Of a stretch of DNA of 64,000 nt, positions 1 to 64,000 are shown piece after piece. A model generated the notes under the pieces. The model was not told where the DNA came from and did no database searches. It was given only the letters and a program-made list of their open reading frames with translations. Positions within the stretch are counted from its first letter, which is position 1; the number at the start of each line of letters is the position of its first letter. Both the position numbers and the translations under genes were made by a program. Source of the stretch: a plasmid; the sequence record CP132319.1; one strand, given 5' to 3'.

Positions 1-24
1 GTGGATCAGCACGAGGTTTCGCAG

Positions 25-40
25 CTTAACAGCTGTTAAG
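25..40. repeat. parS: 16-bp perfect palindrome CTTAACAGCTGTTAAG upstream of repA; parS-like centromere site of a repABC replicon (copy 1)
   Basis: Perfect palindrome read directly in the sequence; an identical copy lies at 94..109; it sits just upstream of repA, as known repABC par sites do. Confidence 0.55.
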
Positions 41-93
41 TAGCGACCGATGCGGCCAGTCATATCGCCGAGAACTGTGCCATCTCAGGCGAA

Positions 94-109
94 CTTAACA
101 GCTGTTAAG
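94..109. repeat. parS: Second copy of the 16-bp palindrome CTTAACAGCTGTTAAG (parS-like)
   Basis: Identical to the sequence at 25..40. Confidence 0.55.
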
Positions 110-227
110 TCGCTAATTTCTGATCACTTGAATTCCATATCAGTGATATGTGTGGTTCCGCACGCCGCCTGCGTTAACCTTTCGTTAACGAAAAACGCCT
201 TGAAGAATCGGATTCTGTCTGGCATCC

Positions 228-1490
228 ATGACGGAAATGATCGCGTATCGCGTCCAAAACCGTCAAGAGGAAGAAATGCTTCAACCGGCTTCTCGAAGCG
301 TCACCGATACGGCATCGAAGATCGGCAATTACACGTCGAAGCTTTCCGCGGAACTGCATGAGATGCGCGAAGGTTTCTATCCGCCGACCGCGAAGAAGAC
401 GTTTGCGCGCACCTTCTCGACGACCGACCTCGTGCGACTGCTCAAAGTACCTGAAAGCACGTTGCGGCAGCTCACCATCGAGGGGAAGGGGCCAGTACCT
501 GAGCGGGCCGACAACAATCGACGCACCTATACCGTTGAACAGGTGAGAGAGTTGCGCGCATTTCTCGCGGAGCTTCGTCCGGACGATGCCCAAACTCTGC
601 TGCCCCATCGGCGTGCGGGGGAGAAACTGCAAATAATCGCGACAGCGAATTTCAAGGGCGGCAGTTCCAAGACGACGACTTCCATCCACCTTGCCCATTT
701 TCTTGGCCTCCAAGGCTATCGCGTTCTTTGCATTGACCTGGACCCCCAAGCGTCAATGACGGCATTGTTCGGGCTCCAGCCGGAATTCGATCTCGGGGAG
801 AATGAAACGGCCTATGCTGCGATCCGGTATGATAACGACCGACGGCCGCTGACAGAGGTTATCCGGACCACGTATTTTCCTGGGGTCGATCTCGTCCCTG
901 GAAATCTGGAACTCATGGACTTTGAGTTCGACACCCCTTCCTACCTCTCGCAGAAAAATCGTGATGATCTCGGACTGTTCTTTGAACGGCTCAACAATGC
1001 GATCGCTGGCGTAGAGGATCGATACGACATCGTGATTCTCGATACGCCCCCGTCGCTCGGCTACTCCACGCTTGCAGCACTTTATGCAGCTACGTCCCTG
1101 ATCATCACGGTCCATCCCGCCATGCTGGATGTTGCGTCGTGCAATCAGTTTCTCATCATGATCTCCGATCTCAGTGAAACCTTGGCGCAGTTCGGTGCCC
1201 GTTTCGAGCACGACTTCTTCCGTTTCCTATTGACCCGCGTAAACCCGAACGATGGGCCGCAGAAATATATGTCGGGAGTTATGCGCCGTCTCTTTGGAGG
1301 CGACGTTCTGGTTGCCGATGCCTTGGAATCGACCGCCATCGCCGGTGCGGCAGTCGCCAAGAAGACCCTCTACGAGCTTGAAGCAGGCGAGGTCGGCCGA
1401 GAAGCGCTCAAGCGGGCTATCGAGAGCGCCGACCGCGTTAATTTCGAAATTCTTGAACTCGTTCACAAGGTTTGGGGGCGTAGCGCATGA
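228..1490 (+). CDS. repA: RepA, ParA-family partition ATPase of a repABC replicon
   Basis: Deviant Walker A motif KGGSSKTTTSIHLAHFLGLQGYRVLCIDLDPQASMT; about 400 aa; 4-nt overlap with the following repB. The start may instead be the internal Met at 276. Confidence 0.9.
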   Translation: MTEMIAYRVQNRQEEEMLQPASRSVTDTASKIGNYTSKLSAELHEMREGFYPPTAKKTFARTFSTTDLVRLLKVPESTLRQLTIEGKGPVPERADNNRRTYTVEQVRELRAFLAELRPDDAQTLLPHRRAGEKLQIIATANFKGGSSKTTTSIHLAHFLGLQGYRVLCIDLDPQASMTALFGLQPEFDLGENETAYAAIRYDNDRRPLTEVIRTTYFPGVDLVPGNLELMDFEFDTPSYLSQKNRDDLGLFFERLNNAIAGVEDRYDIVILDTPPSLGYSTLAALYAATSLIITVHPAMLDVASCNQFLIMISDLSETLAQFGARFEHDFFRFLLTRVNPNDGPQKYMSGVMRRLFGGDVLVADALESTAIAGAAVAKKTLYELEAGEVGREALKRAIESADRVNFEILELVHKVWGRSA

Positions 1491-2491
1491 AGAAGAGCAT
1501 ACTCCAACGGATGGCGGCGGATGCCGAGAATCGCGGTGATGCAGCTCCTGCCAGTGATGGGACGGACAGGATTGGCCTTACTCGTCGCCACTCGTCGCCC
1601 GTCATTTCCAACGTAGGAAGGGCGCTTTCCCACCTCAGCGAAGACGTCATTGTCTCTCTCGATCCCTCGAAAGTAGATGCTTCACCCTTCAAGGACAGGT
1701 TTGAGTACGATGCAGAAGCCGATGAAAAATTCGGTGCCTTGAAGTTCTCAATAGCCACGGAAGGCCAGAGAATCCCGGTCCTTGTCCGGCCTCATCCAAC
1801 CAAGAGCGATCACTATCAGCTTGCTTATGGGCGCCGTAGGCGTGATGCCATTTTGGCGATCATGGCGGAGGCTGATCGTCCTGAAACCATCAAGATCAAG
1901 GCCTATGTGCGTGACCTGACCGATCGCCAGTTGATCGAGGAGCAAACGCTCGAAAATGGTCCACGAGAGGATCTCAGCTGGATCGAGAAAGCTATGTGGG
2001 CCGTGCAGCTGAAAGGCAGCGGTATTTCTCAGCGTGAAATCGCTTCGATCATGGGGCTATCCGAAGTCGCGGTCTCACAAATGTTCCGCGTAACGTCCGC
2101 CATTCCGGAAGACATCATCTTTGCAATAGGCCGCGCTCAGGCAGCGGGCCGCCCGAAATGGACCGCGTTTGCAGAACTGCTGAAGGACGCGAGCAAGATT
2201 GACGCCGTCCGAAAAATTGTCCCCACGGCCGAGTTTCAACAGGCAGACGGTGCTGGGCGTATTTCCCTGGCAATGCGGGCGACCACCTCGCCGGTGTCTC
2301 AGGCGGAAGAACACGTACAGGAAGAAATCCTTGATTTCGTCATTGGCGGCCGTGTTTTCGGCCGCATGAAATCTACCTTGTCGGGAACGATCGTGACGAT
2401 CCCGAAAAAGGAGCAGGTCTTTGCGCGGTGGCTGGCAGAACGAATGCCGGAGCTGATGCGTGAGTTCAACGCGGCCGATCCCTCGCAGTAA
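1487..2491 (+). CDS. repB: RepB, ParB-family partition protein
   Basis: Position directly after repA with ATGA overlap; 334 aa; ParB-like middle region. Confidence 0.85.
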   Translation: MKKSILQRMAADAENRGDAAPASDGTDRIGLTRRHSSPVISNVGRALSHLSEDVIVSLDPSKVDASPFKDRFEYDAEADEKFGALKFSIATEGQRIPVLVRPHPTKSDHYQLAYGRRRRDAILAIMAEADRPETIKIKAYVRDLTDRQLIEEQTLENGPREDLSWIEKAMWAVQLKGSGISQREIASIMGLSEVAVSQMFRVTSAIPEDIIFAIGRAQAAGRPKWTAFAELLKDASKIDAVRKIVPTAEFQQADGAGRISLAMRATTSPVSQAEEHVQEEILDFVIGGRVFGRMKSTLSGTIVTIPKKEQVFARWLAERMPELMREFNAADPSQ

Positions 2492-2529
2492 GCGGGGTTT
2501 CGGCTGAGAAAATCAATTGGTCGGAAGGA

Positions 2530-2640
2530 GAGACCGCCGCAAAAGAAAAAGACCCCCAAAGCGTTACCGCCGTGGAAGTCTTCCTCTGATCTAAGCACCC
2601 AGAGAATCGCATTTCCACGAATCACAGTCAAGAGTCTTTG
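2530..2640 (-). ncRNA. Candidate antisense ctRNA of the repB-repC intergenic region (approximate limits)
   Basis: repABC plasmids encode a small antisense RNA between repB and repC. On the minus strand there is a hairpin (GGAAGACTTCC...) followed by GGGGGTCTTTTTCTTTT (T-run) near 2547-2565 on the plus strand. Limits are not determinable without mapping. Confidence 0.35.
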
Positions 2641-2690
2641 GCGCCGTTTTGGTGAGTGGATTTCTTTTGCCTTTTGAGAGGTGAAGGAAA

Positions 2691-3905
2691 ATGCAGATAG
2701 GACGTGTAGCAACGCCCCACGGGCGGCCGATGACGCTTGCCTTGGTGAGAGGTCAGCTCGAAACGGCTGATCGCCGCCCGAGCAAGGCGGTCAACAAATG
2801 GAAGGTCTTCAACGACATCGGCGAGACGAAGGACGTTTTCGGCCTTCAGGATCGTTCAATCACTGTTCTGCAGGCGCTGCTGAGCTTCTATCCAAGCGAC
2901 GAGCTTTGCGATGAAAGCGGCGGCCTTGTCGTGTTCCCATCAAACAGCCAGTTGTCCATGCGCGCCCACGGCATTGCCGGCACGACCTTGCGCCGACACC
3001 TCGCGGCGCTGGTAGACGCCGGTTTGATCGAACGTCGCGATAGCCCGAACGGCAAGCGCTATGCGCATCGGGGCAGGGGAGGGGAGATCGAGGCCGCATT
3101 CGGCTTCAGCCTGGCGCCCCTGCTTGCCCGTGCGAGCGAGTTGGCCAGCCTTGCGCAGCAGGTCGCCGCAGAGCGCCTTCAGTTCAAGCGCGCCAAAGAA
3201 GCGTTGTCGCTTTGCCGGCGCGATGTCCGCAAGCTCATCTCCGCGGCCATGGAAGAGGGCGCTGATGGTGATTGGGCGACGATCGAAGCTATGTTCATCG
3301 GCCTCCTGGCGCGTCTCCCGCGCTCGCCTCACCGCGAAGACGTCGATGCGGTGCTCGAAGAAATGGAGTTTTTGCGCGAGGAAATCATCAACCGCTTGGA
3401 AATTCAGGTAAAAGCAGAAAAAATGGACGTCTATGACCACCATAACGGTCGTCACATACAGAATTCAAAACCCGAATCCTTCCATGAACTTGAACCTCGC
3501 TCAGAAAAAGAGCAGGGCGAGAAGCCGAGCAAGAAACCGAAACAGATCGCCGAGCCGCTGAAGGCATTCCCGTTATCGCTGGTGCTGAGAGCGTGCCCGC
3601 AGATTGCCGATTACGCGGCGGGCGGGCGGGTTGAAACCTGGCGCGACCTAATGTCGGCCGCGGTCTTGGTCCGGTCGATGCTGGGCGTCAGCCCGTCGGC
3701 CTATCAGGAGGCGTGCGAGGTGATGGGGCCTGAAAATGCTGCGGTTGCCGTCGCCTGCATCCTGGAGCGTGCCGAGCACATCACTTCCCCCGGCGGCTAC
3801 CTGCGCGATCTCACCCGCAAGTCGGCGCGCGGTGAATTCGGCCTTGGGCCGATGCTGATGGCCGCGCTCAGGGCGAATGGCGAAGGCGAGAAGCGAAGCG
3901 CATGA
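2691..3905 (+). CDS. repC: RepC replication initiator
   Basis: 404 aa; typical RepC N-terminus (MQIGRVATP...FGLQDRSITVLQALLSFYP); good SD (GGTGAAGGAAA) before the ATG; last gene of repABC. Confidence 0.9.
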   Translation: MQIGRVATPHGRPMTLALVRGQLETADRRPSKAVNKWKVFNDIGETKDVFGLQDRSITVLQALLSFYPSDELCDESGGLVVFPSNSQLSMRAHGIAGTTLRRHLAALVDAGLIERRDSPNGKRYAHRGRGGEIEAAFGFSLAPLLARASELASLAQQVAAERLQFKRAKEALSLCRRDVRKLISAAMEEGADGDWATIEAMFIGLLARLPRSPHREDVDAVLEEMEFLREEIINRLEIQVKAEKMDVYDHHNGRHIQNSKPESFHELEPRSEKEQGEKPSKKPKQIAEPLKAFPLSLVLRACPQIADYAAGGRVETWRDLMSAAVLVRSMLGVSPSAYQEACEVMGPENAAVAVACILERAEHITSPGGYLRDLTRKSARGEFGLGPMLMAALRANGEGEKRSA

Positions 3906-3925
3906 TCGCCCGCCTCCTGCCCGCA

Positions 3926-4306
3926 TCAAGAAATGTCGGGGATCCGATCGGCAATCTTCAGCAGATAGTCATCGATGGCTTCCTCGATGTAGCTGTTAAA
4001 CTTGCGCCGCTCGATAGCGGCGAGGATCTTCAGCTTCTTGTGGACCTCGACGCGGATATGGATACCGGTCGTGACCTTCTCGGTGTCCCGGAAACGCTTA
4101 CCGGCGATGGGATCGCGGCTTTCGCCCTTAGCGACCAGGTCGCGGAACTGGGTCCGGCCGGCCGCCGCTATTGGCGATGCGCCACCATCATCGTCGGTTT
4201 TCGCCGGCGGAGGAGAGGCCATGGGCTTTTCGCGGACGGATGGCCGGTCGCGGCCGGTCGAGATCAGCCCGAGGACGAGATTCTTGCTGTCCGATCCTTC
4301 GCTCAT
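3926..4306 (-). CDS. ParG-like ribbon-helix-helix centromere-binding protein (type Ib partition), long disordered N-tail
   Basis: 126 aa; the C-terminal IRVEVHKKLKILAAIERRKFNSYIEEAIDDYL matches a beta-strand plus two-helix RHH fold; it lies immediately downstream of, and overlaps, a small ParA gene. Confidence 0.6.
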   Translation of the reverse strand: MSEGSDSKNLVLGLISTGRDRPSVREKPMASPPPAKTDDDGGASPIAAAGRTQFRDLVAKGESRDPIAGKRFRDTEKVTTGIHIRVEVHKKLKILAAIERRKFNSYIEEAIDDYLLKIADRIPDIS

Positions 4307-4986
4307 AGCAGAGCCTCCTTCGCCGTCGACCTGTAGAGGGTGAGCAGCTCGCCGAGTAGCGTTTCCATCTCGGCGATTGCCTTCGGGTCGGATTTCGCGG
4401 CGGTCTGGAGCGTGCCGGCGGCGCCGATCGACTGATAGGAGGCGCGCCGGGCGATCGTCTGCGACGCAAGGGCGACACCGCTCTCCCGCAGGATTTCGCG
4501 CAGCGGCTCGTGGGCCTTGGCCCGGCCGGTGACAAGGTCATGCTGGTTGATGACGATCATCGCCGGCAGCTTGCGTTTCTGGTCTTCCTCGACCACCGGA
4601 ATATGGTTCAGTGCAAGCTGCATTCCGGCGACCACATCATCCTGGGTGGTTTGTAGCGGGATCAGAACGATGTCGGCACAATAGAGACCGGCGAACAGGT
4701 TTTCGTTCGTGGTTCCCTCGATATCGATGAAGACGATCTTTCCTTCGAATTGGCGCTCCAGCGCCATCTTGTAGATCCGGTTCGGGTCGAGGCAGCTTAC
4801 CGCCTCCAGCCGGTCCGGCCAGACGTTCATCTGTTTCGACATCGTGACCCAGCGCATGGTGTTGGCGCGGCTGTCTGCGTCGATCAGAAACACGTCGTTG
4901 CCAGCATGGGCGGCCGTTCCTGACAACGCCCGGACAAGCGTGGTTTTCCCGGTTCCGCCTTTCGGGTTGGCGATGGTGACGATCAT
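4303..4986 (-). CDS. Small ParA/ParF-family ATPase (second partition system)
   Basis: 227 aa; N-terminal Walker A MIVTIANPKGGTGKTT; RBS AAGGAGCC before the ATG; 4-nt overlap with the parG-like gene. Confidence 0.85.
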   Translation of the reverse strand: MIVTIANPKGGTGKTTLVRALSGTAAHAGNDVFLIDADSRANTMRWVTMSKQMNVWPDRLEAVSCLDPNRIYKMALERQFEGKIVFIDIEGTTNENLFAGLYCADIVLIPLQTTQDDVVAGMQLALNHIPVVEEDQKRKLPAMIVINQHDLVTGRAKAHEPLREILRESGVALASQTIARRASYQSIGAAGTLQTAAKSDPKAIAEMETLLGELLTLYRSTAKEALL

Positions 4987-5005
4987 TGTGGCTCCTTATA
5001 GTGGT

Positions 5006-5018
5006 AAACTATATTTAA
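5006..5018. repeat. TAAACTATATTTA; left arm of a 12-bp inverted repeat flanking the parA-mobC intergenic region
   Basis: Its reverse complement AAATATAGTTTA is found at 5326..5337. Confidence 0.5.
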
Positions 5019-5039
5019 TTCCTTCGTCCTCTCTCCGCA

Positions 5040-5245
5040 ACGAAATCGTTGCCCGTTGTTCATTGCCCATTGACGATTGACGATTGATGACTGCCCGCTG
5101 ACAACGGGCAACGGTGAACGGGCAATCATCAATTGCCCGTTGATTATGAGCAATTTCCCTTTTGTAACTAACCGTTGTTAATGGGTAATTGCCAATTAAC
5201 CGCGATGCCGCTGTTAACCCGAGCACGAACAACGGGCAATTGTTG
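5040..5245. repeat. Iterated ~10-bp motif TTGCCCGTTG / CAACGGGCAA, at least 8 copies in both orientations; centromere/operator-like array upstream of the small parA
   Basis: Copies read at about 5049, 5065, 5090, 5102, 5117, 5132, 5179 (degenerate) and 5230; locally AT-rich. Confidence 0.6.
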
Positions 5246-5325
5246 ATATGAAGCGTATTGGCGGGGAAGCTTCGTCCAGGCAGGGGATCGAGAGCGCTTG
5301 TCCGTTTGAAGCTGTTTTGGTGGAT

Positions 5326-5337
5326 AAAATATAGTTT
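5326..5337. repeat. AAATATAGTTTA; right arm of the 12-bp inverted repeat
   Basis: Reverse complement of 5006..5017. Confidence 0.5.
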
Positions 5338-5466
5338 AGTTTTATGTGGCAGGATAGTCAAGTTTGTGGTACAAACTCGACGTCGCCCCGCCTCCGGCAG
5401 GGCAGTGGTTCGCGCCTCTGGCGCTCCGGGTCGCCTCCGGCAACCTGGCAAGCGGGAAGGAAAAGA

Positions 5467-5834
5467 TGCGGAGCGAGGTGTTGAGGGTCCGACTGCAGCC
5501 AGAGGAGCGCGATGCGCTCGCCGCGCTGTGCGAGGAAGGGCGCACCGCCAGCGACGTCATCCGGCTGCTGTTTCGCGAACAGGCGGGCCTTCCGCTCCCG
5601 GTCGGGCCAGCCGAGGCCGACGCCCTGCGCGGGACGAACGAGGAACTGCGGCGCATCGGCATCAACCTCAACCAAGCGGTCCGGGCGATGAACGAGGGTC
5701 GCGTCGGTTACGAACCGCATCTCGACGCGGCCCTGCGCACCCTCCTCGATGGCGTGTTCCGGCTGCGCGCCGACGTCGATCTGATGCTGCGGATCAGCCG
5801 CAAGGAGCGGAGGGGAGCTGGCCGTGGCGCATGA
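5467..5834 (+). CDS. mobC: MobC-family relaxosome accessory protein
   Basis: Motif RIGINLNQAVRAMN, typical of the MobC family; RBS GGAAGG before the ATG at 5467 (the six-frame ORF begins earlier, at a TTG at 5364); overlaps the relaxase start. Confidence 0.8.
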
Positions 5835-8397
5835 CTGGTCCGGACTGCTTGGTGAGATCGAGGCTTTTTCCGCCCGCCGCGCCACCTCGTTGATCGACGA
5901 GGAAGAGGAGCTGCGTCGCCGGCGCGTGATCGGGGTCGCTCTGTCGGGCGGGGAGCCGCCGCGCCGATTTGTAGCCAAGGGCATCGCGAGCAAGGCGCAC
6001 CCTGGCGCCGTGTCGAGAAGTGAGCCGACAATCGCGTCGATCCTGCAAGCGCCGCTGTCATCGCAAAAGGGTGTCATTGCGCTGGTCGGAGCTTTGGGTG
6101 TCGGCGACCAGAGGGGGGATGATGACGAGCTGAAGAAGTCGGCCGGCGGGGGAGGGGGCGGGGCGTCCTTTGCAGCCGCGCCCAGTGTCGCCCGTCCTCT
6201 GAGCGCGCGGGGCGCAGCGAAGGACAGGTCCAAAGCGGAGACGGCAAGCCGCGCGGCGATCGCCGCCGGTGCGCAGCCGGTGGTGATCAAGGTGACGTCG
6301 ACCGTATCGAGCCGGGCGTCGGCTGCTGGCCTGATGAACTATCTCGGCACACGGGAAGTCGAGAACGAAAACGGCGAGAAGGGCAAGGTGGATATCCCGG
6401 TTTACGATCAGGATGGCCTTGCCATCACCAGCCGCGAAGAGCGCGCCGCCGCGCTCGCGGAGTGGGGCGCGGATTTTCGCGACGCCTATGCGGTCAACGC
6501 GCTCGCGACCTTTTCCATCACCCTTTCCGATGAAGTCGACGACGACACGCTCCACGATGCCCTGAACGCCGCCTTCGGGTCGAAGCCCTTCCTCTATTCG
6601 CGACATCCGGACGGCAGGGTCTCGATCTATGCGGTGACCAATCTGCCGGCGAAGAAAATCGCCGGCGCGTTAAAGGCACGCGAGAAAGGCGAATGGCCGG
6701 CGCGCGCCTTGGAAAATACAGAGTCCGATTTCGCGCGCCGGCTGGCCGACGCCGGCGTGTCGGCCGAGGTCCGCATTCTCGGTGCAGCCGTTTCGGAGAA
6801 ATCCGGCCGCTACTTCCTCGAAAAGTTCCTGCGCACCGAGAAGTCCATCACCACCAGCGAAGGCGATCCGGTCAAGCGTGGTTCCAGCGTCAAGGAAAAG
6901 GCGGATGGCATCTGGCGCGCCTGGTCCTCGCACATTCGCACCGTTGAGCCGCGCAACGCGTTCCATGTCATCTTCTCGGCACGGGCCGGGACCGATCCGG
7001 AGGCGATGACCCGCGCTGTTCGGGATTTTCTTAGCGAGCAGGTCGCCGGCCATCGTTGGATCACCGCCCATCATCCCGATACCGGTCACGTCCACGTCCA
7101 TGTGATGATCTCGGCGCGCGACGATGTCGGCAAGGCGCTGCGGCTGACCAAGCCCGAGCTGTACGAATGGCGCGAGCGGTTTGCGACGAAGGCGCGGGAG
7201 CAGGGCATCGCTATGGTCGCCACCCGGCGTGCGGATGTGGCGGCCACGCGGCCCTATAGCCAAGCGCAGGCCGGCGCATATGAACGGGGCAGACAAGATC
7301 CTCGCTATCTCAAGACGCCGGCTGTCACCAATCGCGTCGAGCGCAAGCGTGCCGGCGTCGTCGATCGCGCGTCTCTCTCCAATGGAAACCTGGCGCTCGC
7401 CCCGAAATGGCAGGCGACCGCGAGCGCCCTGAAGCGGGCCGGCGCGGAACCTTCCGTGATTGCGGCGGCCGACCGGTTCGTAGCTGCGGTAACCGCTCAA
7501 GCACCGCATGCTGCTCGGGCCAGCGGCTTCGTCCTGCTCCGGTTGGACGTCGAACAGACCATGGAACGCGAGACGGTAGCTGTCATTATCGAGGGGGCCG
7601 TCGGCGTCGAGGCCAAGTTGATTTCCGCCGAGGGGAAGTCCGTCCGGGTTCTGGCGCCCACGACCGCGAGCGTCAGCAAGATCGAGCGCGAGCTAGCCAA
7701 GCAGAACGACGAGTTTGGCCCCGGTTCCGAGATGCGGTCCGTTGCCCGAGATTTCCAGGCGCGGTTGCTGGCGCATGGATTGCGCGCCGCCGTCATCGTC
7801 GAGGCGGCCGGCTCCGTCAAGCATGGTGCGCCGTCTCCTTGGCTGCAGAAGAAATTCGATGCCTTGGCGGGGCAGTCCGCTGCGCCGCCGGACGAGCCTT
7901 TGGCGGAATTCAAGACCCTGATCGCAACCATTCAACAACAGAAGGAAAAGGCCATGCCCCTATCGTTGGAACAGTTCGACGAGCGCGTCTCACGGGCGAA
8001 CAAATCCATGGACCGCCTGGAGACGATGGTCGATAGCAGCGCTGAGCGACAGGCCGTCGAGGAGATGCGCAAGGAAATCTCCGCGCTGTTCGAAGAGCAG
8101 CGTCGTGACATCCAGATGCAGCAGATGCGCTCGGTCAACGACACAGCGGGGGCAGGGGGCACGCCGCCGCCGGCGCGCGTCGACGAGGCGCGCACTCAGG
8201 ATCGGCCAGCGCCGGCAACGGTCGATCCCGCAATCGCGGCCCAGCAGCAGGCCATTGCCGCGGGTCGCGCTTCCCGCGCGGCGCGAGACCAGGCTGGCGC
8301 GTCGAGGGCTGCCCAGGACGAGCAGCGTCAGCAGATCCTTCGGCAGGCGGAACAGGAACGCCAGCGCGGCAACGACCGCGACGGGGCCGAACGGTAG
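5824..8397 (+). CDS. Conjugative relaxase (Relaxase/mobilisation nuclease domain) with Gly-rich N-extension and Ala/Gln-rich C-terminal tail
   Basis: Relaxase N-terminal motif VVIKVTS...AAGLMNYLGT; catalytic His triad region AHHPDTGHVHVHVMIS; 857 aa. Confidence 0.85.
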   Translation: MAHDWSGLLGEIEAFSARRATSLIDEEEELRRRRVIGVALSGGEPPRRFVAKGIASKAHPGAVSRSEPTIASILQAPLSSQKGVIALVGALGVGDQRGDDDELKKSAGGGGGGASFAAAPSVARPLSARGAAKDRSKAETASRAAIAAGAQPVVIKVTSTVSSRASAAGLMNYLGTREVENENGEKGKVDIPVYDQDGLAITSREERAAALAEWGADFRDAYAVNALATFSITLSDEVDDDTLHDALNAAFGSKPFLYSRHPDGRVSIYAVTNLPAKKIAGALKAREKGEWPARALENTESDFARRLADAGVSAEVRILGAAVSEKSGRYFLEKFLRTEKSITTSEGDPVKRGSSVKEKADGIWRAWSSHIRTVEPRNAFHVIFSARAGTDPEAMTRAVRDFLSEQVAGHRWITAHHPDTGHVHVHVMISARDDVGKALRLTKPELYEWRERFATKAREQGIAMVATRRADVAATRPYSQAQAGAYERGRQDPRYLKTPAVTNRVERKRAGVVDRASLSNGNLALAPKWQATASALKRAGAEPSVIAAADRFVAAVTAQAPHAARASGFVLLRLDVEQTMERETVAVIIEGAVGVEAKLISAEGKSVRVLAPTTASVSKIERELAKQNDEFGPGSEMRSVARDFQARLLAHGLRAAVIVEAAGSVKHGAPSPWLQKKFDALAGQSAAPPDEPLAEFKTLIATIQQQKEKAMPLSLEQFDERVSRANKSMDRLETMVDSSAERQAVEEMRKEISALFEEQRRDIQMQQMRSVNDTAGAGGTPPPARVDEARTQDRPAPATVDPAIAAQQQAIAAGRASRAARDQAGASRAAQDEQRQQILRQAEQERQRGNDRDGAER

Positions 8398-8407
8398 GTG
8401 CGCTTCC

Positions 8408-8626
8408 CTATTCCTCCATCAAGCCGTCGAAGACTTCCAAGAGGGCGTTGACGATGGCCTGGCCAAGCGCATTGGCAGAGACGGCAACCTCATCGTCGCC
8501 CTGGTCTCGGGTGGCGATCGCAAGGTTGCCGCCTTCCTCGGCGACAATCGCTTTCGCCCGCTCGATGGCCCAAAGAGCGAAATCGCTCCGGTTGGAGATC
8601 GTCATCGTCTCGGTGGTCTCATCCAT
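8408..8626 (-). CDS. Hypothetical small acidic protein
   Basis: ORF only (MDETTETMTISNRSDFALWAIERAK...); convergent with the relaxase; no recognisable motif. Confidence 0.3.
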   Translation of the reverse strand: MDETTETMTISNRSDFALWAIERAKAIVAEEGGNLAIATRDQGDDEVAVSANALGQAIVNALLEVFDGLMEE

Positions 8627-8849
8627 GGCGTTTACTCTCCGTCGGCGCAGCACAACCCGCTGTCAGTTTTCCTCTTGCTGAGATCCAGCCATATCGCTTG
8701 GCGGGTATCGGGGGAACCATCTTCAGAATCTTACCTTGGGACTGAATTCCGATCCCTGGGATATCCATGAAGCGGCGCATCATCTCGATACCGGCGGCGA
8801 TCGAGTGGATCTTCTCCGTCAGCGGTGCGATTTTCTCGCAAGCTTCCAT
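8619..8849 (-). mobile_element. Possible IS110-family transposase C-terminal remnant
   Basis: The translated fragment contains ...MRRFMDIPGIGIQSQGKIL..., resembling the IPGIG helix-hairpin-helix motif of IS110-type transposases; the rest is degenerate and no terminal repeats were found. Confidence 0.3.
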
Positions 8850-9056
8850 TACAGATGCAGCAATGGCAGTACATATGACCGCGGCTGTCGACCAAGCCGA
8901 CGGTGCGCAGGTGTATTTGGCCCGGAAGGATTGCGATAGGCATCCCCGATCAGACCCCTCTGTCCATTTCCTTGTGTCACATCTGCAGTCGAGTCACTGT
9001 TAGCGCAGTACCGTTCGTGCTATAAAGCAGGGGATCCAATCCCATTGGAGTGTCTC

Positions 9057-9428
9057 ATGAGACAGCTCGGCGCGATACTGACAGCGATCACTCTGGCGAC
9101 GCTTGGAACCGCGAGCGAAGCTCAAGAGCGACAGCCTTTTCATGTTGCCGAGTTCCCGGACAACAGGATTATCAGCTTGGCCATTCTCATGTCCGAAGCG
9201 TCCGCCGACTTGCAGTTTGATTACGACGTCGAGGTGGAGCTGACCGAGCATGACCCTGATGGCCAGACGATCTTTGCCGACGATGGGCACCATCTGGTTC
9301 GGGTGCGGTGCACGGCGCCGAGAGCTGTCAAGGTGGGGAGCATTCTTTACAAGCTGGGGACGCCTGCTGTGGCGGACGACTGGAAAGGAGACCTCTGGAA
9401 GACCCTCTGCTTCCAGCCTGTCTCATAG
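9057..9428 (+). CDS. Small secreted protein of unknown function (signal peptide); paralog of 57422..57790
   Basis: N-terminal signal LGAILTAITLATLGTASEAQ; clear homology to the ORF at 57422 (shared ...LWKTLCFQPVS end); convergent with cusF. Confidence 0.6.
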   Translation: MRQLGAILTAITLATLGTASEAQERQPFHVAEFPDNRIISLAILMSEASADLQFDYDVEVELTEHDPDGQTIFADDGHHLVRVRCTAPRAVKVGSILYKLGTPAVADDWKGDLWKTLCFQPVS

Positions 9429-9487
9429 TAGAGTTCAAAGCGGCAGCACGGGAGTCGAAAAGAAGTATTTTTCCTCTGAGCGAACAG

Positions 9488-9511
9488 CCGCGCCTCGTGC
9501 GAGGCGCGGCT
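9488..9511. terminator. Palindromic GC-rich hairpin GCCGCGCCTCGtgcGAGGCGCGGC between convergent genes (candidate bidirectional terminator)
   Basis: 10-bp perfect stem read in the sequence; lies downstream of both 9057..9428 (+) and cusF (-). Confidence 0.45.
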
Positions 9512-9519
9512 TCGCAGCC

Positions 9520-9804
9520 TTACTTAACCTGGGTGACGGTCAGCTTGCCATTGACCCGCTCGGCAACGAACTGGACCTTGGCGCCGACCTTGAGCTTTTC
9601 CAGAAATGCTTCGTCGGCGACTTGGAAAACCATGGTCATAGCGGGCATTTCGAGGCTTTTCAGTTCCTCGTGAATGAGCGTGACCTTCTTGGCCTTCTCG
9701 TCCACCTTCTTCACTGTACCGTTCGTAAACTCTTGGGCGAATGCGCCAGCGGTGGAGGCGAGCGCGATTGCGGCGGCGAGGGTAATCTTCGCGATGGTTT
9801 TCAT
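9520..9804 (-). CDS. cusF: CusF-like periplasmic Cu(I)-binding protein
   Basis: About 94 aa with a signal peptide; MPAMTMVFQVAD motif; RBS AGGAAG before the ATG at 9804 (the six-frame ORF starts further upstream). Confidence 0.8.
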   Translation of the reverse strand: MKTIAKITLAAAIALASTAGAFAQEFTNGTVKKVDEKAKKVTLIHEELKSLEMPAMTMVFQVADEAFLEKLKVGAKVQFVAERVNGKLTVTQVK

Positions 9805-9821
9805 ATCAGCTTCCTTTCTGA

Positions 9822-10298
9822 TTACTTCTTGGCGACCGTGACGTCGCCGTGCATGCCCGCATCGTAATGGCCGGGCACGAGGCAAGCGACCTTGAAGACG
9901 CCATCATTGGTGAACTTCCAGACGATCTCCCCGGTCTTGCCCGGGGCGAGGCGGATCGCGTTCGGGTCGTCATGTTCCATCTCCGGGAACTTTTCCATGA
10001 CGGCCTTGTGCTCCATGACCTTGTCTTCCTGGTCCAGAACGAACTCGTGATCGAGTTCACCGGCGTTCTTGATCGCAAACACGATGGTCTGGCCCTTGCG
10101 AACCTTGAAGTTGTTCGGGGTGAAAATCATCTTGCCGTCGTCCGTCTCCTTCATGGTGACGCGGACTGTCTGCGTTGCCTTGGACTTGTCGCCAGGTTCC
10201 CCGACAGTCATTTCTCCGTGGCCACCTTCATGGGAGCCCGAGGCAAGGACCGGCGTCGCGAGAGTGGCCAGCAGGAGGCCAATGAGTACAGTTTTCAT
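9822..10298 (-). CDS. Secreted cupredoxin (plastocyanin/azurin-like blue copper protein)
   Basis: Signal peptide; type-1 copper ligand pattern ...H...ACLVPGHYDAGMHG (C-x2-P-G-H-x4-M); 158 aa. Confidence 0.8.
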   Translation of the reverse strand: MKTVLIGLLLATLATPVLASGSHEGGHGEMTVGEPGDKSKATQTVRVTMKETDDGKMIFTPNNFKVRKGQTIVFAIKNAGELDHEFVLDQEDKVMEHKAVMEKFPEMEHDDPNAIRLAPGKTGEIVWKFTNDGVFKVACLVPGHYDAGMHGDVTVAKK

Positions 10299-10327
10299 AA
10301 CTCTGTCCTTTGGTTGAGAGTATTTAA

Positions 10328-11686
10328 TCAGCCGTGATCCGAGTGCTTCGGAGTGAGCTTTGTCTTTGCATCCTTGGCCTTAGGAATGTCCGGAAGCGCT
10401 CCCGTCCATTCCCAAGCCTGCGTACCGGGTGGGTTTTCATACCAGCCCGGGTCGCTATAATCGCCCGCTGAGATGCCCTCGCGGACCTTCACCACGGAGA
10501 ACATGCCCCCCATTTCGATAGGGCCGTGGGGACCCCATCCAGTCATCATGGGAACGGTGTTTTCCGGTATCTCCATCGACATTTCGCCCATATCCGCCAT
10601 ACCGGCGGTTCCCATGGGCATGTACTCGGGACGGAATTGCCTGATCTTCTTCGCAACCTCCTTCTTGTCGACACCGATGAACGTCGGGATTTCGTGTCCC
10701 ATCGCATTCATGGTGTGGTGCGACTTATGGCAATGGATTGCCCAGTCGCCGACATACTTGGCATCAAACTCGTACGCCCGCATCGCACCGACCGGGATGT
10801 CGATGCTGACTTCCGGCCACCGCGCCTCCGGCCGAACCCATCCACCGTCGGTGCACGTCACCTCGAAATCATATCCGTGCATGTGGATCGGGTGGTTGGT
10901 CATCGTCAGGTTGCCGACGCGCACACGCACCCTATCGTCCTTGGAGACGACCAACGGATCGATGCCAGGGAAGACACGGCTATTCCAGGTCCACAGGTTG
11001 AAGTCCGTCATTTCCATGACACGCGGGACGTAAGTCCCGGGATCGATGTCGTAGCCACTGAGCAGAAATACGAAGTCCCGGTCGACGGGCATGAACTTCG
11101 GGTCCTTTGGGTGAATAACAAAGAACCCCATCATGCCCATCGCCATCTGGACCATTTCGTCCGAGTGCGGGTGGTACATGAAGGTGCCGGACTTCACGAG
11201 ATCGAACTCGTAGACGAACGTCTTGCCGACGGGGATGTGGGGCTGTGACAGACCACCGACACCGTCCATGCCTGACGGGAGGATCATCCCGTGCCAGTGG
11301 ATGGTTGTGTGCTCCGGCAGCTTGTTGGTCACAAAAATGCGAACACGGTCCCCCTCGACCGCCTCAATTGTCGGTCCCGGGGACTGGCCGTTGTACCCCC
11401 AGAGATAGGCTGTCATGCCTTCCGCCATCTCGCGCTCGACAGGCTCCGCGACAAGGTGGAACTCTTTGACGCCATTGTTCATGCGGTAGGGCAATGTCCA
11501 GCCGTTCAGCGTTACGACGGGGGTGTAGTCCGGACCTGTCGTCGGGCGCACAGGCGTCTGCGTGGTGGCGGAGTCCATCACGGCTGCTTCTGGAAGCCCC
11601 ATGTTTGAGGTCTGTCCCCAGGCAGTGGATGAGACGATTGCCGCGCTAGCAGCACCGGCTCCAAGAAACTGTCTTCTATTGAACAT
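10328..11686 (-). CDS. Multicopper oxidase (452 aa) with Tat signal
   Basis: MFNRRQFLGAGAASAAI Tat motif; copper-site motifs HWHG, HPIHMHGYDFEV and HCHKSHHTMNAMGHE. Confidence 0.9.
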   Translation of the reverse strand: MFNRRQFLGAGAASAAIVSSTAWGQTSNMGLPEAAVMDSATTQTPVRPTTGPDYTPVVTLNGWTLPYRMNNGVKEFHLVAEPVEREMAEGMTAYLWGYNGQSPGPTIEAVEGDRVRIFVTNKLPEHTTIHWHGMILPSGMDGVGGLSQPHIPVGKTFVYEFDLVKSGTFMYHPHSDEMVQMAMGMMGFFVIHPKDPKFMPVDRDFVFLLSGYDIDPGTYVPRVMEMTDFNLWTWNSRVFPGIDPLVVSKDDRVRVRVGNLTMTNHPIHMHGYDFEVTCTDGGWVRPEARWPEVSIDIPVGAMRAYEFDAKYVGDWAIHCHKSHHTMNAMGHEIPTFIGVDKKEVAKKIRQFRPEYMPMGTAGMADMGEMSMEIPENTVPMMTGWGPHGPIEMGGMFSVVKVREGISAGDYSDPGWYENPPGTQAWEWTGALPDIPKAKDAKTKLTPKHSDHG

Positions 11687-11700
11687 CTTCGTTTCCTTTC

Positions 11701-13164
11701 TCAGTGCCCGCCGCTTTCGGCTTCCTCAGCCGACGCGACTTCGGTCTCCGCCGATGCGGAACCAGTGCTGCCGCCATAGATGACGGGTGCAAGGTTCGCT
11801 TCCGCGAGCCAGAAGTCGCGCTTGGCGTTGACGGCAAGGATGGTGGAGTCGATCTTTTCGCGGGTGTCCGCGATCAGTTCGAACGTGCTGGTGATCATGC
11901 CGTTGTAGGTAAGGAGGGACTGTTCCTCGATTGCACTACGAAGCGGCAGAACACTGTTTCGGTAGTGACGGGCGATGTCATAGTTCGACCGGTATGCCAC
12001 GTAAGCGGACCGAGCCTCGGAGCGAACGTTAACCGCTTTTTCCGCAAGCTGATTGGCCGCTCGCATATAGGCGAGTTCGCCTTTCCGCATACGGGCCTGA
12101 CCGGAATCGAAGATCGGTATCGTGAACTCCAATGACGCGGTCTTCGAGATGCTGCGATGGGTTTTCCCATCCTCACGCTCTCGTTCCTGCTCCAGTGTGC
12201 CGACCAGCTCGATGTCGGTGACAAACCGGGTGACATCCTCCAGCTTGTAGGACTGGGCAGTCGCATCAAGCTCCAGGCGTGCGACCTGCAGGTCCATACG
12301 TTTGTGGATCGCTTCGGCTTCGATGTCGTCCCGCTTGATCAAGCCCTTCGGCAGCGAAGGCAGGCGGTTCGGAATCTGGAAGTCGATGTCCGAACCCGAC
12401 AGCCCCATCAGCCGGATCAATTCTTCCTTGGCGAGTTTCGCTTCCAGACGCGCCTTCGCAGTTTCGCCCGTCAGCTCGGCATAGAAAACGTGCTCACGCG
12501 CCTGATCGGCCTTCGCCATCGATCCGGCTTCGCCTATCTTCTTCGCCAACTCAGAGGCGGCGTCGGCGGCAACCTTGGCCTGGTTGAGATAAGCAACATT
12601 CTCCCATGCAGCTACTGCATTGATCCATGCGCGGCGGGTTTCTGAAGCCAGCGAGATGGTGTCCAATGCTGCGTTCAACTGTGCCTGCCGGAACCGGGTC
12701 TCCGCCAGTTTGATGTTCTTATCATAGGTGACCAAAGCAAGAATGTTTGCGGCAATGGCACCTTCCAATACCCGGTACGCTTCGAGACCAGGGGTGCCGA
12801 TACCGGAAAGTCCCACCGAGAACGACGGGAGGACAGACAGTTGTGTCTGCCAAGCGTCAGCCGCACTGTCGCCGAGATCGGCGTAAGATGCCTGCAAGCC
12901 CTTGTTGTTCAAAAGTGCGACCTGTACGGCGGTCTCGACGTCTATGGTCTTTTTGGCCATCAGCGCCTTTACGCGTTCGCGTGTCTGCTCAGCTTGTTGG
13001 CGGTTCTGCACCCAGACAGTCTGCTTACCGGTCGCCTCGGAACCCCTCGCAGAGGCGTTGGCGAAACCCGCATCTTTTGCTGAGTACCCCGTGCTGACGC
13101 AACCCGTTGCGAAAATCGGAAGCACCAGGGTCGAGATCAGTTTGATCTTCAGCGATACCATCAT
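11701..13164 (-). CDS. Outer-membrane efflux factor (TolC/NodT/CusC family) lipoprotein
   Basis: Lipobox ...ATGCVS; about 490 aa OMF-like repeat architecture; start MMVSLKIKL with GGAGG RBS at 13164. Confidence 0.8.
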   Translation of the reverse strand: MMVSLKIKLISTLVLPIFATGCVSTGYSAKDAGFANASARGSEATGKQTVWVQNRQQAEQTRERVKALMAKKTIDVETAVQVALLNNKGLQASYADLGDSAADAWQTQLSVLPSFSVGLSGIGTPGLEAYRVLEGAIAANILALVTYDKNIKLAETRFRQAQLNAALDTISLASETRRAWINAVAAWENVAYLNQAKVAADAASELAKKIGEAGSMAKADQAREHVFYAELTGETAKARLEAKLAKEELIRLMGLSGSDIDFQIPNRLPSLPKGLIKRDDIEAEAIHKRMDLQVARLELDATAQSYKLEDVTRFVTDIELVGTLEQEREREDGKTHRSISKTASLEFTIPIFDSGQARMRKGELAYMRAANQLAEKAVNVRSEARSAYVAYRSNYDIARHYRNSVLPLRSAIEEQSLLTYNGMITSTFELIADTREKIDSTILAVNAKRDFWLAEANLAPVIYGGSTGSASAETEVASAEEAESGGH

Positions 13165-13382
13165 GCACCTCCGCCGGGTGCTTGAGCATCGTTGAGACCA
13201 CGCCACGGCTTGGGATCGACCGGCATGCGGTGGGAATAAGCACCCACGGCGTTCTGGTAGGCGATGGGGGCAACATCGACTACCGTGTCGGGATGATTAG
13301 ACGAGGCAACGACTTCGGGCAGCGTGGATGCGCATCCGCTCACAACGAACGGAAGAGCAGCCACCAGTAACAAACGGTTCAT
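13161..13382 (-). CDS. Small lipoprotein of unknown function, translationally coupled to the OMF gene
   Basis: Signal plus lipobox LVVSGC; stop overlaps the OMF start (ATGA). Confidence 0.5.
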   Translation of the reverse strand: MNRLLLVAALPFVVSGCASTLPEVVASSNHPDTVVDVAPIAYQNAVGAYSHRMPVDPKPWRGLNDAQAPGGGA

Positions 13383-13469
13383 GGTGAAAATCCGAGAAAA
13401 TAGATGACAGGCGCGTCAGAGCGCGTAATCGCGCAAGACACAGCAACACCCTCAAAGGGCCGCTATTTC

Positions 13470-13901
13470 TCAGATATTAGGAGGCAGATGCAGACGTGGT
13501 GCCAAGCCAACATAGCGCGTGTCATCGATAAAGCCGTGGACCGGTTCGAAACGCGGATGGGCTAGCGTCGTGCTGCCGCAGTCAATGGCCGCGACGCCAC
13601 AATAGTCCTGACAGCAGCTTTTCTTCGAGCTTTTGGAGTCGGCATGGTCGTGTTGATCGCCATGGTGATCAACGTCGGCCATGGCAGCGTGATCGCTGCC
13701 ATGGGACATTAAATGGTCCGCCTCGACCTGGGTCGCTTCGACCGGCACTTCCGGATGCATTGCAGCGTTGACCGTAGACAAGCTATATCCAGCCAGTGAC
13801 ACGAGGATCACCAGTCGAAAGGCCAGCGCTACCGCTGCAGATGCGAATCGAAAAATTCCGCTCATACTTAAGTAAATCGCTAGACCCTTGAACATTGTCA
13901 A
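13470..13901 (-). CDS. Small membrane-anchored His/Cys-rich protein (member 1 of the Cys-rich paralog family; DUF2946-like?)
   Basis: Hydrophobic N-terminal anchor; HxxH-rich stretch; CCQDYCGVAAIDCG cluster; C-terminal ...LPPNI. Confidence 0.5.
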   Translation of the reverse strand: MTMFKGLAIYLSMSGIFRFASAAVALAFRLVILVSLAGYSLSTVNAAMHPEVPVEATQVEADHLMSHGSDHAAMADVDHHGDQHDHADSKSSKKSCCQDYCGVAAIDCGSTTLAHPRFEPVHGFIDDTRYVGLAPRLHLPPNI

Positions 13902-14017
13902 TCGACGCTTCTCTCAATCATGGATTCGCGACGTTTGTGTGGCATATCCACCACGCGCTAAAATAGGGAAGCACGCTCGGCAGCTCGTGAGCCGACGAGC
14001 GTGTGCTGGCAGTGCCG

Positions 14018-14290
14018 TCAGTTGCTGCGCTGTTTTTTCAGGTAGTCTGCCTGCGGATCGATGATCGATACTGAGCCGTACCGGCTGTTGGTACGTTCGA
14101 CCCTGCCGTTGTCCAGAACGCGAAAGCTGACATCGGGGTCGGACACGGACGATGCTGCATCACCCGGATTGCCGTGTCCCTGCGTAATCTTCGCGATGGG
14201 CGAAGCGGTTTCGCTGAGAATGGTGTTGGCGAAGGCACCGGAGGTGACGGACAGCAAGGCGACAGCGGTGACGGCGATTCGTTTCATCAT
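14018..14290 (-). CDS. Small secreted protein, unknown function, divergent from copRS
   Basis: Clean signal peptide MMKRIAVTAVALLSVTSGAFA; 90 aa. Confidence 0.5.
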   Translation of the reverse strand: MMKRIAVTAVALLSVTSGAFANTILSETASPIAKITQGHGNPGDAASSVSDPDVSFRVLDNGRVERTNSRYGSVSIIDPQADYLKKQRSN

Positions 14291-14369
14291 GATCTATTCC
14301 TCGTTTAAGACTGCTACATGCAGCATCTGGAATTTAGATCGCTCGTTTTTCGCCCACCTGTCCCGCACT

Positions 14370-14382
14370 ATACAAATTTGTA
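14370..14382. promoter_or_regulatory. 13-bp palindrome TACAAATTTGTAA in the divergent promoter region upstream of copR; candidate CopR/CusR-type operator
   Basis: Perfect palindrome read in the sequence; position between divergent 14018..14290 and copR; loosely resembles cop-box half sites (TGTAAT / ATTACA type). Confidence 0.35.
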
Positions 14383-14488
14383 AACCGGGGATCACAGCAT
14401 CTGCCGCAAGAATGCCCAAATCTCAGAGCGTTGAAGTGAGCTACCGGTTTCACTACAGGGCCAAAACTCAAGAAGAATTCTTTGCCGC

Positions 14489-15166
14489 ATGAAAATACTT
14501 ATAATCGAAGATGATCACATCACAGGAACCTACATTCAAAAGGGTTTGAGCACTGCAGGGCACGCAGTAGACTGGCTCCGGGATGGCCGTGACGCGCTCG
14601 CGGCGGGCTTGGACCCAGGGTACGATGTTCTCGTTGTAGATCGAATGATCCCTGGTCTGGATGGCCTGAATCTCGTCAAAGGCTTACGAGCAGCGTCGGT
14701 ACGAACGCCGGTGTTGTTTCTCACGGCGATTAGCGGTGTGGACGATAGGGTCGAGGGTCTAGAAGCAGGCGGTGATGATTATCTGGTGAAGCCTTTTGCG
14801 TTTTCAGAACTAACTGCTCGGATTGGTGCCCTCGTTCGACGCCCCCCAATCGCAATAGAAAGGACAAAGTTGCGGGTAGGCGACTTGGAGATGGACCTGG
14901 TCACCAGAACCACCTGTCGCGCGGGGCAGCGCATCGAACTCCTACCGCGCGAGTTCTCGCTACTGGAATTGTTGATGCGGAATGAGGGGAGGGTCCTTAC
15001 AAAAACGATGTTCCTCGAAAAGATATGGAACTTCAATTTCGACCCGCAAAGTTCCGTTGTGGAAACCCACATCAGCCGCCTGAGGGCGAAGATTGACAAA
15101 CCATTCGAGAATCCACTTTTGCACACCGTCAAGAACACCGGTTATACCTTGCATGCTCGCGGGTAG
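14489..15166 (+). CDS. copR: OmpR-family response regulator (CopR/CusR-like)
   Basis: Receiver domain (MKILIIEDD...D...) plus winged-helix C-terminus; overlaps the downstream histidine kinase. Confidence 0.85.
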   Translation: MKILIIEDDHITGTYIQKGLSTAGHAVDWLRDGRDALAAGLDPGYDVLVVDRMIPGLDGLNLVKGLRAASVRTPVLFLTAISGVDDRVEGLEAGGDDYLVKPFAFSELTARIGALVRRPPIAIERTKLRVGDLEMDLVTRTTCRAGQRIELLPREFSLLELLMRNEGRVLTKTMFLEKIWNFNFDPQSSVVETHISRLRAKIDKPFENPLLHTVKNTGYTLHARG

Positions 15167-16517
15167 CGTATTCAAGAGCACGGCTGTCCGGCTCGCAATT
15201 ATCTATATTGCACTTTTTGTGATTGCCTACCTCGTAGCCAATATCGCGGCCTACCAGATGGTGATTCGATTCCTCGATGACAGGTTGAATGCCAACGTCA
15301 TGGAACGATATCGGGAAATTACCTCAGCTTACGAGGGGCGCGGTCTCGTCGGCGCAGTTCGGATGATCGAGAGCCATGGCCCTGCCATCAGGGGCCAGGA
15401 GACGATGTACACACTGCGAGGCCCCGCTGGCGAACTGGTCGCCGGTAACGCGGAGCTGGCAGATGTGCCAGCAGGGTTCTCGCTGCTCCGGCCGGAGGAC
15501 CAACACGCAAGCGCGTCGCACTACAAGTTGTTCCGAGGCCCATTGGGTGAAAACGATCTGACCGTTGGTATCAGCTACCGCGACACCGACGAACTGGCCC
15601 GGATAGTTTTGATAAGTTTCGGGTGGGCGACCGCGATCATCCTTGCCGTCGGTATGACTGGAGCGGCGATCCTGGCCTATCGCACTCGTAAGCGCATCTT
15701 CGTTCTCTCCCGCACCGCGCACGAAATTGGACATGGCGAGCTTTCCAAACGGCTTCCAGTTTCATCTCGGATGGATGAAATCGACGTCCTTTCGTCTGAG
15801 GTCAATGTCGCGTTGGCGCGGCTGGAATTGAGCGTTTCTACCCTGAAACAGGTAACCACGGACGTCGCTCACGATCTGAAGACACCGATTGGGCGGACCT
15901 TCCTTGTCCTTGAGGATGCCATGGAATCCGATGGGGTCGGGGATATGAGAGGCGGGATCGAAGCCGCCTTGGTCGAACTTAAATCCATTGCCGACACGTT
16001 CGACGCCCTCCTGCGGATCGCGCAGATCGAGGCGCGCATCCGAACAGAAAACTTCACCGTGTTCGATCTGAAGCCCTTGGTCACTGACCTTTACGAAATC
16101 TACGAGGCTATCGCTGTCGAGGGTGGATACGAGCTGTCCCTGAGTATCGGAAGTGGAGCTTGCCTTATAAATGGTGATCCCGATCTCATCCGGCAGTTGT
16201 TGGCCAACCTTCTGACGAACTCAATGAGGCATACGCCAGACGGGTCGAAAATCGCTTTAGAACTCTCGCGTGGCCATCGCACCATCAGTTTGGGCGTTTC
16301 AGATAACGGCTCTGGGATTCCTCGTGAAGAACGGAAACGCGTTTTCGACCGATTTTATCGCCTCGAAAAGAGCAGAACGACAACCGGGTCTGGATTGGGT
16401 CTCAGCCTGGTCAAGGCAATCGCCGAGTTGCACGGCGCAAATACGGAACTGCTGGATAACGAGCCCGGTCTCCAGGTCGTCACAAAGTTTCGAGAGGCGG
16501 AGAACGGGAACCTTTAA
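15153..16517 (+). CDS. copS: Sensor histidine kinase (CopS/CusS-like)
   Basis: Two TM segments, HAMP domain, H-box VAHDLKTPI, HATPase_c with GSGLGLSLVKAIAELHG; start ATG 15153 overlapping the copR stop. Confidence 0.85.
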   Translation: MLAGSVFKSTAVRLAIIYIALFVIAYLVANIAAYQMVIRFLDDRLNANVMERYREITSAYEGRGLVGAVRMIESHGPAIRGQETMYTLRGPAGELVAGNAELADVPAGFSLLRPEDQHASASHYKLFRGPLGENDLTVGISYRDTDELARIVLISFGWATAIILAVGMTGAAILAYRTRKRIFVLSRTAHEIGHGELSKRLPVSSRMDEIDVLSSEVNVALARLELSVSTLKQVTTDVAHDLKTPIGRTFLVLEDAMESDGVGDMRGGIEAALVELKSIADTFDALLRIAQIEARIRTENFTVFDLKPLVTDLYEIYEAIAVEGGYELSLSIGSGACLINGDPDLIRQLLANLLTNSMRHTPDGSKIALELSRGHRTISLGVSDNGSGIPREERKRVFDRFYRLEKSRTTTGSGLGLSLVKAIAELHGANTELLDNEPGLQVVTKFREAENGNL

Positions 16518-16556
16518 GCTCTACCAGGGTTTGCATTTGAGTTTTGGGAGCTTTGA

Positions 16557-16880
16557 ATGCAGGTGCGAACCCAACTTCGGGAAGTTCTGCGCGCGATCAG
16601 TGTTTTGCTGATGGTGCTCCACGTCATGGCCGCTACACCCGCTGGGGTACACCAAATGGGGTGTCGCGAGGTTGAGGTTAGCACAAGCGATTCCCACCGG
16701 GAGATGCTGCCCACGGGCACTTGCTGCACCAACCTTCATTGCTGCCCGGTCATCCAGGACGTTTCGACACCTGGGGCACCGCTTGCGATCCGATATCTCC
16801 CAGAAATGCGGCTTCAGACAGATGTCGCCCTCGTGCTCGACAAATCCATCGACCCGCCCCCTCGAACCCTGTCGCTGTGA
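16557..16880 (+). CDS. Small membrane-anchored Cys-rich protein (member 2 of the Cys-rich paralog family)
   Basis: N-terminal TM (AISVLLMVLHVMAA), CC/CC cluster TGTCCTNLHCCPV, C-terminal ...DPPPRTLSL; GGGAG RBS. Confidence 0.45.
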   Translation: MQVRTQLREVLRAISVLLMVLHVMAATPAGVHQMGCREVEVSTSDSHREMLPTGTCCTNLHCCPVIQDVSTPGAPLAIRYLPEMRLQTDVALVLDKSIDPPPRTLSL

Positions 16881-16911
16881 CGTGTTTTCCTCTCACAAAC
16901 AGGAGTTCAAA

Positions 16912-17334
16912 ATGAAAATCCTTCTGAAATCATCCGTCGCCGCAATCCTACTGGCCACCGTAGTCGGCTCGTTCCCGGCCGCAGCACAGATGGCGTATCC
17001 GGAGAAATGTAAGTCCGACATGGCCAAACCCGGTGACACCACGATGCAAGGCCACGAAATGTCCATGCCCGAAATGACTGACTACCAGAAAGACTCGATG
17101 GACGGCATGAAGATGATGAACATGAACATGATGCAGGGAATGATGAAAAAAGACCCTGACGTCTCGTTCGTGTGCGGAATGATTGCGCACCATATGGGTG
17201 CAATCAGCATGGCTGAGGTCGAACTGAAACACGGCGATAACGCTGAGGCCAAAGCGGCAGCTCAGAAAATCATCGACGATCAAACGAAGGAGGTCGAAGA
17301 GCTGACGTCCTGGGTCGAGAAGGAGGTCAAGTGA
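16912..17334 (+). CDS. DUF305-family periplasmic protein with Met-rich (MxM) copper-binding-like tract
   Basis: Signal peptide; MMNMNMMQGMM tract; DUF305 signature ...CGMIAHHMGAISMAE; RBS AGGAG before ATG 16912. Confidence 0.75.
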   Translation: MKILLKSSVAAILLATVVGSFPAAAQMAYPEKCKSDMAKPGDTTMQGHEMSMPEMTDYQKDSMDGMKMMNMNMMQGMMKKDPDVSFVCGMIAHHMGAISMAEVELKHGDNAEAKAAAQKIIDDQTKEVEELTSWVEKEVK

Positions 17335-17666
17335 TGCATCATCAATCCTCCGAGATGAAAGCCTGCATCGAAAGCTGCTTGGCCTGTTACAGCGAGTGTC
17401 TATCTATGGCGATGGGGCACTGTTTGGAAGTGGGCGGCAAGCATACTGAGCCTGCGCATTTCAAGCTGATGATGGCCTGCGCCGAGATTTGCCGGACGTC
17501 GGCTCAATTCATGCTCATCGGTAGCGGGCACCATAAGCACATTTGCCGAGAATGCGCCGAGATTTGCCGCCAGTGTGCCGATGATTGCGAACGGGTCGGC
17601 GATATGCAGGGCTGCGTCGACGCATGCCGCAGATGTGCGGAAAGCTGTGAACAGATGGCCGCGTGA
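17331..17666 (+). CDS. Csp-family four-helix-bundle Cys-rich copper storage protein (DUF326)
   Basis: 111 aa with about 16 Cys in regularly spaced CxxxC repeats (CIESCLACYSEC..., CAEICR..., CRECAEICRQCADDCE..., CVDACRRCAESCE). Confidence 0.75.
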   Translation: MMHHQSSEMKACIESCLACYSECLSMAMGHCLEVGGKHTEPAHFKLMMACAEICRTSAQFMLIGSGHHKHICRECAEICRQCADDCERVGDMQGCVDACRRCAESCEQMAA

Positions 17667-17674
17667 CCTGACGT

Positions 17675-17712
17675 GGCCCCGACGACTCCTCGTCGGGGCC
17701 ACCACTTCATTT
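17675..17712 (+). terminator. Hairpin GGCCCCGACGA-ctcc-TCGTCGGGGCC followed by a weak T-rich tail (candidate terminator after the csp gene)
   Basis: 11-bp GC stem read in the sequence, 9 nt after the stop codon. Confidence 0.4.
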
Positions 17713-17877
17713 ACGTGCAGCGCGCAACGATGACGACGTTCGTGAGCATGTAGAGGTTGGCACGAATTGTGATTTCCTCTTGGCTGCGGGTACTCACTAC
17801 GGTGCGTTGGGGTCCATGGTAGGCTCGCAGAAATCTGAGCTTCCCTGTGTACCGCTACAGAACTCACGTCTAGGCTA

Positions 17878-20097
17878 TCATAGGGCCGCGCTTCTAAGCC
17901 TGAGCGAGTTGCCAATTACGCTCACCGACGACAGCGCCATGGCTGCCGCTGCGATGATCGGAGACAAGAGCAGCCCGAAAGACGGGTATAGAATACCGGC
18001 TGCCACTGGCACACCCGCCGCGTTGTAGATAAAGGCGAAGAACAGGTTTTGGCGAATATTTGCCATCGTTGCTCGGCTGAGCTGACGGGCACGTACAATT
18101 CCCTGTAGGTCGCCTTTCAGCAGGGTGACACCAGCACTTTCGATAGCAACGTCGGTACCGGTACCCATGGCGATGCCAACGTCGGCAGCTGCCAGGGCAG
18201 GAGCATCGTTGACACCGTCGCCCGCCATGGCAACGATTTTGCCCTCGCTTCTCAGTCTGGAAACAATCTTGCTTTTGTCTTCGGGAAGCACCTCTGCCTC
18301 TACTTCCGAAATCCCCAGACGACGTGCCACCGCAAGCGCCGTCGTCTTGTTGTCGCCAGTTAGCATCACCACCCTGACCCCTTCCGCGACAAGGTCCTTG
18401 ACGGCTTCCGGGGTTGTCGCCTTCACGGGGTCGGCGATAGCAAACAATCCCTCGACATGCCCATCGGCAGCCATGAAGATGACCGTTGCGCCCTCGTTTC
18501 GCAGTTCTTCGGCGTGAACTGTGACCGAGGATACGTCGATACTGTTTTCTTCCATGATCCGGTGGCTTCCGAGGATTAGCTTTTTGCCATTGACGACCCC
18601 CGTCACGCCCTTGCCCACCGGGCTGTCAAAGTCCTGAGCATCCCCAACGGCGATTCCGCGTTCTGTCGCCGCGTTGACAATAGCAAGGGCGAGCGGGTGT
18701 TCGCTCGACCTTTCAAGCGTCGCTGCCGTCTGGAGCAGGTCAGTTTCGGAGACACCATCTCGCGGAACGATAGCGGTTAATTTTGGCCGACCCTCGGTTA
18801 GGGTTCCGGTTTTATCGACTACGAGCGTATTGACCTTTTCGAACCGCTCAAGTGCCTCCGCGTTCTTGATCAGGACACCAAGCCCAGCACCTCGGCCAAC
18901 GCCGACCATAATCGACATGGGTGTAGCGAGGCCGAGCGCGCACGGGCAGGCGATAATCAAAACTGCGACAGCTGCAACAAGCCCATGGGCGAAGCGCGGC
19001 TCAGGGCCAATAAAGAACCAAACAAAGAAGGAGATGATCGCCACGGCGATGACTACCGGCACGAACCACCCGGAAACTTCGTCTGCCAGACGCTGGATAG
19101 GAGCCCGAGAACGCTGAGCCTCTGCAACCATTTTCACGATCTGGGCAAGCATGGTGTCCTTGCCGACCTTACCGGCTTCCATGATGAAGCCACCGGTCTG
19201 GTTCATCGTGCCTCCGATCAGCTTTGAACCAACTTCCTTTGTAACCGGCATCGATTCGCCGGTTATCATGGATTCGTCGATGGAGCTGCGACCTTCCAGC
19301 AGGGCACCATCGACCGGGATCTTTTCACCCGGCCGAACACGCAGGCGGTCTCCGACCGATACAGCGTCGAGGCCAATATCCTCGTCGCTACCGTCGTCGT
19401 TGACGCGCCTTGCGGTCTTTGGAGCCAGATCGAGAAGCGCACGTATAGCCCCCCCGGTCTGTTCCCGCGCCCGAAGCTCCAGTACCTGGCCAAGCAACAC
19501 GAGAACCGTGATCACCGCCGCCGCCTCGAAATAAACGGCGACTGCACCCTCGCTGGAACGAAATGTTTCCGGGAAGATACCCGGCATGATCGTCGCGACC
19601 ACGCTGTAAATCCAGGCGACGCCGGTGCCCATCGCAATGAGCGTAAACATGTTCAGGTGGCGGGTGATGATGGACTGCCAGCCTCGTTCAAAGAATGGCC
19701 AGCCGGCCCAAAGAACCACCGGTGTCGCCAAAACCAGCTGGACCCAGTTCGAGGTCTGTGGCCCGAGCACCATGTGCAGGTTCGTCAGGTGCCCGCCCAT
19801 TTCCAAAACAAGCACCGGCACAGACAGGATTAAACCGATCCAGAATCTGCGGGTCATGTCGGCCAGTTCGGGGCTTGGGCCCGTCGCGACCTCCGGTGTT
19901 TCCGGTTCCAGAGCCATGCCGCAGATTGGGCAGTTTCCCGGCCCTGGCTGACGAACTTGGGGATGCATCGGGCAGGTGTAAACGACACCCTCGACTTCAT
20001 CGACGGACGTTGCAGTCTTTAGTGGAACCACGTTCGATGAGTGATCATGGCCATGTTCGTGTCGATGGTGGGCATGCCCACGATGTTCGCTCGTCAT
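17878..20097 (-). CDS. Cu(I)-translocating P1B-type ATPase with His-rich N-terminus and CPxHPxx...CPICGM metal-binding domain
   Basis: Motifs TGES, CPC ([11 protein letters not shown]), [17 protein letters not shown]; 739 aa; lies 13 nt downstream of a multicopper oxidase gene. Confidence 0.9.
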
Positions 20098-20109
20098 GTC
20101 AGCCTCCCG

Positions 20110-21573
20110 TTAAATTGCGCCGTCATAGGTGATGAACGACATCATACCCGTCGCCATATGGTAGAGGTGGTGGCAATGCAGCGGCCAGCGACCCTGGTTT
20201 ATCGCATCGAAGGCGATGGTAACCTGGGTCATGGGCGGAAGGACCACAGTGTCGCGCACCGCGCCTGTCAGTTTCTTTCCGTTGATCTCGACGACCTGGA
20301 AATGGTGACCATGCAGGTGCATAGGGTGAGCCATCATCGACATGTTGTGCATCGATATCTGTACTCGCTGCCCCTTGGCGACACTCAGCGGCTCCGTCTC
20401 TCCGATACGCCAAGTGTACTTCGCCATGTCGCCAGTGAGCATCAAAGTGTATTGACGATCAGGAGGACGGACCGCCAGCGGCGTCAGGCTCAGGAACTGC
20501 TGCTCCAGTGCGAGGTCGAGGACGGGACCCTTTTCCGTGCCCAGGGCATCGATTTTGTCCACTTGGGCGTCGGCGGTGGCAAGGACGATGCCTGTTCGTT
20601 CCTTGGCTCCTTCGCGCAGGGCCAAAATGGGAAAAGTGCCCGGTCCGGCGGGCAGTTTCACTCTGATATCGACGCGCTGGCCCATGGAAACAGGGAAGCG
20701 ACGTCCGACGATTGGGACGATATCTATTCCGTCGACTGCAATCAGCTCACCGTCGACGGAGCCTGTGTCGATGGTGAAGGCCGTCGCTGTGGCACCATTG
20801 ATGATGCGCAATCGGACTCGGCCACCCTTCTCCACCTGAACAACCTCGGGATCATCAAGGGTCCGGTCGTTGGCGAGATAGGCGTCGTATTCGATGTCGT
20901 TGAGGTCCATGGTCTGCATGTCCATCGTCGGCATCGCCGTGGCTGCATCACCATCCATCGGCATCTGGTGACCGGCATGCTTGTTCGTCAGGATGGTCGA
21001 CATGTCGCCATGGTCCATCAACATCCCCTGCGCAGACCCTTCAGACTGGAGGCCCGCCAGCAACTCTTCGGGCGATCTGAACGAAAAATCATGGAGGAGG
21101 ACCACCACTTCCTGTTCGTCAGTTGCCCGATCTCCGGCGGTACGTACAATCAAAGGTGCCGCCAAAAGGCTCTGTTCCTGAAGGGTGTGGGCATGCATCC
21201 AGTGGGTGCCGCCGTTGCCAACGGGGAAATCGTACAGTCTGGTTTCTTTCGCGTTCAAAAGCGCCGCAGGATTGTCAGGAACTCCATCCATACTCCATGG
21301 AGGCGTTAGCCCATGCCAGTGGATCAAGGTTTCCTCTGCTGTTTCATTGAGGAGGCGGACATTGAACTGTGTTTCCGCGTCCAGGACGAGTCCTGCTCCG
21401 CCGTTGCGGTTCGTGAGCCCGAACACGGATGCAGGCTTACCGTTCACTTCAAGCACACGTTTTCCGATAATCAAGTCGGTCACGGGTGCGCTGGCTCGGG
21501 CGACGGCGGCACCCAGTGGAGAAATTGCCGCTGCGCCGATGGCCAGCGTTTTCAAAAAATGTCGACGATGCAT
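20110..21573 (-). CDS. copA: CopA/PcoA-type multicopper oxidase with Tat signal and Met-rich insert
   Basis: MHRRHFLKTLAIGAAA Tat motif; HWHGL, HPMHLHGHHFQVV, HCHHLYHMATGMM; Met-rich segment MPMDGDAATAMPTMDMQTMD. Confidence 0.85.
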   Translation of the reverse strand: MHRRHFLKTLAIGAAAISPLGAAVARASAPVTDLIIGKRVLEVNGKPASVFGLTNRNGGAGLVLDAETQFNVRLLNETAEETLIHWHGLTPPWSMDGVPDNPAALLNAKETRLYDFPVGNGGTHWMHAHTLQEQSLLAAPLIVRTAGDRATDEQEVVVLLHDFSFRSPEELLAGLQSEGSAQGMLMDHGDMSTILTNKHAGHQMPMDGDAATAMPTMDMQTMDLNDIEYDAYLANDRTLDDPEVVQVEKGGRVRLRIINGATATAFTIDTGSVDGELIAVDGIDIVPIVGRRFPVSMGQRVDIRVKLPAGPGTFPILALREGAKERTGIVLATADAQVDKIDALGTEKGPVLDLALEQQFLSLTPLAVRPPDRQYTLMLTGDMAKYTWRIGETEPLSVAKGQRVQISMHNMSMMAHPMHLHGHHFQVVEINGKKLTGAVRDTVVLPPMTQVTIAFDAINQGRWPLHCHHLYHMATGMMSFITYDGAI

Positions 21574-21646
21574 GGTGTCTCTCTCGATCTCGGTCGGCAT
21601 GCCGACCATGTTGTTGATGATTGTGCCGCGCGTGGGCACGAGGTCG

Positions 21647-21997
21647 TCAGGCAACAGATCGAGGGGGTTCAAACCCAGGTGAGGGGACATGCCCTGAAAG
21701 GCGCACCAGCCAATGTATTTGTGGGCGAGCGGAAAACGGCGCTCTTATCTCTGGGATTGAATCGGCAATCGTCGTAAGGCAGACCGGGCAAGGGGAGCTG
21801 CAGCAAGTCTTGTCATTGAGCGCATCATTTGACTTCGCCGCACGGTGGTGATCCTGCTCATGCACGACGGCTGAACTTTGTGCGCTATAACATGTGTGGG
21901 CGACGGCGTGCGAAACAGGCGCGCTTGAGAAGATTGCGGCGGCGATTAGCGCTACCACAACCCTCCAGAAGCCCGATCTCTTGTCACACCAGCTCAT
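21647..21997 (-). CDS. Small membrane-anchored Cys-rich protein (member 3 of the paralog family), first gene of the MCO-ATPase operon
   Basis: N-terminal TM; CCSSPCPVCL cluster; C-terminal ...GFEPPRSVA. Confidence 0.5.
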   Translation of the reverse strand: MSWCDKRSGFWRVVVALIAAAIFSSAPVSHAVAHTCYSAQSSAVVHEQDHHRAAKSNDALNDKTCCSSPCPVCLTTIADSIPEIRAPFSARPQIHWLVRLSGHVPSPGFEPPRSVA

Positions 21998-22092
21998 TGC
22001 TCAACTCGCCTTCGCCCACATTGAACGTTACTCGTTCAAGCCCTGCTGACATTGATCTCTGTCAACACAGCCGCTCGTACGGTCATCCTGCG

Positions 22093-22116
22093 CCTTCCAA
22101 CAGTGGGAAGGTCAAG
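22093..22116 (-). promoter_or_regulatory. MerR(CueR/HmrR)-type operator/promoter: -35 TTGACC plus dyad CCTTCCAACAGTGGGAAGG
   Basis: Near-perfect 7-bp dyad with TTGACC on the minus strand, 19-nt spacer geometry; upstream of the Cys-rich-MCO-ATPase operon. Confidence 0.6.
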
Positions 22117-22388
22117 AGGTTTTTTGAATATTGCGCTTTCATCCCCGTCTGGCCGCAGGGCACTCCGAGGTGATTTACCACTGTTCGGTTATAATTGGGG
22201 CGATCCTGCATCTATGACGCAGTTCGGTCATAAGCCTCTGCCAGCTAGCAATGGACGTGAACTCTTGGACAAGGTTTCCCCAGCGATGATGAGGTAGCAA
22301 GTCCAGCGTTTTTTCAACGGAATGGCAACCGCTATCGCACCGGTTTATTCAATCCACGACATACCTGAGCGTTGGCGCAGAGGCTTAA

Positions 22389-22952
22389 ATGGCAAAACAC
22401 ATCCCGAAAGTGAGCCACATGTCGCGATGTCTGGGGACTGTCGCTGTGCTTGTGCTCTGCGTCACGCTTGCTGAAGCCGCGGCCAACGTGGGCAGCGTTG
22501 TCGTCAATCGCCAGCGGGACATGAAGGAAATTGCGGTGGCGGCGAAAACCATTGCCGCGATGTTCAAGGCACCCGATACGTATTCGTCAGCTACCTTCGG
22601 AGAAGCGGCGAGCACGGTTAGCGAGCGGGCGGGTCAGCGATTGACCGATCATTTCGGCGTGATCGGAGCCGCAGAAGGGTCGAAAGTAACCGAGGCACTT
22701 ACGACCGATTATGATCGATTTGAAAAACTGGCTGCCGATCTCAAGGCCTATGCAGAGGTATTGGCCAAGGCTGCTGACGAACACCCGAATGCCATGACGG
22801 ACGATATGCGGATGAACGAGGGGGAGCTTATGGAAGGTGGCATTCTAGGTTCCCGGAAAAAGATCGATGCATCCGCGATGTCGGCGGAACATGCATTCCA
22901 TATGATGTTGCAGACCTGCACGTCGTGCCACTCGAAATTCCGCGCGAAGTAG
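22389..22952 (+). CDS. Cytochrome c' (class II, four-helix bundle, C-terminal CxxCH)
   Basis: Signal peptide; single heme motif CTSCH about 10 residues from the C-terminus; about 180 aa helical. Confidence 0.7.
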   Translation: MAKHIPKVSHMSRCLGTVAVLVLCVTLAEAAANVGSVVVNRQRDMKEIAVAAKTIAAMFKAPDTYSSATFGEAASTVSERAGQRLTDHFGVIGAAEGSKVTEALTTDYDRFEKLAADLKAYAEVLAKAADEHPNAMTDDMRMNEGELMEGGILGSRKKIDASAMSAEHAFHMMLQTCTSCHSKFRAK

Positions 22953-22998
22953 CGCGACTCCTTTGAGGAGCCGACAACCTTCATTCGGATGCCGGTCG

Positions 22999-23439
22999 TC
23001 AAATCGCGTGAACACCGAACTTGGCGTCGATTCCTGGAAGATCGTTGTCGGGGGCTTTGGCGATTTCGTCGATGATCGGACAGTCGGGCCGCTCGTCACC
23101 ATGGCAATTGTGCGCCAGGTGCTTGAGTGTTCTGGACATCGCCTGGATAGCCGCAGCCTTCCTCTCAAGCTCGGCAACATGTTCAAGCGCGATGGCTTTG
23201 ACATCCGCGCTACTGCGGGATTTATCGCGCCAGAGGGTGAGGAGGGTCTTCATCTGCTCAACTGAGAACCCCAGGTCCCGGGACCTGCGGATGAACTTCA
23301 GTGTGTGGATGTCGTTCTCGCTGTAGGTTCGATAGCTCGATTCCGTGCGGTGGGCAGGCGCGATGAGTTTGATCTGTTCGTAGTAGCGGATCATTTTGGA
23401 CGAGACGCCGCTCGCCTTGGACGCTTCTCCGATGTTCAT
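22999..23439 (-). CDS. hmrR: MerR-family Cu-responsive regulator (HmrR/CueR-like)
   Basis: N-terminal HTH MNIGEASKASGVSSKMIRYYE; C-terminal metal-binding Cys pair ...HNCHGDERPDCPII; immediately downstream of actP as in Rhizobium/Sinorhizobium. Confidence 0.8.
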   Translation of the reverse strand: MNIGEASKASGVSSKMIRYYEQIKLIAPAHRTESSYRTYSENDIHTLKFIRRSRDLGFSVEQMKTLLTLWRDKSRSSADVKAIALEHVAELERKAAAIQAMSRTLKHLAHNCHGDERPDCPIIDEIAKAPDNDLPGIDAKFGVHAI

Positions 23440-23485
23440 TTCTTGTCTCCCTATTGAGTAGGGCTGCCCATAGGACAGCCTATAA

Positions 23486-25963
<2,478 letters not shown>

Positions 25964-26001
25964 CGAAGGAATCCTTTTCCTAACTGCATAGATAGGTAAG
26001 G

Positions 26002-26024
26002 CTTCCAAAGATGGTAAGGTCAAG
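26002..26024 (-). promoter_or_regulatory. MerR(HmrR)-type promoter of actP: -35 TTGACC plus imperfect dyad CCTTACCATCTTTGGAAGCC
   Basis: Same architecture as the boxes at 22093 and 27041, but a degenerate dyad; about 40 nt upstream of the actP start. Confidence 0.5.
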
Positions 26025-26802
26025 CGTTTCTTTGGGGAAATCGGTCCCTTGGGAAAATGGGGCCGCTCCCGACCCGTTTGGACCGGTTCTGGATCAACCA
26101 ACTTCCTTGGACGTGATCGACATACTGTTCTCGCAATGTCCGGCGATCATTTGTCGGCTCGACTAGGCGTCTCGTGGTGAACTGAACGTTCCGTCACTAG
26201 CTCGAGGTTGGTTTCGTGCTGACGAGAGGGAGCGGAGTCCGCTCCTGAAGCAGAGGTCATCGTGTTCATCCTCAACGCTGCACGGCAAGACAGCGCCTTC
26301 ATGGGTGTGTAGCGAAACCTTAGCTTGTATTTTCCCTATCGGAAGGAGCGGTAATTTTTCCACAGTATTAAGCTAAATTTTTCATTAAATTTTAGCGAGG
26401 CGACATATGTGGCTTTTTGTGCCTATCGGCGCAGAAATTGAGAGCGGATTGAAGGGCTGAAACTACTCGCCGGTCTGCTTTACCGAGCATCTGACCACCA
26501 GAGCAGAACTCAGCTTGTAAATCAGGGCTACTGTAAAGGAGCACCGAGGCAGCAATTACAAAGTAGCGAGTGCATGCATACCGACCAACGTAGCGATCAT
26601 ACACGCTGCGATGAATCCTAGCACCGCCAGACACCGATTTGCCTTGCGGACAATGTTCGGCCGGGCCCGGCGTTTTGGACGCGGACGATGGGGCGGAATC
26701 AACTGGCCACCTTGCCGAAATTTTTTCTTACCGCCGGTCGTGGCAACGCCCTCGCGCCAGAATGAAGACGAGCTGCGGGGTTGGCGCAGCTCGTCCAATC
26801 GA

Positions 26803-27003
26803 TCACTTCGAGAGTGACGGCGTGTAACCCGCGTCAGTGATCGATGCGCTGATCACCTCCGTCGCAACACTGGTTTCTATCGTCACTGTCCTGGTGCCAA
26901 GATCGATTTTGGCGATGGCGTCGGGATCGACTGCCTTTATCGCCTTGTCGACTGAGCCCACACAGTGGCCGCACGTCATATCGGGAACATCGAACTTAAT
27001 CAT
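26803..27003 (-). CDS. copZ: CopZ-like HMA-domain copper chaperone
   Basis: MIKFDVPDMTCGHCVGSV metal-binding motif; 66 aa; RBS GGAGACCTCC. Confidence 0.85.
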   Translation of the reverse strand: MIKFDVPDMTCGHCVGSVDKAIKAVDPDAIAKIDLGTRTVTIETSVATEVISASITDAGYTPSLSK

Positions 27004-27040
27004 GGGAGGTCTCCAATTGCTTTGACTGACCGAATGTGGG

Positions 27041-27063
27041 GCTTCCAACAATGGGAAGGTCAA
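27041..27063 (-). promoter_or_regulatory. MerR(CueR/HmrR)-type operator/promoter: -35 TTGACC plus dyad CTTCCAACAATGGGAAGG, upstream of copZ
   Basis: Almost identical to the box at 22093; TTGACC on the minus strand. Confidence 0.6.
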
Positions 27064-27154
27064 GGGGGGCTGGAAAATTTCCGCGTTAGTCCGTCGCGCC
27101 TGTTCGTGTAATAGCCTACTTCACAGCGAACGTTCCCTGTGACAGAGTCGGCAT

Positions 27155-27517
27155 ATGGTTGTCATCGCGGCGCTCCGGCGCGTCCTTTTGCTGTTTGCTG
27201 TACTGGGGTTGCTGTTCGCCCCGGCCGCTATCGGCATGGCGATGGCCGCGATGAATCCCGATGCTGGCGCGCAGATGGAGATGGATGGCGACGCGGATAT
27301 GCCGTGCTGCCCAGACGAGCAACCGATCAAGAAGTTCGATTGCGGCAAACCATGCCCGCTGGCTTTGATATGCTCGACCAGTCTCGTCGTGAATTTCGGC
27401 TCCAATGCCGACTGGAAGGTTCTCGTCACCATGCGGAACCTGACGTTCTCGCTCCCCAGCGATAACGACCTCCTATCAACCTTCGCTGAACCACCCACTC
27501 GCCCGCCAAGGGCGTAA
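27155..27517 (+). CDS. Small membrane-anchored Cys-rich protein (member 4 of the paralog family)
   Basis: N-terminal TM; MPCCPDEQPIKKFDCGKPCPLALIC; C-terminal ...EPPTRPPRA. Confidence 0.5.
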   Translation: MVVIAALRRVLLLFAVLGLLFAPAAIGMAMAAMNPDAGAQMEMDGDADMPCCPDEQPIKKFDCGKPCPLALICSTSLVVNFGSNADWKVLVTMRNLTFSLPSDNDLLSTFAEPPTRPPRA

Positions 27518-27604
27518 TCTCACAGGCTTCCGTATGAGCAGGTTGCGATCTGCCTGAATGTGAACGCATGAGCGACGCTTGCTGCGTCCTCCGGTGAGAT
27601 ATCA

Positions 27605-28006
27605 ATGAAAAACATCCCACAAACTATGCGGCTGCTGACAGCTGTTCTTTTCGTGCCGCTTCTTCCTTACACCGTCTCGGCTGGCTCGGCGAACTATGAG
27701 TTCCATCTGGCTGAGACGTCAGTGGCCCAGGGTCCTGAGGCGGTGGTCACCGTTCTCATCAAAGATAAACGGTCCGGCAAACCCGTGTCAGATGCCGTAA
27801 TCTTCGCCACCCGCCTTGACATGGCCCCTGAGGGGATGGAGGCCATGACCACGACATTGGACCCGCTTCCCTCCGAAGAAGCTGGCGTCTATCGCTTCAA
27901 GGCCAACCTCTCCATGGAAGGAGGATGGCGATTTAAACTGGCCCTAAAGGTCCAAGGTGAATCAGAGACGGTCCAAGGCGAGCTGGTTCTGCAGGCAAAG
28001 CCATGA
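27605..28006 (+). CDS. Periplasmic protein of unknown function preceding cusB (possible metallochaperone)
   Basis: Signal peptide; 133 aa; ATGA overlap with the cusB start. Confidence 0.55.
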   Translation: MKNIPQTMRLLTAVLFVPLLPYTVSAGSANYEFHLAETSVAQGPEAVVTVLIKDKRSGKPVSDAVIFATRLDMAPEGMEAMTTTLDPLPSEEAGVYRFKANLSMEGGWRFKLALKVQGESETVQGELVLQAKP

Positions 28007-29418
28007 GAGTCGGCAGGATTCTTCTCGCTTCGGCCGTGTTGATCGCCGTCGGGGCAGGGACCTATGCGGCTGGCATCAACGGCATCGGTCGAGAGCACGT
28101 CGAACGTTTTGTTTCGTCAAGCGTAGGGTCTCCGCCTGCAAGAAAACAGGCAACGGGCAAAGTGATCTATTTCCGGCATCCAGATGGGCTGCCGGAATAT
28201 TCCGCCGTTCCGAGGCAAACACCAGACGGCCGGTCATTTCTTGAGGTGCGTCAAAGCGAGGACGTCAGCTTCGACGCGGTCCAACAGGAAAATGAAAATG
28301 CGATAGAGGCGACCGAGCGCAAGGTCCTATACTACCGCAATCCCATGGGCCTCGCTGACACATCGCCGGTTCCAAAGAAGGACTCCATGGGGATGGATTA
28401 CCTTCCGGTCTACGAGGGCGAGCAGCTTAAAGATGGCGAGCTACGAGTGCCTCTGGGCAAGCTGCAGAAAACCGGCGTCAGAACAGCCACGGTCGAACGG
28501 CAGAAAATCTCGCGTCGCGTGAGGGTTCCGGGCACAGTGCAGTTCGATGAGCGACGCGTCCAGTTCGTCTCAATGCGGACAGATGCATTCATAGACAACG
28601 TTGCGAACGTCACAACCGGTGACCGGATAAAGGCCGCTGACCACCTCTTCTCGTTCTACTCCGGCGATATCGCCCGGGCAGCTGCGGAGTATGCGGCATC
28701 CGTCCGAGCAGGTATCGGAGGTAAGGGCATCGATGGGGTGAGGCAACAGCTTCGCAACCTGGGGCTTCAGGACAGAACCATCGACATTATCGCCAAGGAA
28801 GGCGTCGTGCCTCGCTCCTTAGAGTATTACGCCCCTACCGATGGCGTCATTCTCGAACGACCAGCGCTCCCAGGCATGATGGCCGAAGCTGGTGATGCTC
28901 TATTCCGGATCGTCGACAACTCGGTGGTCTGGGTTATTGCCGATGTGCCGGAGTCTGACCTTGCTACCATCAAGGTCGGTCAACCCGTTTCGGTCAGATT
29001 CCCGAACTTCGCGGGCAAGGTCGTCCAAAGCACAGTCGCTCTTGTCTACCCGGACCTGCAAACACGGACCAGAACAGCAAAAGTTCGGATAGAGATTGCG
29101 AACCCTCAGGGCACGCTACTGGCAAACATGTTTGCCGAGGTAGAGGTGGAAACCGGTGCAGATGCACCGGTCGTCGCGATCCCAGGATCTGCGGTCGTTG
29201 ATACCGGAAGTCGCCGGTTGGTGTTCGTAGATAAAGGGGAGGGACGGTTCGAAACGCGCGACGTGAAAATCGGTGCGCGCGGGAATGATACCGTCGAAAT
29301 TACGGAAGGGGTTGACGTCGGAGACCGTGTCGTCACGGCAGCAAATTTCCTTTTGGACGCCGAAAGTAACCTGACGTCGGCTCTCAACTCTCTCGCAGCC
29401 ACGGAAGGCAAGCCATGA
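28003..29418 (+). CDS. cusB: Heavy-metal RND efflux periplasmic adaptor (CusB-like, HlyD family)
   Basis: N-terminal TM; repeated YxRxPMG...D region typical of the CusB N-terminus; beta-barrel/lipoyl domains; overlaps cusA. Confidence 0.85.
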   Translation: MRVGRILLASAVLIAVGAGTYAAGINGIGREHVERFVSSSVGSPPARKQATGKVIYFRHPDGLPEYSAVPRQTPDGRSFLEVRQSEDVSFDAVQQENENAIEATERKVLYYRNPMGLADTSPVPKKDSMGMDYLPVYEGEQLKDGELRVPLGKLQKTGVRTATVERQKISRRVRVPGTVQFDERRVQFVSMRTDAFIDNVANVTTGDRIKAADHLFSFYSGDIARAAAEYAASVRAGIGGKGIDGVRQQLRNLGLQDRTIDIIAKEGVVPRSLEYYAPTDGVILERPALPGMMAEAGDALFRIVDNSVVWVIADVPESDLATIKVGQPVSVRFPNFAGKVVQSTVALVYPDLQTRTRTAKVRIEIANPQGTLLANMFAEVEVETGADAPVVAIPGSAVVDTGSRRLVFVDKGEGRFETRDVKIGARGNDTVEITEGVDVGDRVVTAANFLLDAESNLTSALNSLAATEGKP

Positions 29419-32400
29419 TCGCAAACCTGATCGCCTGGTCCGCTCGCAATCTCGTGCTGATTTTCGTTGGTGCGGGTCTCGCTGTTGCGGCAGGCGTCTA
29501 CTCCCTCAGGACACTTCCCCTGGACGCGATACCCGATCTGTCGGATGTTCAGGTCATCGTCTACACCGATTACCCGGGGCAAGCGCCACAGGTCGTCGAA
29601 GATCAGGTCACCTATCCGCTGACGACGTCGATGTTGAGCGTACCGCGCTCCAAGGTCGTGAGAGGCTTCTCCTTCTTTGGCGTTTCGTTTGTCTACGTCA
29701 TTTTCGAGGATGGCACCGATCCTTATTGGGCGCGCAGCCGAGTCCTGGAATACCTGAACGCTGCCGCCAGCCGTCTTCCTGGCAACGTCGCGCCGAGCCT
29801 TGGTCCCGACGCGACCGGTGTGGGCTGGGTTTATCAGTATGCGTTAATTGCCAAGGAGCTGTCGCTCGCCGAGCTTCGCTCCCTGCAGGACTGGGTGGTC
29901 AAGTTCGGGTTGGCCAAAGCCGATGGCGTTTCCGAGGTGGCCAGTGTCGGTGGCTTCGTGAAGCAGTATTCGGTCGTCATTGATCCAATTCGTCTTCGGG
30001 CACAAGGAATTACGCTCAAGCAGGTGACCGACGCTATTCGCGCCAGTAATCGCGATGTGGGTGGCCGGACGGTCGAACTGTCCGAATTCGAGTTTATGGT
30101 GCGAGGAAAAGGCTACCTGCAGGGCGGCTCTGACATCGAGAACATCGTTCTGGCGACTGAGATGGGTGCGCCACTTCGTCTAAGGGACGTTGCTCGCGTT
30201 GAAATTGTTCCGGACGAGCGGCGTGGCATTGCGGAGCTGAACGGGGAGGGCGAAGTTGCAAGCGGTATCGTTCTTCAGCGCTTCGGTTCGAATGCGTTGT
30301 CTGTGATCGAGGGCGTTAAGGAGAACCTCGCCGACATCAAGAAGAGTCTGCCGGAAGGCACTGACATCGTGCCCGTTTATGACCGGTCGCAACTGATTGA
30401 AGCCGCCATCGAGACGTTGAAAGTTACGTTGATCGAGGAATCGATAGTGGTCGCGCTGGTGACGATTGCCTTCCTGCTCCACGTGCGAAGTGCATTGGTC
30501 GCGATCATCATGCTGCCGGTCGGGATTCTCATGGCCTTTGTCGCCATGCGGGCGTTGGGCATTGGCGCAAACATCATGAGCCTGGGCGGTATCGCGATTG
30601 CCATCGGTGCCATGATCGATGCCGCCATCGTCATGATCGAAAACGCGCACAAGCATCTTGAACGTGCACCGCCTGACAGGAAGAGGACTGAGGTCCTGAT
30701 CGCGGCGGCGAGCGAAGTCGGTCCGGCTCTATTCTTCAGCCTCCTCATCATCACGGTATCCTTCCTGCCGATCTTCACCCTGGAATCCCAGGAGGGCCGC
30801 CTCTTCGGTCCCTTGGCGTTCACGAAGACCTTCGCTATGGCAGCCGCAGCGCTGCTGTCGGTCACGCTCGTTCCGGCCCTGATGGTTGTTTTCGTCCGAG
30901 GAAAGATTGTTTCCGAACACCGAAATCCGCTAAACCGGTGCCTGATCTGGGTCTATCGCCCGATCATCACGGGAGTATTGAGGGCCAAGGTGGTCACCAT
31001 TCTGTTGGCCGTCGTCGCATTGGCAGTCACGATCTGGCCTGCGCGCCAAATCGGAACCGAGTTCATGCCGAGCCTGAACGAGGGCACGCTGATGTACATG
31101 CCGACGACACTGCCCGGTCTGTCCGTCACCAAGGCAGCTGAACTGATGCAGACCCAGGACAGGATCATCAAGTCCTTTCCAGAAGTGGAAACCGTGTTCG
31201 GAAAGGCGGGGCGGGCACTGACCGCGACCGATCCGGCCCCGACCGAAATGTTCGAGACGATCATTGCGCTCAAGCCGAAATCGGGGTGGCGGCCTGGTGT
31301 GACTATAGACAGCCTTAAGCAGGAGATGGACGCGGCGCTCCAGTTCCCCGGCGTCTCCAATGCCTGGACCATGCCGATCCGGGCGCGTATCGACATGCTC
31401 TCGACGGGCATACGCACGCCTGTCGGGGTGAAAGTGTTCGGAACCGATCTCAAGGAAATGGAGCGTATCGCGCGCGACATTGAGACCGTCCTGAAGGCAG
31501 TTCCCGGAACATCGAGCGCATATGCGGAACGTGTAATCGGGGGATACTACCTCGACATCATTCCGGATCGCATAGCCCTCGGAAGATACGGGTTGACCGT
31601 GGGCGACGTTCAGGAGGTCATCGGCATTGCCCTTGGGGCCGAGGTCGTGACATCCACGGTCGAGGGGCGCGAGCGATATGGTGTGGCCGTCCGCTATCCA
31701 CGGGCGTTCAGGAGCGATCCTCAAGCAATCGCGCGCGATGTTCAGGTCGATGTCCCCACTGGTGGGTCAGTCCCTCTTGGGCAGGTCGCAGAGGTGCGTC
31801 TGAGCCGTGGGGCAACAAGCATCAGGACGGAGAACGGTCAGCTCGCCGTTTACGTATTTGTCGACATCGCCGGGCGGGACCTTGGCGGCTACGTGCAAGA
31901 GGCACGAGAGGCGGTGGAAAAAAGCGTCGAGATGCCAGACGGTTATTCCGTCGCCTGGAGCGGCCAGTTCGAATATCTTGAACGGGCAAAGGATAGGCTT
32001 TCCATCGTCGTTCCGCTCACGCTCGCTCTAATTTTCCTTCTTCTCTACCTCAACTTCAGAGCGCTGACCGAAACGCTGATTGTCATGCTCTCGCTACCGT
32101 TCGCGCTCGTCGGGGGTATCTGGCTGATGTGGTGGCTCGGCTTCAATGCTTCCGTTGCGGTCGCCGTTGGGTTCATCGCTCTGGCTGGCGTTGCTGCAGA
32201 AACCGGGGTGATCATGCTGATCTACCTCGACCATGCTCTTCGTGAGAAACAGGAGGCCTGTCAGGTGCAGCGGCGTGCCTTGACCAAAGCGGATTTGCGG
32301 GACGCCATCATGGTCGGTGCGGTTGAGCGAGTGCGACCCAAGATGATGACCGTCGTCGCCATCATGGCTGGTCTGATCCCGATCCTTTGGAGCACCGGGG

Positions 32401-32585
32401 CTGGCTCAGAAATCATGCAACGCATCGCCGTTCCGATGATCGGCGGGATGGTGTCGTCGACCATCCTGACGCTGGTGGTCATTCCTGCCGTCTATGCGCT
32501 CGTGAAGGGATGGCAACTGCCTGCCTCGCCCGTCGAGCAAATCGAACAATCCAATCAAAATCTAGCCGAAGGAGTTCTCACATGA
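29415..32585 (+). CDS. cusA: CusA/CzcA-family heavy-metal RND efflux pump
   Basis: 1056 aa, 12-TM RND architecture; conserved stretch GIGANIMSLGGIAIAIGAMIDAAIVMIENAHKHLE. Confidence 0.9.
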   Translation: MIANLIAWSARNLVLIFVGAGLAVAAGVYSLRTLPLDAIPDLSDVQVIVYTDYPGQAPQVVEDQVTYPLTTSMLSVPRSKVVRGFSFFGVSFVYVIFEDGTDPYWARSRVLEYLNAAASRLPGNVAPSLGPDATGVGWVYQYALIAKELSLAELRSLQDWVVKFGLAKADGVSEVASVGGFVKQYSVVIDPIRLRAQGITLKQVTDAIRASNRDVGGRTVELSEFEFMVRGKGYLQGGSDIENIVLATEMGAPLRLRDVARVEIVPDERRGIAELNGEGEVASGIVLQRFGSNALSVIEGVKENLADIKKSLPEGTDIVPVYDRSQLIEAAIETLKVTLIEESIVVALVTIAFLLHVRSALVAIIMLPVGILMAFVAMRALGIGANIMSLGGIAIAIGAMIDAAIVMIENAHKHLERAPPDRKRTEVLIAAASEVGPALFFSLLIITVSFLPIFTLESQEGRLFGPLAFTKTFAMAAAALLSVTLVPALMVVFVRGKIVSEHRNPLNRCLIWVYRPIITGVLRAKVVTILLAVVALAVTIWPARQIGTEFMPSLNEGTLMYMPTTLPGLSVTKAAELMQTQDRIIKSFPEVETVFGKAGRALTATDPAPTEMFETIIALKPKSGWRPGVTIDSLKQEMDAALQFPGVSNAWTMPIRARIDMLSTGIRTPVGVKVFGTDLKEMERIARDIETVLKAVPGTSSAYAERVIGGYYLDIIPDRIALGRYGLTVGDVQEVIGIALGAEVVTSTVEGRERYGVAVRYPRAFRSDPQAIARDVQVDVPTGGSVPLGQVAEVRLSRGATSIRTENGQLAVYVFVDIAGRDLGGYVQEAREAVEKSVEMPDGYSVAWSGQFEYLERAKDRLSIVVPLTLALIFLLLYLNFRALTETLIVMLSLPFALVGGIWLMWWLGFNASVAVAVGFIALAGVAAETGVIMLIYLDHALREKQEACQVQRRALTKADLRDAIMVGAVERVRPKMMTVVAIMAGLIPILWSTGAGSEIMQRIAVPMIGGMVSSTILTLVVIPAVYALVKGWQLPASPVEQIEQSNQNLAEGVLT

Positions 32586-33043
32586 ACAGGAGACAATTCG
32601 TCTGCACGGCAATGGCATCTGTAGTCGTTGCCAGCGCTCGCCCAGTAGGGGCGTCACAAACACGAATGACGGTATACAAGGACCCGAGCTGTGGCTGCTG
32701 TGGTGCCTGGGCGACCGCGATGGGCAATGCCGGTTTCCAAGTCGATCTGCGTGAGGTTGATGATCTCGACTCGATTAAAAGGAAGTACCGCGTACCCCAG
32801 ACTGCAGAGGGTTGCCACACAGCTGTCCTCGGGCCGTATTTTATCGAAGGACATGTACCCCTCGATGCCGTTAAAAGGCTGCGGAACGAGGTTCCCGACA
32901 TCCTTGGCATTGCAGTTCCAGCTATGCCGCTCGGCTCCCTTGGGATGGGTGATGATCCCTCAGTTGCCTCCTACGACGTTTTGAGCGTGAGCCGGAGTGG
33001 AGAAACCGCTGTCTACATGAGCGTTCGGCCGAAGAAAGTTTGA
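32582..33043 (+). CDS. copG: CopG (DUF411) periplasmic copper-binding protein
   Basis: Signal peptide; CGCC motif (YKDPSCGCCGAWA); later His/Met motif GHVP...MPLGSLGM; ATGA overlap with the cusA stop. Confidence 0.75.
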   Translation: MNRRQFVCTAMASVVVASARPVGASQTRMTVYKDPSCGCCGAWATAMGNAGFQVDLREVDDLDSIKRKYRVPQTAEGCHTAVLGPYFIEGHVPLDAVKRLRNEVPDILGIAVPAMPLGSLGMGDDPSVASYDVLSVSRSGETAVYMSVRPKKV

Positions 33044-33133
33044 CCTCGTTCATGGTCTCCAAAAGATGCTCGTCCCTTGCCGTGGGCGCTCGGCCCACGG
33101 TACTTCCGGCATAGCTTTTTGTGGGGACTGGGC

Positions 33134-33840
33134 ATGGACAACACCGTTATCGTCGCAATCGCAATCGGTGTCGTCTCCGTCATTTACTCGGCAGCCGGTC
33201 AGGCCGGTGGAACTGCGTTCCTGGCGGTCATGGGACTGGCCGCATTTCCTTCTCTGGAAATGCGGCCGACAGCGCTCTTTCTAAATATTGTCGCGGCAGG
33301 ATACGCCACCTGGCGACTGAATCGGCACGATCTAATCGACTGGCGCTTTCTGGCCAATCTCGCGGTTTCTTCCGTTGTGTTCTCGTTCATCGGTGGACTG
33401 ATCGCGTTTGGGCAGGAGGCCTATTCAATGATTACGGGCTTGCTTCTTGTTGTGGCGGCAGTTCTCATGATCCGCCAACGCGTCGAGACCAGGGACGAAC
33501 AGCGGCATCGATCCCAATGGGCAACTATCGGAGTGGGTGCGGTGACGGGCATTCTATCGGGGGTCTCAGGGATTGGGGGTGGTGTATTCCTCGTACCTCT
33601 TCTCATCACGTTGGGATGGTGCACGCCCAGGAAAGCCGCGATCTTGTCTCCACCATTTATTCTGATCAACTCGGCTTCTGGTCTGGCAGGCGCACTGTCG
33701 ACCGGACAAGTGCTCGGAGCGAATGCCTTTTTTTCGCAGTCGCCGCGCTTGCCGGAGCGGCCATTGGGACTACGGTCGGTCTAAAATTCATGTCTGATGG
33801 CATGACGCGTTACCTACTCGCGGCCATACTGATGGCTTCA
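33134..33840 (+). pseudogene. TauE/SafE-family (DUF81) membrane permease, disrupted by a -1 frameshift in a T7 homopolymer (33729-33735), with a 3' end running on without a proper stop
   Basis: The N-terminal approximately 200 aa are in one frame (ending ...QVLGANAFF); the expected C-terminal helix (FAVAALAGAAIGTTVGLKF...AAILMAS) is in the +1 frame. A T8 run would restore the frame. Confidence 0.55.
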
Positions 33841-34016
33841 TCCCCCATGCCCTCGTTGACGAGATGGCGGAGCGTTTCAACGTCCTGGTCGGTGAGCAGC
33901 TCGGCGAGCGCATCGCGCCGGTCGATCGGCAGGACGGCGGCGATCGTGTCGAGTTCCCCGGCGCGCCGTTCTATCGCCGAAGGTGTCGCCGGCTCACGAG
34001 ACCTCGGCGCGGTCAT
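33810..34016 (-). CDS. Hypothetical small protein (68 aa)
   Basis: ORF translationally coupled (4-nt overlap) to the upstream 95-aa ORF; no known motif. Confidence 0.35.
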   Translation of the reverse strand: MTAPRSREPATPSAIERRAGELDTIAAVLPIDRRDALAELLTDQDVETLRHLVNEGMGDEAISMAASR

Positions 34017-34300
34017 GCCGGTTCCGCCTGTGGCCGCCAGCGCGCAATGATCGCTTCGATCTCGCGGCGGTAATCATAGGGATAAACGACATCCTCTTCG
34101 CGGGCGAGGAACGTAAGAATCGTCGCCATGTCCTCGCCGAGGTGCGGATCGACATTGGCGAGATCGGTGAGATCGAAGCCGCCATGGACCTCGGCATTCC
34201 ACCAGGCCAGCAGACAGGTGGCGACCCGCCGGCCCTGGCCGCTATCCTCATGCGCAACGTTGAGCAGCTTTTCGAGGGCGAACCTAACGCGGTCGTCCAT
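34013..34300 (-). CDS. Hypothetical small protein (95 aa)
   Basis: ORF immediately (12 nt) downstream of vapC on the same strand. Confidence 0.4.
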   Translation of the reverse strand: MDDRVRFALEKLLNVAHEDSGQGRRVATCLLAWWNAEVHGGFDLTDLANVDPHLGEDMATILTFLAREEDVVYPYDYRREIEAIIARWRPQAEPA

Positions 34301-34311
34301 GTTTGCCTCCC

Positions 34312-34713
34312 CTATTGCGACGACGACGGATGCAGTTTCACGTCCGTCCGTCCAAAATCCTGGCCTTTGAACAGCAGCGGGGCCTTGGCAATCGCGGCCA
34401 CCGCATAGGAAAAACAGTCACCCATATTGAGACCGGCCGGATGGCGGCCCCGGCCAAAACGTTCGAACGCATCTTCGGCTGCGCGATAATGCTTCCCGTC
34501 GAAAGCGACGGTCGTGACATTCGGCGTTTCGGAAAGCCGCTCGATCATCCTTGCTGCACTGGCAAATCCCTTGCCGGTCAGGACCATCCGTGTTTCCAGC
34601 AGGGTCGGCCAGCCGATGATGACGTGCTCACGACCGATCAGCGGCCGGAAGACTTCGGCCTCCGGCTCATCGGCGGCGATTGCGATGATGACCGACGTAT
34701 CGACGGCGATCAT
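34312..34713 (-). CDS. vapC: PIN-domain toxin VapC
   Basis: MIAVDTSVIIAI PIN N-terminus; acidic residues D6, E40 and D-x-F at the expected positions; overlaps the antitoxin. Confidence 0.8.
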   Translation of the reverse strand: MIAVDTSVIIAIAADEPEAEVFRPLIGREHVIIGWPTLLETRMVLTGKGFASAARMIERLSETPNVTTVAFDGKHYRAAEDAFERFGRGRHPAGLNMGDCFSYAVAAIAKAPLLFKGQDFGRTDVKLHPSSSQ

Positions 34714-34994
34714 ATGGGCAGGCCGTTCTCGTCGTAGAATTCGTCGTGGTTGGACGTGGTGCCGGGTGCGATATGGCGTCGATCTTCGGCCGCCAGATCC
34801 CAGACGGCGTCCATCGGATAGCGGATCTTGCCGTCACGCAGCGCCTGATCGTACCGTTCCAGCGCCAGCTCGACGAGCCGGTTGATCGGTTGGCCAGTGC
34901 GACGGGACAGGGAATGGGCCAGATCGCGGGCCTTGCTGCTGCGAATGGAAAGCTGCGGTTCGGACATGGCGTGCCTCATCGGGATCGAGGTCAC
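34710..34994 (-). CDS. vapB: VapB-type antitoxin
   Basis: Small protein immediately upstream of, and overlapping, vapC; SpoVT/AbrB or RHH-like N-terminus. Confidence 0.65.
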   Translation of the reverse strand: MTSIPMRHAMSEPQLSIRSSKARDLAHSLSRRTGQPINRLVELALERYDQALRDGKIRYPMDAVWDLAAEDRRHIAPGTTSNHDEFYDENGLPI

Positions 34995-35305
34995 AATATA
35001 GGGAAAAGCGCCCAGGATGGCAAGAATTTGGGGTCAGATGGCTAGTTTCCGATAAGGGTTACTTATCGGGGGTTAGACAACGGGGCACTTTTATGGCAGG
35101 TGTAGAACCCTAGTTGCCGTATAGCTTTCGCGTAGCAAATCGTTTACGATAAAAACAATGGCTTACGATCTCGCGAAATTGCCCATCTCCACCCTGCTGA
35201 AACCCGTTGCCGACGCCAGCTGTGGCTTTTAGCTCCCGATTTCAATTGAAGCGCCAAGCTAAAAAAGCGAGGGCCTGATTTTACCTAAGCTGTTCACGAA
35301 GGCCG

Positions 35306-35809
35306 TCAATTTGTAGGGAGCGATGAGGCACTTGGAGGGAGGTCGGCAGCATTGTCAGCAAGCGGATGCGCTTCGAGATCTGCGATCAGCGACTTCATTT
35401 CACCGATCTCCCGGACCTGAGCTTCGATGATCCCGTCAGCCAGCTTGCGCACCCGCGGATCTCTGATGTGCGCGCGTTCGCTGGTCATGATGGCGATGGA
35501 ATGATGGGGGATCATCGCCTTCATGTAGCTGACATCGTAGACGGTCTCCTGGCTGCGCACGAGCCAAAGGGACCCGGCAAAGACCAAAACGCTGACCGCG
35601 ACAATGACGGCATTGGCAGTCTTGTTCTTATACATTGACCACATGAAGCCGATCATGATGATCGCCATGACCGCGCCCATCAGTAGCGCCATCCACGTCC
35701 TGGTCTGGCTGTAGGTAACGTGATCGAGGGCATACGTATTCAGGTACATTAGACCAAACATGATCACCGTCGAGGTGACGATCATCGTGGCAAAGCGTCC
35801 ATAGGACAT
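35306..35809 (-). CDS. DUF305-family membrane-anchored protein
   Basis: Two N-terminal TM helices; DUF305 signature ...YMKAMIPHHSIAIMTSE (compare MIAHHMGAISMAE at 16912). Confidence 0.7.
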   Translation of the reverse strand: MSYGRFATMIVTSTVIMFGLMYLNTYALDHVTYSQTRTWMALLMGAVMAIIMIGFMWSMYKNKTANAVIVAVSVLVFAGSLWLVRSQETVYDVSYMKAMIPHHSIAIMTSERAHIRDPRVRKLADGIIEAQVREIGEMKSLIADLEAHPLADNAADLPPSASSLPTN

Positions 35810-35824
35810 GGGAATCTCCTTCCT

Positions 35825-36565
35825 CTACTTGATAAGCATCCAGACCGCCATCGCGACCATCATCAGGTTTTCAGTTAATGAGATGAAGCCTAAGGGGACA
35901 TTGCTGTCGCCGCCGACGCAGGCGCATTTCAGTTCACGGCGCTCAATGTAGACGGCCTTCAACACCGAAACGGCACCGATAGTCCCGATCACCAACGCGA
36001 CCGGGATAGCCAGCCACAACAGAAAGCCGGCGATCATCAGGATCCCGGCAAGCGCTTCCCCGAATGGATAGAGGTAGGCATAGCGGACCCAGCGCTGGGC
36101 CAGCAGGTCGTAGCCGAGGAACATGTTGGAGAAGCTCTCGACGTCCCGAAGCTTCAGGATCGCAAGTATACACATGGAAATCGCGATAAACCATTCTAAG
36201 GCACGAGCGGTTAGAACGTCGCTAAACGCCGCCCAACTGGCTGCGAGGGCCATCAGCGCGGCCATGGCAAACACCGCGATCACCGGCTGATAGGTGACAG
36301 CCTTTGGATCGCGAACGGTTTTGCCGAAATGACGAAGCAGATCGTCGTAGCCGCCGACCCGCTGCCCATCGATGAATGTCTGGGGTGTTGTCTCAACCTC
36401 GTGCTCGGCCTTGAAGGAATCGGTCTCTTCGCGGGTTTTCAGCCAGTTGTCGTCAACAGAGAAACCCTCGCGTTTCAGCAGATCGAGGGACTTCAAGCCA
36501 AACGGACAGATGTGGTCGGGCATGACCATCCGATAGATCGTCGCTCTGCGCGAATGAGCATTCAT
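35825..36565 (-). CDS. Glutaredoxin-domain / MauE(DoxX-like) membrane-domain fusion protein (thiol-disulfide oxidoreductase)
   Basis: N-terminal IYRMVMPDHICPFG thioredoxin-fold motif; C-terminal approximately 150 aa with four TM helices and ...CACVGG; overlaps the csoR stop. Confidence 0.65.
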   Translation of the reverse strand: MNAHSRRATIYRMVMPDHICPFGLKSLDLLKREGFSVDDNWLKTREETDSFKAEHEVETTPQTFIDGQRVGGYDDLLRHFGKTVRDPKAVTYQPVIAVFAMAALMALAASWAAFSDVLTARALEWFIAISMCILAILKLRDVESFSNMFLGYDLLAQRWVRYAYLYPFGEALAGILMIAGFLLWLAIPVALVIGTIGAVSVLKAVYIERRELKCACVGGDSNVPLGFISLTENLMMVAMAVWMLIK

Positions 36566-36584
36566 CCGATCACCTCTAATATCT

Positions 36585-36860
36585 CTAGCGCCTTGCGCGA
36601 TCGAACAGCTCGACGAGTTCGTCCAATTTCTGCTGTTGCTCACTCGCATCGCCGGACTTGATTGCATCCGCGACGCAGTGAGCCGCGTGATCACGAAGAA
36701 TCTCGCTCTCAGCTCGGCCGAGGGCTGCTTTCACTGCCTGGATCTGATGCAGGATGTCGATGCAATAGCGATCGTCAGACACCATTCGCGCCAAACCCTG
36801 GACCTGACCGGCAATCCGGTTTAACCGAACGATCTTGGCCCGCTTTCTGTCGCCGCACAT
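36585..36860 (-). CDS. csoR: CsoR/RcnR-family metal-sensing repressor
   Basis: 91 aa; ligand pattern ...YCIDILHQI... and ...HAAHC (Cys-His-Cys spacing typical of Cu(I)-CsoR). Confidence 0.75.
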   Translation of the reverse strand: MCGDRKRAKIVRLNRIAGQVQGLARMVSDDRYCIDILHQIQAVKAALGRAESEILRDHAAHCVADAIKSGDASEQQQKLDELVELFDRARR

Positions 36861-36992
36861 CGTTACCTCTCATACCCTAGGGGAGTATGTTCAACGATCG
36901 CGGTCCGCCATTGTTCCCTTACGACAGCGAAGACTTCGCCCGTACCGGCCCAAAGCGACGCCTAGGTTATGCAGTAAGGGCGAAAAGAGCGT

Positions 36993-38126
36993 TCAAAGCC
37001 CGGAGGCTTTGGTGAGGTTCACGCGGAAGCGATCACGCCGTCGCTGATAGCGTCGCGTCATCTCGGCCGAAGCATGGCCAAGCTGTTTCTGGACATAACG
37101 TTCGTCGACCTCGGCTGAAGAGGCGAGACCGGCGCGGAGGGAGTGACCGGAGAACTTGAAGGCGCGCTCGATCTCGCTGAGATTGCCGCGAACGCCGGCC
37201 GCCAGTGCGGTGCGCTTTACCAGCCGGGCGACCTCCTTGTCGTTCAGCCGCTCCGATCCGACAGCTTTCCCTTGCCCTGTCACGCGGCGAAAAAGGGGAC
37301 CGTGGGCCAGCCTGGCGAACTTGATCCACATCTCGATCGCGGCGACCGGGCAGGTCGCGTCAGACGAGCCGCGACCCACCTCAACCTCCCGCCATCCGGT
37401 TTTTCCGCGCAGGGTAACGAGCATCCCCTTGTCGAGGATTTCGATCCAGCCGCGCCCGTCTTCGGTCTGGTCTGCCTTCAGATCAAGGCCAACGATCTCG
37501 GAGCGGCGAAGACCACCGGCAAAGCCGACCAGCAACATGGCGCGGTCGCGCAGGCCGCGCAGCGAACCGCGGTCGAGCGTCTCGACCATGGCGATGATGT
37601 CTTCAGCCATGACCGCTTCCTTCTGCACCGGTGGCTTGGCATGGCTGTTGCGAATGCCAGCCATCACGGTGGCGATATGCCGGTCCTTGCGATCGAGCGA
37701 GAGGCCGCGCTGGGCATAGTTCCAGGAAAGCGAGGAGAGGCGTCGTTCGATGGTCGAGACGGAGTTCGCTTTCGCGCCCCGTTCAGCCGTGCCGGAAGCG
37801 CAGGCCGTAATATAAAGCCCTACAGTTTGCGGATGTGGGGGGAGGGGAGTGAGATTCGAGCGCCGGCACCAGGCTGAAAAATGCTTCCAATCGGCGGCAT
37901 AGGCTTTGCGCGTGTTGGCGGAACTGGCGGCTTCAACATAACCCCGGGCGCGATCAGCAAGGCTTGCAAGATGGGCGGGCGTCTGGTCCTGAATGGCGAG
38001 AGAGGGGAGGGGGCTATCGCCCGACACCCCCGGCGTGGAAACATCACGCTTCGGCGCCGTGCTGAGAGACGGCGCAGAGATCTCCTCGAAGTGATTTTCG
38101 GTTTTTTGCTCGATCATTTGGGCCAT
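36993..38126 (-). CDS. Tyrosine site-specific recombinase (phage integrase family; plasmid resolvase-like)
   Basis: C-terminal catalytic residues ...HSLRAGLA...LGHASAEMTRRY; 377 aa. Confidence 0.8.
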   Translation of the reverse strand: MAQMIEQKTENHFEEISAPSLSTAPKRDVSTPGVSGDSPLPSLAIQDQTPAHLASLADRARGYVEAASSANTRKAYAADWKHFSAWCRRSNLTPLPPHPQTVGLYITACASGTAERGAKANSVSTIERRLSSLSWNYAQRGLSLDRKDRHIATVMAGIRNSHAKPPVQKEAVMAEDIIAMVETLDRGSLRGLRDRAMLLVGFAGGLRRSEIVGLDLKADQTEDGRGWIEILDKGMLVTLRGKTGWREVEVGRGSSDATCPVAAIEMWIKFARLAHGPLFRRVTGQGKAVGSERLNDKEVARLVKRTALAAGVRGNLSEIERAFKFSGHSLRAGLASSAEVDERYVQKQLGHASAEMTRRYQRRRDRFRVNLTKASGL

Positions 38127-38233
38127 TTCTCTATTATGAGAAAAACATCCGATAATGCAAGATTATCGTTCGTTTTTATCTGTCGACGGGCGCGGCGGTT
38201 TATGCGCCAGATACTGGCTCAAAGCGCCGTCTT

Positions 38234-39202
38234 GTGGTACTGCTCAGCATGGTCTCACGCGCACGAATCATCCCCGATCCCCCGCCCATCTTCCCACTCC
38301 CGCCAGATTGGGCGCGGGCCGCCGGCGAGCGGCAAGGCGCTGGCGATGCGGAGCTTTTCGCCGGCGCGGCGCTCGCGGCTATCCACCCGATCGCCCGCAG
38401 CGAGCATCCGCTGGGACAGCTCTGGCGGCAGCGCCTGGCGCTGTCGGCCGCAGAGGCCGTCGTCCGCTGGCAGGGGCGCACGGAAGACGCCGCGACGCTG
38501 CGCGATCATCTCTATCTGACCCGCCCCGGGGACGATCCGGGGCCGGCTGGCCGGCTGCTGCAGGCCTGGAGGGCGCTGGGCAGAAAATCCTCGCTAGGGC
38601 CGGCATCGCTGAATGGCGAATGGCCGGTGATCTTCGCCGAGTTTTTGTCGGTCATGATCGACGAGCCGGCGCAGGAGGCGATCAACGCCGCACTGACGGC
38701 GAGCGTCGGAACCAGGAACCCGATCGAGGCGGCGAGCACGACGGCCGCGGCCAGCCTACACCTGCGGCCTGATAGCCGGCCGTTGGCACTCTGGCTCGCG
38801 GACGCGGTGCTTGCCCGGCGTCTGAACTGGCCGGTCCCGGTGCCACTCTTCGCGGCGCATCTGAAGGGGGACGACCTGCGCCTCGCCGCCGGTCCGCGTG
38901 CCGATCCGCAGCGGTGGCGGACCGCATGTGCCTTCGCGTATGGGCGAGGAGCAACAGCGGCGTTCGATCTTTACGCCGATCTGGCGCGGCGAACGGCACA
39001 GCTGCTGGCCGTGGCGCCCCAATTGCGCGGCAAGGACGCTGACGTCGTGGTGGCCACGCTGATCAGCGAAGATGCTCAGGCCGCGCGGCCGGTCTGGACG
39101 GCCAGCGACCGCTCCAGCCGTCGGCTGTTCGAGCGGTTGGTGGCGCTCGGCGGTGCGCGCGAGCTGACCGGACGGCCGACGTTCCGGCTTTACGGATTGT
39201 AG
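38234..39202 (+). CDS. DUF1403-family protein (commonly paired with scpB on alphaproteobacterial replicons)
   Basis: Ala/Arg/Leu-rich 322-aa ORF directly preceding scpB with 3-nt spacing; assignment by family resemblance and context. Confidence 0.55.
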   Translation: MVLLSMVSRARIIPDPPPIFPLPPDWARAAGERQGAGDAELFAGAALAAIHPIARSEHPLGQLWRQRLALSAAEAVVRWQGRTEDAATLRDHLYLTRPGDDPGPAGRLLQAWRALGRKSSLGPASLNGEWPVIFAEFLSVMIDEPAQEAINAALTASVGTRNPIEAASTTAAASLHLRPDSRPLALWLADAVLARRLNWPVPVPLFAAHLKGDDLRLAAGPRADPQRWRTACAFAYGRGATAAFDLYADLARRTAQLLAVAPQLRGKDADVVVATLISEDAQAARPVWTASDRSSRRLFERLVALGGARELTGRPTFRLYGL

Positions 39203-39205
39203 CCG

Positions 39206-40033
39206 ATGGGACGGCGGCCACAATCGACCGAGGGGCTGGACACTGAACTGGCGGATCTGCCGCCGGAGTTGCGCTGGCGCGAATGGATGGGCCGGGTCGA
39301 GGCGGTGATTTTCGCGTCGTCCGAGCCGGTGAACCGCGAGACGCTGACGCAGTTGGTCGGGCGCGACTGCAGCATCGACCTGCTGATCGACGACATCCGC
39401 GACGAGCTGCGTGACCGGCCTTATGAGCTCGTCTCCGTGGCCGGCGGCTGGCAGCATCGGACCCGCATCCGGTTTGCTGATGCGATCCGCCGTGTCACCG
39501 GTGTCGAGCAGGAAGGACGCTCATTGTCGCAAACCGATCTGCTGGTGTTAGCAATAGTCGCCTATCACCAGCCGATCACCCGACACGAGATTTCCAAGAT
39601 CATCGGAAAGGAAGTCAGCCGTGATAGAGTTGCTCACATTCGCTCTTTGGGTTTTCTTTCCTCGGGTCCGCGCAGTCCGCAGCCGGGCGCTCCTTACACG
39701 CTGGTCACGACACGGACCTTCCTGTCACGCTTCGGGTTAGGGACTTTGCGCGACCTGCCGAACCTCGAATTGCTCGAAGATGCCGGCCTGCTGAGCAGGG
39801 ACAGGAGGTTCGATGGCGACATGCCGATCGCATCGGACGAACAGGACGAACAAGCCGACTTCGAGGACGACAAGCAGCGAGGACTACCAGGCTTCGGATC
39901 GCTGACCATTCACAGGCTTTGCCCGGATCCGGGAAAGGGGATTCAGGTTGAGAATCTAGATCTACGGGTATTGACCCTGCAGTGGCTACAGGCCGTAGCA
40001 CCCTTTCTTCATGCGAATCAGGGCTCGGACTAA
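39206..40033 (+). CDS. scpB: ScpB-family segregation and condensation protein B
   Basis: Winged-helix tandem ...VEAVIFASSEPV...LSQTDLLVLAIVAYHQPITRHEISKIIG... Confidence 0.75.
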   Translation: MGRRPQSTEGLDTELADLPPELRWREWMGRVEAVIFASSEPVNRETLTQLVGRDCSIDLLIDDIRDELRDRPYELVSVAGGWQHRTRIRFADAIRRVTGVEQEGRSLSQTDLLVLAIVAYHQPITRHEISKIIGKEVSRDRVAHIRSLGFLSSGPRSPQPGAPYTLVTTRTFLSRFGLGTLRDLPNLELLEDAGLLSRDRRFDGDMPIASDEQDEQADFEDDKQRGLPGFGSLTIHRLCPDPGKGIQVENLDLRVLTLQWLQAVAPFLHANQGSD

Positions 40034-40034
40034 A

Positions 40035-41096
40035 ATGATCGAGGCAATACTCCACCGGCTCGGGCCGCTCGTCTTGTTTGTGCTGCTTGTCGCCGGACTT
40101 AACGGCTGTACCACCATGAGCCTCGACGATATCGGCGATCCGTCGCCGAAAATTCCGGTCAAACTCGTCGGAGAGATGGCAAAGAAAGGGATGACGCCGG
40201 AGAGCCCAGTGCTGATACGGATCTTCAAACAAGAAAGCGAGCTCGAGATTTGGAAGCAGGATCGGACCGGTCGCTACGCACTTTTGAAGGTGTATCCGAT
40301 GTGCCGATGGTCAGGAAAACTCGGCCCGAAAACCCGGACCGGCGATCGGCAGGCGCCCGAAGGATTTTATCATGTCTCCACAGGCATGCTGAATCCCAAG
40401 TCGCAATTTTATCTATCGTTCAACCTTGGCTATCCGAACCGCCTCGAGGCGGCACTGAATTACACCGGCGAAGCTCTGATGGTCCACGGCGCTTGTTCTT
40501 CGTCGGGATGCTACGCGATGACCGACCAAGGTGTCGGCGAAATCTACGCCCTCGTGCACAGCGCACTCGCCGGTGGCCAAGACAAGTTTCAGGTGCAGGC
40601 ATATCCGTTTCGCATGACCGTGGAGAATATGGTGGCCAATCGCAGCGATCCGAACTTCGCGTTCTGGAAAAACCTGAAAGAAGGTTACGACGCCTTCGAA
40701 TTTTCCAAGCGGCAGCCAAAAGTCGCGGCGTGCAATCGTCGATATGTTTTCAACGCCGATTTCGACAGGGACCCTACCAACCCCCTTGCTGCCTGTCCCC
40801 CTCTTAAACAGGCTATAGATCCGACCCTTTCCGCCAAAGTTCAACAAGAGGATCAGAAACTGACCGCGCTGCTCGACAAGGATTCTCCTGCGACCGTGAC
40901 CGCCTATGCTGACGGTGGGATGCACTCCAGCTTCCGCGAACTGCTGAAGCAAAACGGCGCCGACAAGCTTGCCCAGAAAATCTCGACCATTAAGTACCCG
41001 ATCAGCCGTCCAGACGCGGCCTTGGCGGACCCTTACCAGGGCGAGCCTTGGAAACCGGCGCTTAGCCGTTCCGAAAAGGACAGAGACGCCGATTGA
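40035..41096 (+). CDS. L,D-transpeptidase (YkuD domain) lipoprotein
   Basis: Lipobox LNGCTT; catalytic motif MVHGACSSSGCYAMTD (H...C). Confidence 0.8.
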   Translation: MIEAILHRLGPLVLFVLLVAGLNGCTTMSLDDIGDPSPKIPVKLVGEMAKKGMTPESPVLIRIFKQESELEIWKQDRTGRYALLKVYPMCRWSGKLGPKTRTGDRQAPEGFYHVSTGMLNPKSQFYLSFNLGYPNRLEAALNYTGEALMVHGACSSSGCYAMTDQGVGEIYALVHSALAGGQDKFQVQAYPFRMTVENMVANRSDPNFAFWKNLKEGYDAFEFSKRQPKVAACNRRYVFNADFDRDPTNPLAACPPLKQAIDPTLSAKVQQEDQKLTALLDKDSPATVTAYADGGMHSSFRELLKQNGADKLAQKISTIKYPISRPDAALADPYQGEPWKPALSRSEKDRDAD

Positions 41097-41342
41097 TGGG
41101 GCAGTTCTTCACCTGAAGTTCAATTTGCGCGAGCATGGAACGCGCTCAACGAGGGAACGATTGTCTTTTATCTCGGCTACGCTGGCTCTTCACGTTTGTG
41201 GCGCGGTTTCGTCTAGGCGTATTTTCTTGCCCAGGTGATATCCATCAGGTCCTCGACCGGGACGGGGAAGTTCTTCAAGGCTGAATGTAAACGCTCCACA
41301 TCGCCAGCATGTTCTTTAGTCACGCTTCGGCAAATTGGCGAT

Positions 41343-41381
41343 TGACCCTGTAGCCGCTACAGGCTGTAGACCTAAGCTCGA
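41343..41381 (+). promoter_or_regulatory. MerR(PbrR/CadR)-type promoter: -35 TTGACC plus dyad CCTGTAGccgCTACAGG, 19-nt spacer
   Basis: Same motif as at 43394 and 46474-46504; 200 nt upstream of lspA. Confidence 0.55.
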
Positions 41382-41586
41382 ACGAATCTGACGAAGGAAG
41401 CCTATCCAAGAGATGCGGCGGGGTCCCATTTCGCGGCATTCAGTCCGTCGAGCAATCTTTGTTTGGCGCCAGCCGAGAAGCGGGACTAACTGCAGCGACG
41501 GCGCGGGGCGACATCGGCGCGCGGTGTGGGCGCCTCGCGCTCGACTTCCACTAACGATCAGGCCCAGCCAATGAGGGGAAATCATA

Positions 41587-42108
41587 TTGCCGACTAGTTC
41601 CGTTAGACATCGAACCGTCTGGATTGCGATCGCTTTTGTCCTCGCGCTTCTTTTCGACATCGCGACAAAGTGGCTGATCGTTAACGTCGTCATGGTCCCG
41701 CCGCGGACGATTAAGCTTGTGAGCTACTTCAACCTGACACTGGGTTTCAATACCGGCGTCAGTTTCGGAATGTTCAGCGATATCTTCTTTGAGCGTCCGT
41801 TATTGCTGGCCACCATAAAGACCGTCATAACCATCGGGCTGATCGTCTGGGCAATGCGAGCGGATCGGACGTTGGAAGCGACTGCGCTCGGTTTGATTGC
41901 CGGTGGGGCGGCCGGAAATATTCTTGATCGCGTGTGGCATGGCGCCGTCACCGACTTTCTCGATTTTCATATCGGGACTTGGCATTGGCCCGCTTTCAAC
42001 ATGGCAGATGTCGCGATCACCATCGGGGCAGCGCTGCTTATCGCAGGCTCGATCTTTTCTTTTGAGCCCGCACGCACACCCGGACCGTCCAGTACCGAGA
42101 AGCGCTGA
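41587..42108 (+). CDS. lspA: Lipoprotein signal peptidase II (PbrC-like)
   Basis: 173 aa; four TM helices; conserved ...FNMADVAITIGAALL... region. Confidence 0.85.
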   Translation: MPTSSVRHRTVWIAIAFVLALLFDIATKWLIVNVVMVPPRTIKLVSYFNLTLGFNTGVSFGMFSDIFFERPLLLATIKTVITIGLIVWAMRADRTLEATALGLIAGGAAGNILDRVWHGAVTDFLDFHIGTWHWPAFNMADVAITIGAALLIAGSIFSFEPARTPGPSSTEKR

Positions 42109-42193
42109 ATGAAGACGTTGTCGGGTTTCAGCCGCACGCGACGCTGGACCAGTGCATCGGCTTTCTATGTGCAGAAATAATGGGAAAACTTGA

Positions 42194-42799
42194 ATGAGCG
42201 AGAAACACCGCGAGGACGAAATACGGCTCGACGCGAGAAATGCCTCCGAGCGAACGACGCTTGTCTGGGTCCTTGCCATCAATCTGTTGCAAGTGATCGT
42301 CGCCGGCGTCGTTGGCGTCTTCGCTGACTCGACCGGTCTTCTGGGAGCAGCCCTCGATAATATGGGCGACGCTGGCGTTTATGCCATCAGCCTTTACGCC
42401 GTCGGTCGGACGGTAGTGGCAAAGGTGCGTGTTGCGCGCCTGTCCGGAATCCTGCTGATCGCCCTGGGTCTGGCACTTTTCGTCGAGGTAGGGCGTCGGT
42501 TTTTCGTAGGCGCCGAGCCGATTGGCTTGGCCATGATCATTACCGCCTTCATCAATGCCGCGCTGAATGTCATTTGCCTGAAGCTTCTTCGATCGCATCG
42601 CGATCAGGGCGTTCATCTGAAGGCGTCGTGGATTTTCACGACGAACGATATGATCGCCAATGCCGGCATTGTCGTTTCGGGCGCAGCGGTTATGTTCTTC
42701 GCTTCTCCTTATCCGGATCTGGTTATCGGGGTGTTGGTTGCAGGCATCGTCCTGCGGGGTGGCTGGGAAATCCTGGAAGAGGCGAAGGACGCATCTTAG
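42194..42799 (+). CDS. Cation-diffusion-facilitator-like membrane protein, TM domain only (no cytoplasmic C-terminal domain)
   Basis: Six predicted TM helices; CDF-like ...DSTGLLGAALDNMGDAG and ...NDMIANAGIVV motifs; 201 aa. Confidence 0.6.
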   Translation: MSEKHREDEIRLDARNASERTTLVWVLAINLLQVIVAGVVGVFADSTGLLGAALDNMGDAGVYAISLYAVGRTVVAKVRVARLSGILLIALGLALFVEVGRRFFVGAEPIGLAMIITAFINAALNVICLKLLRSHRDQGVHLKASWIFTTNDMIANAGIVVSGAAVMFFASPYPDLVIGVLVAGIVLRGGWEILEEAKDAS

Positions 42800-42982
42800 C
42801 GGCCTGCAATGTAGGAGATCGGCGTTCATTGCAGTTCACGACGCTGGTCGGCAATTCGCCTGCCGCCACAGACGCATTGGAACGAGGGCCTCAAACAGTC
42901 GAATGCGCTCTCTGCCTGCGCCGGCCACCCACTTCCCAGCCGCCGCTTTACATCAAAGCGGCTTTTGAATCTGTGTTGGCCC

Positions 42983-43390
42983 CTAATGCTTCGGCGAAAG
43001 AGAATCGATGATGCGGCAGTCGGCGACCGTTCCACAACTACACTGGTCGATAATACTGTCTAGTTCCGCCTTCAACGCCTGCAGGTCGCGGATCTTGCGC
43101 TCGACCTCGGCGCGATGCTCGTTGGCAATTTCGTCGACCGCCATGCATGACTGGTCACGGTCGTCACTCAGCCTCAGAAGACCGCGTACCTGATCGAGGG
43201 AAAATCCAAGGTCGCGCGCGCGACGGATGAAGCTCAGTCGATTCAGGTGCGCATGGTCATAGGCGCGGTAGTTGCCCTCGGTGCGGCCCGGTTCGGGCAG
43301 CAAACCGTTCTTTTCATAAAAGCGGATCGTTTCAACCTTGGTGCCGGTTTTCTTGGCAAGATACCCGATTGTCAGAATGTTTGGCGACAT
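42983..43390 (-). CDS. MerR-family Cd/Pb/Zn-responsive regulator (CadR/PbrR/ZntR-like)
   Basis: HTH LTIGYLAKKTGTKVETIRFYE; metal-binding Cys (C79-like ...DQSCMA and C-terminal CSCGTVADCRII); divergent from the P-type ATPase. Confidence 0.8.
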   Translation of the reverse strand: MSPNILTIGYLAKKTGTKVETIRFYEKNGLLPEPGRTEGNYRAYDHAHLNRLSFIRRARDLGFSLDQVRGLLRLSDDRDQSCMAVDEIANEHRAEVERKIRDLQALKAELDSIIDQCSCGTVADCRIIDSLSPKH

Positions 43391-43393
43391 GGC

Positions 43394-43424
43394 TTGACCC
43401 TGTAGTTGCTACAGGCCTCATGTA
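43394..43424 (+). promoter_or_regulatory. MerR(PbrR/CadR)-type promoter of the Zn/Cd/Pb ATPase gene: -35 TTGACC plus dyad CCTGTAGttgCTACAGG
   Basis: Perfect 7-bp dyad in the spacer; about 35 nt upstream of the ATPase start. Confidence 0.65.
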
Positions 43425-43456
43425 AGGCGCCAGTTCGTAATTGTCGAGGTGACGTC

Positions 43457-45592
43457 ATGGCTTCCAGCGCGTTGAAATTGAAGATCAAGGGCATGGATTG
43501 CGCTGCCTGCGCAATGAAGATTGAAAACGCGATGAAGCGCTTGCCAGGCGTCAGCGACATCAATGTCAATTACAGTCAGGAAAGCATGGTCATCATGCTG
43601 GATAAGGACAGGACCTCGCCGCAGACTGTCGAGGACAAGATCAAAGGGCTCGGCTTCACCCCAATTTCAGCGGGCGCGGACAATCAAGCTGGTGCCAGCC
43701 AGCTCCCGGACTACCACGACCAGGCATGGTGGAAGGGTAAGAAGGGGCGTCTCGTCATCTTCACTGGCGCGATGTTTGCAGTTGCCTGGAGCATCGCCCA
43801 CGTATCTCCGGACTGGGGTCAGATCGCTTACTCGGTAGCGGCGCTGATCGCCATCGTTCCGTTCGCAAGACGTGCCTTCGTCGGTGCTGTCTCCGGAACG
43901 CCGTTTAGCATCGAAACGCTGATGACGGTTGCCGCGCTCGGGGCGTTGCTGATTGGGGCCGCCGAGGAGTCGGCGGTCGTAATCCTGCTGTTTGCCGTTG
44001 GCGAGCTTCTCGAAACCATCGCGGCCGGCCGCGCCCGGGCTGGTATCAAGGCATTGATCGATCTTGTCCCAAGGACTGCCTTTCGCGAGCGCGATGGCGT
44101 GGTCGAGAAGGTTGCAGTAGAGGAACTGGCGATCGACGACATAGTCGTCGTGCGGCCCGGCGATCGTGTTCCCTCCGATGGCAAAGTCACGCAGGGCTTT
44201 TCCGAACTCAACGAGGCTCCGGTGACAGGTGAGTCCGTTCCGGTCGCCAAGAACGTCGGCGACAAGGTCTATGCCGGCAGCATCAACACCAATGGCGAGC
44301 TTCGGGTGGCGATCAGTCATGTCGCGGCCGACAATACAATCTCGCGCATCATTCATATGGTCGAGGAAGCGCAGTCGTCGAAGGCACCAATGGCACGGCT
44401 GATCGATCGCTTCAGCGCCTGGTATACGCCGGCGGCTATGGTGGTGGCGGCGCTGGTCATCGTCGTGCCGCCGATCTTCTTCGGCGGCGAGTGGGCGACG
44501 TGGATCTACCGTGGCCTCTCCACGCTCCTGATCGCCTGCCCCTGTGCGCTGGTCATCTCCACGCCGGCGGCCATAGCGTCCGGACTTGCGGCCGGCGCTC
44601 GCAAGGGTCTGCTTATCAAGGGCGGCGCGGCACTTGAGACGCTCGGAAAGGTCAAGACCGTCGCCTTCGACAAGACAGGAACGCTGACCCGCGGCCGACC
44701 GCAGGTCACGGATGTGTTGGCAATTGTCGGGACAGAGGCCGATGTGCTGGCCCGCGCGGCCGCCGTCGAACGGAACAGCAGCCATCCGCTAGGCGTCGCG
44801 ATTGGTGAAGCGGCGGTCGCAAAAGGCTTATCTGTGCCGGCAAGCTTCGGCGGTGCCAAGGCAACGCCCGGAAAAGCGGTTACTGCGCGGTTGAAGAACG
44901 GCTTCGTCTCCGTCGGGTCTCCCCGATTTGCCGCCGAGCAGGCCGTACTCGATGACGAATTTGCCCGGCGGATCACCTACCTTGAGGAAGAAGGAAAGAC
45001 GGTCGTCGTTCTGATGATGAACGGCAAGATTGAGGGCCTGATCGCGCTCAGGGACGAGCCGCGGGACGACGCCGCAACTGCCATCCGGCATCTGCAGGAT
45101 ATCGGCGTCAAAACTATCATGCTCACCGGCGACAATCAGCGCACGGCAATAGCGATAGGATCGGCGCTCGGACTGGACGTGAAGGCGGAACTACTTCCGG
45201 ACGCCAAGCTTGCCGAGATCTCGCGCCTCAAGACGCAAGCGCCCATCGCCATGATCGGCGACGGTATCAATGACGCTCCGGCGCTCGCCACCGCTTCGGT
45301 CGGGGTGGCAATGGGCGGAGGAACCGATGTCGCGCTGGAAACCGCCGACGCCGCGCTGCTTCGCGACAAGGTTATGGGAGTGGCCGATCTCATTGCCCTC
45401 TCAAAGGCGACGCTTGGCAACATCTGGCAAAATATCGGGCTCGCTCTTGGTCTCAAGGTCATTTTCCTCGGCACGACGCTTTTCGGTGTTACCACGCTTT
45501 GGATGGCGATTCTGGCTGATACGGGGGCGACGGTCCTGGTAACAGCCAATGCACTTCGCCTTCTTCGCCATCGCCGCCGTGATATCGAGTAG
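43457..45592 (+). CDS. Zn/Cd/Pb-translocating P1B-type ATPase (ZntA/CadA/PbrA-like)
   Basis: One HMA domain (GMDCAACAMKIE); CPC (ACPCALVISTP); DKTGTLT; [10 protein letters not shown]. Confidence 0.9.
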   Translation: MASSALKLKIKGMDCAACAMKIENAMKRLPGVSDINVNYSQESMVIMLDKDRTSPQTVEDKIKGLGFTPISAGADNQAGASQLPDYHDQAWWKGKKGRLVIFTGAMFAVAWSIAHVSPDWGQIAYSVAALIAIVPFARRAFVGAVSGTPFSIETLMTVAALGALLIGAAEESAVVILLFAVGELLETIAAGRARAGIKALIDLVPRTAFRERDGVVEKVAVEELAIDDIVVVRPGDRVPSDGKVTQGFSELNEAPVTGESVPVAKNVGDKVYAGSINTNGELRVAISHVAADNTISRIIHMVEEAQSSKAPMARLIDRFSAWYTPAAMVVAALVIVVPPIFFGGEWATWIYRGLSTLLIACPCALVISTPAAIASGLAAGARKGLLIKGGAALETLGKVKTVAFDKTGTLTRGRPQVTDVLAIVGTEADVLARAAAVERNSSHPLGVAIGEAAVAKGLSVPASFGGAKATPGKAVTARLKNGFVSVGSPRFAAEQAVLDDEFARRITYLEEEGKTVVVLMMNGKIEGLIALRDEPRDDAATAIRHLQDIGVKTIMLTGDNQRTAIAIGSALGLDVKAELLPDAKLAEISRLKTQAPIAMIGDGINDAPALATASVGVAMGGGTDVALETADAALLRDKVMGVADLIALSKATLGNIWQNIGLALGLKVIFLGTTLFGVTTLWMAILADTGATVLVTANALRLLRHRRRDIE

Positions 45593-45693
45593 GAGCAACT
45601 GGAAAGGAGGCCGATGCCCTGCTTTCCGGATCTACAGCGCTTTCCGAGAAATTCGAAATTCATCAATCGACCCTCGTTAAGGGGGTCGCCAAA

Positions 45694-46008
45694 ATGCGTC
45701 AGTTCGAAGATGCGATCGAAATAATGCCGGGAGAAACCCTAGCTTTGAGGGCGGGCGCATCGCACATCATGTTTGCGAAGCTTAGGAAGCAACTGGCGGC
45801 AGGGGAGCGCTTCGCCGTCAGTCTCAACTTCAAGAACGCTGGCTCGACAACCGTGGACTTGGCTGTCCAGGGGCTCGGGGTTTCCAAGCCCGCCAAAGCC
45901 CATGACGACGCAGGCCGAAGGCTGACTGACCGTGCTGAAGATTGTCCGCACCGCTGCTTAGTTGCCGGCGCGATTCCTGTCGCGATCTTAATCGGCGCCT
46001 GGCCCTGA
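45694..46008 (+). pseudogene. Fragment resembling the C-terminal half of a PCu(A)C/DUF461 periplasmic copper chaperone (N-terminus missing)
   Basis: ...LRAGASHIMFAKLRKQLAAGERFAVSLNFKNAGSTTVDLAVQ matches the PCuAC H(M)x10M and beta-sandwich end, but no signal peptide or first half is present. Confidence 0.35.
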
Positions 46009-46211
46009 TGCCGCCGCCCGCGGGGCGGGAGCGTGCAACCTGCGATCGCCACAGGTCTCCAGGTGCTCTTATCCTCTCGACGGCCTGTCTGTCAGGTCAG
46101 GAACTCGCAATAGAACCAATTCGTGCTGAGCGAGGTCGAAACCGAGAGACAGCCGCGGTGTCAGGCCGGATGTAGAAGAGGTCGACCGGCCTGACGGAGA
46201 CGTCGGGGCGC

Positions 46212-46421
46212 TCAGTTCGAGACCGTGTATCCGAGGTCCACAACCGTCTCCTGCAGTATGTCGGCGCCGATGATCTCGGGATCGATCTGAACGATCGCCC
46301 TAGTGCTATCGAGTGAAACGTTGACGTCCAGCACGCCGGGAAGCGCGCGTAGGCCCTTCTCGACCTTTGCGACACAGCTCGCGCAGTCCATTCCGACCAC
46401 ATTCATTTCTACAGTTTCCAT
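46212..46421 (-). CDS. HMA-domain metallochaperone (CopZ/MerP-like)
   Basis: METVEMNVVGMDCASCVAKVEK; about 69 aa; RBS AAAGGA. Confidence 0.8.
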   Translation of the reverse strand: METVEMNVVGMDCASCVAKVEKGLRALPGVLDVNVSLDSTRAIVQIDPEIIGADILQETVVDLGYTVSN

Positions 46422-46473
46422 CTGAAATCCTTTCAGGACTAAGCTGACGTGAGTTAAGTTTCCCAACGCGTCA

Positions 46474-46504
46474 AAACTTTGCACCCTGTAGCGGCTGCAG
46501 GGTC
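46474..46504 (-). promoter_or_regulatory. MerR(PbrR/CadR)-type promoter: -35 TTGACC plus dyad CCCTGCAGccgCTACAGGG, driving the HMA chaperone
   Basis: Third copy of the CTGTAG/CTACAG box; TTGACC on the minus strand. Confidence 0.55.
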
Positions 46505-46791
46505 AACCCAAAGGGCTCACGGTTCCTAGAAATTTTTGGGCCCTTCGATCATTTGCCGCCAAGCCAATGTCCGGGAGGCATCCGCAGCCAATGAAGCGCC
46601 GTTGATCCAGTACCACTCTGCATCGTGCTACGTACCGAGTTAAAAACCTAGGAACGCAGATCAGAGCTATAAAGCCCCAGATTGAGGTGTTTAGCAGGGC
46701 CTCTGCCCTGCACGCTTAATCAGATGGTGGTGGAACCGGGTCACGCTTCATACCGGATGCTATGCGATATGTTTGCCGGCGGGCATTGTGA

Positions 46792-47640
46792 TTACTCTGG
46801 TGTGACCGGCAGTGCTCGCTTGTGTGCGGTCGCTGTGTACATGGTGAGGATTCGCTCGCGAGCTGGTTCCGTGATCACCTTACCCTCGAGAAAATCGTCA
46901 ATCTCGTCGTAGGTGACGCCGTAAGCCTCCTCGTCAGGACGCAGCGGCGCATCGCTTTCTAGGTCGGCGGTCGGCACCTTGTCGATCAGTTCCTGTGGCG
47001 CTCCGACGTGCTTTGCAATTGCACGGACGCGGCGCTTGGTAAGACCCGAAAGTGGAAGGATATCCGCAGCGCCGTCTCCGAATTTCGTGAAGAACCCCAT
47101 CAGCGCCTCGGCGGCGTGATCCGTACCGATCACCAAGCCGCCGACGGCGCCCGCCAACGCGTATTGCGCAATCATGCGCTGACGTGCCTTGATATTGCCG
47201 AGGTGGAAATCGACCCTCTCTACCTCAAACAATTCTCCTGCCTGACGACGGATCTCTGCAAGCATGGCATCGGCAGCCGGTTTGATGTCGATGGTGACGG
47301 TTCGATCGGGACGGATCGCCGCTAAGGCTTTCTGCGCATCGGCTTCATCAGCCTGAACGCCATACGGGAGCCGCACTGCGACGAATTCCGCTTTGTGGCC
47401 GTGCTCGCGCAGGCGGTTTGAAGCGGTCTGGGCCAGGATGGCGGCGGTCAGGGAATCCACGCCGCCGCTGATGCCAAGGACAAAGGCCCGTAATGCCCTA
47501 GTGCGAAGGTAATCGGCCAGAAACGCGATCCGACGTTCTGTCTCTGCTGCTGCATCGAAGCTCGGTGCGACGCCGAGTGCGTGGATGATATCGGCCTGTT
47601 GATGCAGCAAGGTCGTTCCTTCGTTTGACGAACGCATCAA
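46792..47640 (-). CDS. nadE: NH3-dependent NAD+ synthetase
   Basis: PP-loop SGGVDS in ...VLGISGGVDSLTAAILAQ; 282 aa. Confidence 0.85.
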   Translation of the reverse strand: MMRSSNEGTTLLHQQADIIHALGVAPSFDAAAETERRIAFLADYLRTRALRAFVLGISGGVDSLTAAILAQTASNRLREHGHKAEFVAVRLPYGVQADEADAQKALAAIRPDRTVTIDIKPAADAMLAEIRRQAGELFEVERVDFHLGNIKARQRMIAQYALAGAVGGLVIGTDHAAEALMGFFTKFGDGAADILPLSGLTKRRVRAIAKHVGAPQELIDKVPTADLESDAPLRPDEEAYGVTYDEIDDFLEGKVITEPARERILTMYTATAHKRALPVTPE

Positions 47641-47855
47641 TAGCTAAGCCCAGGCGCGGTGACGTCAAGGCCTTTCATAGGGGCTGATCAATTCCCTCGA
47701 TGTCGGTCATCTGTTTCGCGTTCGTCAGTTGGGCTGGAAGGCGTCTACCCGGGAAGCGGCAAGCTTACAGCGGAAAGTTGCCTGTTGCAGCGCGTGGTCG
47801 TGGCTTAATTTGTGTGACCAATGGCCGAGGCCGTCGTGAGGATCCGGCCATTAGG

Positions 47856-49880
47856 TCATTCAGCAGCCTGCAGACTGCGCCTCTGGTTCTCGGTTACAGC
47901 ATGATCCGCTTCGGATGCGGCTGGCAGTCGCCATCCCTTGATCAGCCCATAGACGGCCGGAATGACGACCAGCGTCAGCAGCGTCGACGACACCATGCCG
48001 CCGATCATCGGTACGGCGATCCGTTGCATGATCTCCGATCCCGTGCCGGTCCTCCACAGGATCGGCACGAGGCCGGCCATGATGGCGGCGACGGTCATCA
48101 TCTTCGGTCGGACGCGCTCGACCGCGCCGACCATGATCGCCCGATTGAGGTCCGGCTTCGAGAAGGAACGACCCTCCTGTTCGCAGGCTTCGCGTTGCTC
48201 CTTCAGGGCGTGGTCGAGATAGATCAACATGATCACCCCGGTTTCCGCCGCCACGCCTGCAAGGGCAATGAAGCCGACGGCGACCGCCACCGAGGCGTTG
48301 AAGCCCATCCACCACATCAGCCAGATGCCGCCGACCAGCGCGAACGGCAGCGACAGCATTACGATGACAGTCTCCGTCAGCGCCTTGAAGTTCAGGTAGA
48401 GCAGCAGGAAGATCAGGGCCAGGGTCAGGGGAACGACGACGGCCAGTCGTGCTTCGGCCCGTTGGAGATATTCGAACTGACCGCTCCAGGCGACGGAATA
48501 GCCTGGAGGCATCGTCACGCTCCTTGCCACTGCCTGCTGGGCTTCGGCGACATAGCCGCCGAGATCGCGGTTGGCGATGTCGACGTAGATGTAGACGGCG
48601 AGCTGGCCGTTTTCGGTGCGGATGGTTGTCGCTCCGCGCGTCAGCTTGACGTCCGCGACCTCGCCGAGAGGAACCGTCCCGCCGCCCGGCAGGGATATCT
48701 GCACGTCCCTGGCGATCGACTGCGGATCGCTTCGCGAGGCCCGTGGATACCGTATTGCCACGCCATATCGTTCCCGGCCTTCGACCGTCTGGGTAACGAC
48801 CTCGGAGCCCAGCGCCATGCCGACAACGTCCTGGACATCGTTGATGGTCAGCCCGTAACGGCCGAGCGCCGTTCGATCGGGAACGATGTCGAGGTAGTAG
48901 CCGCCGATCACCCGCTCGGCATAGGCGCTCGACGTACCGGGGATTGTCTTCAGCACGCTTTCGATTTGGCGAGCGACTTTTTCCATCTCGCCGAGATCTG
49001 TACCGTAGACTTTAACCCCGACGGGCGTTCTGATCCCGGTCGACAGCATATCGATGCGGGCGCGGATCGGCATGGTCCAGGCATTGGAGACGCCGGGGAA
49101 CTGCAGGGCGGCGTCCATCTCCTGTTTCAGGCTGTCGGTGGTGACCCCCGGCCGCCATTCCGACTTCGGCTTCAGGGTGATGATCGTCTCGAACATCTCC
49201 GTCGGCGCCGGGTCGGTGGCGGTCAGCGCCCGCCCGGCCTTGCCAAAGACGGTTTGGACTTCCGGGAAGGACTTGATGATGCGGTCCTGCGTCTGCATCA
49301 GCTCGGCCGCCTTGGTGACCGATATGCCGGGCAAGGTGGTCGGCATGTACATCAGCGTGCCCTCGTCGAGATTGGGCATGAACTCGCTACCGATATGCTG
49401 GACGGGCCAGGCAGTGACCCCGAGGATGACGAGCGCCGCCAGAATCGTCAATGTCTTGACCCGCAACACCCCAGCAATGACGGGGCGGTAGATCCAGATC
49501 AGGAACCGATTGAGAGGGTTCTTGTGCTCGGGAACGATATAGCCCCGAACGAAGAGGATCATCAGTGCAGGCACAAGCGTCACCGATAGCAGGGCGGCAG
49601 CAGCCATCGAGAAAGTCTTGGTGAAGGCGAGCGGCCCGAACAGCCGGCCTTCCTGCGATTCCAGTGTAAAGATCGGCAGGAACGACACGGTGATGATCAG
49701 CAGGCTGAAGAACAGCGCCGGCCCGACCTCGCTCGCCGCCTCTATGAGGATTTCCACCCGTGGCTTGTCAGGCGGCGCACGCTCGAGATGCTTATGGGCA
49801 TTCTCGATCATGACGATCGCCGCGTCGATCATCGCGCCGATGGCGATAGCGATGCCGCCGAGGCTCATGATGTTTGCACC
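47856..49880 (-). pseudogene. 5'-truncated cusA/czcA paralog (lacks the first approximately 370 codons)
   Basis: From GIGANIMSLGGIAIAIGAMIDAAIVMIENAHKHLE onward it aligns with cusA at 29415 (high protein identity, roughly 80% by eye at DNA level); upstream of that point the sequence is unrelated. Confidence 0.7.
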
Positions 49881-50100
49881 GATCCCGGTTCGGGCAGAGG
49901 TCGCGGACCTGTCCATGCTGTCGGCGCACGCCGACGCAAACGAGCTGATGCGCTGGCTGTCCGGCTTCCGTCGGCCGCCGTCCCGCGTGTTCATCGTGCA
50001 TGGTGAAGACGATGCCTCCGAAGCGCTGCGCGTGCGGATCGACCGCGAGCTTGGATGGAACGCAGTCGTCTCACGCCAGAATCAGGCTTTCGACCTATGA
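49881..50100 (+). pseudogene. 3'-terminal fragment of an MBL-fold beta-CASP gene (only the last approximately 70 codons)
   Basis: ...PVRAEVADLSMLSAHADANELMRWL...VFIVHGEDDASEAL matches beta-CASP motif C and the C-terminus; it abuts the truncated cusA paralog. Confidence 0.5.
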
Positions 50101-51629
50101 CGATCAACAACGTCGAACCCGAGGTTCCTTCTCAGCCGACGCTACGCGTGCGGCGCCTGCGGCTGCACACTCAGCACCAGGCCGTGGTGGTGATGCGCAC
50201 CGATTGCCATGTCTGCCGCTCGGAGGGTCTGTCCGCGCGCACCCAGGTCCTCGTCTCGATCGGCGCGAGACAGGTACAGGCAACGCTCTTTCAGGTCGAA
50301 GGAGATGCATTGCTCGCTCAGGATGAAGTCGGTCTTTCTGAAACAGCCTGGCAGATCCTCGGCGTTAGCGAGAATGACAATGTGACGGTGACCCATCCTC
50401 CGGCCGTGGAGTCTCTGACGAGCGTGCGCCGTCGCATATATGGCAATCGCCTCGACGCGCACGCCTTTGCCGAAATCGTGAGCGACGTGGTCGCAGGCCG
50501 CTATACCGAGGTCCATCTCGCCGCCTTTCTGACCGCCAGTGCCGCGCTTCCTCTCGACGAGAGCGAGACTGTTGACCTCACGCGCGCCATGGTCGATGTC
50601 GGCGACCGGATGAGCTGGAATGCTCCGATCGTTGTGGACAAGCACTGTGTCGGCGGGTTGCCGGGCAATCGAACCACGCCGATCGTCGTCGCGATCGTGG
50701 CCGCCAATGGCCTTGTCATGCCGAAGACGTCTTCGCGCGCGATTACCTCGCCAGCCGGCACCGCCGACACAATGGAAACGCTTGCCCCTGTCGACCTCAG
50801 CATCGAAACCCTTCGACGCGTCGTGGAAGCAGAAGGCGGATGCATCGCCTGGGGCGGGGCGGTGCATCTCAGCCCCGCCGACGACATTTTCGTCCGGATC
50901 GAACGCGAACTCGACGTGGATACCGAGGGACAGCTTGTCGCTTCCGTCCTTTCAAAAAAAATCGCCGCTGGCTCGACGCATGTGGTTATCGACATCCCGG
51001 TTGGGGCAACCGCCAAGGTGCGCAGCGAAGCGGCCGCCGATCAGCTCGCCAGTCGCCTCAGCGCCGTCGCTGCCCGTTTCGATCTGGCCCTGACCTGCGT
51101 CCAGACCGACGGTTCGCAACCCGTCGGGCGCGGCATCGGCCCAGGTCTAGAAGCCTTCGACGTCCTGGCGGTTCTTCAAAACGCGCCGGATGCGCCGGAC
51201 GATCTGCGACGCCGCGCGATCCTGTTGGCGGGCGCCGCGCTTGAGATCGGTGGAAAGGCCGCAAAGGGGAAAGGTGAAGCGCTTGCGTTGGCGACCTTGG
51301 TCGACGGTCGTGCCTGGTCGAAGTTCATGGCGATCTGCGAGGCGCAAGGCGGACTTCGTGAGCCACCGAAGGCCGCACAGGTTCATCCGTTGATCGCGTC
51401 GCGCGCCGGCCGCGTCGTCCATATCAACAATCGCAAAATCGCCCGACTCGCCAAGCTCGCCGGAGCGCCGGAGTCGAAGGCGGCAGGCGTCCAAATGGCC
51501 GTCCGCCTCGGCGACGAGATCGCCAGCGGCCAGCCGCTTTTGCACGTTCACGCCGAGACGGCTGGTGAACTTGGCTACGCACTGGACTATGCCGCGCATG
51601 CAGGCGACCTTTTCGAGGTCGAAAGTTGA
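50097..51629 (+). CDS. Thymidine phosphorylase-family protein (TP-like, about 510 aa)
   Basis: Glycosyl-transferase family-3 fold motifs ...DKHCVGGLPGNRTTP... and ...SRAITSPAGTADTME; C-terminal PYNP domain; ATGA coupling with the upstream fragment. Confidence 0.7.
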   Translation: MTINNVEPEVPSQPTLRVRRLRLHTQHQAVVVMRTDCHVCRSEGLSARTQVLVSIGARQVQATLFQVEGDALLAQDEVGLSETAWQILGVSENDNVTVTHPPAVESLTSVRRRIYGNRLDAHAFAEIVSDVVAGRYTEVHLAAFLTASAALPLDESETVDLTRAMVDVGDRMSWNAPIVVDKHCVGGLPGNRTTPIVVAIVAANGLVMPKTSSRAITSPAGTADTMETLAPVDLSIETLRRVVEAEGGCIAWGGAVHLSPADDIFVRIERELDVDTEGQLVASVLSKKIAAGSTHVVIDIPVGATAKVRSEAAADQLASRLSAVAARFDLALTCVQTDGSQPVGRGIGPGLEAFDVLAVLQNAPDAPDDLRRRAILLAGAALEIGGKAAKGKGEALALATLVDGRAWSKFMAICEAQGGLREPPKAAQVHPLIASRAGRVVHINNRKIARLAKLAGAPESKAAGVQMAVRLGDEIASGQPLLHVHAETAGELGYALDYAAHAGDLFEVES

Positions 51630-52150
51630 CGTGGCGGCTGTCCATTTGGATACGCCGGCACCGTCCGGCCGGCGCATTCTCGATCTACCAGCGCTTGATG
51701 CACTGGATGGTCCTTATCCTGTGTATCATCCAGGTCCCCACGGCCTGGGCGATCCAACGCACGCACATGGCGCACCTTTTCTTGAAACCTAAACCCTTCG
51801 ACCTTTTCCTGCATCAGGTTCACGCCTGGAGCGGATGGCTGATTATGGCGCTGGCGCTCAGTCAACTTATTCTGCGCTTCACATATGGCCGACCACCTCC
51901 GATCCAGGGCATGTCGGTGCTTGAGCGCATGATCGCAGGGGTCACTCATGCGGTGCTCTACGGCCTATTGCTCGCACTGCCGATCACAGGCACGATCGCT
52001 ATGTACGTGACGTTCCGCATCGCTTCCCTGCACAGCCTGCTGAGCTGGATGCTTCTGGTCGTTGCGACCACTCACGCCCTCGCTGCTCTGTGGCATCACT
52101 TCTGGCGTCGCGACGACGTGCTGCGGCGAATGATCAGGAACACGAAATAG
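51626..52150 (+). CDS. Cytochrome b561-family (Ni/Fe-hydrogenase b-type cytochrome-like) membrane protein
   Basis: Four TM helices with conserved His (LMHW..., HQVHAWSGW, AGVTHAVLYG, ATTHALAALWHH); the start codon is uncertain (TTG 51626 or an internal Met). Confidence 0.65.
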   Translation: MTWRLSIWIRRHRPAGAFSIYQRLMHWMVLILCIIQVPTAWAIQRTHMAHLFLKPKPFDLFLHQVHAWSGWLIMALALSQLILRFTYGRPPPIQGMSVLERMIAGVTHAVLYGLLLALPITGTIAMYVTFRIASLHSLLSWMLLVVATTHALAALWHHFWRRDDVLRRMIRNTK

Positions 52151-52369
52151 CGCGCCGGACAGTCAGCCCACGGGTAAATTCTATCTAGTCGAGCGCGCTT
52201 CTCCGCGCGAGCAGCACACTCATTTGCGGAGATTGGCGCGCAGGTCGTTTCGGTGAGCGGCCTCGCAAGCATTGATCCCTACGTGTTTGATGCAGCGCAA
52301 AGTGATCATTCTGGATCTGCGCTAGATTTGCCCCCAGTTTCTACATTCAAGCAAACCGAAGGATGAGCC

Positions 52370-52801
52370 GTGGTGGCCGCCGGCGTGACAATGGTCAAGG
52401 CGTTCAGAAGGTCGCATAATTGGGCGACCGCCTTGCGGCGCGGGTTTATCCTTTTCTTCGCCATCGCGTTCGGGCTTACGGCGTTTCTCACAGATGGCGG
52501 GCATCAAGCGCGTGCTGCTTCAAGGGAGGGCATCCCGGCGCTCATGACTCAAGCTGGGGATTGTGCCGACCTCCTCGTGCGCATGCCCTGCGACAACGAT
52601 ACCCAACGCGGCGCCGAGCACCCGTGCGACAGCGGTCACTGCCTGTCGAGCCTCGGGTGCTTCCTCTGCGCTCCGCTGAACACGGCCTGGAGCTGGCGCA
52701 CGTTGAACGCCGAGACAGTCTCGCCGGCTGCATCGCCCGTGCCCTCATCCGCGGAGTTGCGTCGTCAGAAGCGACCTCCGCGATCCATCTTGGTCATCTG
52801 A
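52370..52801 (+). CDS. Small membrane-anchored Cys-rich protein (member 5 of the paralog family)
   Basis: TM (GFILFFAIAFGLTAFL); DCADLLVRMPCDNDTQRGAEHPCDSGHCLSSLGCFLCAP; C-terminal ...KRPPRSILVI. Confidence 0.45.
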   Translation: MVAAGVTMVKAFRRSHNWATALRRGFILFFAIAFGLTAFLTDGGHQARAASREGIPALMTQAGDCADLLVRMPCDNDTQRGAEHPCDSGHCLSSLGCFLCAPLNTAWSWRTLNAETVSPAASPVPSSAELRRQKRPPRSILVI

Positions 52802-53120
52802 GCACCTTCGGCCTGTTCTGTCCGTGTGCTCCAGCCGACCCGAGGACTGGCACAATGCCTTAGTCTTCCGACCGTGCGCGTCCCAGGCCGCCCAACGATA
52901 CGGCCGAGGAGACGAGCCGTTCTGCGTGACGCCGACGTGACATAGCCTCCAATCGTCGGCTGCCGGCGAGCCAGAAAGGGCCATGCACGGACCTTGCCGA
53001 AATCGGTAGGCAGCGGCACGCGAGGAAGTCTTCGGTATCCGCACGCCGGGCCACTTTTCAAACTCACCTCAAGATGTGCTCGAGCAGCCCGCAAGGCTGC
53101 GAGCCGAGGAGCTGAATACC

Positions 53121-54260
53121 ATGTTAAAGACCCACTCGACCCGTTCGATTTCCATCACCGCGGCAGTCCTGACAGCAACCGCGATTCGCAGACGTGCGGC
53201 CATGCTGGCCTTCGCGACGGCATCGGCCCTGGTGCTTGCTATTCCGTTCGCCGCCACCGTCCGAGCGGAGCCTGCTGCAACCGGCTTCGTCTATACGGCC
53301 GATGAATTTGGCAACACCGTTAGCCGCATCGACCTTGCCACGGAAAAGATCGACATCGTTCCGGTCCCGATCACGCCCCACAACGTGCAGTTCGTATCGG
53401 GAAAAGATTTGGTGCTGGCGGTGGGCCTGCCGGTCGCCGGCAAAGCTGAAGACGCTCATGCGTCCAATGGGGCTGGCCATGGCGGCGACGGACATGGTGA
53501 TGCCGCTGTCGCAGGCCAATTGATCGTCCTCGACGCGGCCGATATTTCCTCCGGCGTGAAGGCGTCGATCCCCGTGGGTGGGCATCCTGCGCATGTGATC
53601 GCAGACGCGCAAGGCAATCGCGCCTACGTCTCGAATTCCGAAGACGACAGCTTGTCGGTCGTTGATCTTGCCAAGGGCGAGGTCGTCGCCACGGTCGGCA
53701 CCGGCGACTACCCCCACGGCCTGCGGATGAGCCCGGATGGAAGCGCCATCTATGTCGCGAATGTCCAGGACGGTACTGTTTCGGTTATCGACACAACGGC
53801 GCTTTCGGAAGTTGCCAGGATCAAGGTAGGCGTTGCGCCCGTCCAGGTCGGCTTCACACCTGACGGAAAGCGGGTCTATGTCTCGCTGCGCGATGAAAAC
53901 AAGGTCGCCGTTATCGACACGCAGTCGCGCGAGGTGATCGCACGCATCAATGTCGGCCGTTCGCCCATCCAGGTTTACGCCACGCCTGATGGCCGGCTGG
54001 TTTACGTCGCGAACCAGGGAACCGAAACGGAGCCGGATGAGACGGTCTCGGTTATCGATGTCGTAGGCGGGAATGTCGTGAAGACCATCCAGACGGACAA
54101 GGGCGCTCACGGCGTGACGGTCGTTGCCGACGGAGCCTTTGTCTTCGTCACCAACATCGTGGCCGGGACCGTTTCCCAGATCGACGTCGGCAGCCAGTCC
54201 GTGGTCAAGACATATGCTGTCGGCAAGGGACCGAACGGCGTCACCTATCAGGCGCAGTGA
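53121..54260 (+). CDS. Secreted YVTN-family seven-bladed beta-propeller protein with a His/Gly-rich insert
   Basis: Repeated ...YV(S/A)N...D..vsviD... blades; RRR-containing signal (possibly Tat); insert AHASNGAGHGGDGHGDAA. Confidence 0.7.
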   Translation: MLKTHSTRSISITAAVLTATAIRRRAAMLAFATASALVLAIPFAATVRAEPAATGFVYTADEFGNTVSRIDLATEKIDIVPVPITPHNVQFVSGKDLVLAVGLPVAGKAEDAHASNGAGHGGDGHGDAAVAGQLIVLDAADISSGVKASIPVGGHPAHVIADAQGNRAYVSNSEDDSLSVVDLAKGEVVATVGTGDYPHGLRMSPDGSAIYVANVQDGTVSVIDTTALSEVARIKVGVAPVQVGFTPDGKRVYVSLRDENKVAVIDTQSREVIARINVGRSPIQVYATPDGRLVYVANQGTETEPDETVSVIDVVGGNVVKTIQTDKGAHGVTVVADGAFVFVTNIVAGTVSQIDVGSQSVVKTYAVGKGPNGVTYQAQ

Positions 54261-54381
54261 TGCAACGTCGGGGCGGCGCTTCGCCGCCCCGCACGACCTA
54301 AGCCTCAAACCTATGAGCAGGACGGCCGGCATGCAGGCTTCATCAATGGACAAAGGGTCGGCGAGGCTCTATTCTTTGCCC

Positions 54382-54732
54382 ATGCTTCGCGCGTTGCTTA
54401 TCATTGTTACAACCATCTCGCTTGCCGCTGCTTCTTTTGCCGTTCAAGCACACGAGACCCGCATGTCCGGGATGTTGGAACGCGCCGCGCTGACGCAGCA
54501 CATGGAGCAAGCCTCTTCTTCGATGGCCGCTTGCAGCGAAGGGAAATCCTGCAAAGCAGATGCCGGATTGTGCACCTTCGCCTGCGCCGGAATATCGGCC
54601 TGGCTTCCGGTTGTGCGTACTTCGGCAAAGCAAATCAGCTCGCGGCAAAAATATCCCTTCCCGCCGGATGCCGTCTTCGTTGCGGCAGCTCCCGGCCGGA
54701 ATGATCGCCCTCCTATATCGCGCCTCCTCTGA
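54382..54732 (+). CDS. Small membrane-anchored Cys-rich protein (member 6 of the paralog family), directly upstream of a multicopper oxidase gene
   Basis: TM (LLIIVTTISLAAASFA); CSEGKSCKADAGLCTFACAG; C-terminal ...DRPPISRLL. The start could also be the upstream Met at 54331 or 54346. Confidence 0.5.
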   Translation: MLRALLIIVTTISLAAASFAVQAHETRMSGMLERAALTQHMEQASSSMAACSEGKSCKADAGLCTFACAGISAWLPVVRTSAKQISSRQKYPFPPDAVFVAAAPGRNDRPPISRLL

Positions 54733-54807
54733 GCCTGCGGCGGGGCTGATCCCGCTGCGATCCATTTGGACCTTTCAGGCGGGACAGATCGTCCCGAGGT
54801 GACGAAT

Positions 54808-56292
54808 ATGACGACCTTTTCACGACGCGGCTTCCTCGCCGCCAGCGCAGCCATGCTTGCTGCATCCCATTTCCCCATCAGGGCCTACGGCCAGGACGCG
54901 GCTGCGATCCGCCTGGCCGCCACCAGCCGCACGCTCGATATAGACAATCGACCGGCCACCGTTTTCGGACTTGCTGGTCCCAACGGGCAGGGGCTGCTCC
55001 TCGATCCGGGCGAGCGATTTCGGGTGGATCTGACCAACGATCTCGCCGAGTCCACGATCATTCATTGGCACGGCCAGATTCCCCCGAACGCTCAGGACGG
55101 CGTCCCGGATATGCCGCAGCCGCTTCTTCAGCCCAGTGAAACGCGCAGCTTCGATTTCGCGCCCCAGCCCGGAACGCACTGGATGCACAGCCATGTGCCG
55201 ATCCAGGAAATGCGATTGCTCGCCGCGCCGCTGATCGTCCGGAGGGCAGAAGACCTATCCGCCGATCGGCAGGAAGTCGTCCTGTTCCTGCACGACTTCG
55301 CGTTCAAGACACCGGAAGAAGTGCTGGAAGAGATCACCAGCGCAAGCGCTGATGGACATGGCGCTGCCGGCATGTCACGCGCGATGCAAGGCATGAACCA
55401 TGGCGGCATGCCTGGAATGAACCAGGGCGAGGCCGGGGGAATGGGCTCGATGGCCATGGATATGGGTAACATGGCGATGGATCTCAACGACTACGACTGG
55501 GATGCCTATCTCGCCAATGACCGAACCCTGTCCGATCCCGATGTCGTTCAGGTCGAACGCGGCGGCCGGGTTCGCCTCCGTGTCATCAACGCAGCCGCAG
55601 CCACCGTTTTCTGGATCGACACGGGCGAAGCACAAGCCCGGCTCGTCGCCGTCGACGGGCATGAGGTCCAGCCGGTCGCGGGTTCGCGGTTCGGGCTGGC
55701 CATGGGGCAGCGTCTCGACCTGGAGATCGACCTTCCAAATGAGACCCGCGCATGGCCGATTCTGGCGCTCAGGGAGGGCGAACGTGAAAGGACCGGCATT
55801 ATTCTCGCCCCCGCGGGCGCCACGATCGACAGGATCGATTCCCTTTCAGCGAATGACGCCCCGGCCTTCGACACGGACTTGTCTCAGGAGTCACGGCTGG
55901 TCGCTGTCGACACGCTTGCCGCCCGTCCGGTGGATCGAAGCCACATGATCATGCTCGGCGGCTCGATGCAGCCCTATGTCTGGACTATCGACGGAGCACC
56001 ATGGGGCAAGCATCGGCCGGTTGCCGCAACGAGCGGCGATCGGGTGGAACTGATGTTCCACAATATGTCGATGATGGGGCACCCGATGCATCTGCATGGG
56101 CATGCATTCCAGGTTGTTGGCATCAACAGGCGACGCTTCGAAGGTGCGCGCCGCGATACCGTGTACATACCGCCGATGTCGATGGTCACTGTTGCCCTTG
56201 ATGCCGGCGAGGCCGCGAGCTGGATGTTGCATTGCCATCATATGCCGCATCTGGCCACCGGGATGATGACCGAGTTCAGGATCGCTGCATGA
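54808..56292 (+). CDS. copA: CopA/PcoA-type multicopper oxidase (paralog of 20110..21573) with Tat signal and Met/Gly-rich insert
   Basis: MTTFSRRGFLAASAAM Tat motif; HWHGQ, HPMHLHGHAFQVV, HCHHMPHLATGMM; Met-rich GMNHGGMPGMNQGEAGGMGSMAMDMGNMAMD. Confidence 0.85.
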   Translation: MTTFSRRGFLAASAAMLAASHFPIRAYGQDAAAIRLAATSRTLDIDNRPATVFGLAGPNGQGLLLDPGERFRVDLTNDLAESTIIHWHGQIPPNAQDGVPDMPQPLLQPSETRSFDFAPQPGTHWMHSHVPIQEMRLLAAPLIVRRAEDLSADRQEVVLFLHDFAFKTPEEVLEEITSASADGHGAAGMSRAMQGMNHGGMPGMNQGEAGGMGSMAMDMGNMAMDLNDYDWDAYLANDRTLSDPDVVQVERGGRVRLRVINAAAATVFWIDTGEAQARLVAVDGHEVQPVAGSRFGLAMGQRLDLEIDLPNETRAWPILALREGERERTGIILAPAGATIDRIDSLSANDAPAFDTDLSQESRLVAVDTLAARPVDRSHMIMLGGSMQPYVWTIDGAPWGKHRPVAATSGDRVELMFHNMSMMGHPMHLHGHAFQVVGINRRRFEGARRDTVYIPPMSMVTVALDAGEAASWMLHCHHMPHLATGMMTEFRIAA

Positions 56293-56723
56293 AACCGCTC
56301 TGGATCGCGGTCGCCGCAACTCTCCTGGCGGCGGCCGGTGCGATCTTGGTCGGAAAGGGACGGTCCGGTCAGGAGGCGAGCGATCGCATCGCCCTTGGCC
56401 GGGCAGTCTATCTAGCGAACTGTGCGAGCTGTCACGGCACGAAACTCGAAGGCCAGCCCGACTGGCGCAGCCCGGGCACGAGCGGCCGCCTTCCGGCGCC
56501 GCCGCATGACAAGACCGGTCACACCTGGCATCATTCGGACAGGCAGCTCCTCGCAATCATCACCGATGGGACCGCCGCGGTGGTTGGCGGTGGCTACGAG
56601 AGTGACATGCCCAGCTTTCGGGAGGCTCTGACCTCCGCCGAGATCGAGGCTGTCCTCGACTACATCAAGAGTACCTGGCCGCAACGAGAGGCAGACTACC
56701 AACGCCGCATCTCGAACGGCTGA
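56289..56723 (+). CDS. Class I c-type cytochrome (single CxxCH), translationally coupled to the MCO gene
   Basis: TM/signal then CASCHG; ATGA overlap with the MCO stop. Confidence 0.75.
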   Translation: MKPLWIAVAATLLAAAGAILVGKGRSGQEASDRIALGRAVYLANCASCHGTKLEGQPDWRSPGTSGRLPAPPHDKTGHTWHHSDRQLLAIITDGTAAVVGGGYESDMPSFREALTSAEIEAVLDYIKSTWPQREADYQRRISNG

Positions 56724-56864
56724 CACGCCGGAGGCCACGAAAACAATTTCGTGGCCCCACATCGCCATCGCGCGCCGCCCCACCACCACATTCATGCCGA
56801 CGGGTTCGGCAGTTGATGGCGGCAGAGAGGGTGTTCGGCGGCCTAAAGACATAAGGATTCACAA

Positions 56865-57296
56865 ATGAACAAGAGAAACGTCTTCGCTCTGCTCGTCGCC
56901 GCGGCAGCGGTTGCGGGCTTTGCGCTTTGGAATCGAACCGGATCGGAAGACGAAGCCAGAAGAGGAGTATCGGGCCAGGGGACGGCATTGTCGGTTGTCG
57001 TGCCTTCGTCATTGTCCGACACCGCAAAGATGGGAGAACGAGCTTTCAACGCCGTCTGTGCAGCGTGCCACGGCAAGAACGCGGCCGGAACCGATGCCGG
57101 CCCGCCGCTCATCCATCGGATATACGAACCTTCTCACCACGGAGACTACGCCTTTGAAATGGCCGTCGCCAACGGCGTGCGCGCGCATCACTGGAAATTC
57201 GGAAACATGCCTCCTCAGCCGGGTCTGACGAGGGCCGACGTCGCTACGATCGTGGCCTATGTGCGCGAGCTTCAGCGGGCGAACGGCATCAATTGA
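56865..57296 (+). CDS. Class I c-type cytochrome (single CxxCH)
   Basis: Signal peptide; CAACHG heme motif; distal Met in ...GNMPPQPG. Confidence 0.75.
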   Translation: MNKRNVFALLVAAAAVAGFALWNRTGSEDEARRGVSGQGTALSVVVPSSLSDTAKMGERAFNAVCAACHGKNAAGTDAGPPLIHRIYEPSHHGDYAFEMAVANGVRAHHWKFGNMPPQPGLTRADVATIVAYVRELQRANGIN

Positions 57297-57421
57297 GGAG
57301 CATTGGCGGCGAGATACCCTGCCAGACCTGTCGAGGCGGGTTTGAGGAAATCGGGCGGCTGCGAGTGGAGTTGTGGTGTGATAGGATGAGGCGGCCAAGT
57401 CGCCTATGGGAGGGGTGTGCA

Positions 57422-57790
57422 ATGCGAACTGGCATAACATGCGCATTTGTCGTTCTGGCTTTGCTGGTGTCGGCGTCAAATGCCCAAGAGGATCAGCCGT
57501 TTCATACGTCTTATTTCGCGGATGAAACGACCATCAGCCTGTCCGTGACCGTCGCGGCAACCTCTCTTGACCCGGAATATAATTTCGATGTGCAAGTCGC
57601 GCTCACGGAGCGCGGACCCGAGGGTCAGATCAGATTCATCGACCACAGCGCCCACCTTGCAAAGGTACGATGCGCCGCGCCGAAGGCCGTCATGATCGGC
57701 CAATCAGAGTTTATGCTGTCGGATTCGCCCGAGCCGGGGGATTGGAAGCAGGATCTCTGGCGCACCTTCTGCCTCCTGCCGGTCTCATGA
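57422..57790 (+). CDS. Small secreted protein of unknown function; paralog of 9057..9428
   Basis: Signal LALLVSASNAQ; shares ...QPFH..(E/Y)F.D...ISL...........(D/E)..F..DV.V.LTE..P.GQ......HLA.VRC.AP.AV..G..........P...DWK.DLW.T.C..PVS with the 9057 ORF. Confidence 0.6.
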   Translation: MRTGITCAFVVLALLVSASNAQEDQPFHTSYFADETTISLSVTVAATSLDPEYNFDVQVALTERGPEGQIRFIDHSAHLAKVRCAAPKAVMIGQSEFMLSDSPEPGDWKQDLWRTFCLLPVS

Positions 57791-57796
57791 GGAACG

Positions 57797-57822
57797 GGGC
57801 CGCGCTGCATCCAGCGCGGCCC
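57797..57822. terminator. Hairpin GGGCCGCGCTG-catc-CAGCGCGGCCC between convergent genes (candidate bidirectional terminator)
   Basis: 11-bp perfect stem read in the sequence. Confidence 0.45.
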
Positions 57823-57828
57823 TGTGCT

Positions 57829-58113
57829 TCACTTGACCTGGGTGACAGTCAGCTTTCCGTTGACGCGCTCGGCAACGAACTGGACCTTTGCGCCGACCTT
57901 GAGCTTTTCCAGCATCGCGTCATCAGCGACCTGGAATACCATCGTCATGGCCGGCATCTCGAGGTTCTTCAGCTCTTCATGGATGAGCGTGACCTTCTTC
58001 GCCTTCTCGTCCAGCTTCTTGACCGTGCCGCTGGTGAATTCCTGCGCGAAGGCGGCGGTGCCGAAGGCGAAGGCGACGGCGCCGGCGAGTGTGATTCTTG
58101 TGATAGCTTTCAT
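57829..58113 (-). CDS. cusF: CusF-like periplasmic Cu(I)-binding protein (second copy)
   Basis: Near-identical to 9520..9804 (…MPAMTMVFQVAD…KLTVTQVK). Confidence 0.8.
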   Translation of the reverse strand: MKAITRITLAGAVAFAFGTAAFAQEFTSGTVKKLDEKAKKVTLIHEELKNLEMPAMTMVFQVADDAMLEKLKVGAKVQFVAERVNGKLTVTQVK

Positions 58114-58131
58114 CGTCATTTCTGTTGCTCC

Positions 58132-58608
58132 TTATTTCTTCGCGACCGTGACGTCGCCGTGCATGCCGGAATCGTAGTGACCGGGAACGAGGCAGGCGAT
58201 CTTGAACACGCCGTCGTTGGTGAACTTCCAGACGATCTCGCCGGATTTTCCGGGCGCGAGGCGAATGGCGTTCGGATCCTCGTGTTCCATTTCCGGGAAT
58301 TTCTCCATCACGGCTTTGTGCTCCATGATCTTGTCTTCCTGGTCGAGCACGAATTCATGATCGACCTCGCCCGCATTCTTGATCGCGAAGCGAACGGTCT
58401 GGCCCTGGCGGACCTTGAAGGTGCTTGGTGTGAAGATCATCTTGCCGTCATCCGTTTCCTTCATCGTGACACGGATGGTCTGGGACGCCTTGGCCTTTTC
58501 ACCGGGTTCGCCAACGGCCATTTCGCCATGACCGCCCTCATGCGAACCGGATGCAAAAGCAGCGGTGGCAAACGTTGAGAGTAGCAGACCAACTAGAATG
58601 CGTTTCAT
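58132..58608 (-). CDS. Secreted cupredoxin (second copy)
   Basis: Homolog of 9822..10298 with the same C..H..M type-1 copper ligands. Confidence 0.8.
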   Translation of the reverse strand: MKRILVGLLLSTFATAAFASGSHEGGHGEMAVGEPGEKAKASQTIRVTMKETDDGKMIFTPSTFKVRQGQTVRFAIKNAGEVDHEFVLDQEDKIMEHKAVMEKFPEMEHEDPNAIRLAPGKSGEIVWKFTNDGVFKIACLVPGHYDSGMHGDVTVAKK

Positions 58609-58639
58609 AATCGTTTCCTTTATCGTTTCTGGGAGGAAG

Positions 58640-59962
58640 TTAACCGTGATTGGAATGGCCAGACGGAAGTTGTGTCTTGGCATCTTTCGCTTTGACAGGC
58701 TCGGGCAAGCTCCCGGTCCATTCCCACGCCTGCGTGCCGGGAGGGTTCTCGTACCAACCCGGATCGCTGTAGTCGTCCGCTGAGATACCCTCGCGGACCT
58801 TCACCACGGAGAACATGCCGCCCATTTCGATCGGGCCGTGGGGACCCCACCCGGTCATCATGGGGACGGTGTTCTCCGGTATTTCCATCGACATTTCGCC
58901 CATATCCGCCATGCCGGCCGTCCCCATGGGCATGTATTCGGGACGGATCTGCCTGATCTTTTTTGCAACCTCCTTCTTGTCGACCCCGATGAATGTCGGG
59001 ATCTCGTGACCCATGGCATTCATGGTGTGATGCGACTTGTGGCAATGGATCGCCCAGTCGCCGACGTACTTCGCGTCGAACTCGTAGGCGCGCATCGCAC
59101 CGACAGGGATGTCGATGCTGACCTCGGGCCAGCGCGCCTCCGGCCTGACCCAGCCGCCATCGGTGCAGGTCACCTCGAAATCGTAGCCGTGCATGTGGAT
59201 TGGATGGTTCGTCATCGTCAGGTTACCGACGCGAACACGAACCCTGTCGTTCTTGGAAACGACGAGCGGATCGATCCCTGGAAAGACGCGCGTGTTGAAC
59301 GTCCAGAGGTTGAAGTCGGTCATTTCCATGATCCGGGGCACGTATGTTCCCGGATCGATGTCATAGGCGCTGAGCAGGAAGACGAAATCCCGATCCACCG
59401 GCATGAACTTCGGGTCCCGGGGATGGATGACGAAGAAGCCCATCATCCCCATCGCCATCTGTACCATCTCGTCCGAGTGCGGGTGGTACATGAAGGTGCC
59501 GGATTTCACGAGATCGAACTCGTAAACGAAGGTCTTGCCAGAGGGGATGTGAGGCTGCGACAGCCCGCCAAGACCATCCATCCCCGACGGCAGGATCATA
59601 CCGTGCCAATGAATGGTCGTGTGCTCCGGCAGCTTGTTGGTCACGAAAATGCGAACCCGGTCGCCTTCGACTGCTTCGATGGTCGGACCCGGTGACTGGC
59701 CGTTGTACCCCCAAAGATATGCGGTCATGCCTTCGGCCATCTCCCGCTCCACCGGCTCGGCAACGAGGTGGAATTCCTTCACCCCGTTGTTCATTCGGAA
59801 CGGCAAGGTCCAACCGTTGAGGGTGACGACCGGATTGTAATCTGGGCCGACCGTCGGCTTTACCGGGGTTTGCGTGGCCGCCGAGTCCATGAGAGCGGCT
59901 TCCGGCAAGCCCATGTTGGACGTTTGCGCCCAGGTCTTACGATAACGCTGCAATGGTGGCAA
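58640..59962 (-). CDS. Multicopper oxidase, second copy of the 452-aa type, with its N-terminal Tat signal replaced by unrelated sequence (probably non-exported and non-functional)
   Basis: Homology to 10328..11686 begins at ...W(A/G)QTSNMGLPEA; upstream of it the reading frame encodes MPPLQRYRKT instead of the Tat signal; the junction lies at about 59945, next to parDE. Confidence 0.7.
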   Translation of the reverse strand: MPPLQRYRKTWAQTSNMGLPEAALMDSAATQTPVKPTVGPDYNPVVTLNGWTLPFRMNNGVKEFHLVAEPVEREMAEGMTAYLWGYNGQSPGPTIEAVEGDRVRIFVTNKLPEHTTIHWHGMILPSGMDGLGGLSQPHIPSGKTFVYEFDLVKSGTFMYHPHSDEMVQMAMGMMGFFVIHPRDPKFMPVDRDFVFLLSAYDIDPGTYVPRIMEMTDFNLWTFNTRVFPGIDPLVVSKNDRVRVRVGNLTMTNHPIHMHGYDFEVTCTDGGWVRPEARWPEVSIDIPVGAMRAYEFDAKYVGDWAIHCHKSHHTMNAMGHEIPTFIGVDKKEVAKKIRQIRPEYMPMGTAGMADMGEMSMEIPENTVPMMTGWGPHGPIEMGGMFSVVKVREGISADDYSDPGWYENPPGTQAWEWTGSLPEPVKAKDAKTQLPSGHSNHG

Positions 59963-60012
59963 CTAAACCACATATGTGCTAATGTGGGTCCGTCACTTCG
60001 GGAGTATGTGAA

Positions 60013-60264
60013 ATGAGCCGCTTGACGATCGACATAACGGACAAACAACATCAAAGCCTCAAAGCGCTAGCCGCTCTGCAGGGCAAGACAATCAAGCAGT
60101 ACGCACTTGAGCGCCTGTTTCCTGGCGACGTCGAGGGAGAACTGGCCTGGGAAGAGTTAAAGACGTTGATGAATACGCGCATCAGTGAGGGGCTCGCCGG
60201 AAAACTGTCGACCAAAACCGTAGGTGAGATCCTCGACGAGGAGATCGCCGAAGGTCGCGCTTGA
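60013..60264 (+). CDS. parD: ParD-family RHH antitoxin
   Basis: 83 aa; MSRLTIDITDKQHQSLKALAALQGKTIKQYALERL; overlaps parE. Confidence 0.75.
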   Translation: MSRLTIDITDKQHQSLKALAALQGKTIKQYALERLFPGDVEGELAWEELKTLMNTRISEGLAGKLSTKTVGEILDEEIAEGRA

Positions 60265-60563
60265 CGGCTTACATCCTGACCGCAGAGGCAGAATCCGATC
60301 TTCGCTCGGTAATCCGTTACACACGGACACAATGGAGTGCCGCCCAGGTACGTCACTACGTCTCGGCTTTGGAGCGAGGAATGGAGGACATTGCCGCGGG
60401 CAAAGTTCCCTTCAAGGATCTGAGCGCACTCTATCCGGCGCTGCGGATGGCGCGATGCCAGCACCACTACTTCTTCTGTCTGCCTCGAGAACATGCGCCC
60501 GCTCTCATCGTAGCGATTCTTCACGAACGAATGGATCTCATGAGGCGTTGGCTGACCGTCTAA
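60261..60563 (+). CDS. parE: ParE/RelE-family toxin
   Basis: 100 aa; ...ILTAEAESDLRSVIRYT...HYFFCLPR...ILHERMDL; 4-nt overlap with parD. Confidence 0.75.
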   Translation: MTAYILTAEAESDLRSVIRYTRTQWSAAQVRHYVSALERGMEDIAAGKVPFKDLSALYPALRMARCQHHYFFCLPREHAPALIVAILHERMDLMRRWLTV

Positions 60564-60713
60564 ACGAGTGATGTTTTCACGACGGGAGGAACTCCTGCGC
60601 GCGTGCTAGATAAGCCCTTGTCTTCGAGCGATCAAAAAGGTGTCGTCGGTTCGGATCCCTTCAAGAGCAGCGAATCTGACGCTTCGAGTGGCGTGATGAG
60701 ATTTTTTAAGAGA

Positions 60714-61973
60714 TTACCCGATGGCAAATGGCTCGAAACGCAAGGGCATGCCCCGTTCTAGGGTTACGAGCTCCGGTGGCAGGATTGCCAGACCGTCGGC
60801 ATGGGCCATGGGCAACAGGCTTCCCGACGATCCGCGGCCCAGCATTGCAAGCAGGGGAGTGCCAGAAGCGTCGCGACTCTGAAGGCGGACGGCGACGAAT
60901 TCCGTTCGGCCCTCCTTCTTGCGCAACCCAAAGTCGGAGATCGCCGGCATCCAGACGGGATCCAAACGCTCGATCCCGGCCACAGCCCTGATCGCCGGCA
61001 GCGCAATCTTGTCAAGTGTCACGGCGGCGGCCATGGGATTCCCAGGAAGCCCGATAAAGAGCGCCGACCCCAGCGTGCCGAAGGAAACCGGCTTACCCGG
61101 CCGCATGGCGACATCAAGCACGCCGAGCGACCCGCCGCTGCGTGTTAGCGCGTCCCGCACATGATCCTCGCCACCCTTGGACATCCCGCCTGACGTCACG
61201 ACGATATCGTGCTCCGTAGCAGCGCTGTGAATGATATCGGTGGTCGCCTCAATCGTGTCCGGCGTCGCCCCGAGATCGCGGACTTCAAGCCAGGGATGCG
61301 ACAGCATGGAGGCGAGAAGGTAGCGGTTGGAATTGTAGATCTGGCCAGCTGCCAGGTGCTCACCCGGCTCTTTCAGTTCAGAGCCTGTTGTGATGAACCC
61401 GAGTCGGATCTTTCAAACGATGGAAATCCGAGACAAGCCTGCGGCCGCGAGCAGCGCAATCCGGTGTGCTGTCAGAACCGTCCCGGCCTTGAACAGCAGA
61501 GAGTTTTGGTCGACGTCTTCGCCCGCCCTGCGGATGTTCTCGCCTGGGCGGGGCCGGTAGGCGGTGGTGAACTCGCGATCGTGCCGCGAGCATTTTTCAC
61601 GGATGATCACGGCGTCGAAACCGGCCGGGATCATCGCGCCGGTGAAGATTTCCACGGCCTCAGCACTTTCGAAACTGCGGCTGCTGGCCTGATCTCCGGC
61701 TGCCACTCTGTCTGCGACCAGAAAGGTCCAGGGACCACTGCCGGAAAAATCTGCCGAGCGGACCGCAAACCCATCCATCGCCGAATGATCAAAGCGCGGC
61801 AAGGCACAGGGCGAGCGGATGTCGGCGGCCACAACTCTTCCCGCAGCAGAGAACAGTTCTAGATTTTCGCTGGCGGTCACGGGCCGACAGAGGCTGATGG
61901 CGCGGCTCACCGCATCGGCAACCGACAGCATGGGGCGAGCAGCGTAGGCTGGCCCGCAGTCGAGAGAGTCCAA
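60714..61973 (-). pseudogene. moeA: Molybdopterin molybdotransferase gene interrupted by an in-frame TGA at 61413-61415 (otherwise an intact approximately 410-codon reading frame)
   Basis: The N-terminal part (…LSVADAVSRAIS…PRFDHSAMDGFAV…RISIV*) and C-terminal part (KIRLGFITTGSELKEPGEHLAAGQIYNSNRYLLASMLS…TSGGMSKGGEDH…) are in the same frame, separated only by TGA. Confidence 0.7.
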
Positions 61974-62176
61974 CTGGACCGAGGTAGAGCGTGACGAGGA
62001 TGAAGCCCCACTTCATCACGGCCGGTTCTGGATTGTTCCTGAATTGATCCCAGGCAACATATGCCGTGCTCAAGCCTGAAAGGACGAACCAGATGAAAAG
62101 CAGGTAGTCGATGGGCTGAATAAACACAGTGCACTCCATGTCCGTGAGAATCATGACATGGAGCGCACCGTACCGA

Positions 62177-62198
62177 TTCCTAGTGTTGGAAGGTCAAG
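62177..62198 (-). promoter_or_regulatory. Degenerate fourth copy of the HmrR/CueR-type box (TTGACC plus TTCCAACACTAGGAA)
   Basis: GATTCCTAGTGTTGGAAGGTCAAG on the plus strand; compare GCTTCCAACAATGGGAAGGTCAAG at 27041. Confidence 0.35.
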
Positions 62199-62308
62199 GG
62201 CGGCGCCCCTATTTTGGACCCTCCATTTCTTGGACATCCCAACCCCGTCAAGCCAAAAGGAACCATAGGTACGCCGGTGGAGCGGGGGCAATAGCTTACC
62301 GAGGGCTA

Positions 62309-63310
62309 TCAAAATGACAGAAACCGCTTCAAGCTCAAACCCGCCGACAGAATGTAAGGCGGCATAGCGAGTGAATAGTGACCACAGTTCAATTGCAAAA
62401 TACTTGGTCTAGCGCCTGCGCAGGTCAGCCTCTGTATTAACCTCTCCGACAGCTCTGGCAACACCACTTTATCTCTCTTCGCCAGCACAACGTGAAGAAT
62501 GAGATCCGGTCGTGCCAAACGATCCGCGTAATTCTCGATGTTAAGTGGCGCCCAGGCTCTCCTGAGATCAGTAAGCTCAATATCCGGTTCAAGGCTCTCT
62601 CGAATTGATCGCGTGGCACGGCCGGTCCAAACCATATCCGCGAGGCTTCCTGCCGCCAGAAACAGCGAGGCCTTAGAAACGGTCGCGTCGTGCGCCGCGA
62701 TGAGGCCTGCGACCCAGGAGCCCAGGCTCATACCGAGAACAGAAATCTCTCTGTAGCCTTCACTCTTTAACCAACGAATGAGTTTGCGCCCATCCCATAC
62801 CCCCTGCCTTATCGATTGGATCGTTCGACCGAGATTCGCGCTAAGCATGTAGTCGGCGTGCGTGGACCCCGGACGGCTGCGCTCGAGGTGATACGGCATA
62901 GCAATTTCCACAACCGTTATGCCTCGCTTGGAAAAGAACCTAGCAAGCTGATTATTCCGCGCACTTGCATTCCAATGGTGAAAAACCACCATCGCTCGGT
63001 CGAGCGATCCACTCTCGGTGATCCTCGCCCAAACGACATTATTCTCGTCGATGTCGGTCAGGGTGTCCGATGGAAACTTGAGCCATCCATCTCGCCGTTT
63101 AAAACCTTGATCGCTCCTAGTCGGCTCATCGAAGAAAGTCTGATCAGCCACGGCTTGGTCGGCGAGAAGACAAAACTCCTCGATACTCCCGATCTTCGCA
63201 GCGCCTGAAAAGGCCCGTTCCGCGTCGAGCGCGAAAACCGTTGCTTTCTTGCCTTCCTCACCGCGCTTTGCCCGCCGCTCATCCCAACGATCAAGCCAAT
63301 TATGAAACAT
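62309..63310 (-). CDS. Alpha/beta-fold hydrolase with an approximately 110-aa N-terminal extension
   Basis: Nucleophile elbow GMSLGS; H and D candidates downstream; 333 aa; lower-GC segment. Confidence 0.6.
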   Translation of the reverse strand: MFHNWLDRWDERRAKRGEEGKKATVFALDAERAFSGAAKIGSIEEFCLLADQAVADQTFFDEPTRSDQGFKRRDGWLKFPSDTLTDIDENNVVWARITESGSLDRAMVVFHHWNASARNNQLARFFSKRGITVVEIAMPYHLERSRPGSTHADYMLSANLGRTIQSIRQGVWDGRKLIRWLKSEGYREISVLGMSLGSWVAGLIAAHDATVSKASLFLAAGSLADMVWTGRATRSIRESLEPDIELTDLRRAWAPLNIENYADRLARPDLILHVVLAKRDKVVLPELSERLIQRLTCAGARPSILQLNCGHYSLAMPPYILSAGLSLKRFLSF

Positions 63311-63983
63311 TCAGATTGGTCCCTACTTCACTCGCCCGCCAACGGCCGAACGCCGGATCAAACAGGCCGTAAAGCGCAAGAAGCACTCCAAGGCCCAAAA
63401 GGATCGAAAAACCAGAAAAAGCACCGATCAACAAGTAGCCTGCAACGAGCAACGCTACGACCGTCGACATCTTCCACAAAGGTACACGAAACCGGTTTCC
63501 GGTACCCAAACCGATGGCGCCAAACAAAAAAACGATGCAGGTGGAAATAACGACAAGAAGGCTGCTGTAGTGCGTCGGCATTCTATAGCCGATCGTGCCG
63601 CTCAGATTGTCGAGCCCAAAAATAGCCGCTGACATATCTCTGATCAACCAAGCCGCAATATTCTCGCCGGCCGACGTCAGGTACGAGCTTTGGCCCTTCA
63701 TGCATATGGCGACCAAAATCCCCAAAACAGTACACCTGAAAATTCCCCGGATCAGGGTCAGTCCGACTTCGTTGAGCTGGGATCGGCAATCCACCTCAGG
63801 TCGCGTTTCCAGTTTCTTTCTGATTTTGCAAAAATCATAAGCGATCGTGTAAAGCAAAATGAGGCCTGCAAAGAAAATATAGAAAGAGATCGCCATGTAC
63901 AAATATGCAATCCCTGTGAATAGCATCGCCTCCGGCACTGATATGACATCAGGGCGCACGATCGCTAATTTTCCCCAGTCCAT
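63300..63983 (-). CDS. Polytopic membrane protein of unknown function, overlapping the hydrolase gene (operon)
   Basis: Six hydrophobic segments; 11-nt overlap with the downstream hydrolase gene; lower-GC segment. Confidence 0.5.
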   Translation of the reverse strand: MDWGKLAIVRPDVISVPEAMLFTGIAYLYMAISFYIFFAGLILLYTIAYDFCKIRKKLETRPEVDCRSQLNEVGLTLIRGIFRCTVLGILVAICMKGQSSYLTSAGENIAAWLIRDMSAAIFGLDNLSGTIGYRMPTHYSSLLVVISTCIVFLFGAIGLGTGNRFRVPLWKMSTVVALLVAGYLLIGAFSGFSILLGLGVLLALYGLFDPAFGRWRASEVGTNLNVS

Positions 63984-64000
63984 GGCATATTCGCCGCCGC

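Follow-up and report, generated by a model that had tools for sequence, protein, structure and literature searches.

Gene content and boundaries of the cluster

The window, a 64,000-nucleotide stretch of plasmid record CP132319.1, was described in an earlier note as carrying eight consecutive genes on the plus strand. All eight ORFs were found, seven of them being annotated in the plasmid record, and every domain call made for them was confirmed. The first gene encodes a TP-like protein of the thymidine/AMP-phosphorylase family (50097–51629; NF003338, 673 bits, the cutoff being 434 bits) and the second a cytochrome b561-family membrane protein (51626–52150; PF01292, E = 3e-21). The two genes are coupled, with a 4-nt overlap between the TP stop codon and the b561 start. 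The other six are a Cys-rich ORF (Cys1), a YVTN beta-propeller, a second Cys-rich ORF (Cys2), a multicopper oxidase (MCO) and two cytochromes c (cytc1 and cytc2).

The left boundary is formed by two gene fragments. On the minus strand, outside the module, lies the pseudogene fragment cusA' (47856–49886), which corresponds to CusA residues 382–1049 and is 83% identical over these residues to the full-length CusA of the window (tblastn); its Pfam ACR_tran match is confined to profile positions 379–1020. Fused to it are the last 72 codons of a plus-strand gene for an MBL-fold/beta-CASP hydrolase (49882–50097, RMMBL domain), 85% identical to residues 381–452 of the MBL protein of P. flavum, which is intact. 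A deletion with its junction at 49882–49886 joined the two fragments and removed the upstream part of an MBL–TP–b561 operon, which is intact in L096. Contrary to what the earlier note had supposed, the eight genes are not one unit: the TP-like and b561 genes belong to this operon, intact elsewhere and truncated here. Neither gene adjoined this oxidase in any of the 44 diverged loci with full flanks. Homologs of b561 were found on only eight plasmids, adjoining TP or a copper ATPase; they occur in two other metal islands, one of these homologs lying 1.9 kb ahead of a further CutF–MCO pair. Moreover, b561 is separated from the remaining genes by 220 nt and by the first leader ORF. The TP-like and b561 genes are the hitch-hiking, truncated tail of a separate operon outside the copper module.

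To the right, a secreted 122-aa hypothetical protein (57422–57790, plus strand) travels with an MCO2–CopI–CusF module rather than with the cluster. It was absent from the diverged oxidase loci and has a 45%-identity paralog at 9069–9425 beside a second CusF copy. The module itself is convergent (57829–59962, minus strand) and comprises, according to Pfam, a two-domain-type copper oxidase (58640–59962), a CopI-like cupredoxin (58132–58683) that is 39% identical to pMOL30 CopI, and CusF (57829–58119). It is duplicated at 9.5–11.7 kb.

The block Cys1–YVTN–Cys2–MCO–cytc1–cytc2 recurred on nine plasmids and in 12 species genomes at 87–100% protein identity, and its sub-modules also reappear in diverged lineages. 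A Shinella plasmid matching the window carries CusAB, CueR, P-type ATPases, PCuAC, DUF411, DUF305, CopI and CusF. The stretch is a mosaic of two parts within a plasmid-borne, horizontally spreading copper-resistance island, and its conserved core, genes 3–8 from Cys1 to cytc2, is probably a periplasmic copper-detoxification module.

The oxidase, the propeller and their leaders

The oxidase (54808–56292, plus strand) is a CutO-type enzyme with all three Cu-oxidase domains (Pfam, NCBIfam). Reading of its sequence located a Tat motif (SRRGFL), a Met-rich insert and the copper motifs HWHG, HWMHSH, HPMHLHGH and HCHHMPHLATGM. Its relatives in the PDB are multicopper oxidases and CueO, and its homologs in alphaproteobacteria number in the thousands, the best 120 being about 70% identical or more. 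A paralogous oxidase at 20110–21690 (50% identity) with a divergent cytochrome c' neighbour (PF01322), also mentioned in the earlier note, was confirmed.

Both Cys-rich ORFs are real and conserved. Neither product matched Pfam, DUF2946 remaining unmatched even at E = 10, and only five of 27 Cys2 homologs matched DUF2946 weakly. Cys2 (54331–54732, plus strand) is a CutF-like leader ORF whose product has a signal peptide, CTFAC as its CxxxC motif and DRPPISRLL as its C-terminus. Of 66 diverged loci, 55 have such an ORF ahead of the oxidase gene; residues C63, C76, C80, R121, P122 and P123 are invariant, as are the [ED]RPP[KI]xRLL tail and the CxxxC motif across 27 lineages. The spacer between Cys2 and the oxidase measures 67–76 nt in 26 of these lineages and 58 nt in the remaining one (L049).

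A structured leader RNA (54724–54802, plus strand) spans this spacer. The anti-SD sequence CUCCUC (54724–54729), which is the last two Leu codons of Cys2, pairs with the Shine-Dalgarno (SD) sequence of the oxidase (54796–54802), and two hairpins form in between, at about 54737–54758 and at 54781–54795 (GGGAC/GUCCC). The minimum free energy was −42 kcal/mol (z = −2.2). In an RNAalifold analysis of the 27 lineages, 95.9% of the cells of the anti-SD:SD helix and the two hairpins were paired, as opposed to 39–56% in slid controls, and 11 pairs showed compensatory changes; none of 500 shuffles reached these values. The anti-SD:SD arms are also constrained by coding and ribosome binding, so that their conservation is partly non-structural.

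The conserved Cys2/SD structure matches the characterized cutF–cutO switch of Rhodobacter capsulatus, the mechanism of which has already been published (PMC9973294; bioRxiv 10.1101/2025.02.05.636593). By this analogy, expression of the copper oxidase appears to be turned on by a leader peptide that senses copper. As proposed for R. capsulatus CutF, the Cys motif of the nascent leader would bind periplasmic copper during export, and the ribosome would pause at the C-terminal RPP motif. A ribosome paused on Cys2 would cover the last Leu codons, i.e., the anti-SD arm of the three-helix leader, which would free the ribosome-binding site of the oxidase. The Tat-exported oxidase would then be translated together with the overlapping CopJ-type cytochrome c and would turn Cu(I) into Cu(II), consuming O2.

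Cys1 (52370–52801, plus strand) is a second CutF-like leader ORF; its product has a signal peptide, contains CDSGHC…CFLC motifs and ends in KRPPRSILVI. It precedes the YVTN gene as Cys2 precedes the oxidase, and in diverged lineages the YVTN genes likewise follow ORFs of about 136 aa that contain CCQxCL and have a [KR]PPR tail, suggesting the same kind of control. Since the 319-nt Cys1–YVTN spacer showed no significant structure (z = −0.8), it is the gene order that points to control of the propeller by Cys1.

The secreted propeller (53121–54260, plus strand) contains five TIGR02276 repeats. Its AlphaFold2 model (pLDDT 87.7) has the seven blades that the earlier note had read from the sequence; the His/Gly insert, a GHGGxGHG loop at residues 108–127, is disordered in the model. 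The innermost strands each begin with invariant His, Gln or Asn residues, and H87, H155, H158, H199 and H330 are the invariant His. Foldseek with this protein returned generic propellers only. Binding or buffering of copper in the periplasm is the most likely role of the propeller, as indicated by the His/Gly loop, by the His residues that line its hub and by the fusion of homologs to DUF305 (CopM-like) domains or Met-rich tails.

The cytochromes and comparison with known systems

The gene for cytc1 (56289–56723, plus strand; CASCH haem motif) encodes a CopJ-family class I cytochrome c with the invariant motif PPHDxxGHTWHHxD. It overlaps the stop codon of the oxidase by 4 nt (ATGA), which bears out the translational coupling put forward in the earlier note. 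The protein is an ortholog of pMOL30 CopJ (49% identity, E = 9e-43). The second cytochrome, cytc2 (56865–57296, plus strand; Pfam match, CAACH haem motif), is likewise of class I and has the invariant motifs PPL.H.IY.P.HH.D and HHW, so that both proteins bear invariant extra His clusters. The cytc2 family was found on 161 plasmids and flanks oxidases in L090, L093 and L094. Both families are almost confined to copper clusters, where they lie beside oxidases, CopI cupredoxins or DUF305 proteins.

Among 30 oxidase lineages, dereplicated at 90% identity, a CopJ-type homolog of cytc1 stood beside the CutF–MCO unit in 13, directly downstream or divergently upstream. Fifteen had no adjacent cytochrome, which makes the cytochromes accessory. 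CopJ is not an exclusive companion of the oxidase; at other loci its coupling is with DUF305 proteins or CopI cupredoxins, and all seven sampled homologs lay within copper clusters. There is good support for a functional link of the cytochromes to copper handling. In C. metallidurans, copJ was among the cop genes up-regulated under a multi-metal mix (PMC11647585), and a protein named CopJ, likened by name only, was copper-induced in R. gelatinosus (PMC4600104, PMC10434068). The papers found on CopJ assign it no function.

The operon logic and motifs, rather than sequence alignment, liken the locus to R. capsulatus cutFOG (CutF leader, CutO oxidase, CutG/CopG). In both, a leader with CxxxC and a proline-rich C-terminus stands directly upstream of a Tat-exported, Met-rich oxidase, the SD of which is hidden by a structured spacer. 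The oxidase of the window belongs to a large alphaproteobacterial family, 40% of whose members neighbour a CutF-like gene. In R. capsulatus, however, CutG (DUF411) follows the oxidase instead of a CopJ-type and a second cytochrome c, and the C-terminal motif is PEPEGPPPRL rather than DRPPISRLL. Furthermore, the window places the anti-SD arm within the last leader codons and has a second leader-plus-propeller unit upstream. Another of the closest known systems is copL–copA of Xanthomonas and Stenotrophomonas, in which CopL falls into a separate sequence cluster of CutF-like proteins and is encoded upstream of a CopAB-type oxidase without cytochromes.

The pMOL30 cop cluster of C. metallidurans CH34 (copF-G-J, copI-D-C-B-A) shares PPHDxxGHTWHH between CopJ and cytc1 and is, like the window, a plasmid cluster with an oxidase, CopJ, CopI, DUF411 and P-type ATPases. 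There, CopJ follows CopG and the ATPase CopF, uncoupled from the oxidase, which is of the CopA/PcoA type with CopBCD and 27% identical to the oxidase of the window. The pMOL30 region covered here contained no YVTN propeller and no cytc2 homolog. The claim that CopA/PcoA-type loci never encode cytochromes was too strong, given that this cluster encodes CopJ, a putative cytochrome c (PMC12029693). Nor is the composition without precedent: its elements are the cutF–cutO switch (PMC9973294) and, from the pMOL30 cop cluster, CopJ and CopI.

In a roseobacter plasmid module, cytc2–MCO–CopJ–DsbA…YncE–CopA (D. shibae pDFL36-01, R. pomeroyi megaplasmid), both cytochrome families flank the oxidase, the oxidase/CopJ overlap is again 4 nt, and genes for a YncE/YVTN propeller and a copper ATPase are close by. 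The oxidase is of a shorter family (about 464 aa) and only 26% identical to that of the window, cytc2 lies upstream of it rather than downstream, and no CutF-like leader is annotated; we found no published study of this module. A further likeness is seen in the ncgABC–nirK cluster (PMC6967387) of Nitrosomonas europaea, where the ncgABC products are presumably a copper oxidase-type protein and two c-type cytochromes. NcgA differs in being a two-domain oxidase in a context of nitrite/NO tolerance and not of copper resistance. Both window cytochromes also align over the whole domain to the cytochrome c domain of cytochrome-c-fused NirK (e.g., PDB 3ziy), a similarity that is weak (E = 0.01–0.2 with single sequences, 2e-5 with a profile). 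The fused NirK offers a structural precedent for electron transfer from a class I cytochrome c to T1 copper.

Role of the cluster

We consider it probable that the locus as a whole is a copper-detoxification module with CutF-like switches, accompanied by a TP–b561 remnant, in a copper-resistance island. The earlier note had preferred an electron-transfer chain wired to the oxidase, or oxidase-dependent respiration, to detoxification. At its fullest, this would make the eight genes a dedicated chain from membrane b561 via the cytochromes c to the oxidase, in which either the oxidase serves as a terminal oxidase or the chain conserves energy from Cu, Fe or Mn oxidation. The genes are co-oriented with short gaps, oxidase and cytc1 overlap, b561 homologs occur in other metal islands, and the cytochromes repeatedly adjoin oxidases. 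However, TP and b561 are set apart by the gap and leader ORF, missing from the diverged loci and part of another, truncated operon; the leader that apparently gates the oxidase is of a copper-sensing kind typical of detoxification systems; CopJ also pairs with the non-redox DUF305 proteins; and all sampled contexts were copper-efflux or copper-chaperone islands. The copper-detoxification context throughout (CutF-type leaders, P-type ATPases, CusABF, CopI, CopG/DUF411, CueR) argues against respiration or energy-conserving metal oxidation. Thus, a dedicated chain or oxidase-dependent respiration is not supported, and we regard it as very improbable. What stands of the earlier proposal is that the cytochromes c are non-accidental neighbours of the oxidase, as the 13 lineages and the roseobacter trio show; b561 is not conserved with it. 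CopJ and cytc2 were syntenic with two oxidase subfamilies, with CopI and with DUF305.

Both Mn(II) and Fe(II) can serve as substrates of multicopper oxidases, some Mn-oxidase genes have a cytochrome c gene next to them, and metal-oxide formation has been linked to oxidases that have a cytochrome c as partner, such as Leptothrix mofA–C. Nevertheless, an Mn(II) or Fe(II) oxidation system is hardly credible here: the Met-rich insert, the CutF-type sensor and the CopJ/CopI/CusF/ATPase context are all copper-specific, and the closest characterized relative by operon logic, CutO, is a copper-tolerance enzyme (PMC8456105). It is less far-fetched, although still unlikely, that the cytochromes act in copper stress autonomously and not as partners of the oxidase. 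They could stand in for other electron carriers as copper-tolerant replacements, c-type cytochrome assembly being a main periplasmic copper target, or be haem proteins that bind copper or convert Cu(II)/Cu(I) and merely have the island and its regulation in common with the oxidase. Cytochrome c maturation suffers damage from copper (PMC4600104; PMC8456105), on the D. shibae plasmid the cluster has ccm genes as neighbours, no oxidase accompanies CopJ in R. sphaeroides, L098, L099 and L101, and half of the oxidase lineages have no cytochromes. On the other hand, the 4-nt oxidase/CopJ coupling recurs in two distantly related oxidase families, and where the oxidase is missing, the immediate neighbour is usually the blue-copper protein CopI or a DUF305 copper protein. 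This choice of neighbours points to work with a copper protein and not to general respiration.

In the copper-detoxification module, the most likely role of the cytochromes c would be to carry electrons between the general respiratory chain and copper-bound sites or blue-copper centres (oxidase, CopI). Under O2 limitation, for instance, they might take up the electrons from the oxidation of Cu(I). Rather than a new respiratory chain, the locus belongs to a mobile copper-resistance island on a plasmid, where the oxidase and a little-studied cytochrome c are co-translated.

The oxidase locus and its truncated neighbour

All eight co-oriented genes that the earlier note had read at 50097-57296 were confirmed by ORF listing, Pfam and NCBIfam. 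On the plus strand, they encode a protein of the thymidine/AMP-phosphorylase family (TP, 50097-51629; NF003338, 673 bits), a cytochrome b561 whose gene overlaps the TP stop by 4 nt (51626-52150; PF01292, 76.4 bits against a gathering score of 30.1 in Pfam), a Cys-rich ORF of 143 aa (Cys1, 52370-52801), a YVTN propeller with five TIGR02276 repeats (53121-54260), a second Cys-rich ORF of 127-133 aa (Cys2, 54331-54732), a multicopper oxidase (54808-56292) and two class I cytochromes c. The gene of the first, bearing CASCH, shares an ATGA overlap with the oxidase stop (cytc1, 56289-56723), and the second bears CAACH (cytc2, 56865-57296). The b561 was rejected as an equivalog of E. coli CybB (NCBIfam, 47 bits against a cutoff of 170).

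The proposal that these eight genes form one redox unit failed when co-occurrence was considered. We fetched 80 species genomes with an oxidase relative, among which 44 diverged loci had full 7-kb flanks. Cys2 was found at 39 of these, cytc1 at 32, the YVTN gene at 15 and cytc2 at 5, and neither TP nor b561 at any (0/44 each). Among these genomes, TP and b561 turned up in near-identical island copies only, and they are thus outside any conserved unit with the oxidase. Partial plasmid matches (H7-H9) had varying breakpoints to the left of the core. Immediately upstream of TP, tblastn revealed a minus-strand cusA fragment (47856 to 49886) that encodes residues 382-1049, and the last 72 residues of an MBL-fold/beta-CASP hydrolase (MBL) beginning at 49882 on the plus strand. 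The fusion of the two at 49882-49886 is a clean deletion junction that left TP–b561 without its upstream gene. The intact MBL–TP–b561 order, with a 4-nt overlap at every junction, occurs on plasmid 3 of Pseudorhizobium flavum (locus L096). Close b561 homologs (tblastn, E ≤ 1e-15) occurred on only eight PLSDB plasmids, namely six island copies, the P. flavum operon and one from Bosea, where the gene directly follows a copper ATPase. An eight-gene electron-transfer chain including b561 and TP is thus not supported, because both belong to a truncated, unrelated operon. The locus next to it is most fittingly classed as a variant copper-tolerance operon of the cutF–cutO kind. In L096 and in Paracoccus sp. 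AK26 (L003), type II GAPDH, phosphoketolase ('xylulose 5-phosphate 3-epimerase'), ribose-phosphate pyrophosphokinase, MBL hydrolase and TP-like phosphorylase genes recur in copper or heavy-metal islands.

The window forms a heavy-metal island, in which CusA is encoded twice alongside CusB, CueR, a two-component system, several P-type ATPases, PCuAC, DUF411, DUF305 and four copper oxidases. The minus strand immediately downstream of the eight genes encodes a copper oxidase, a CopI-like cupredoxin and CusF. The idea that the oxidase serves respiration rather than detoxification found no support, as its surroundings are copper-detoxification genes. The unit of copper oxidase, CopI-like cupredoxin and CusF, with a convergent secreted 122-aa ORF, exists in two copies (9069-13206 and 57422-59962) with protein identities of 94% (oxidase), 83% (cupredoxin), 84% (CusF) and 45% (122-aa ORF). 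The left copy retains a TolC gene, and the 122-aa ORF had no Pfam match at E up to 10. Scanning 49.5-58.2 kb for promoters and terminators gave weak promoter matches and no more terminators than background, so no operon limits could be set.

The stretch shares 100% identity with Shinella sumterensis plasmid NZ_CP132308.1 and 99.8% with plasmids from Agrobacterium, Rhizobium and Ciceribacter. Between the window and NZ_CP132308.1, the coordinate offsets of the two halves differ by ~3.4 kb; somewhere in 32585-50000, that record is ~3.4 kb longer, and the window is therefore not exactly NZ_CP132308.1. The module recurs almost unchanged on plasmids of Shinella, Agrobacterium, Rhizobium, Ciceribacter and Pseudorhizobium, one of them from a human-associated isolate, which marks it as a metal-resistance determinant in active spread.

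The oxidase and its CutF-like leader

The oxidase matched all three of its Pfam domains (PF07732, PF00394 and PF07731), and its translation reads as having an SRRGFL Tat motif, four His-rich copper motifs including HCHxxxHxxxxM, and a Met-rich region. With CueO and other multicopper oxidases as its relatives in the PDB, it is a three-domain, CutO/CueO-like predicted cuprous oxidase. With thousands of matching proteins, its alphaproteobacterial family is very large; the best 120 stand at ~70% identity or more. The combination of a Tat signal, a Met-rich insert and a CutF-like neighbour fits the CutO type of oxidase for copper tolerance. Comparisons with CutF and CutO from R. capsulatus and with CopJ from R. 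gelatinosus were drawn from published descriptions rather than from sequence alignment. P0256, encoded on a short metagenomic contig, was rejected as a propeller–oxidase fusion, since what looked like its oxidase part is left over, in frame, from an oxidase gene that was deleted.

CutF of R. capsulatus is a copper sensor of 118 aa that is exported co-translationally, with a Sec signal, C69xxxC73 and a proline-rich C-terminus; when copper stalls its nascent chain, a stem-loop masking the cutO Shine-Dalgarno sequence (SD) melts (PMC9973294; bioRxiv 10.1101/2025.02.05.636593). Judged by the rule set of PMC9973294, both Cys1 and Cys2 are putative CutF-like leader ORFs, with the stem-loop present for Cys2 only. 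By our reading, each has a hydrophobic N-terminal segment followed by an AxA-like site, and they end in …QKRPPRSILVI (Cys1) and …NDRPPISRLL (Cys2). Cys2 homologs lie directly upstream of the oxidase at 55 of 66 diverged loci. Across 27 lineages, the [ED]RPP[KI]xRLL tail and three Cys are invariant, including C76 and C80 of the CxxxC motif (CTFAC in Cys2). Cys1 carries CDSGHC…CFLC, with CCQxCL in its relatives. It was found by tblastn at none of the 44 diverged loci with full flanks; feature-based searching located Cys1-like ORFs (~136 aa, CCQxCL, [KR]PPR[LP]I tail) preceding YVTN genes in diverged lineages. Neither ORF matched DUF2946 (PF11162) or any other Pfam model, even at E=10, and 5 of the 27 Cys2 homologs matched DUF2946 weakly (best E 0.0087). 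This weak reach is consistent with published work, in which DUF2946 ranks merely as the closest model to CutF, with CutF near yet outside it.

The Cys2–oxidase spacer measures 75 nt in the window and 67-76 nt in 26 of 27 lineages, the one other length being 58 nt (lineage L049). RNAalifold predicted three helices in this leader. In helix 1, the last two Leu codons of Cys2, CUCCUC (54724-54729), pair with the oxidase SD, GAGGUG/GAGGAG (54796-54802); helix 2 is a covarying hairpin after the Cys2 stop codon, and helix 3 is a GGGAC/GUCCC hairpin abutting the SD. In this structure 95.9% of cells were paired, against 39-56% with the partners slid, and compensatory changes occurred in 11 of 18 pairs, values that none of 500 shuffles reached. 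The window leader folds with an MFE of -42 kcal/mol (z -2.2). The anti-SD begins 12 nt past the second Pro codon of Cys2, so that, judging from this geometry, a ribosome paused at RPP would occupy or unwind it. A leader switch would thus probably control the oxidase, by analogy with the characterised homologous system and from the covariation found here. For the propeller gene, it is the gene order that suggests leader control by Cys1; the 319-nt Cys1–YVTN spacer, on the same strand, gave no significant structure on folding (z -0.8). The CutF switch has so far been characterised in R. capsulatus only, and here its design recurs in a widespread plasmid/ICE module of Rhizobiales and Rhodobacterales, where the use of the leader's own last codons as anti-SD makes an explicit, testable RNA design.

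The earlier note was correct in that a cytochrome c' neighbours the oxidase paralog at 20110. In 20110-22952, a divergent class II cytochrome c' (PF01322) adjoins a CutF-like ORF and this oxidase, next to CueR and a P-type ATPase. The CutF-like ORF (21647-21997, minus strand, C-terminal GFEPPRSVA) precedes the oxidase, which is 50% identical to its paralog. With this cytochrome c', the plasmid thus has a third kind of cytochrome c that adjoins a CutF–oxidase pair.

CopJ and cytc2 in copper clusters

At 49% identity (E 9e-43) to CopJ from the cop cluster of C. metallidurans pMOL30, cytc1 is by sequence a CopJ ortholog. The pMOL30 protein is annotated as a putative cytochrome c (PMC12029693), and copJ is among the cop genes up-regulated under multi-metal challenge (PMC11647585); we found no function assigned to CopJ in the literature. 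The family has an invariant CxxCH motif (C45, C48, H49), the Met ligand M107 and an invariant PPHDxxGHTWHHxD insert, which no solved structure carries. Invariant His pairs are present in cytc2, and in both proteins invariant His clusters lie between CxxCH and the axial Met. Similarity of cytc2 to CopT from pMOL30 proved to be that of generic cytochromes c, and orthology was rejected.

Dereplication of the oxidase at 90% identity yielded 30 lineages. A CopJ homolog adjoins the oxidase in 13, either downstream or divergently ~600 nt ahead of the leader ORF; in 2 the only adjacent cytochrome of the two is cytc2, and 15 have neither. All seven CopJ homologs that we sampled lie in copper clusters. 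Their partners are an oxidase coupled by a 4-nt overlap (loci L090 and L100), a divergent CutF–oxidase pair (L091), a coupled DUF305 protein (L098 and L101), a coupled 97-aa ORF (L099) and, in R. sphaeroides (L088), a CutF-like–CopJ–CopI operon. The three clusters with DUF305 or 97-aa partners have no adjacent oxidase; CopJ overlaps by 4 nt the upstream CopM-like DUF305 gene in L098 (4432-5453) and L101 (4360-5513) and the upstream 97-aa ORF in L099 (4711-5441). The L088 unit, on chromosome 2 of this species (Cereibacter sphaeroides; 5411-7058), consists of the CutF-like ORF (…RRPPPEHRPPRGSSRV), CopJ and a cupredoxin resembling CopI, with the cbbII genes of the Calvin cycle next to it. It may be a counterpart of the copI–copJ pair of R. 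gelatinosus.

Chiefly in roseobacters, cytc2 was present on 161 plasmids. D. shibae and R. pomeroyi share the order cytc2–MCO–CopJ–DsbA…YncE propeller–copper ATPase, with the same 4-nt overlap of oxidase and CopJ and an oxidase only 26% identical to that of the window. No specific description of an oxidase–cytochrome c copper module, or of the D. shibae cluster, was found in the literature. On Dinoroseobacter shibae pDFL36-01 (L093, 1-10845), the cytochrome c maturation genes ccmF, dsbE, ccmH, ccmI and dsbD immediately precede a cluster of cytc2, two more cytochromes c, an oxidase, CopJ and DsbA.

Across arrangements and oxidase families alike, these cytochromes thus keep their link to periplasmic copper proteins. 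CopJ is not reserved for the oxidase, and half of the lineages dispense with the cytochromes. A functional tie of the cytochromes to copper oxidation has genomic support; the roles suggested for CopJ, cytc2 and the propeller are hypothetical.

The propeller and a possible copper relay

The secreted seven-bladed YVTN propeller with a His/Gly insert, as previously described, was recovered in the AlphaFold2 model (pLDDT 87.7), with the His/Gly loop disordered at 108-127. The five TIGR02276 repeats matched at E 2e-50. Homologs at 53-85% identity retain a GHGGxGHG loop, and H87, H155, H158, H199, H330, N88, Q242, Q284 and N372 are invariant. According to the AlphaFold2 strand list, most of these residues lie at or next to the start of a blade's innermost strand, with H155 just before it. 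Paracoccus-type homologs have an N-terminal DUF305 domain, and others a C-terminal Met-rich tail. In P0293, P0333 and P0358 (homologs of 540-635 aa), a C-terminal Met-rich stretch is accompanied by a conserved domain of ~60 aa (…RLKIGEIAAAGD…VQKLAFNRYPGLVRQ) that has no Pfam match.

Foldseek against the PDB returned only generic seven-bladed propellers, which gave no functional assignment; the archaeal YVTN domain 1l0q ranked best, hydrazine synthase beta second and NosZ 44th. A NosZ/lactonase-type L-NosZ identity was rejected, since NF052460 scored 82 bits against a cutoff of 700 and there is no cupredoxin or electron-entry domain. Whereas NosZ has seven hub His, the propeller has only five invariant His, together with Gln and Asn. 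We found nothing specific on YVTN proteins in copper resistance in the literature. The most likely role of the propeller is copper binding or buffering; less probably, it may be an enzymatic copper centre.

Compared with cutFOG of R. capsulatus, the locus has a CopJ-type cytochrome c in the position of CutG, an added second cytochrome c and, upstream, a second leader with the propeller gene, which that leader would control. CutG/CopG (DUF411) is absent downstream of the oxidase, where the two cytochromes c stand instead, and a DUF411 gene lies elsewhere on the plasmid. A more far-reaching reading, to which we give a low probability, is that CopJ and cytc2 are copper-binding cytochromes c in a haem–copper relay with blue-copper proteins (the CutO-type oxidase, CopI), and that the His-lined YVTN propeller is a new periplasmic copper-centre protein under a CutF-type translational switch of its own. 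Such a relay could pass electrons from periplasmic Cu(I) oxidation not to O2 but to the respiratory, photosynthetic or denitrification chain. Electron flow away from O2 would explain why copper tolerance that depends on an oxidase or on CopI is maintained under anoxia (PMC8456105, PMC4600104). CopJ and cytc2 represent two uncharacterised cytochrome families repeatedly attached to oxidases, cupredoxins or DUF305 proteins in copper-resistance loci, and if they take electrons from Cu(I) oxidation, they could explain oxygen-free periplasmic copper detoxification.

Follow-up and report, generated by a model that had tools for sequence, protein, structure and literature searches.

An export signal of a plasmid-borne multicopper oxidase probably lost at a microhomology junction beside parDE

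The window analyzed here, a 64,000-nt stretch of a Shinella plasmid (record CP132319.1), carries two versions of a copper module, the second of which ends beside a parDE toxin-antitoxin pair with a multicopper oxidase (MCO) that has no twin-arginine (Tat) signal. This raises the question of whether the second version is a local duplicate of the first, how its MCO lost the signal, and what part the toxin-antitoxin pair played. Comparison of the window with itself by blastn returned one strong match, 9522-11622 against 57831-59934 (81.1% identity over 2108 nt, E = 0), spanning the CusF, cupredoxin and MCO genes. The order small secreted protein, hairpin, CusF, CopI-like cupredoxin and MCO is common to 9057-11686 and 57422-59962, with the small secreted protein on the + strand and the other three genes on the - strand in both, which bears out the earlier note's view of the latter region as a second version of the former. 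The two modules (copies 1 and 2) comprise:

9057-13382, - strand except for the small secreted protein at 9057-9428 (+): copy 1, the intact reference module
9520-9804, - strand: CusF, copy 1
9822-10298, - strand: CopI-like cupredoxin, copy 1
10328-11686, - strand: Tat-MCO, copy 1, 452 aa, N-terminus MFNRRQFLGAGAASAAIVSSTAWGQTSN
11701-13161, - strand: TolC-like gene, copy 1, directly upstream of the MCO
13161-13382, - strand: lipoprotein, copy 1
57422-57790, + strand: small secreted protein, copy 2, 122 aa, with a signal-like N-terminal segment, convergent with cusF
about 57794-57825, both strands: G+C-rich hairpin between the convergent genes of copy 2, from folding energy
57829-58113, - strand: CusF-like periplasmic copper-binding protein, copy 2 (Pfam CusF_Ec, E = 1.8e-25), intact, with its own signal peptide
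58132-58608, - strand: CopI-like cupredoxin, copy 2 (Pfam Copper-bind), intact, with its own signal peptide
58640-59934, - strand: 5'-truncated MCO, copy 2, retaining the mature domain in full, from codon 22

The small secreted proteins share 45% protein identity (E = 7e-38), with no match detected between their genes at the DNA level, and the copy-2 protein gave no Pfam or NCBIfam match. The hairpin at 57794-57825 has folding energies of -43.1 kcal/mol on the + strand and -39.6 kcal/mol on the - strand (z = -7.4 and -6.4, respectively) and is likely a bidirectional terminator; its copy-1 counterpart is an 11-bp stem at about 9486-9512. Downstream of the copy-2 MCO, on the same strand, the cupredoxin and CusF-type genes are both present, the CusF protein being identical to one of P. 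flavum.

The open reading frame (ORF) of the copy-2 MCO occupies 58640-59962 and encodes 440 aa from a TTG start, with the N-terminus MPPLQRYRKTWAQTSN. Its similarity to copy 1 begins only at ...WAQTSNMGLPEA, the two proteins being 94% identical from T10/A22 on; in the PGAP annotation the ORF continues to the TTG at 59962, which adds 10 unrelated residues, and the choice of start differs between gene callers (products of 440, 436, 424 and 416 aa). The motif MF[NS]RRQ[FL]LGAG is present in the copy-1 MCO (weak Pfam TAT_signal match, 18 bits vs a cut-off of 22.7) and in the related proteins P0004 and P0014. At the N-terminus of the copy-2 protein (MPPLQRYRKTWAQ) the RRxFL motif is absent in every frame, and hence so is a Tat signal; with the intact signal region as tblastn query, nothing but residues 21-43 was recovered near copy 2, whichever frame was read. 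A TAG stop codon (59963-59965) lies immediately upstream of the TTG and tblastn gave no match there, so that an overlooked in-frame upstream start with a signal peptide, which the earlier note had named as the finding that would overturn its reading, is absent. Protein comparison and tblastn thus confirmed that homology of the second MCO begins part-way and that unrelated codons replace the Tat signal. The outer-membrane-factor and lipoprotein genes are likewise missing from copy 2, as had been proposed: tblastn of the window found no second TolC-like or lipoprotein gene. The description of copy 2 as decayed holds for the lost 5' end but is otherwise overstated, since the 1.3-kb frame of the mature domain is uninterrupted, with Cu-oxidase_3 (PF07732, E = 7e-42) and Cu-oxidase_2 (PF07731, E = 2e-28) domains, and all four histidine copper-ligand motifs (HWHG, HPHS, HPIHMHG and HCHKSHH) are present in both MCO copies.

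The position of the break, 59934|59935 inside MCO codon 22, was set by an intact relative, the metagenome contig L009, which is 99.06% identical to window 54705-59934 and whose match stops at 59934. This contig encodes TolC, a 452-aa MCO (MFNRRQLLGAGAAGAAFVSSKAWAQTSN...), CopI, CusF, the small protein, two cytochromes c and an upstream MCO, and ends just upstream of the TolC gene; the MCO of this type (P0004, 452 aa, beginning MFNRRQLLGAG...) is 99% identical to that of copy 2. Pairwise alignment of the two modules of the window, a check proposed in the earlier note, gave a DNA match that also ends at 59934, with a divergence of 19%. The following features lie at and beyond the break:

59932-59934, no strand: junction, 3-bp microhomology AGG, found by comparing the window with L009 and L006
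59935-60012, + strand: upstream region of parD (promoter/operator remnant), 78 nt, conserved in parDE cassettes of unrelated contexts
60013-60264, + strand: parD antitoxin, 83 aa (Pfam ParD PF09386, E = 5e-31)
60261-60563, + strand: parE toxin (Pfam ParE_toxin PF05016, E = 2.2e-10)
60564-60668, no strand: 3' tail of the parDE cassette, whose end (60634-60668) is a 30-35-nt intergenic repeat dispersed in Rhizobiaceae

The toxin-antitoxin pair, 50 nt beyond the MCO ORF and in divergent orientation, does adjoin the break, and the loss of the Tat signal falls exactly at the join. The trinucleotide AGG occurs both in the MCO and in the native region ahead of parD. The sequence at the break is ...GCGCCCAGG|TCTTACGATAACG in the window, ...CCCAGG|CTTTGGATGA at the equivalent position of L009 and ...GCGAGG|TCTTACGGTAACG in the native parDE surroundings of L006. 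No IS ends, terminal inverted repeats, direct repeats or target-site duplication were found at the break at 59935; where the earlier note had suggested looking for direct repeats, only the 3-bp microhomology is present.

We assign a probability of about 0.8 to the reading that a copper-resistance block spread among plasmids has eroded at its right-hand end, window 57422-60668, through one microhomology event that truncated it and left the MCO as a remnant. The original state would have been the rhizobial "MCO operon" type, consisting of a lipoprotein, a TolC-like protein, a Tat-exported MCO, a CopI-like cupredoxin and CusF. One illegitimate recombination at AGG would then have fused MCO codon 22 to a site 78 nt upstream of parD, taking with it 21 of the roughly 24 Tat-signal codons, the start codon and the Shine-Dalgarno sequence, as well as the TolC-like and lipoprotein genes and any upstream promoter and regulator, while the parDE cassette would also have lost its own far-upstream part. 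Deletion would be the simplest form of the event at 59932-59934; replacement by a recombined segment would give the same junction. Among PLSDB plasmids, none with a near-identical TolC gene upstream of a copy-2-type MCO was found. Judged from the sequences compared, it is a single old junction of deletion type that would account for the removal of the export signal, the start codon and the upstream operon genes.

An unlikely alternative is that a mobile parDE cassette, or a larger carrier segment, inserted into the signal codons of the MCO, whose 5' part was lost later or displaced together with the TolC and lipoprotein genes. Consistent with this, the cassette is found in many unrelated contexts and its right end is sharply defined, the mutual divergence of four junction-bearing replicons beginning exactly after 60668; moreover, that end is a dispersed repeat (60634-60668, found in about 150 plasmids) which could mediate recombination. 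However, relative to loci L006 and L007 the cassette is left-truncated at the junction, with a left extension about 150 nt longer in at least three unrelated contexts, and terminal repeats and a target duplication are absent. A tblastn search of the window and of six junction-bearing loci with their flanks also turned up no TolC gene or piece of the signal peptide that had been moved elsewhere. In more distant parDE cassettes the match starts at window 59954-59968, and a palindrome, CCACAT...ATGTGG, lies upstream of parD at 59968-59987. A known idea holds that toxin-antitoxin loci limit the extent of viable deletion, or loss of neighbouring DNA. The break lies just about 20 nt beyond the edge of the conserved parDE unit, which is in keeping with such a limit and may explain its position; it is a single endpoint and one possible data point for toxin-antitoxin cassettes setting deletion ends.

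On the preferred reading, a microhomology event followed by spread, the junction would have travelled with the copper-resistance block by horizontal transfer and recombination. Junction-bearing loci in Agrobacterium, Ciceribacter and Rhizobium replicons and in two metagenome contigs are all 99.4-99.8% identical to the window: the junction 22-mer was found in two Ciceribacter species, in Rhizobium terricola, in one metagenome contig and in a Hyphomicrobiales MAG, and two A. tumefaciens plasmids share the junction. In Brucella grignonensis, a protein of 440 aa has the N-terminus that this junction creates. Because the same junction is found at such identity in replicons of other genera, it predates the plasmid of the window, which inherited the truncation with the shared block. 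Plasmid 3 of P. flavum differs from copy 2 by about six mismatches in 2.7 kb (56000-58740), after which the identity of the MCO is about 85% (dS 1.18). This fall at about 58740 indicates that homologous exchange also occurred inside the MCO gene; the plasmid was therefore rejected as the intact ancestor, being recombinant, in favor of L009 (P0004).

The earlier note had further suggested that the module was brought in with, or stabilised by, an addiction module. The first part is upheld in that the truncated module and parDE travel together. The second is weakened by the state of the toxin gene, and in Ciceribacter parDE has been destroyed by an IS21 element, with the truncated module still kept. 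The ParD- and ParE-family genes overlap by 4 nt (60261-60264) as one operon, with an R44L substitution in ParD that is peculiar to the window lineage in the alignment. In the window, parE carries a 1-nt deletion near its 3' end, and this terminal frameshift gives the C-terminus RRWLTV in place of RRLADRLNE (four homologues compared), so that no full-length ParE is encoded; in PLSDB, the table for the near-identical record has no toxin CDS, and the locus tag RS27765 is passed over. Two other candidate roles of the cassette were rejected. The 30-nt repeat at its end is a dispersed intergenic repeat in which no T-arm forms, not a tRNA-derived attachment site. Nor does the pair belong to a Tn3-family mer transposon: the transposon's inverted repeat in A. 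tumefaciens (GGGGTCGG...CTAAG) begins after parE, and the mer transposon beside parDE is thus a later insertion.

The truncated MCO gene is without its native start codon, Shine-Dalgarno sequence and upstream TolC and lipoprotein genes, and presumably has lost the operon promoter; no sigma-70-like promoter was predicted on either strand of 57300-60800 with an E. coli consensus, which could miss alphaproteobacterial or internal promoters. Export of the remaining ORF is probably impossible, and the ORF is probably poorly expressed or silent, an inactive and recent remnant with no periplasmic copper-oxidase role. CusF and the CopI-like protein of copy 2, intact themselves, would be cut off from the operon promoter, and the working system would be supplied by copy 1, separately acquired with its own two-component regulator. 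It is very unlikely that the signal-less MCO nevertheless works, expressed from a parD-divergent or internal promoter and acting in the cytoplasm, or in the periplasm by piggy-backing on an exported protein. The junction is maintained in at least five genera, and none of the seven DNA copies compared (the window and six loci) has an interruption in the 1.3-kb frame; the copper ligands are conserved, and the four histidine motifs are kept in every truncated copy examined. However, these copies differ by 0.2-0.6%, and recency alone predicts an intact frame. The ratio of nonsynonymous to synonymous differences among the seven (6:4 in the truncated operon, 6:5 in the other block genes) is about 1:1 in both and gives no sign of specific constraint; at this divergence it was uninformative on relaxed selection after truncation, which was rejected as a conclusion. 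The absence of the native start, Shine-Dalgarno sequence and a promoter-like site, and a new N-terminus (MPPLQRYRKT) without a hydrophobic core, also argue against a working product. Slightly less probable still is that the protein has been kept for a new role, such as cytoplasmic copper binding or oxidation or piggy-back export, with expression from the parD-divergent region; if true, this would explain the intact 1.3-kb frame in every junction-bearing replicon examined. An MCO of this type is not known to have a cytoplasmic role.

Least probable of all is the proposal of the earlier note that a partial duplication of copy 1 on this plasmid gave rise to copy 2, which then decayed and was held by parDE: the shared gene order and the adjoining parDE pair fit it, but the copies are only 81% identical in DNA (dS 1.44, dN/dS 0.04, with synonymous sites near saturation), each has a far closer relative on other replicons (copy 1, the Roseateles sp. 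XES5 plasmid at 96.4%; copy 2, relatives at 99.1-99.8%, with Agrobacterium and Ciceribacter plasmids at 99.7%), the junction occurs in replicons of other genera without the backbone of this plasmid, and parE is frameshifted in the window. Because of the 19% DNA difference and the closer relative of each copy elsewhere, the two modules are separately acquired relatives and did not arise by duplication on this plasmid.

[quoted passage not shown] 2017, Li et al. 2013/2014), for whose MCO periplasmic action has been proposed (PMC6266702, citing Lu et al. 2017). Likened by this described gene set, copy 1 has the same set and order (TolC-like, Tat-MCO, cupredoxin, CusF), whereas in copy 2 the Omp (TolC-like) and lipoprotein genes are absent, as are the 5' end of the operon and the signal peptide of the MCO. 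Both copies match megaplasmids of S. meliloti and S. fredii at 76-82% DNA identity. With Tat-exported periplasmic MCOs (E. coli CueO, PcoA/CopA) and two-domain MCOs, the proteins share Cu-oxidase_3/Cu-oxidase_2 domains, four histidine motifs and a Met-rich C-terminal segment; the twin-arginine motif N-R-R-Q-[FL]-L-G is found in copy 1 and intact relatives but not in copy 2, which has no signal. Unlike CueO and CopA, the intact MCO has just 452 aa and scores far below the NCBIfam CopA and CueO cut-offs; among solved structures, the best matches include the two-domain MCOs 3gdc, 2zwn and 3g5w, whereas CueO matches the first domain only. The cupredoxins of both copies match CopI models (NF047895 and NF051440, E = 1e-30 and 4e-23), with scores of 107 and 82 bits, below the curated cut-offs of 280 and 200, and are therefore CopI-like, not demonstrated members. 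The parDE cassette resembles plasmid ParDE type II cassettes in its Pfam domains, 4-nt gene overlap, palindrome upstream of parD and occurrence on many replicons, and differs by the parE 3' frameshift and ParD R44L.

For a specialist, the copy-2 locus is ordinary plasmid erosion and holds nothing surprising; its main relevance is to annotation and to the reading of metal-resistance plasmids. In RefSeq the product of 440 aa is called "copper oxidase" or "multicopper oxidase family protein", and nothing marks the missing export signal; for this reason, counts of copper-resistance genes for replicons of Shinella, Agrobacterium, Ciceribacter, Rhizobium and Brucella are probably too high as a measure of function. 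The locus also offers a clean, datable case of copper-island erosion, with one microhomology junction across genera and later independent hits.

The block as a whole (window 49881-60668, 10.8 kb) circulates among Rhizobiaceae plasmids; transposon ends were considered for it and rejected, terminal inverted and direct repeats being absent. Its left edge at 49881 appears specific to the lineage of the window plasmid, and the island as annotated in Agrobacterium and Rhizobium X9 continues leftward past the thymidine phosphorylase gene with additional genes. The later independent hits on sister plasmids are a mer transposon, an IS21 element and an IS6 element.

Read in the opposite direction, the window matches Shinella sumterensis plasmid NZ_CP132308.1 at 99.8-99.9% identity, apart from one differing segment at 35265-38150. 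Self-comparison of the window revealed one strong repeat, 9522-11622 versus 57831-59934 (81.1% identity, 2.1 kb), within two modules of identical gene order:

9057-13382, copy 1: intact module, with its multicopper oxidase (MCO) at 10328-11686 (-)
57422-59962, copy 2: second module, with its MCO ORF at 58640-59962 (-)
Both copies, + strand: small secreted protein (copies 45% identical as proteins)
Both copies: strong G+C-rich hairpin between convergent genes
Both copies, - strand, in transcription order: MCO with two Cu-oxidase domains, CopI-like cupredoxin, CusF
60013-60264 and 60261-60563: parD and parE, on the other strand, 50 nt from the copy-2 MCO ORF

The copy-1 MCO begins with MFNRRQFLGAG..., containing a twin-arginine motif, and is preceded upstream by a TolC-like gene and a gene for a 73-aa lipoprotein, past which the genes of a two-component pair, response regulator plus sensor kinase, lie on the opposite strand. 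The copy-2 MCO ORF starts with TTG at 59962, immediately preceded by a TAG stop, and reads MPPLQRYRKTWAQTSN...; its exact 440-aa product is RefSeq WP_306041706.1, 'MULTISPECIES [Shinella]'. A tblastn search of the window turned up neither a further TolC or lipoprotein gene nor a fragment of a second signal peptide. The features described in the earlier note (module repeat, gene order, lost signal, absent TolC and lipoprotein genes, adjoining parDE) are thus all present.

The origin proposed there, a partial duplication, did not hold. The MCO proteins of the two copies are 94% identical, while dS is 1.44 (dN/dS 0.04), with synonymous sites near saturation, and each copy is closer to sequences on other replicons than to its counterpart. 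Copy 1 shares 96.4% identity over 4.6 kb, TolC included, with a plasmid of Roseateles sp. XES5; copy 2 shares 99.7% identity, junction included, with plasmids of Agrobacterium tumefaciens CFBP6623 and Ciceribacter selenitireducens. A 22-mer specific to the junction was also detected in Rhizobium terricola S-51, another Ciceribacter, a Hyphomicrobiales MAG and one metagenome contig, and Brucella grignonensis encodes a 440-aa protein whose N-terminus represents the same junction. The near-saturated synonymous sites and the presence of the junction in other genera contradict a local duplication. Copy 2 owes its microhomology junction to inheritance on a copper-resistance block (49881-60668 in the window) that spread by horizontal transfer, and the truncation is a single event that took place elsewhere. 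The locus represents ordinary plasmid mosaicism, and its main use is as an annotation caveat.

The breakpoint was defined with a 452-aa relative of the copy-2 MCO retrieved by protein search (P0004; 99% identical, N-terminus MFNRRQLLGAGAAGAAFVSSKAWAQTSN). It is encoded on a metagenome contig (L009) carrying an intact operon of the copy-2 type, with a TolC-like gene, MCO, CopI, CusF, small protein, two cytochromes c and an upstream MCO. Over window 54705-59934 the contig and the plasmid share 99.06% identity, and their homology ends at 59934. The junction is a 3-bp microhomology, AGG (59932-59934), within MCO codon 22 and 78 nt upstream of the parD ATG (a slash marks the join):

Window: ...GCGCCCAGG / TCTTACGATAACG
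Intact operon, L009: ...GCGCCCAGG / CTTTGGATGA
parDE in native context, L006: ...GCAAGCGAGG / TCTTACGGTAACG

At this point the gene lost its start codon, its AAAGGA Shine-Dalgarno sequence and 21 of the ~24 codons for the signal peptide; of the A-W-A motif, probably the signal peptide cleavage site, W-A alone is left. The break is bordered by neither IS ends nor inverted or direct repeats. The parDE partner is truncated too, since the shared cassette extends ~150 nt further left in L006 and in a second parDE locus, L007. In more distant parDE cassettes the match starts at window 59954-59968, which puts ~20 nt between the break and the conserved parDE unit; this endpoint, a single observation, is compatible with a toxin-antitoxin locus limiting viable deletions.

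The copy-2 MCO ORF is left without export signal, native start codon, ribosome-binding site and upstream operon genes, and gene callers disagree on its start. A scan of 57300-60800 on both strands detected no sigma-70-like promoter, although the E. coli consensus used may miss alphaproteobacterial or internal promoters. The protein would not be exported and is probably barely expressed, so that it would add nothing to periplasmic copper oxidation. CusF2 and CopI2 themselves are undamaged, although their operon promoter appears to be gone, and the functional system is presumably copy 1. An intact frame with conserved ligands does not speak for function here, given that the junction-bearing copies are only 0.2-0.6% apart; across the whole block, nonsynonymous changes are about as frequent as synonymous ones. 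In P0004 (L009 1590-2948), the sole intact near-identical MCO found, Leu takes the place of the initial His in the HPHS copper-ligand motif (MYLPHS), perhaps through an error in metagenome assembly or a lesion of that copy. At 58622, in the 31-nt spacer between MCO stop and copI start and possibly within the copI ribosome-binding region, the window differs by a single A/G change from the RefSeq record, P. flavum and L009.

[quoted passage not shown] Copy 2 lacks two defining features, the outer-membrane gene of the operon and the Tat signal of a periplasmic MCO, and is classed as a truncated remnant of this family rather than a working member. The module MCO is short (452 aa); at both 10328-11686 and 58640-59962 it has only two Cu-oxidase Pfam domains and a ~120-aa Met-rich C-terminal tail. 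Its best solved-structure matches include the two-domain MCOs 3gdc, 2zwn and 3g5w, whereas CueO matches the first domain only, and its scores fall far short of the NCBIfam thresholds for CopA and CueO; the CueO label used in the literature for the rhizobial MCO may be loose.

The block has been eroded further in several replicons. In P. flavum plasmid 3 (L001), the MCO-TolC end was replaced via homologous recombination between lineages, identity to the window falling from near 100% to ~85% within the 3' end of the MCO gene (crossover at window-equivalent 58622-58742). The 99.8% match of Rhizobium X9 ends at ~58276 within copI, with an IS6 transposase gene just past it, and in Ciceribacter parD is cut by an IS21 element. 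In pAt of A. tumefaciens CFBP6623, a Tn3-family mer transposon is inserted straight after the parE stop region (window-equivalent 60614), its inverted repeat GGGGTCGGTTCCGGTATGGGGCGAAATGACACCCTAAG (L002 9617-9654) being followed by merR, merT, merP and merA. In Shinella the left edge of the block is cut at 49881, beside an inverted partial cusA copy. The cusA-like segments 30558-32525 and 47919-49886 form an inverted pair (76.7% identical), the second of which ends at this edge; an MBL-fold hydrolase gene that Agrobacterium and Rhizobium X9 possess is cut off there.

In the 60547 region, parE has lost 1 nt from a run of Ts, so that its C-terminus reads RRWLTV instead of RRLADRLNE; ParD carries a unique R44L substitution (60143 region) at a residue that does not vary among four homologues, and no toxin CDS is annotated in the near-identical record. 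Judged from these sequences, the pair may be decaying here, and stabilisation or import of the module by an addiction system, also suggested earlier, is a weak proposition for this plasmid. The last 30-35 nt of the cassette (60634-60668; L015 5013-5030), AAGGTGTCGTCGGTTCGGATCCCTTCAAGAGC, are a dispersed intergenic repeat found in ~150 plasmids of Rhizobiaceae, frequently 2-3 times each, and also downstream of glp in pSinA, where parDE is absent. Four junction-bearing replicons diverge from each other exactly past this repeat, which may therefore be a recombination hotspot. The adjacent glp/moeA gene (60714-61931, -), in a segment 94% identical to the pSinA arsenite-oxidase island, contains an in-frame TGA at 61413-61415 in place of the CGA (Arg) of the near-identical RefSeq record, making this molybdotransferase gene a nonsense pseudogene in the present version.
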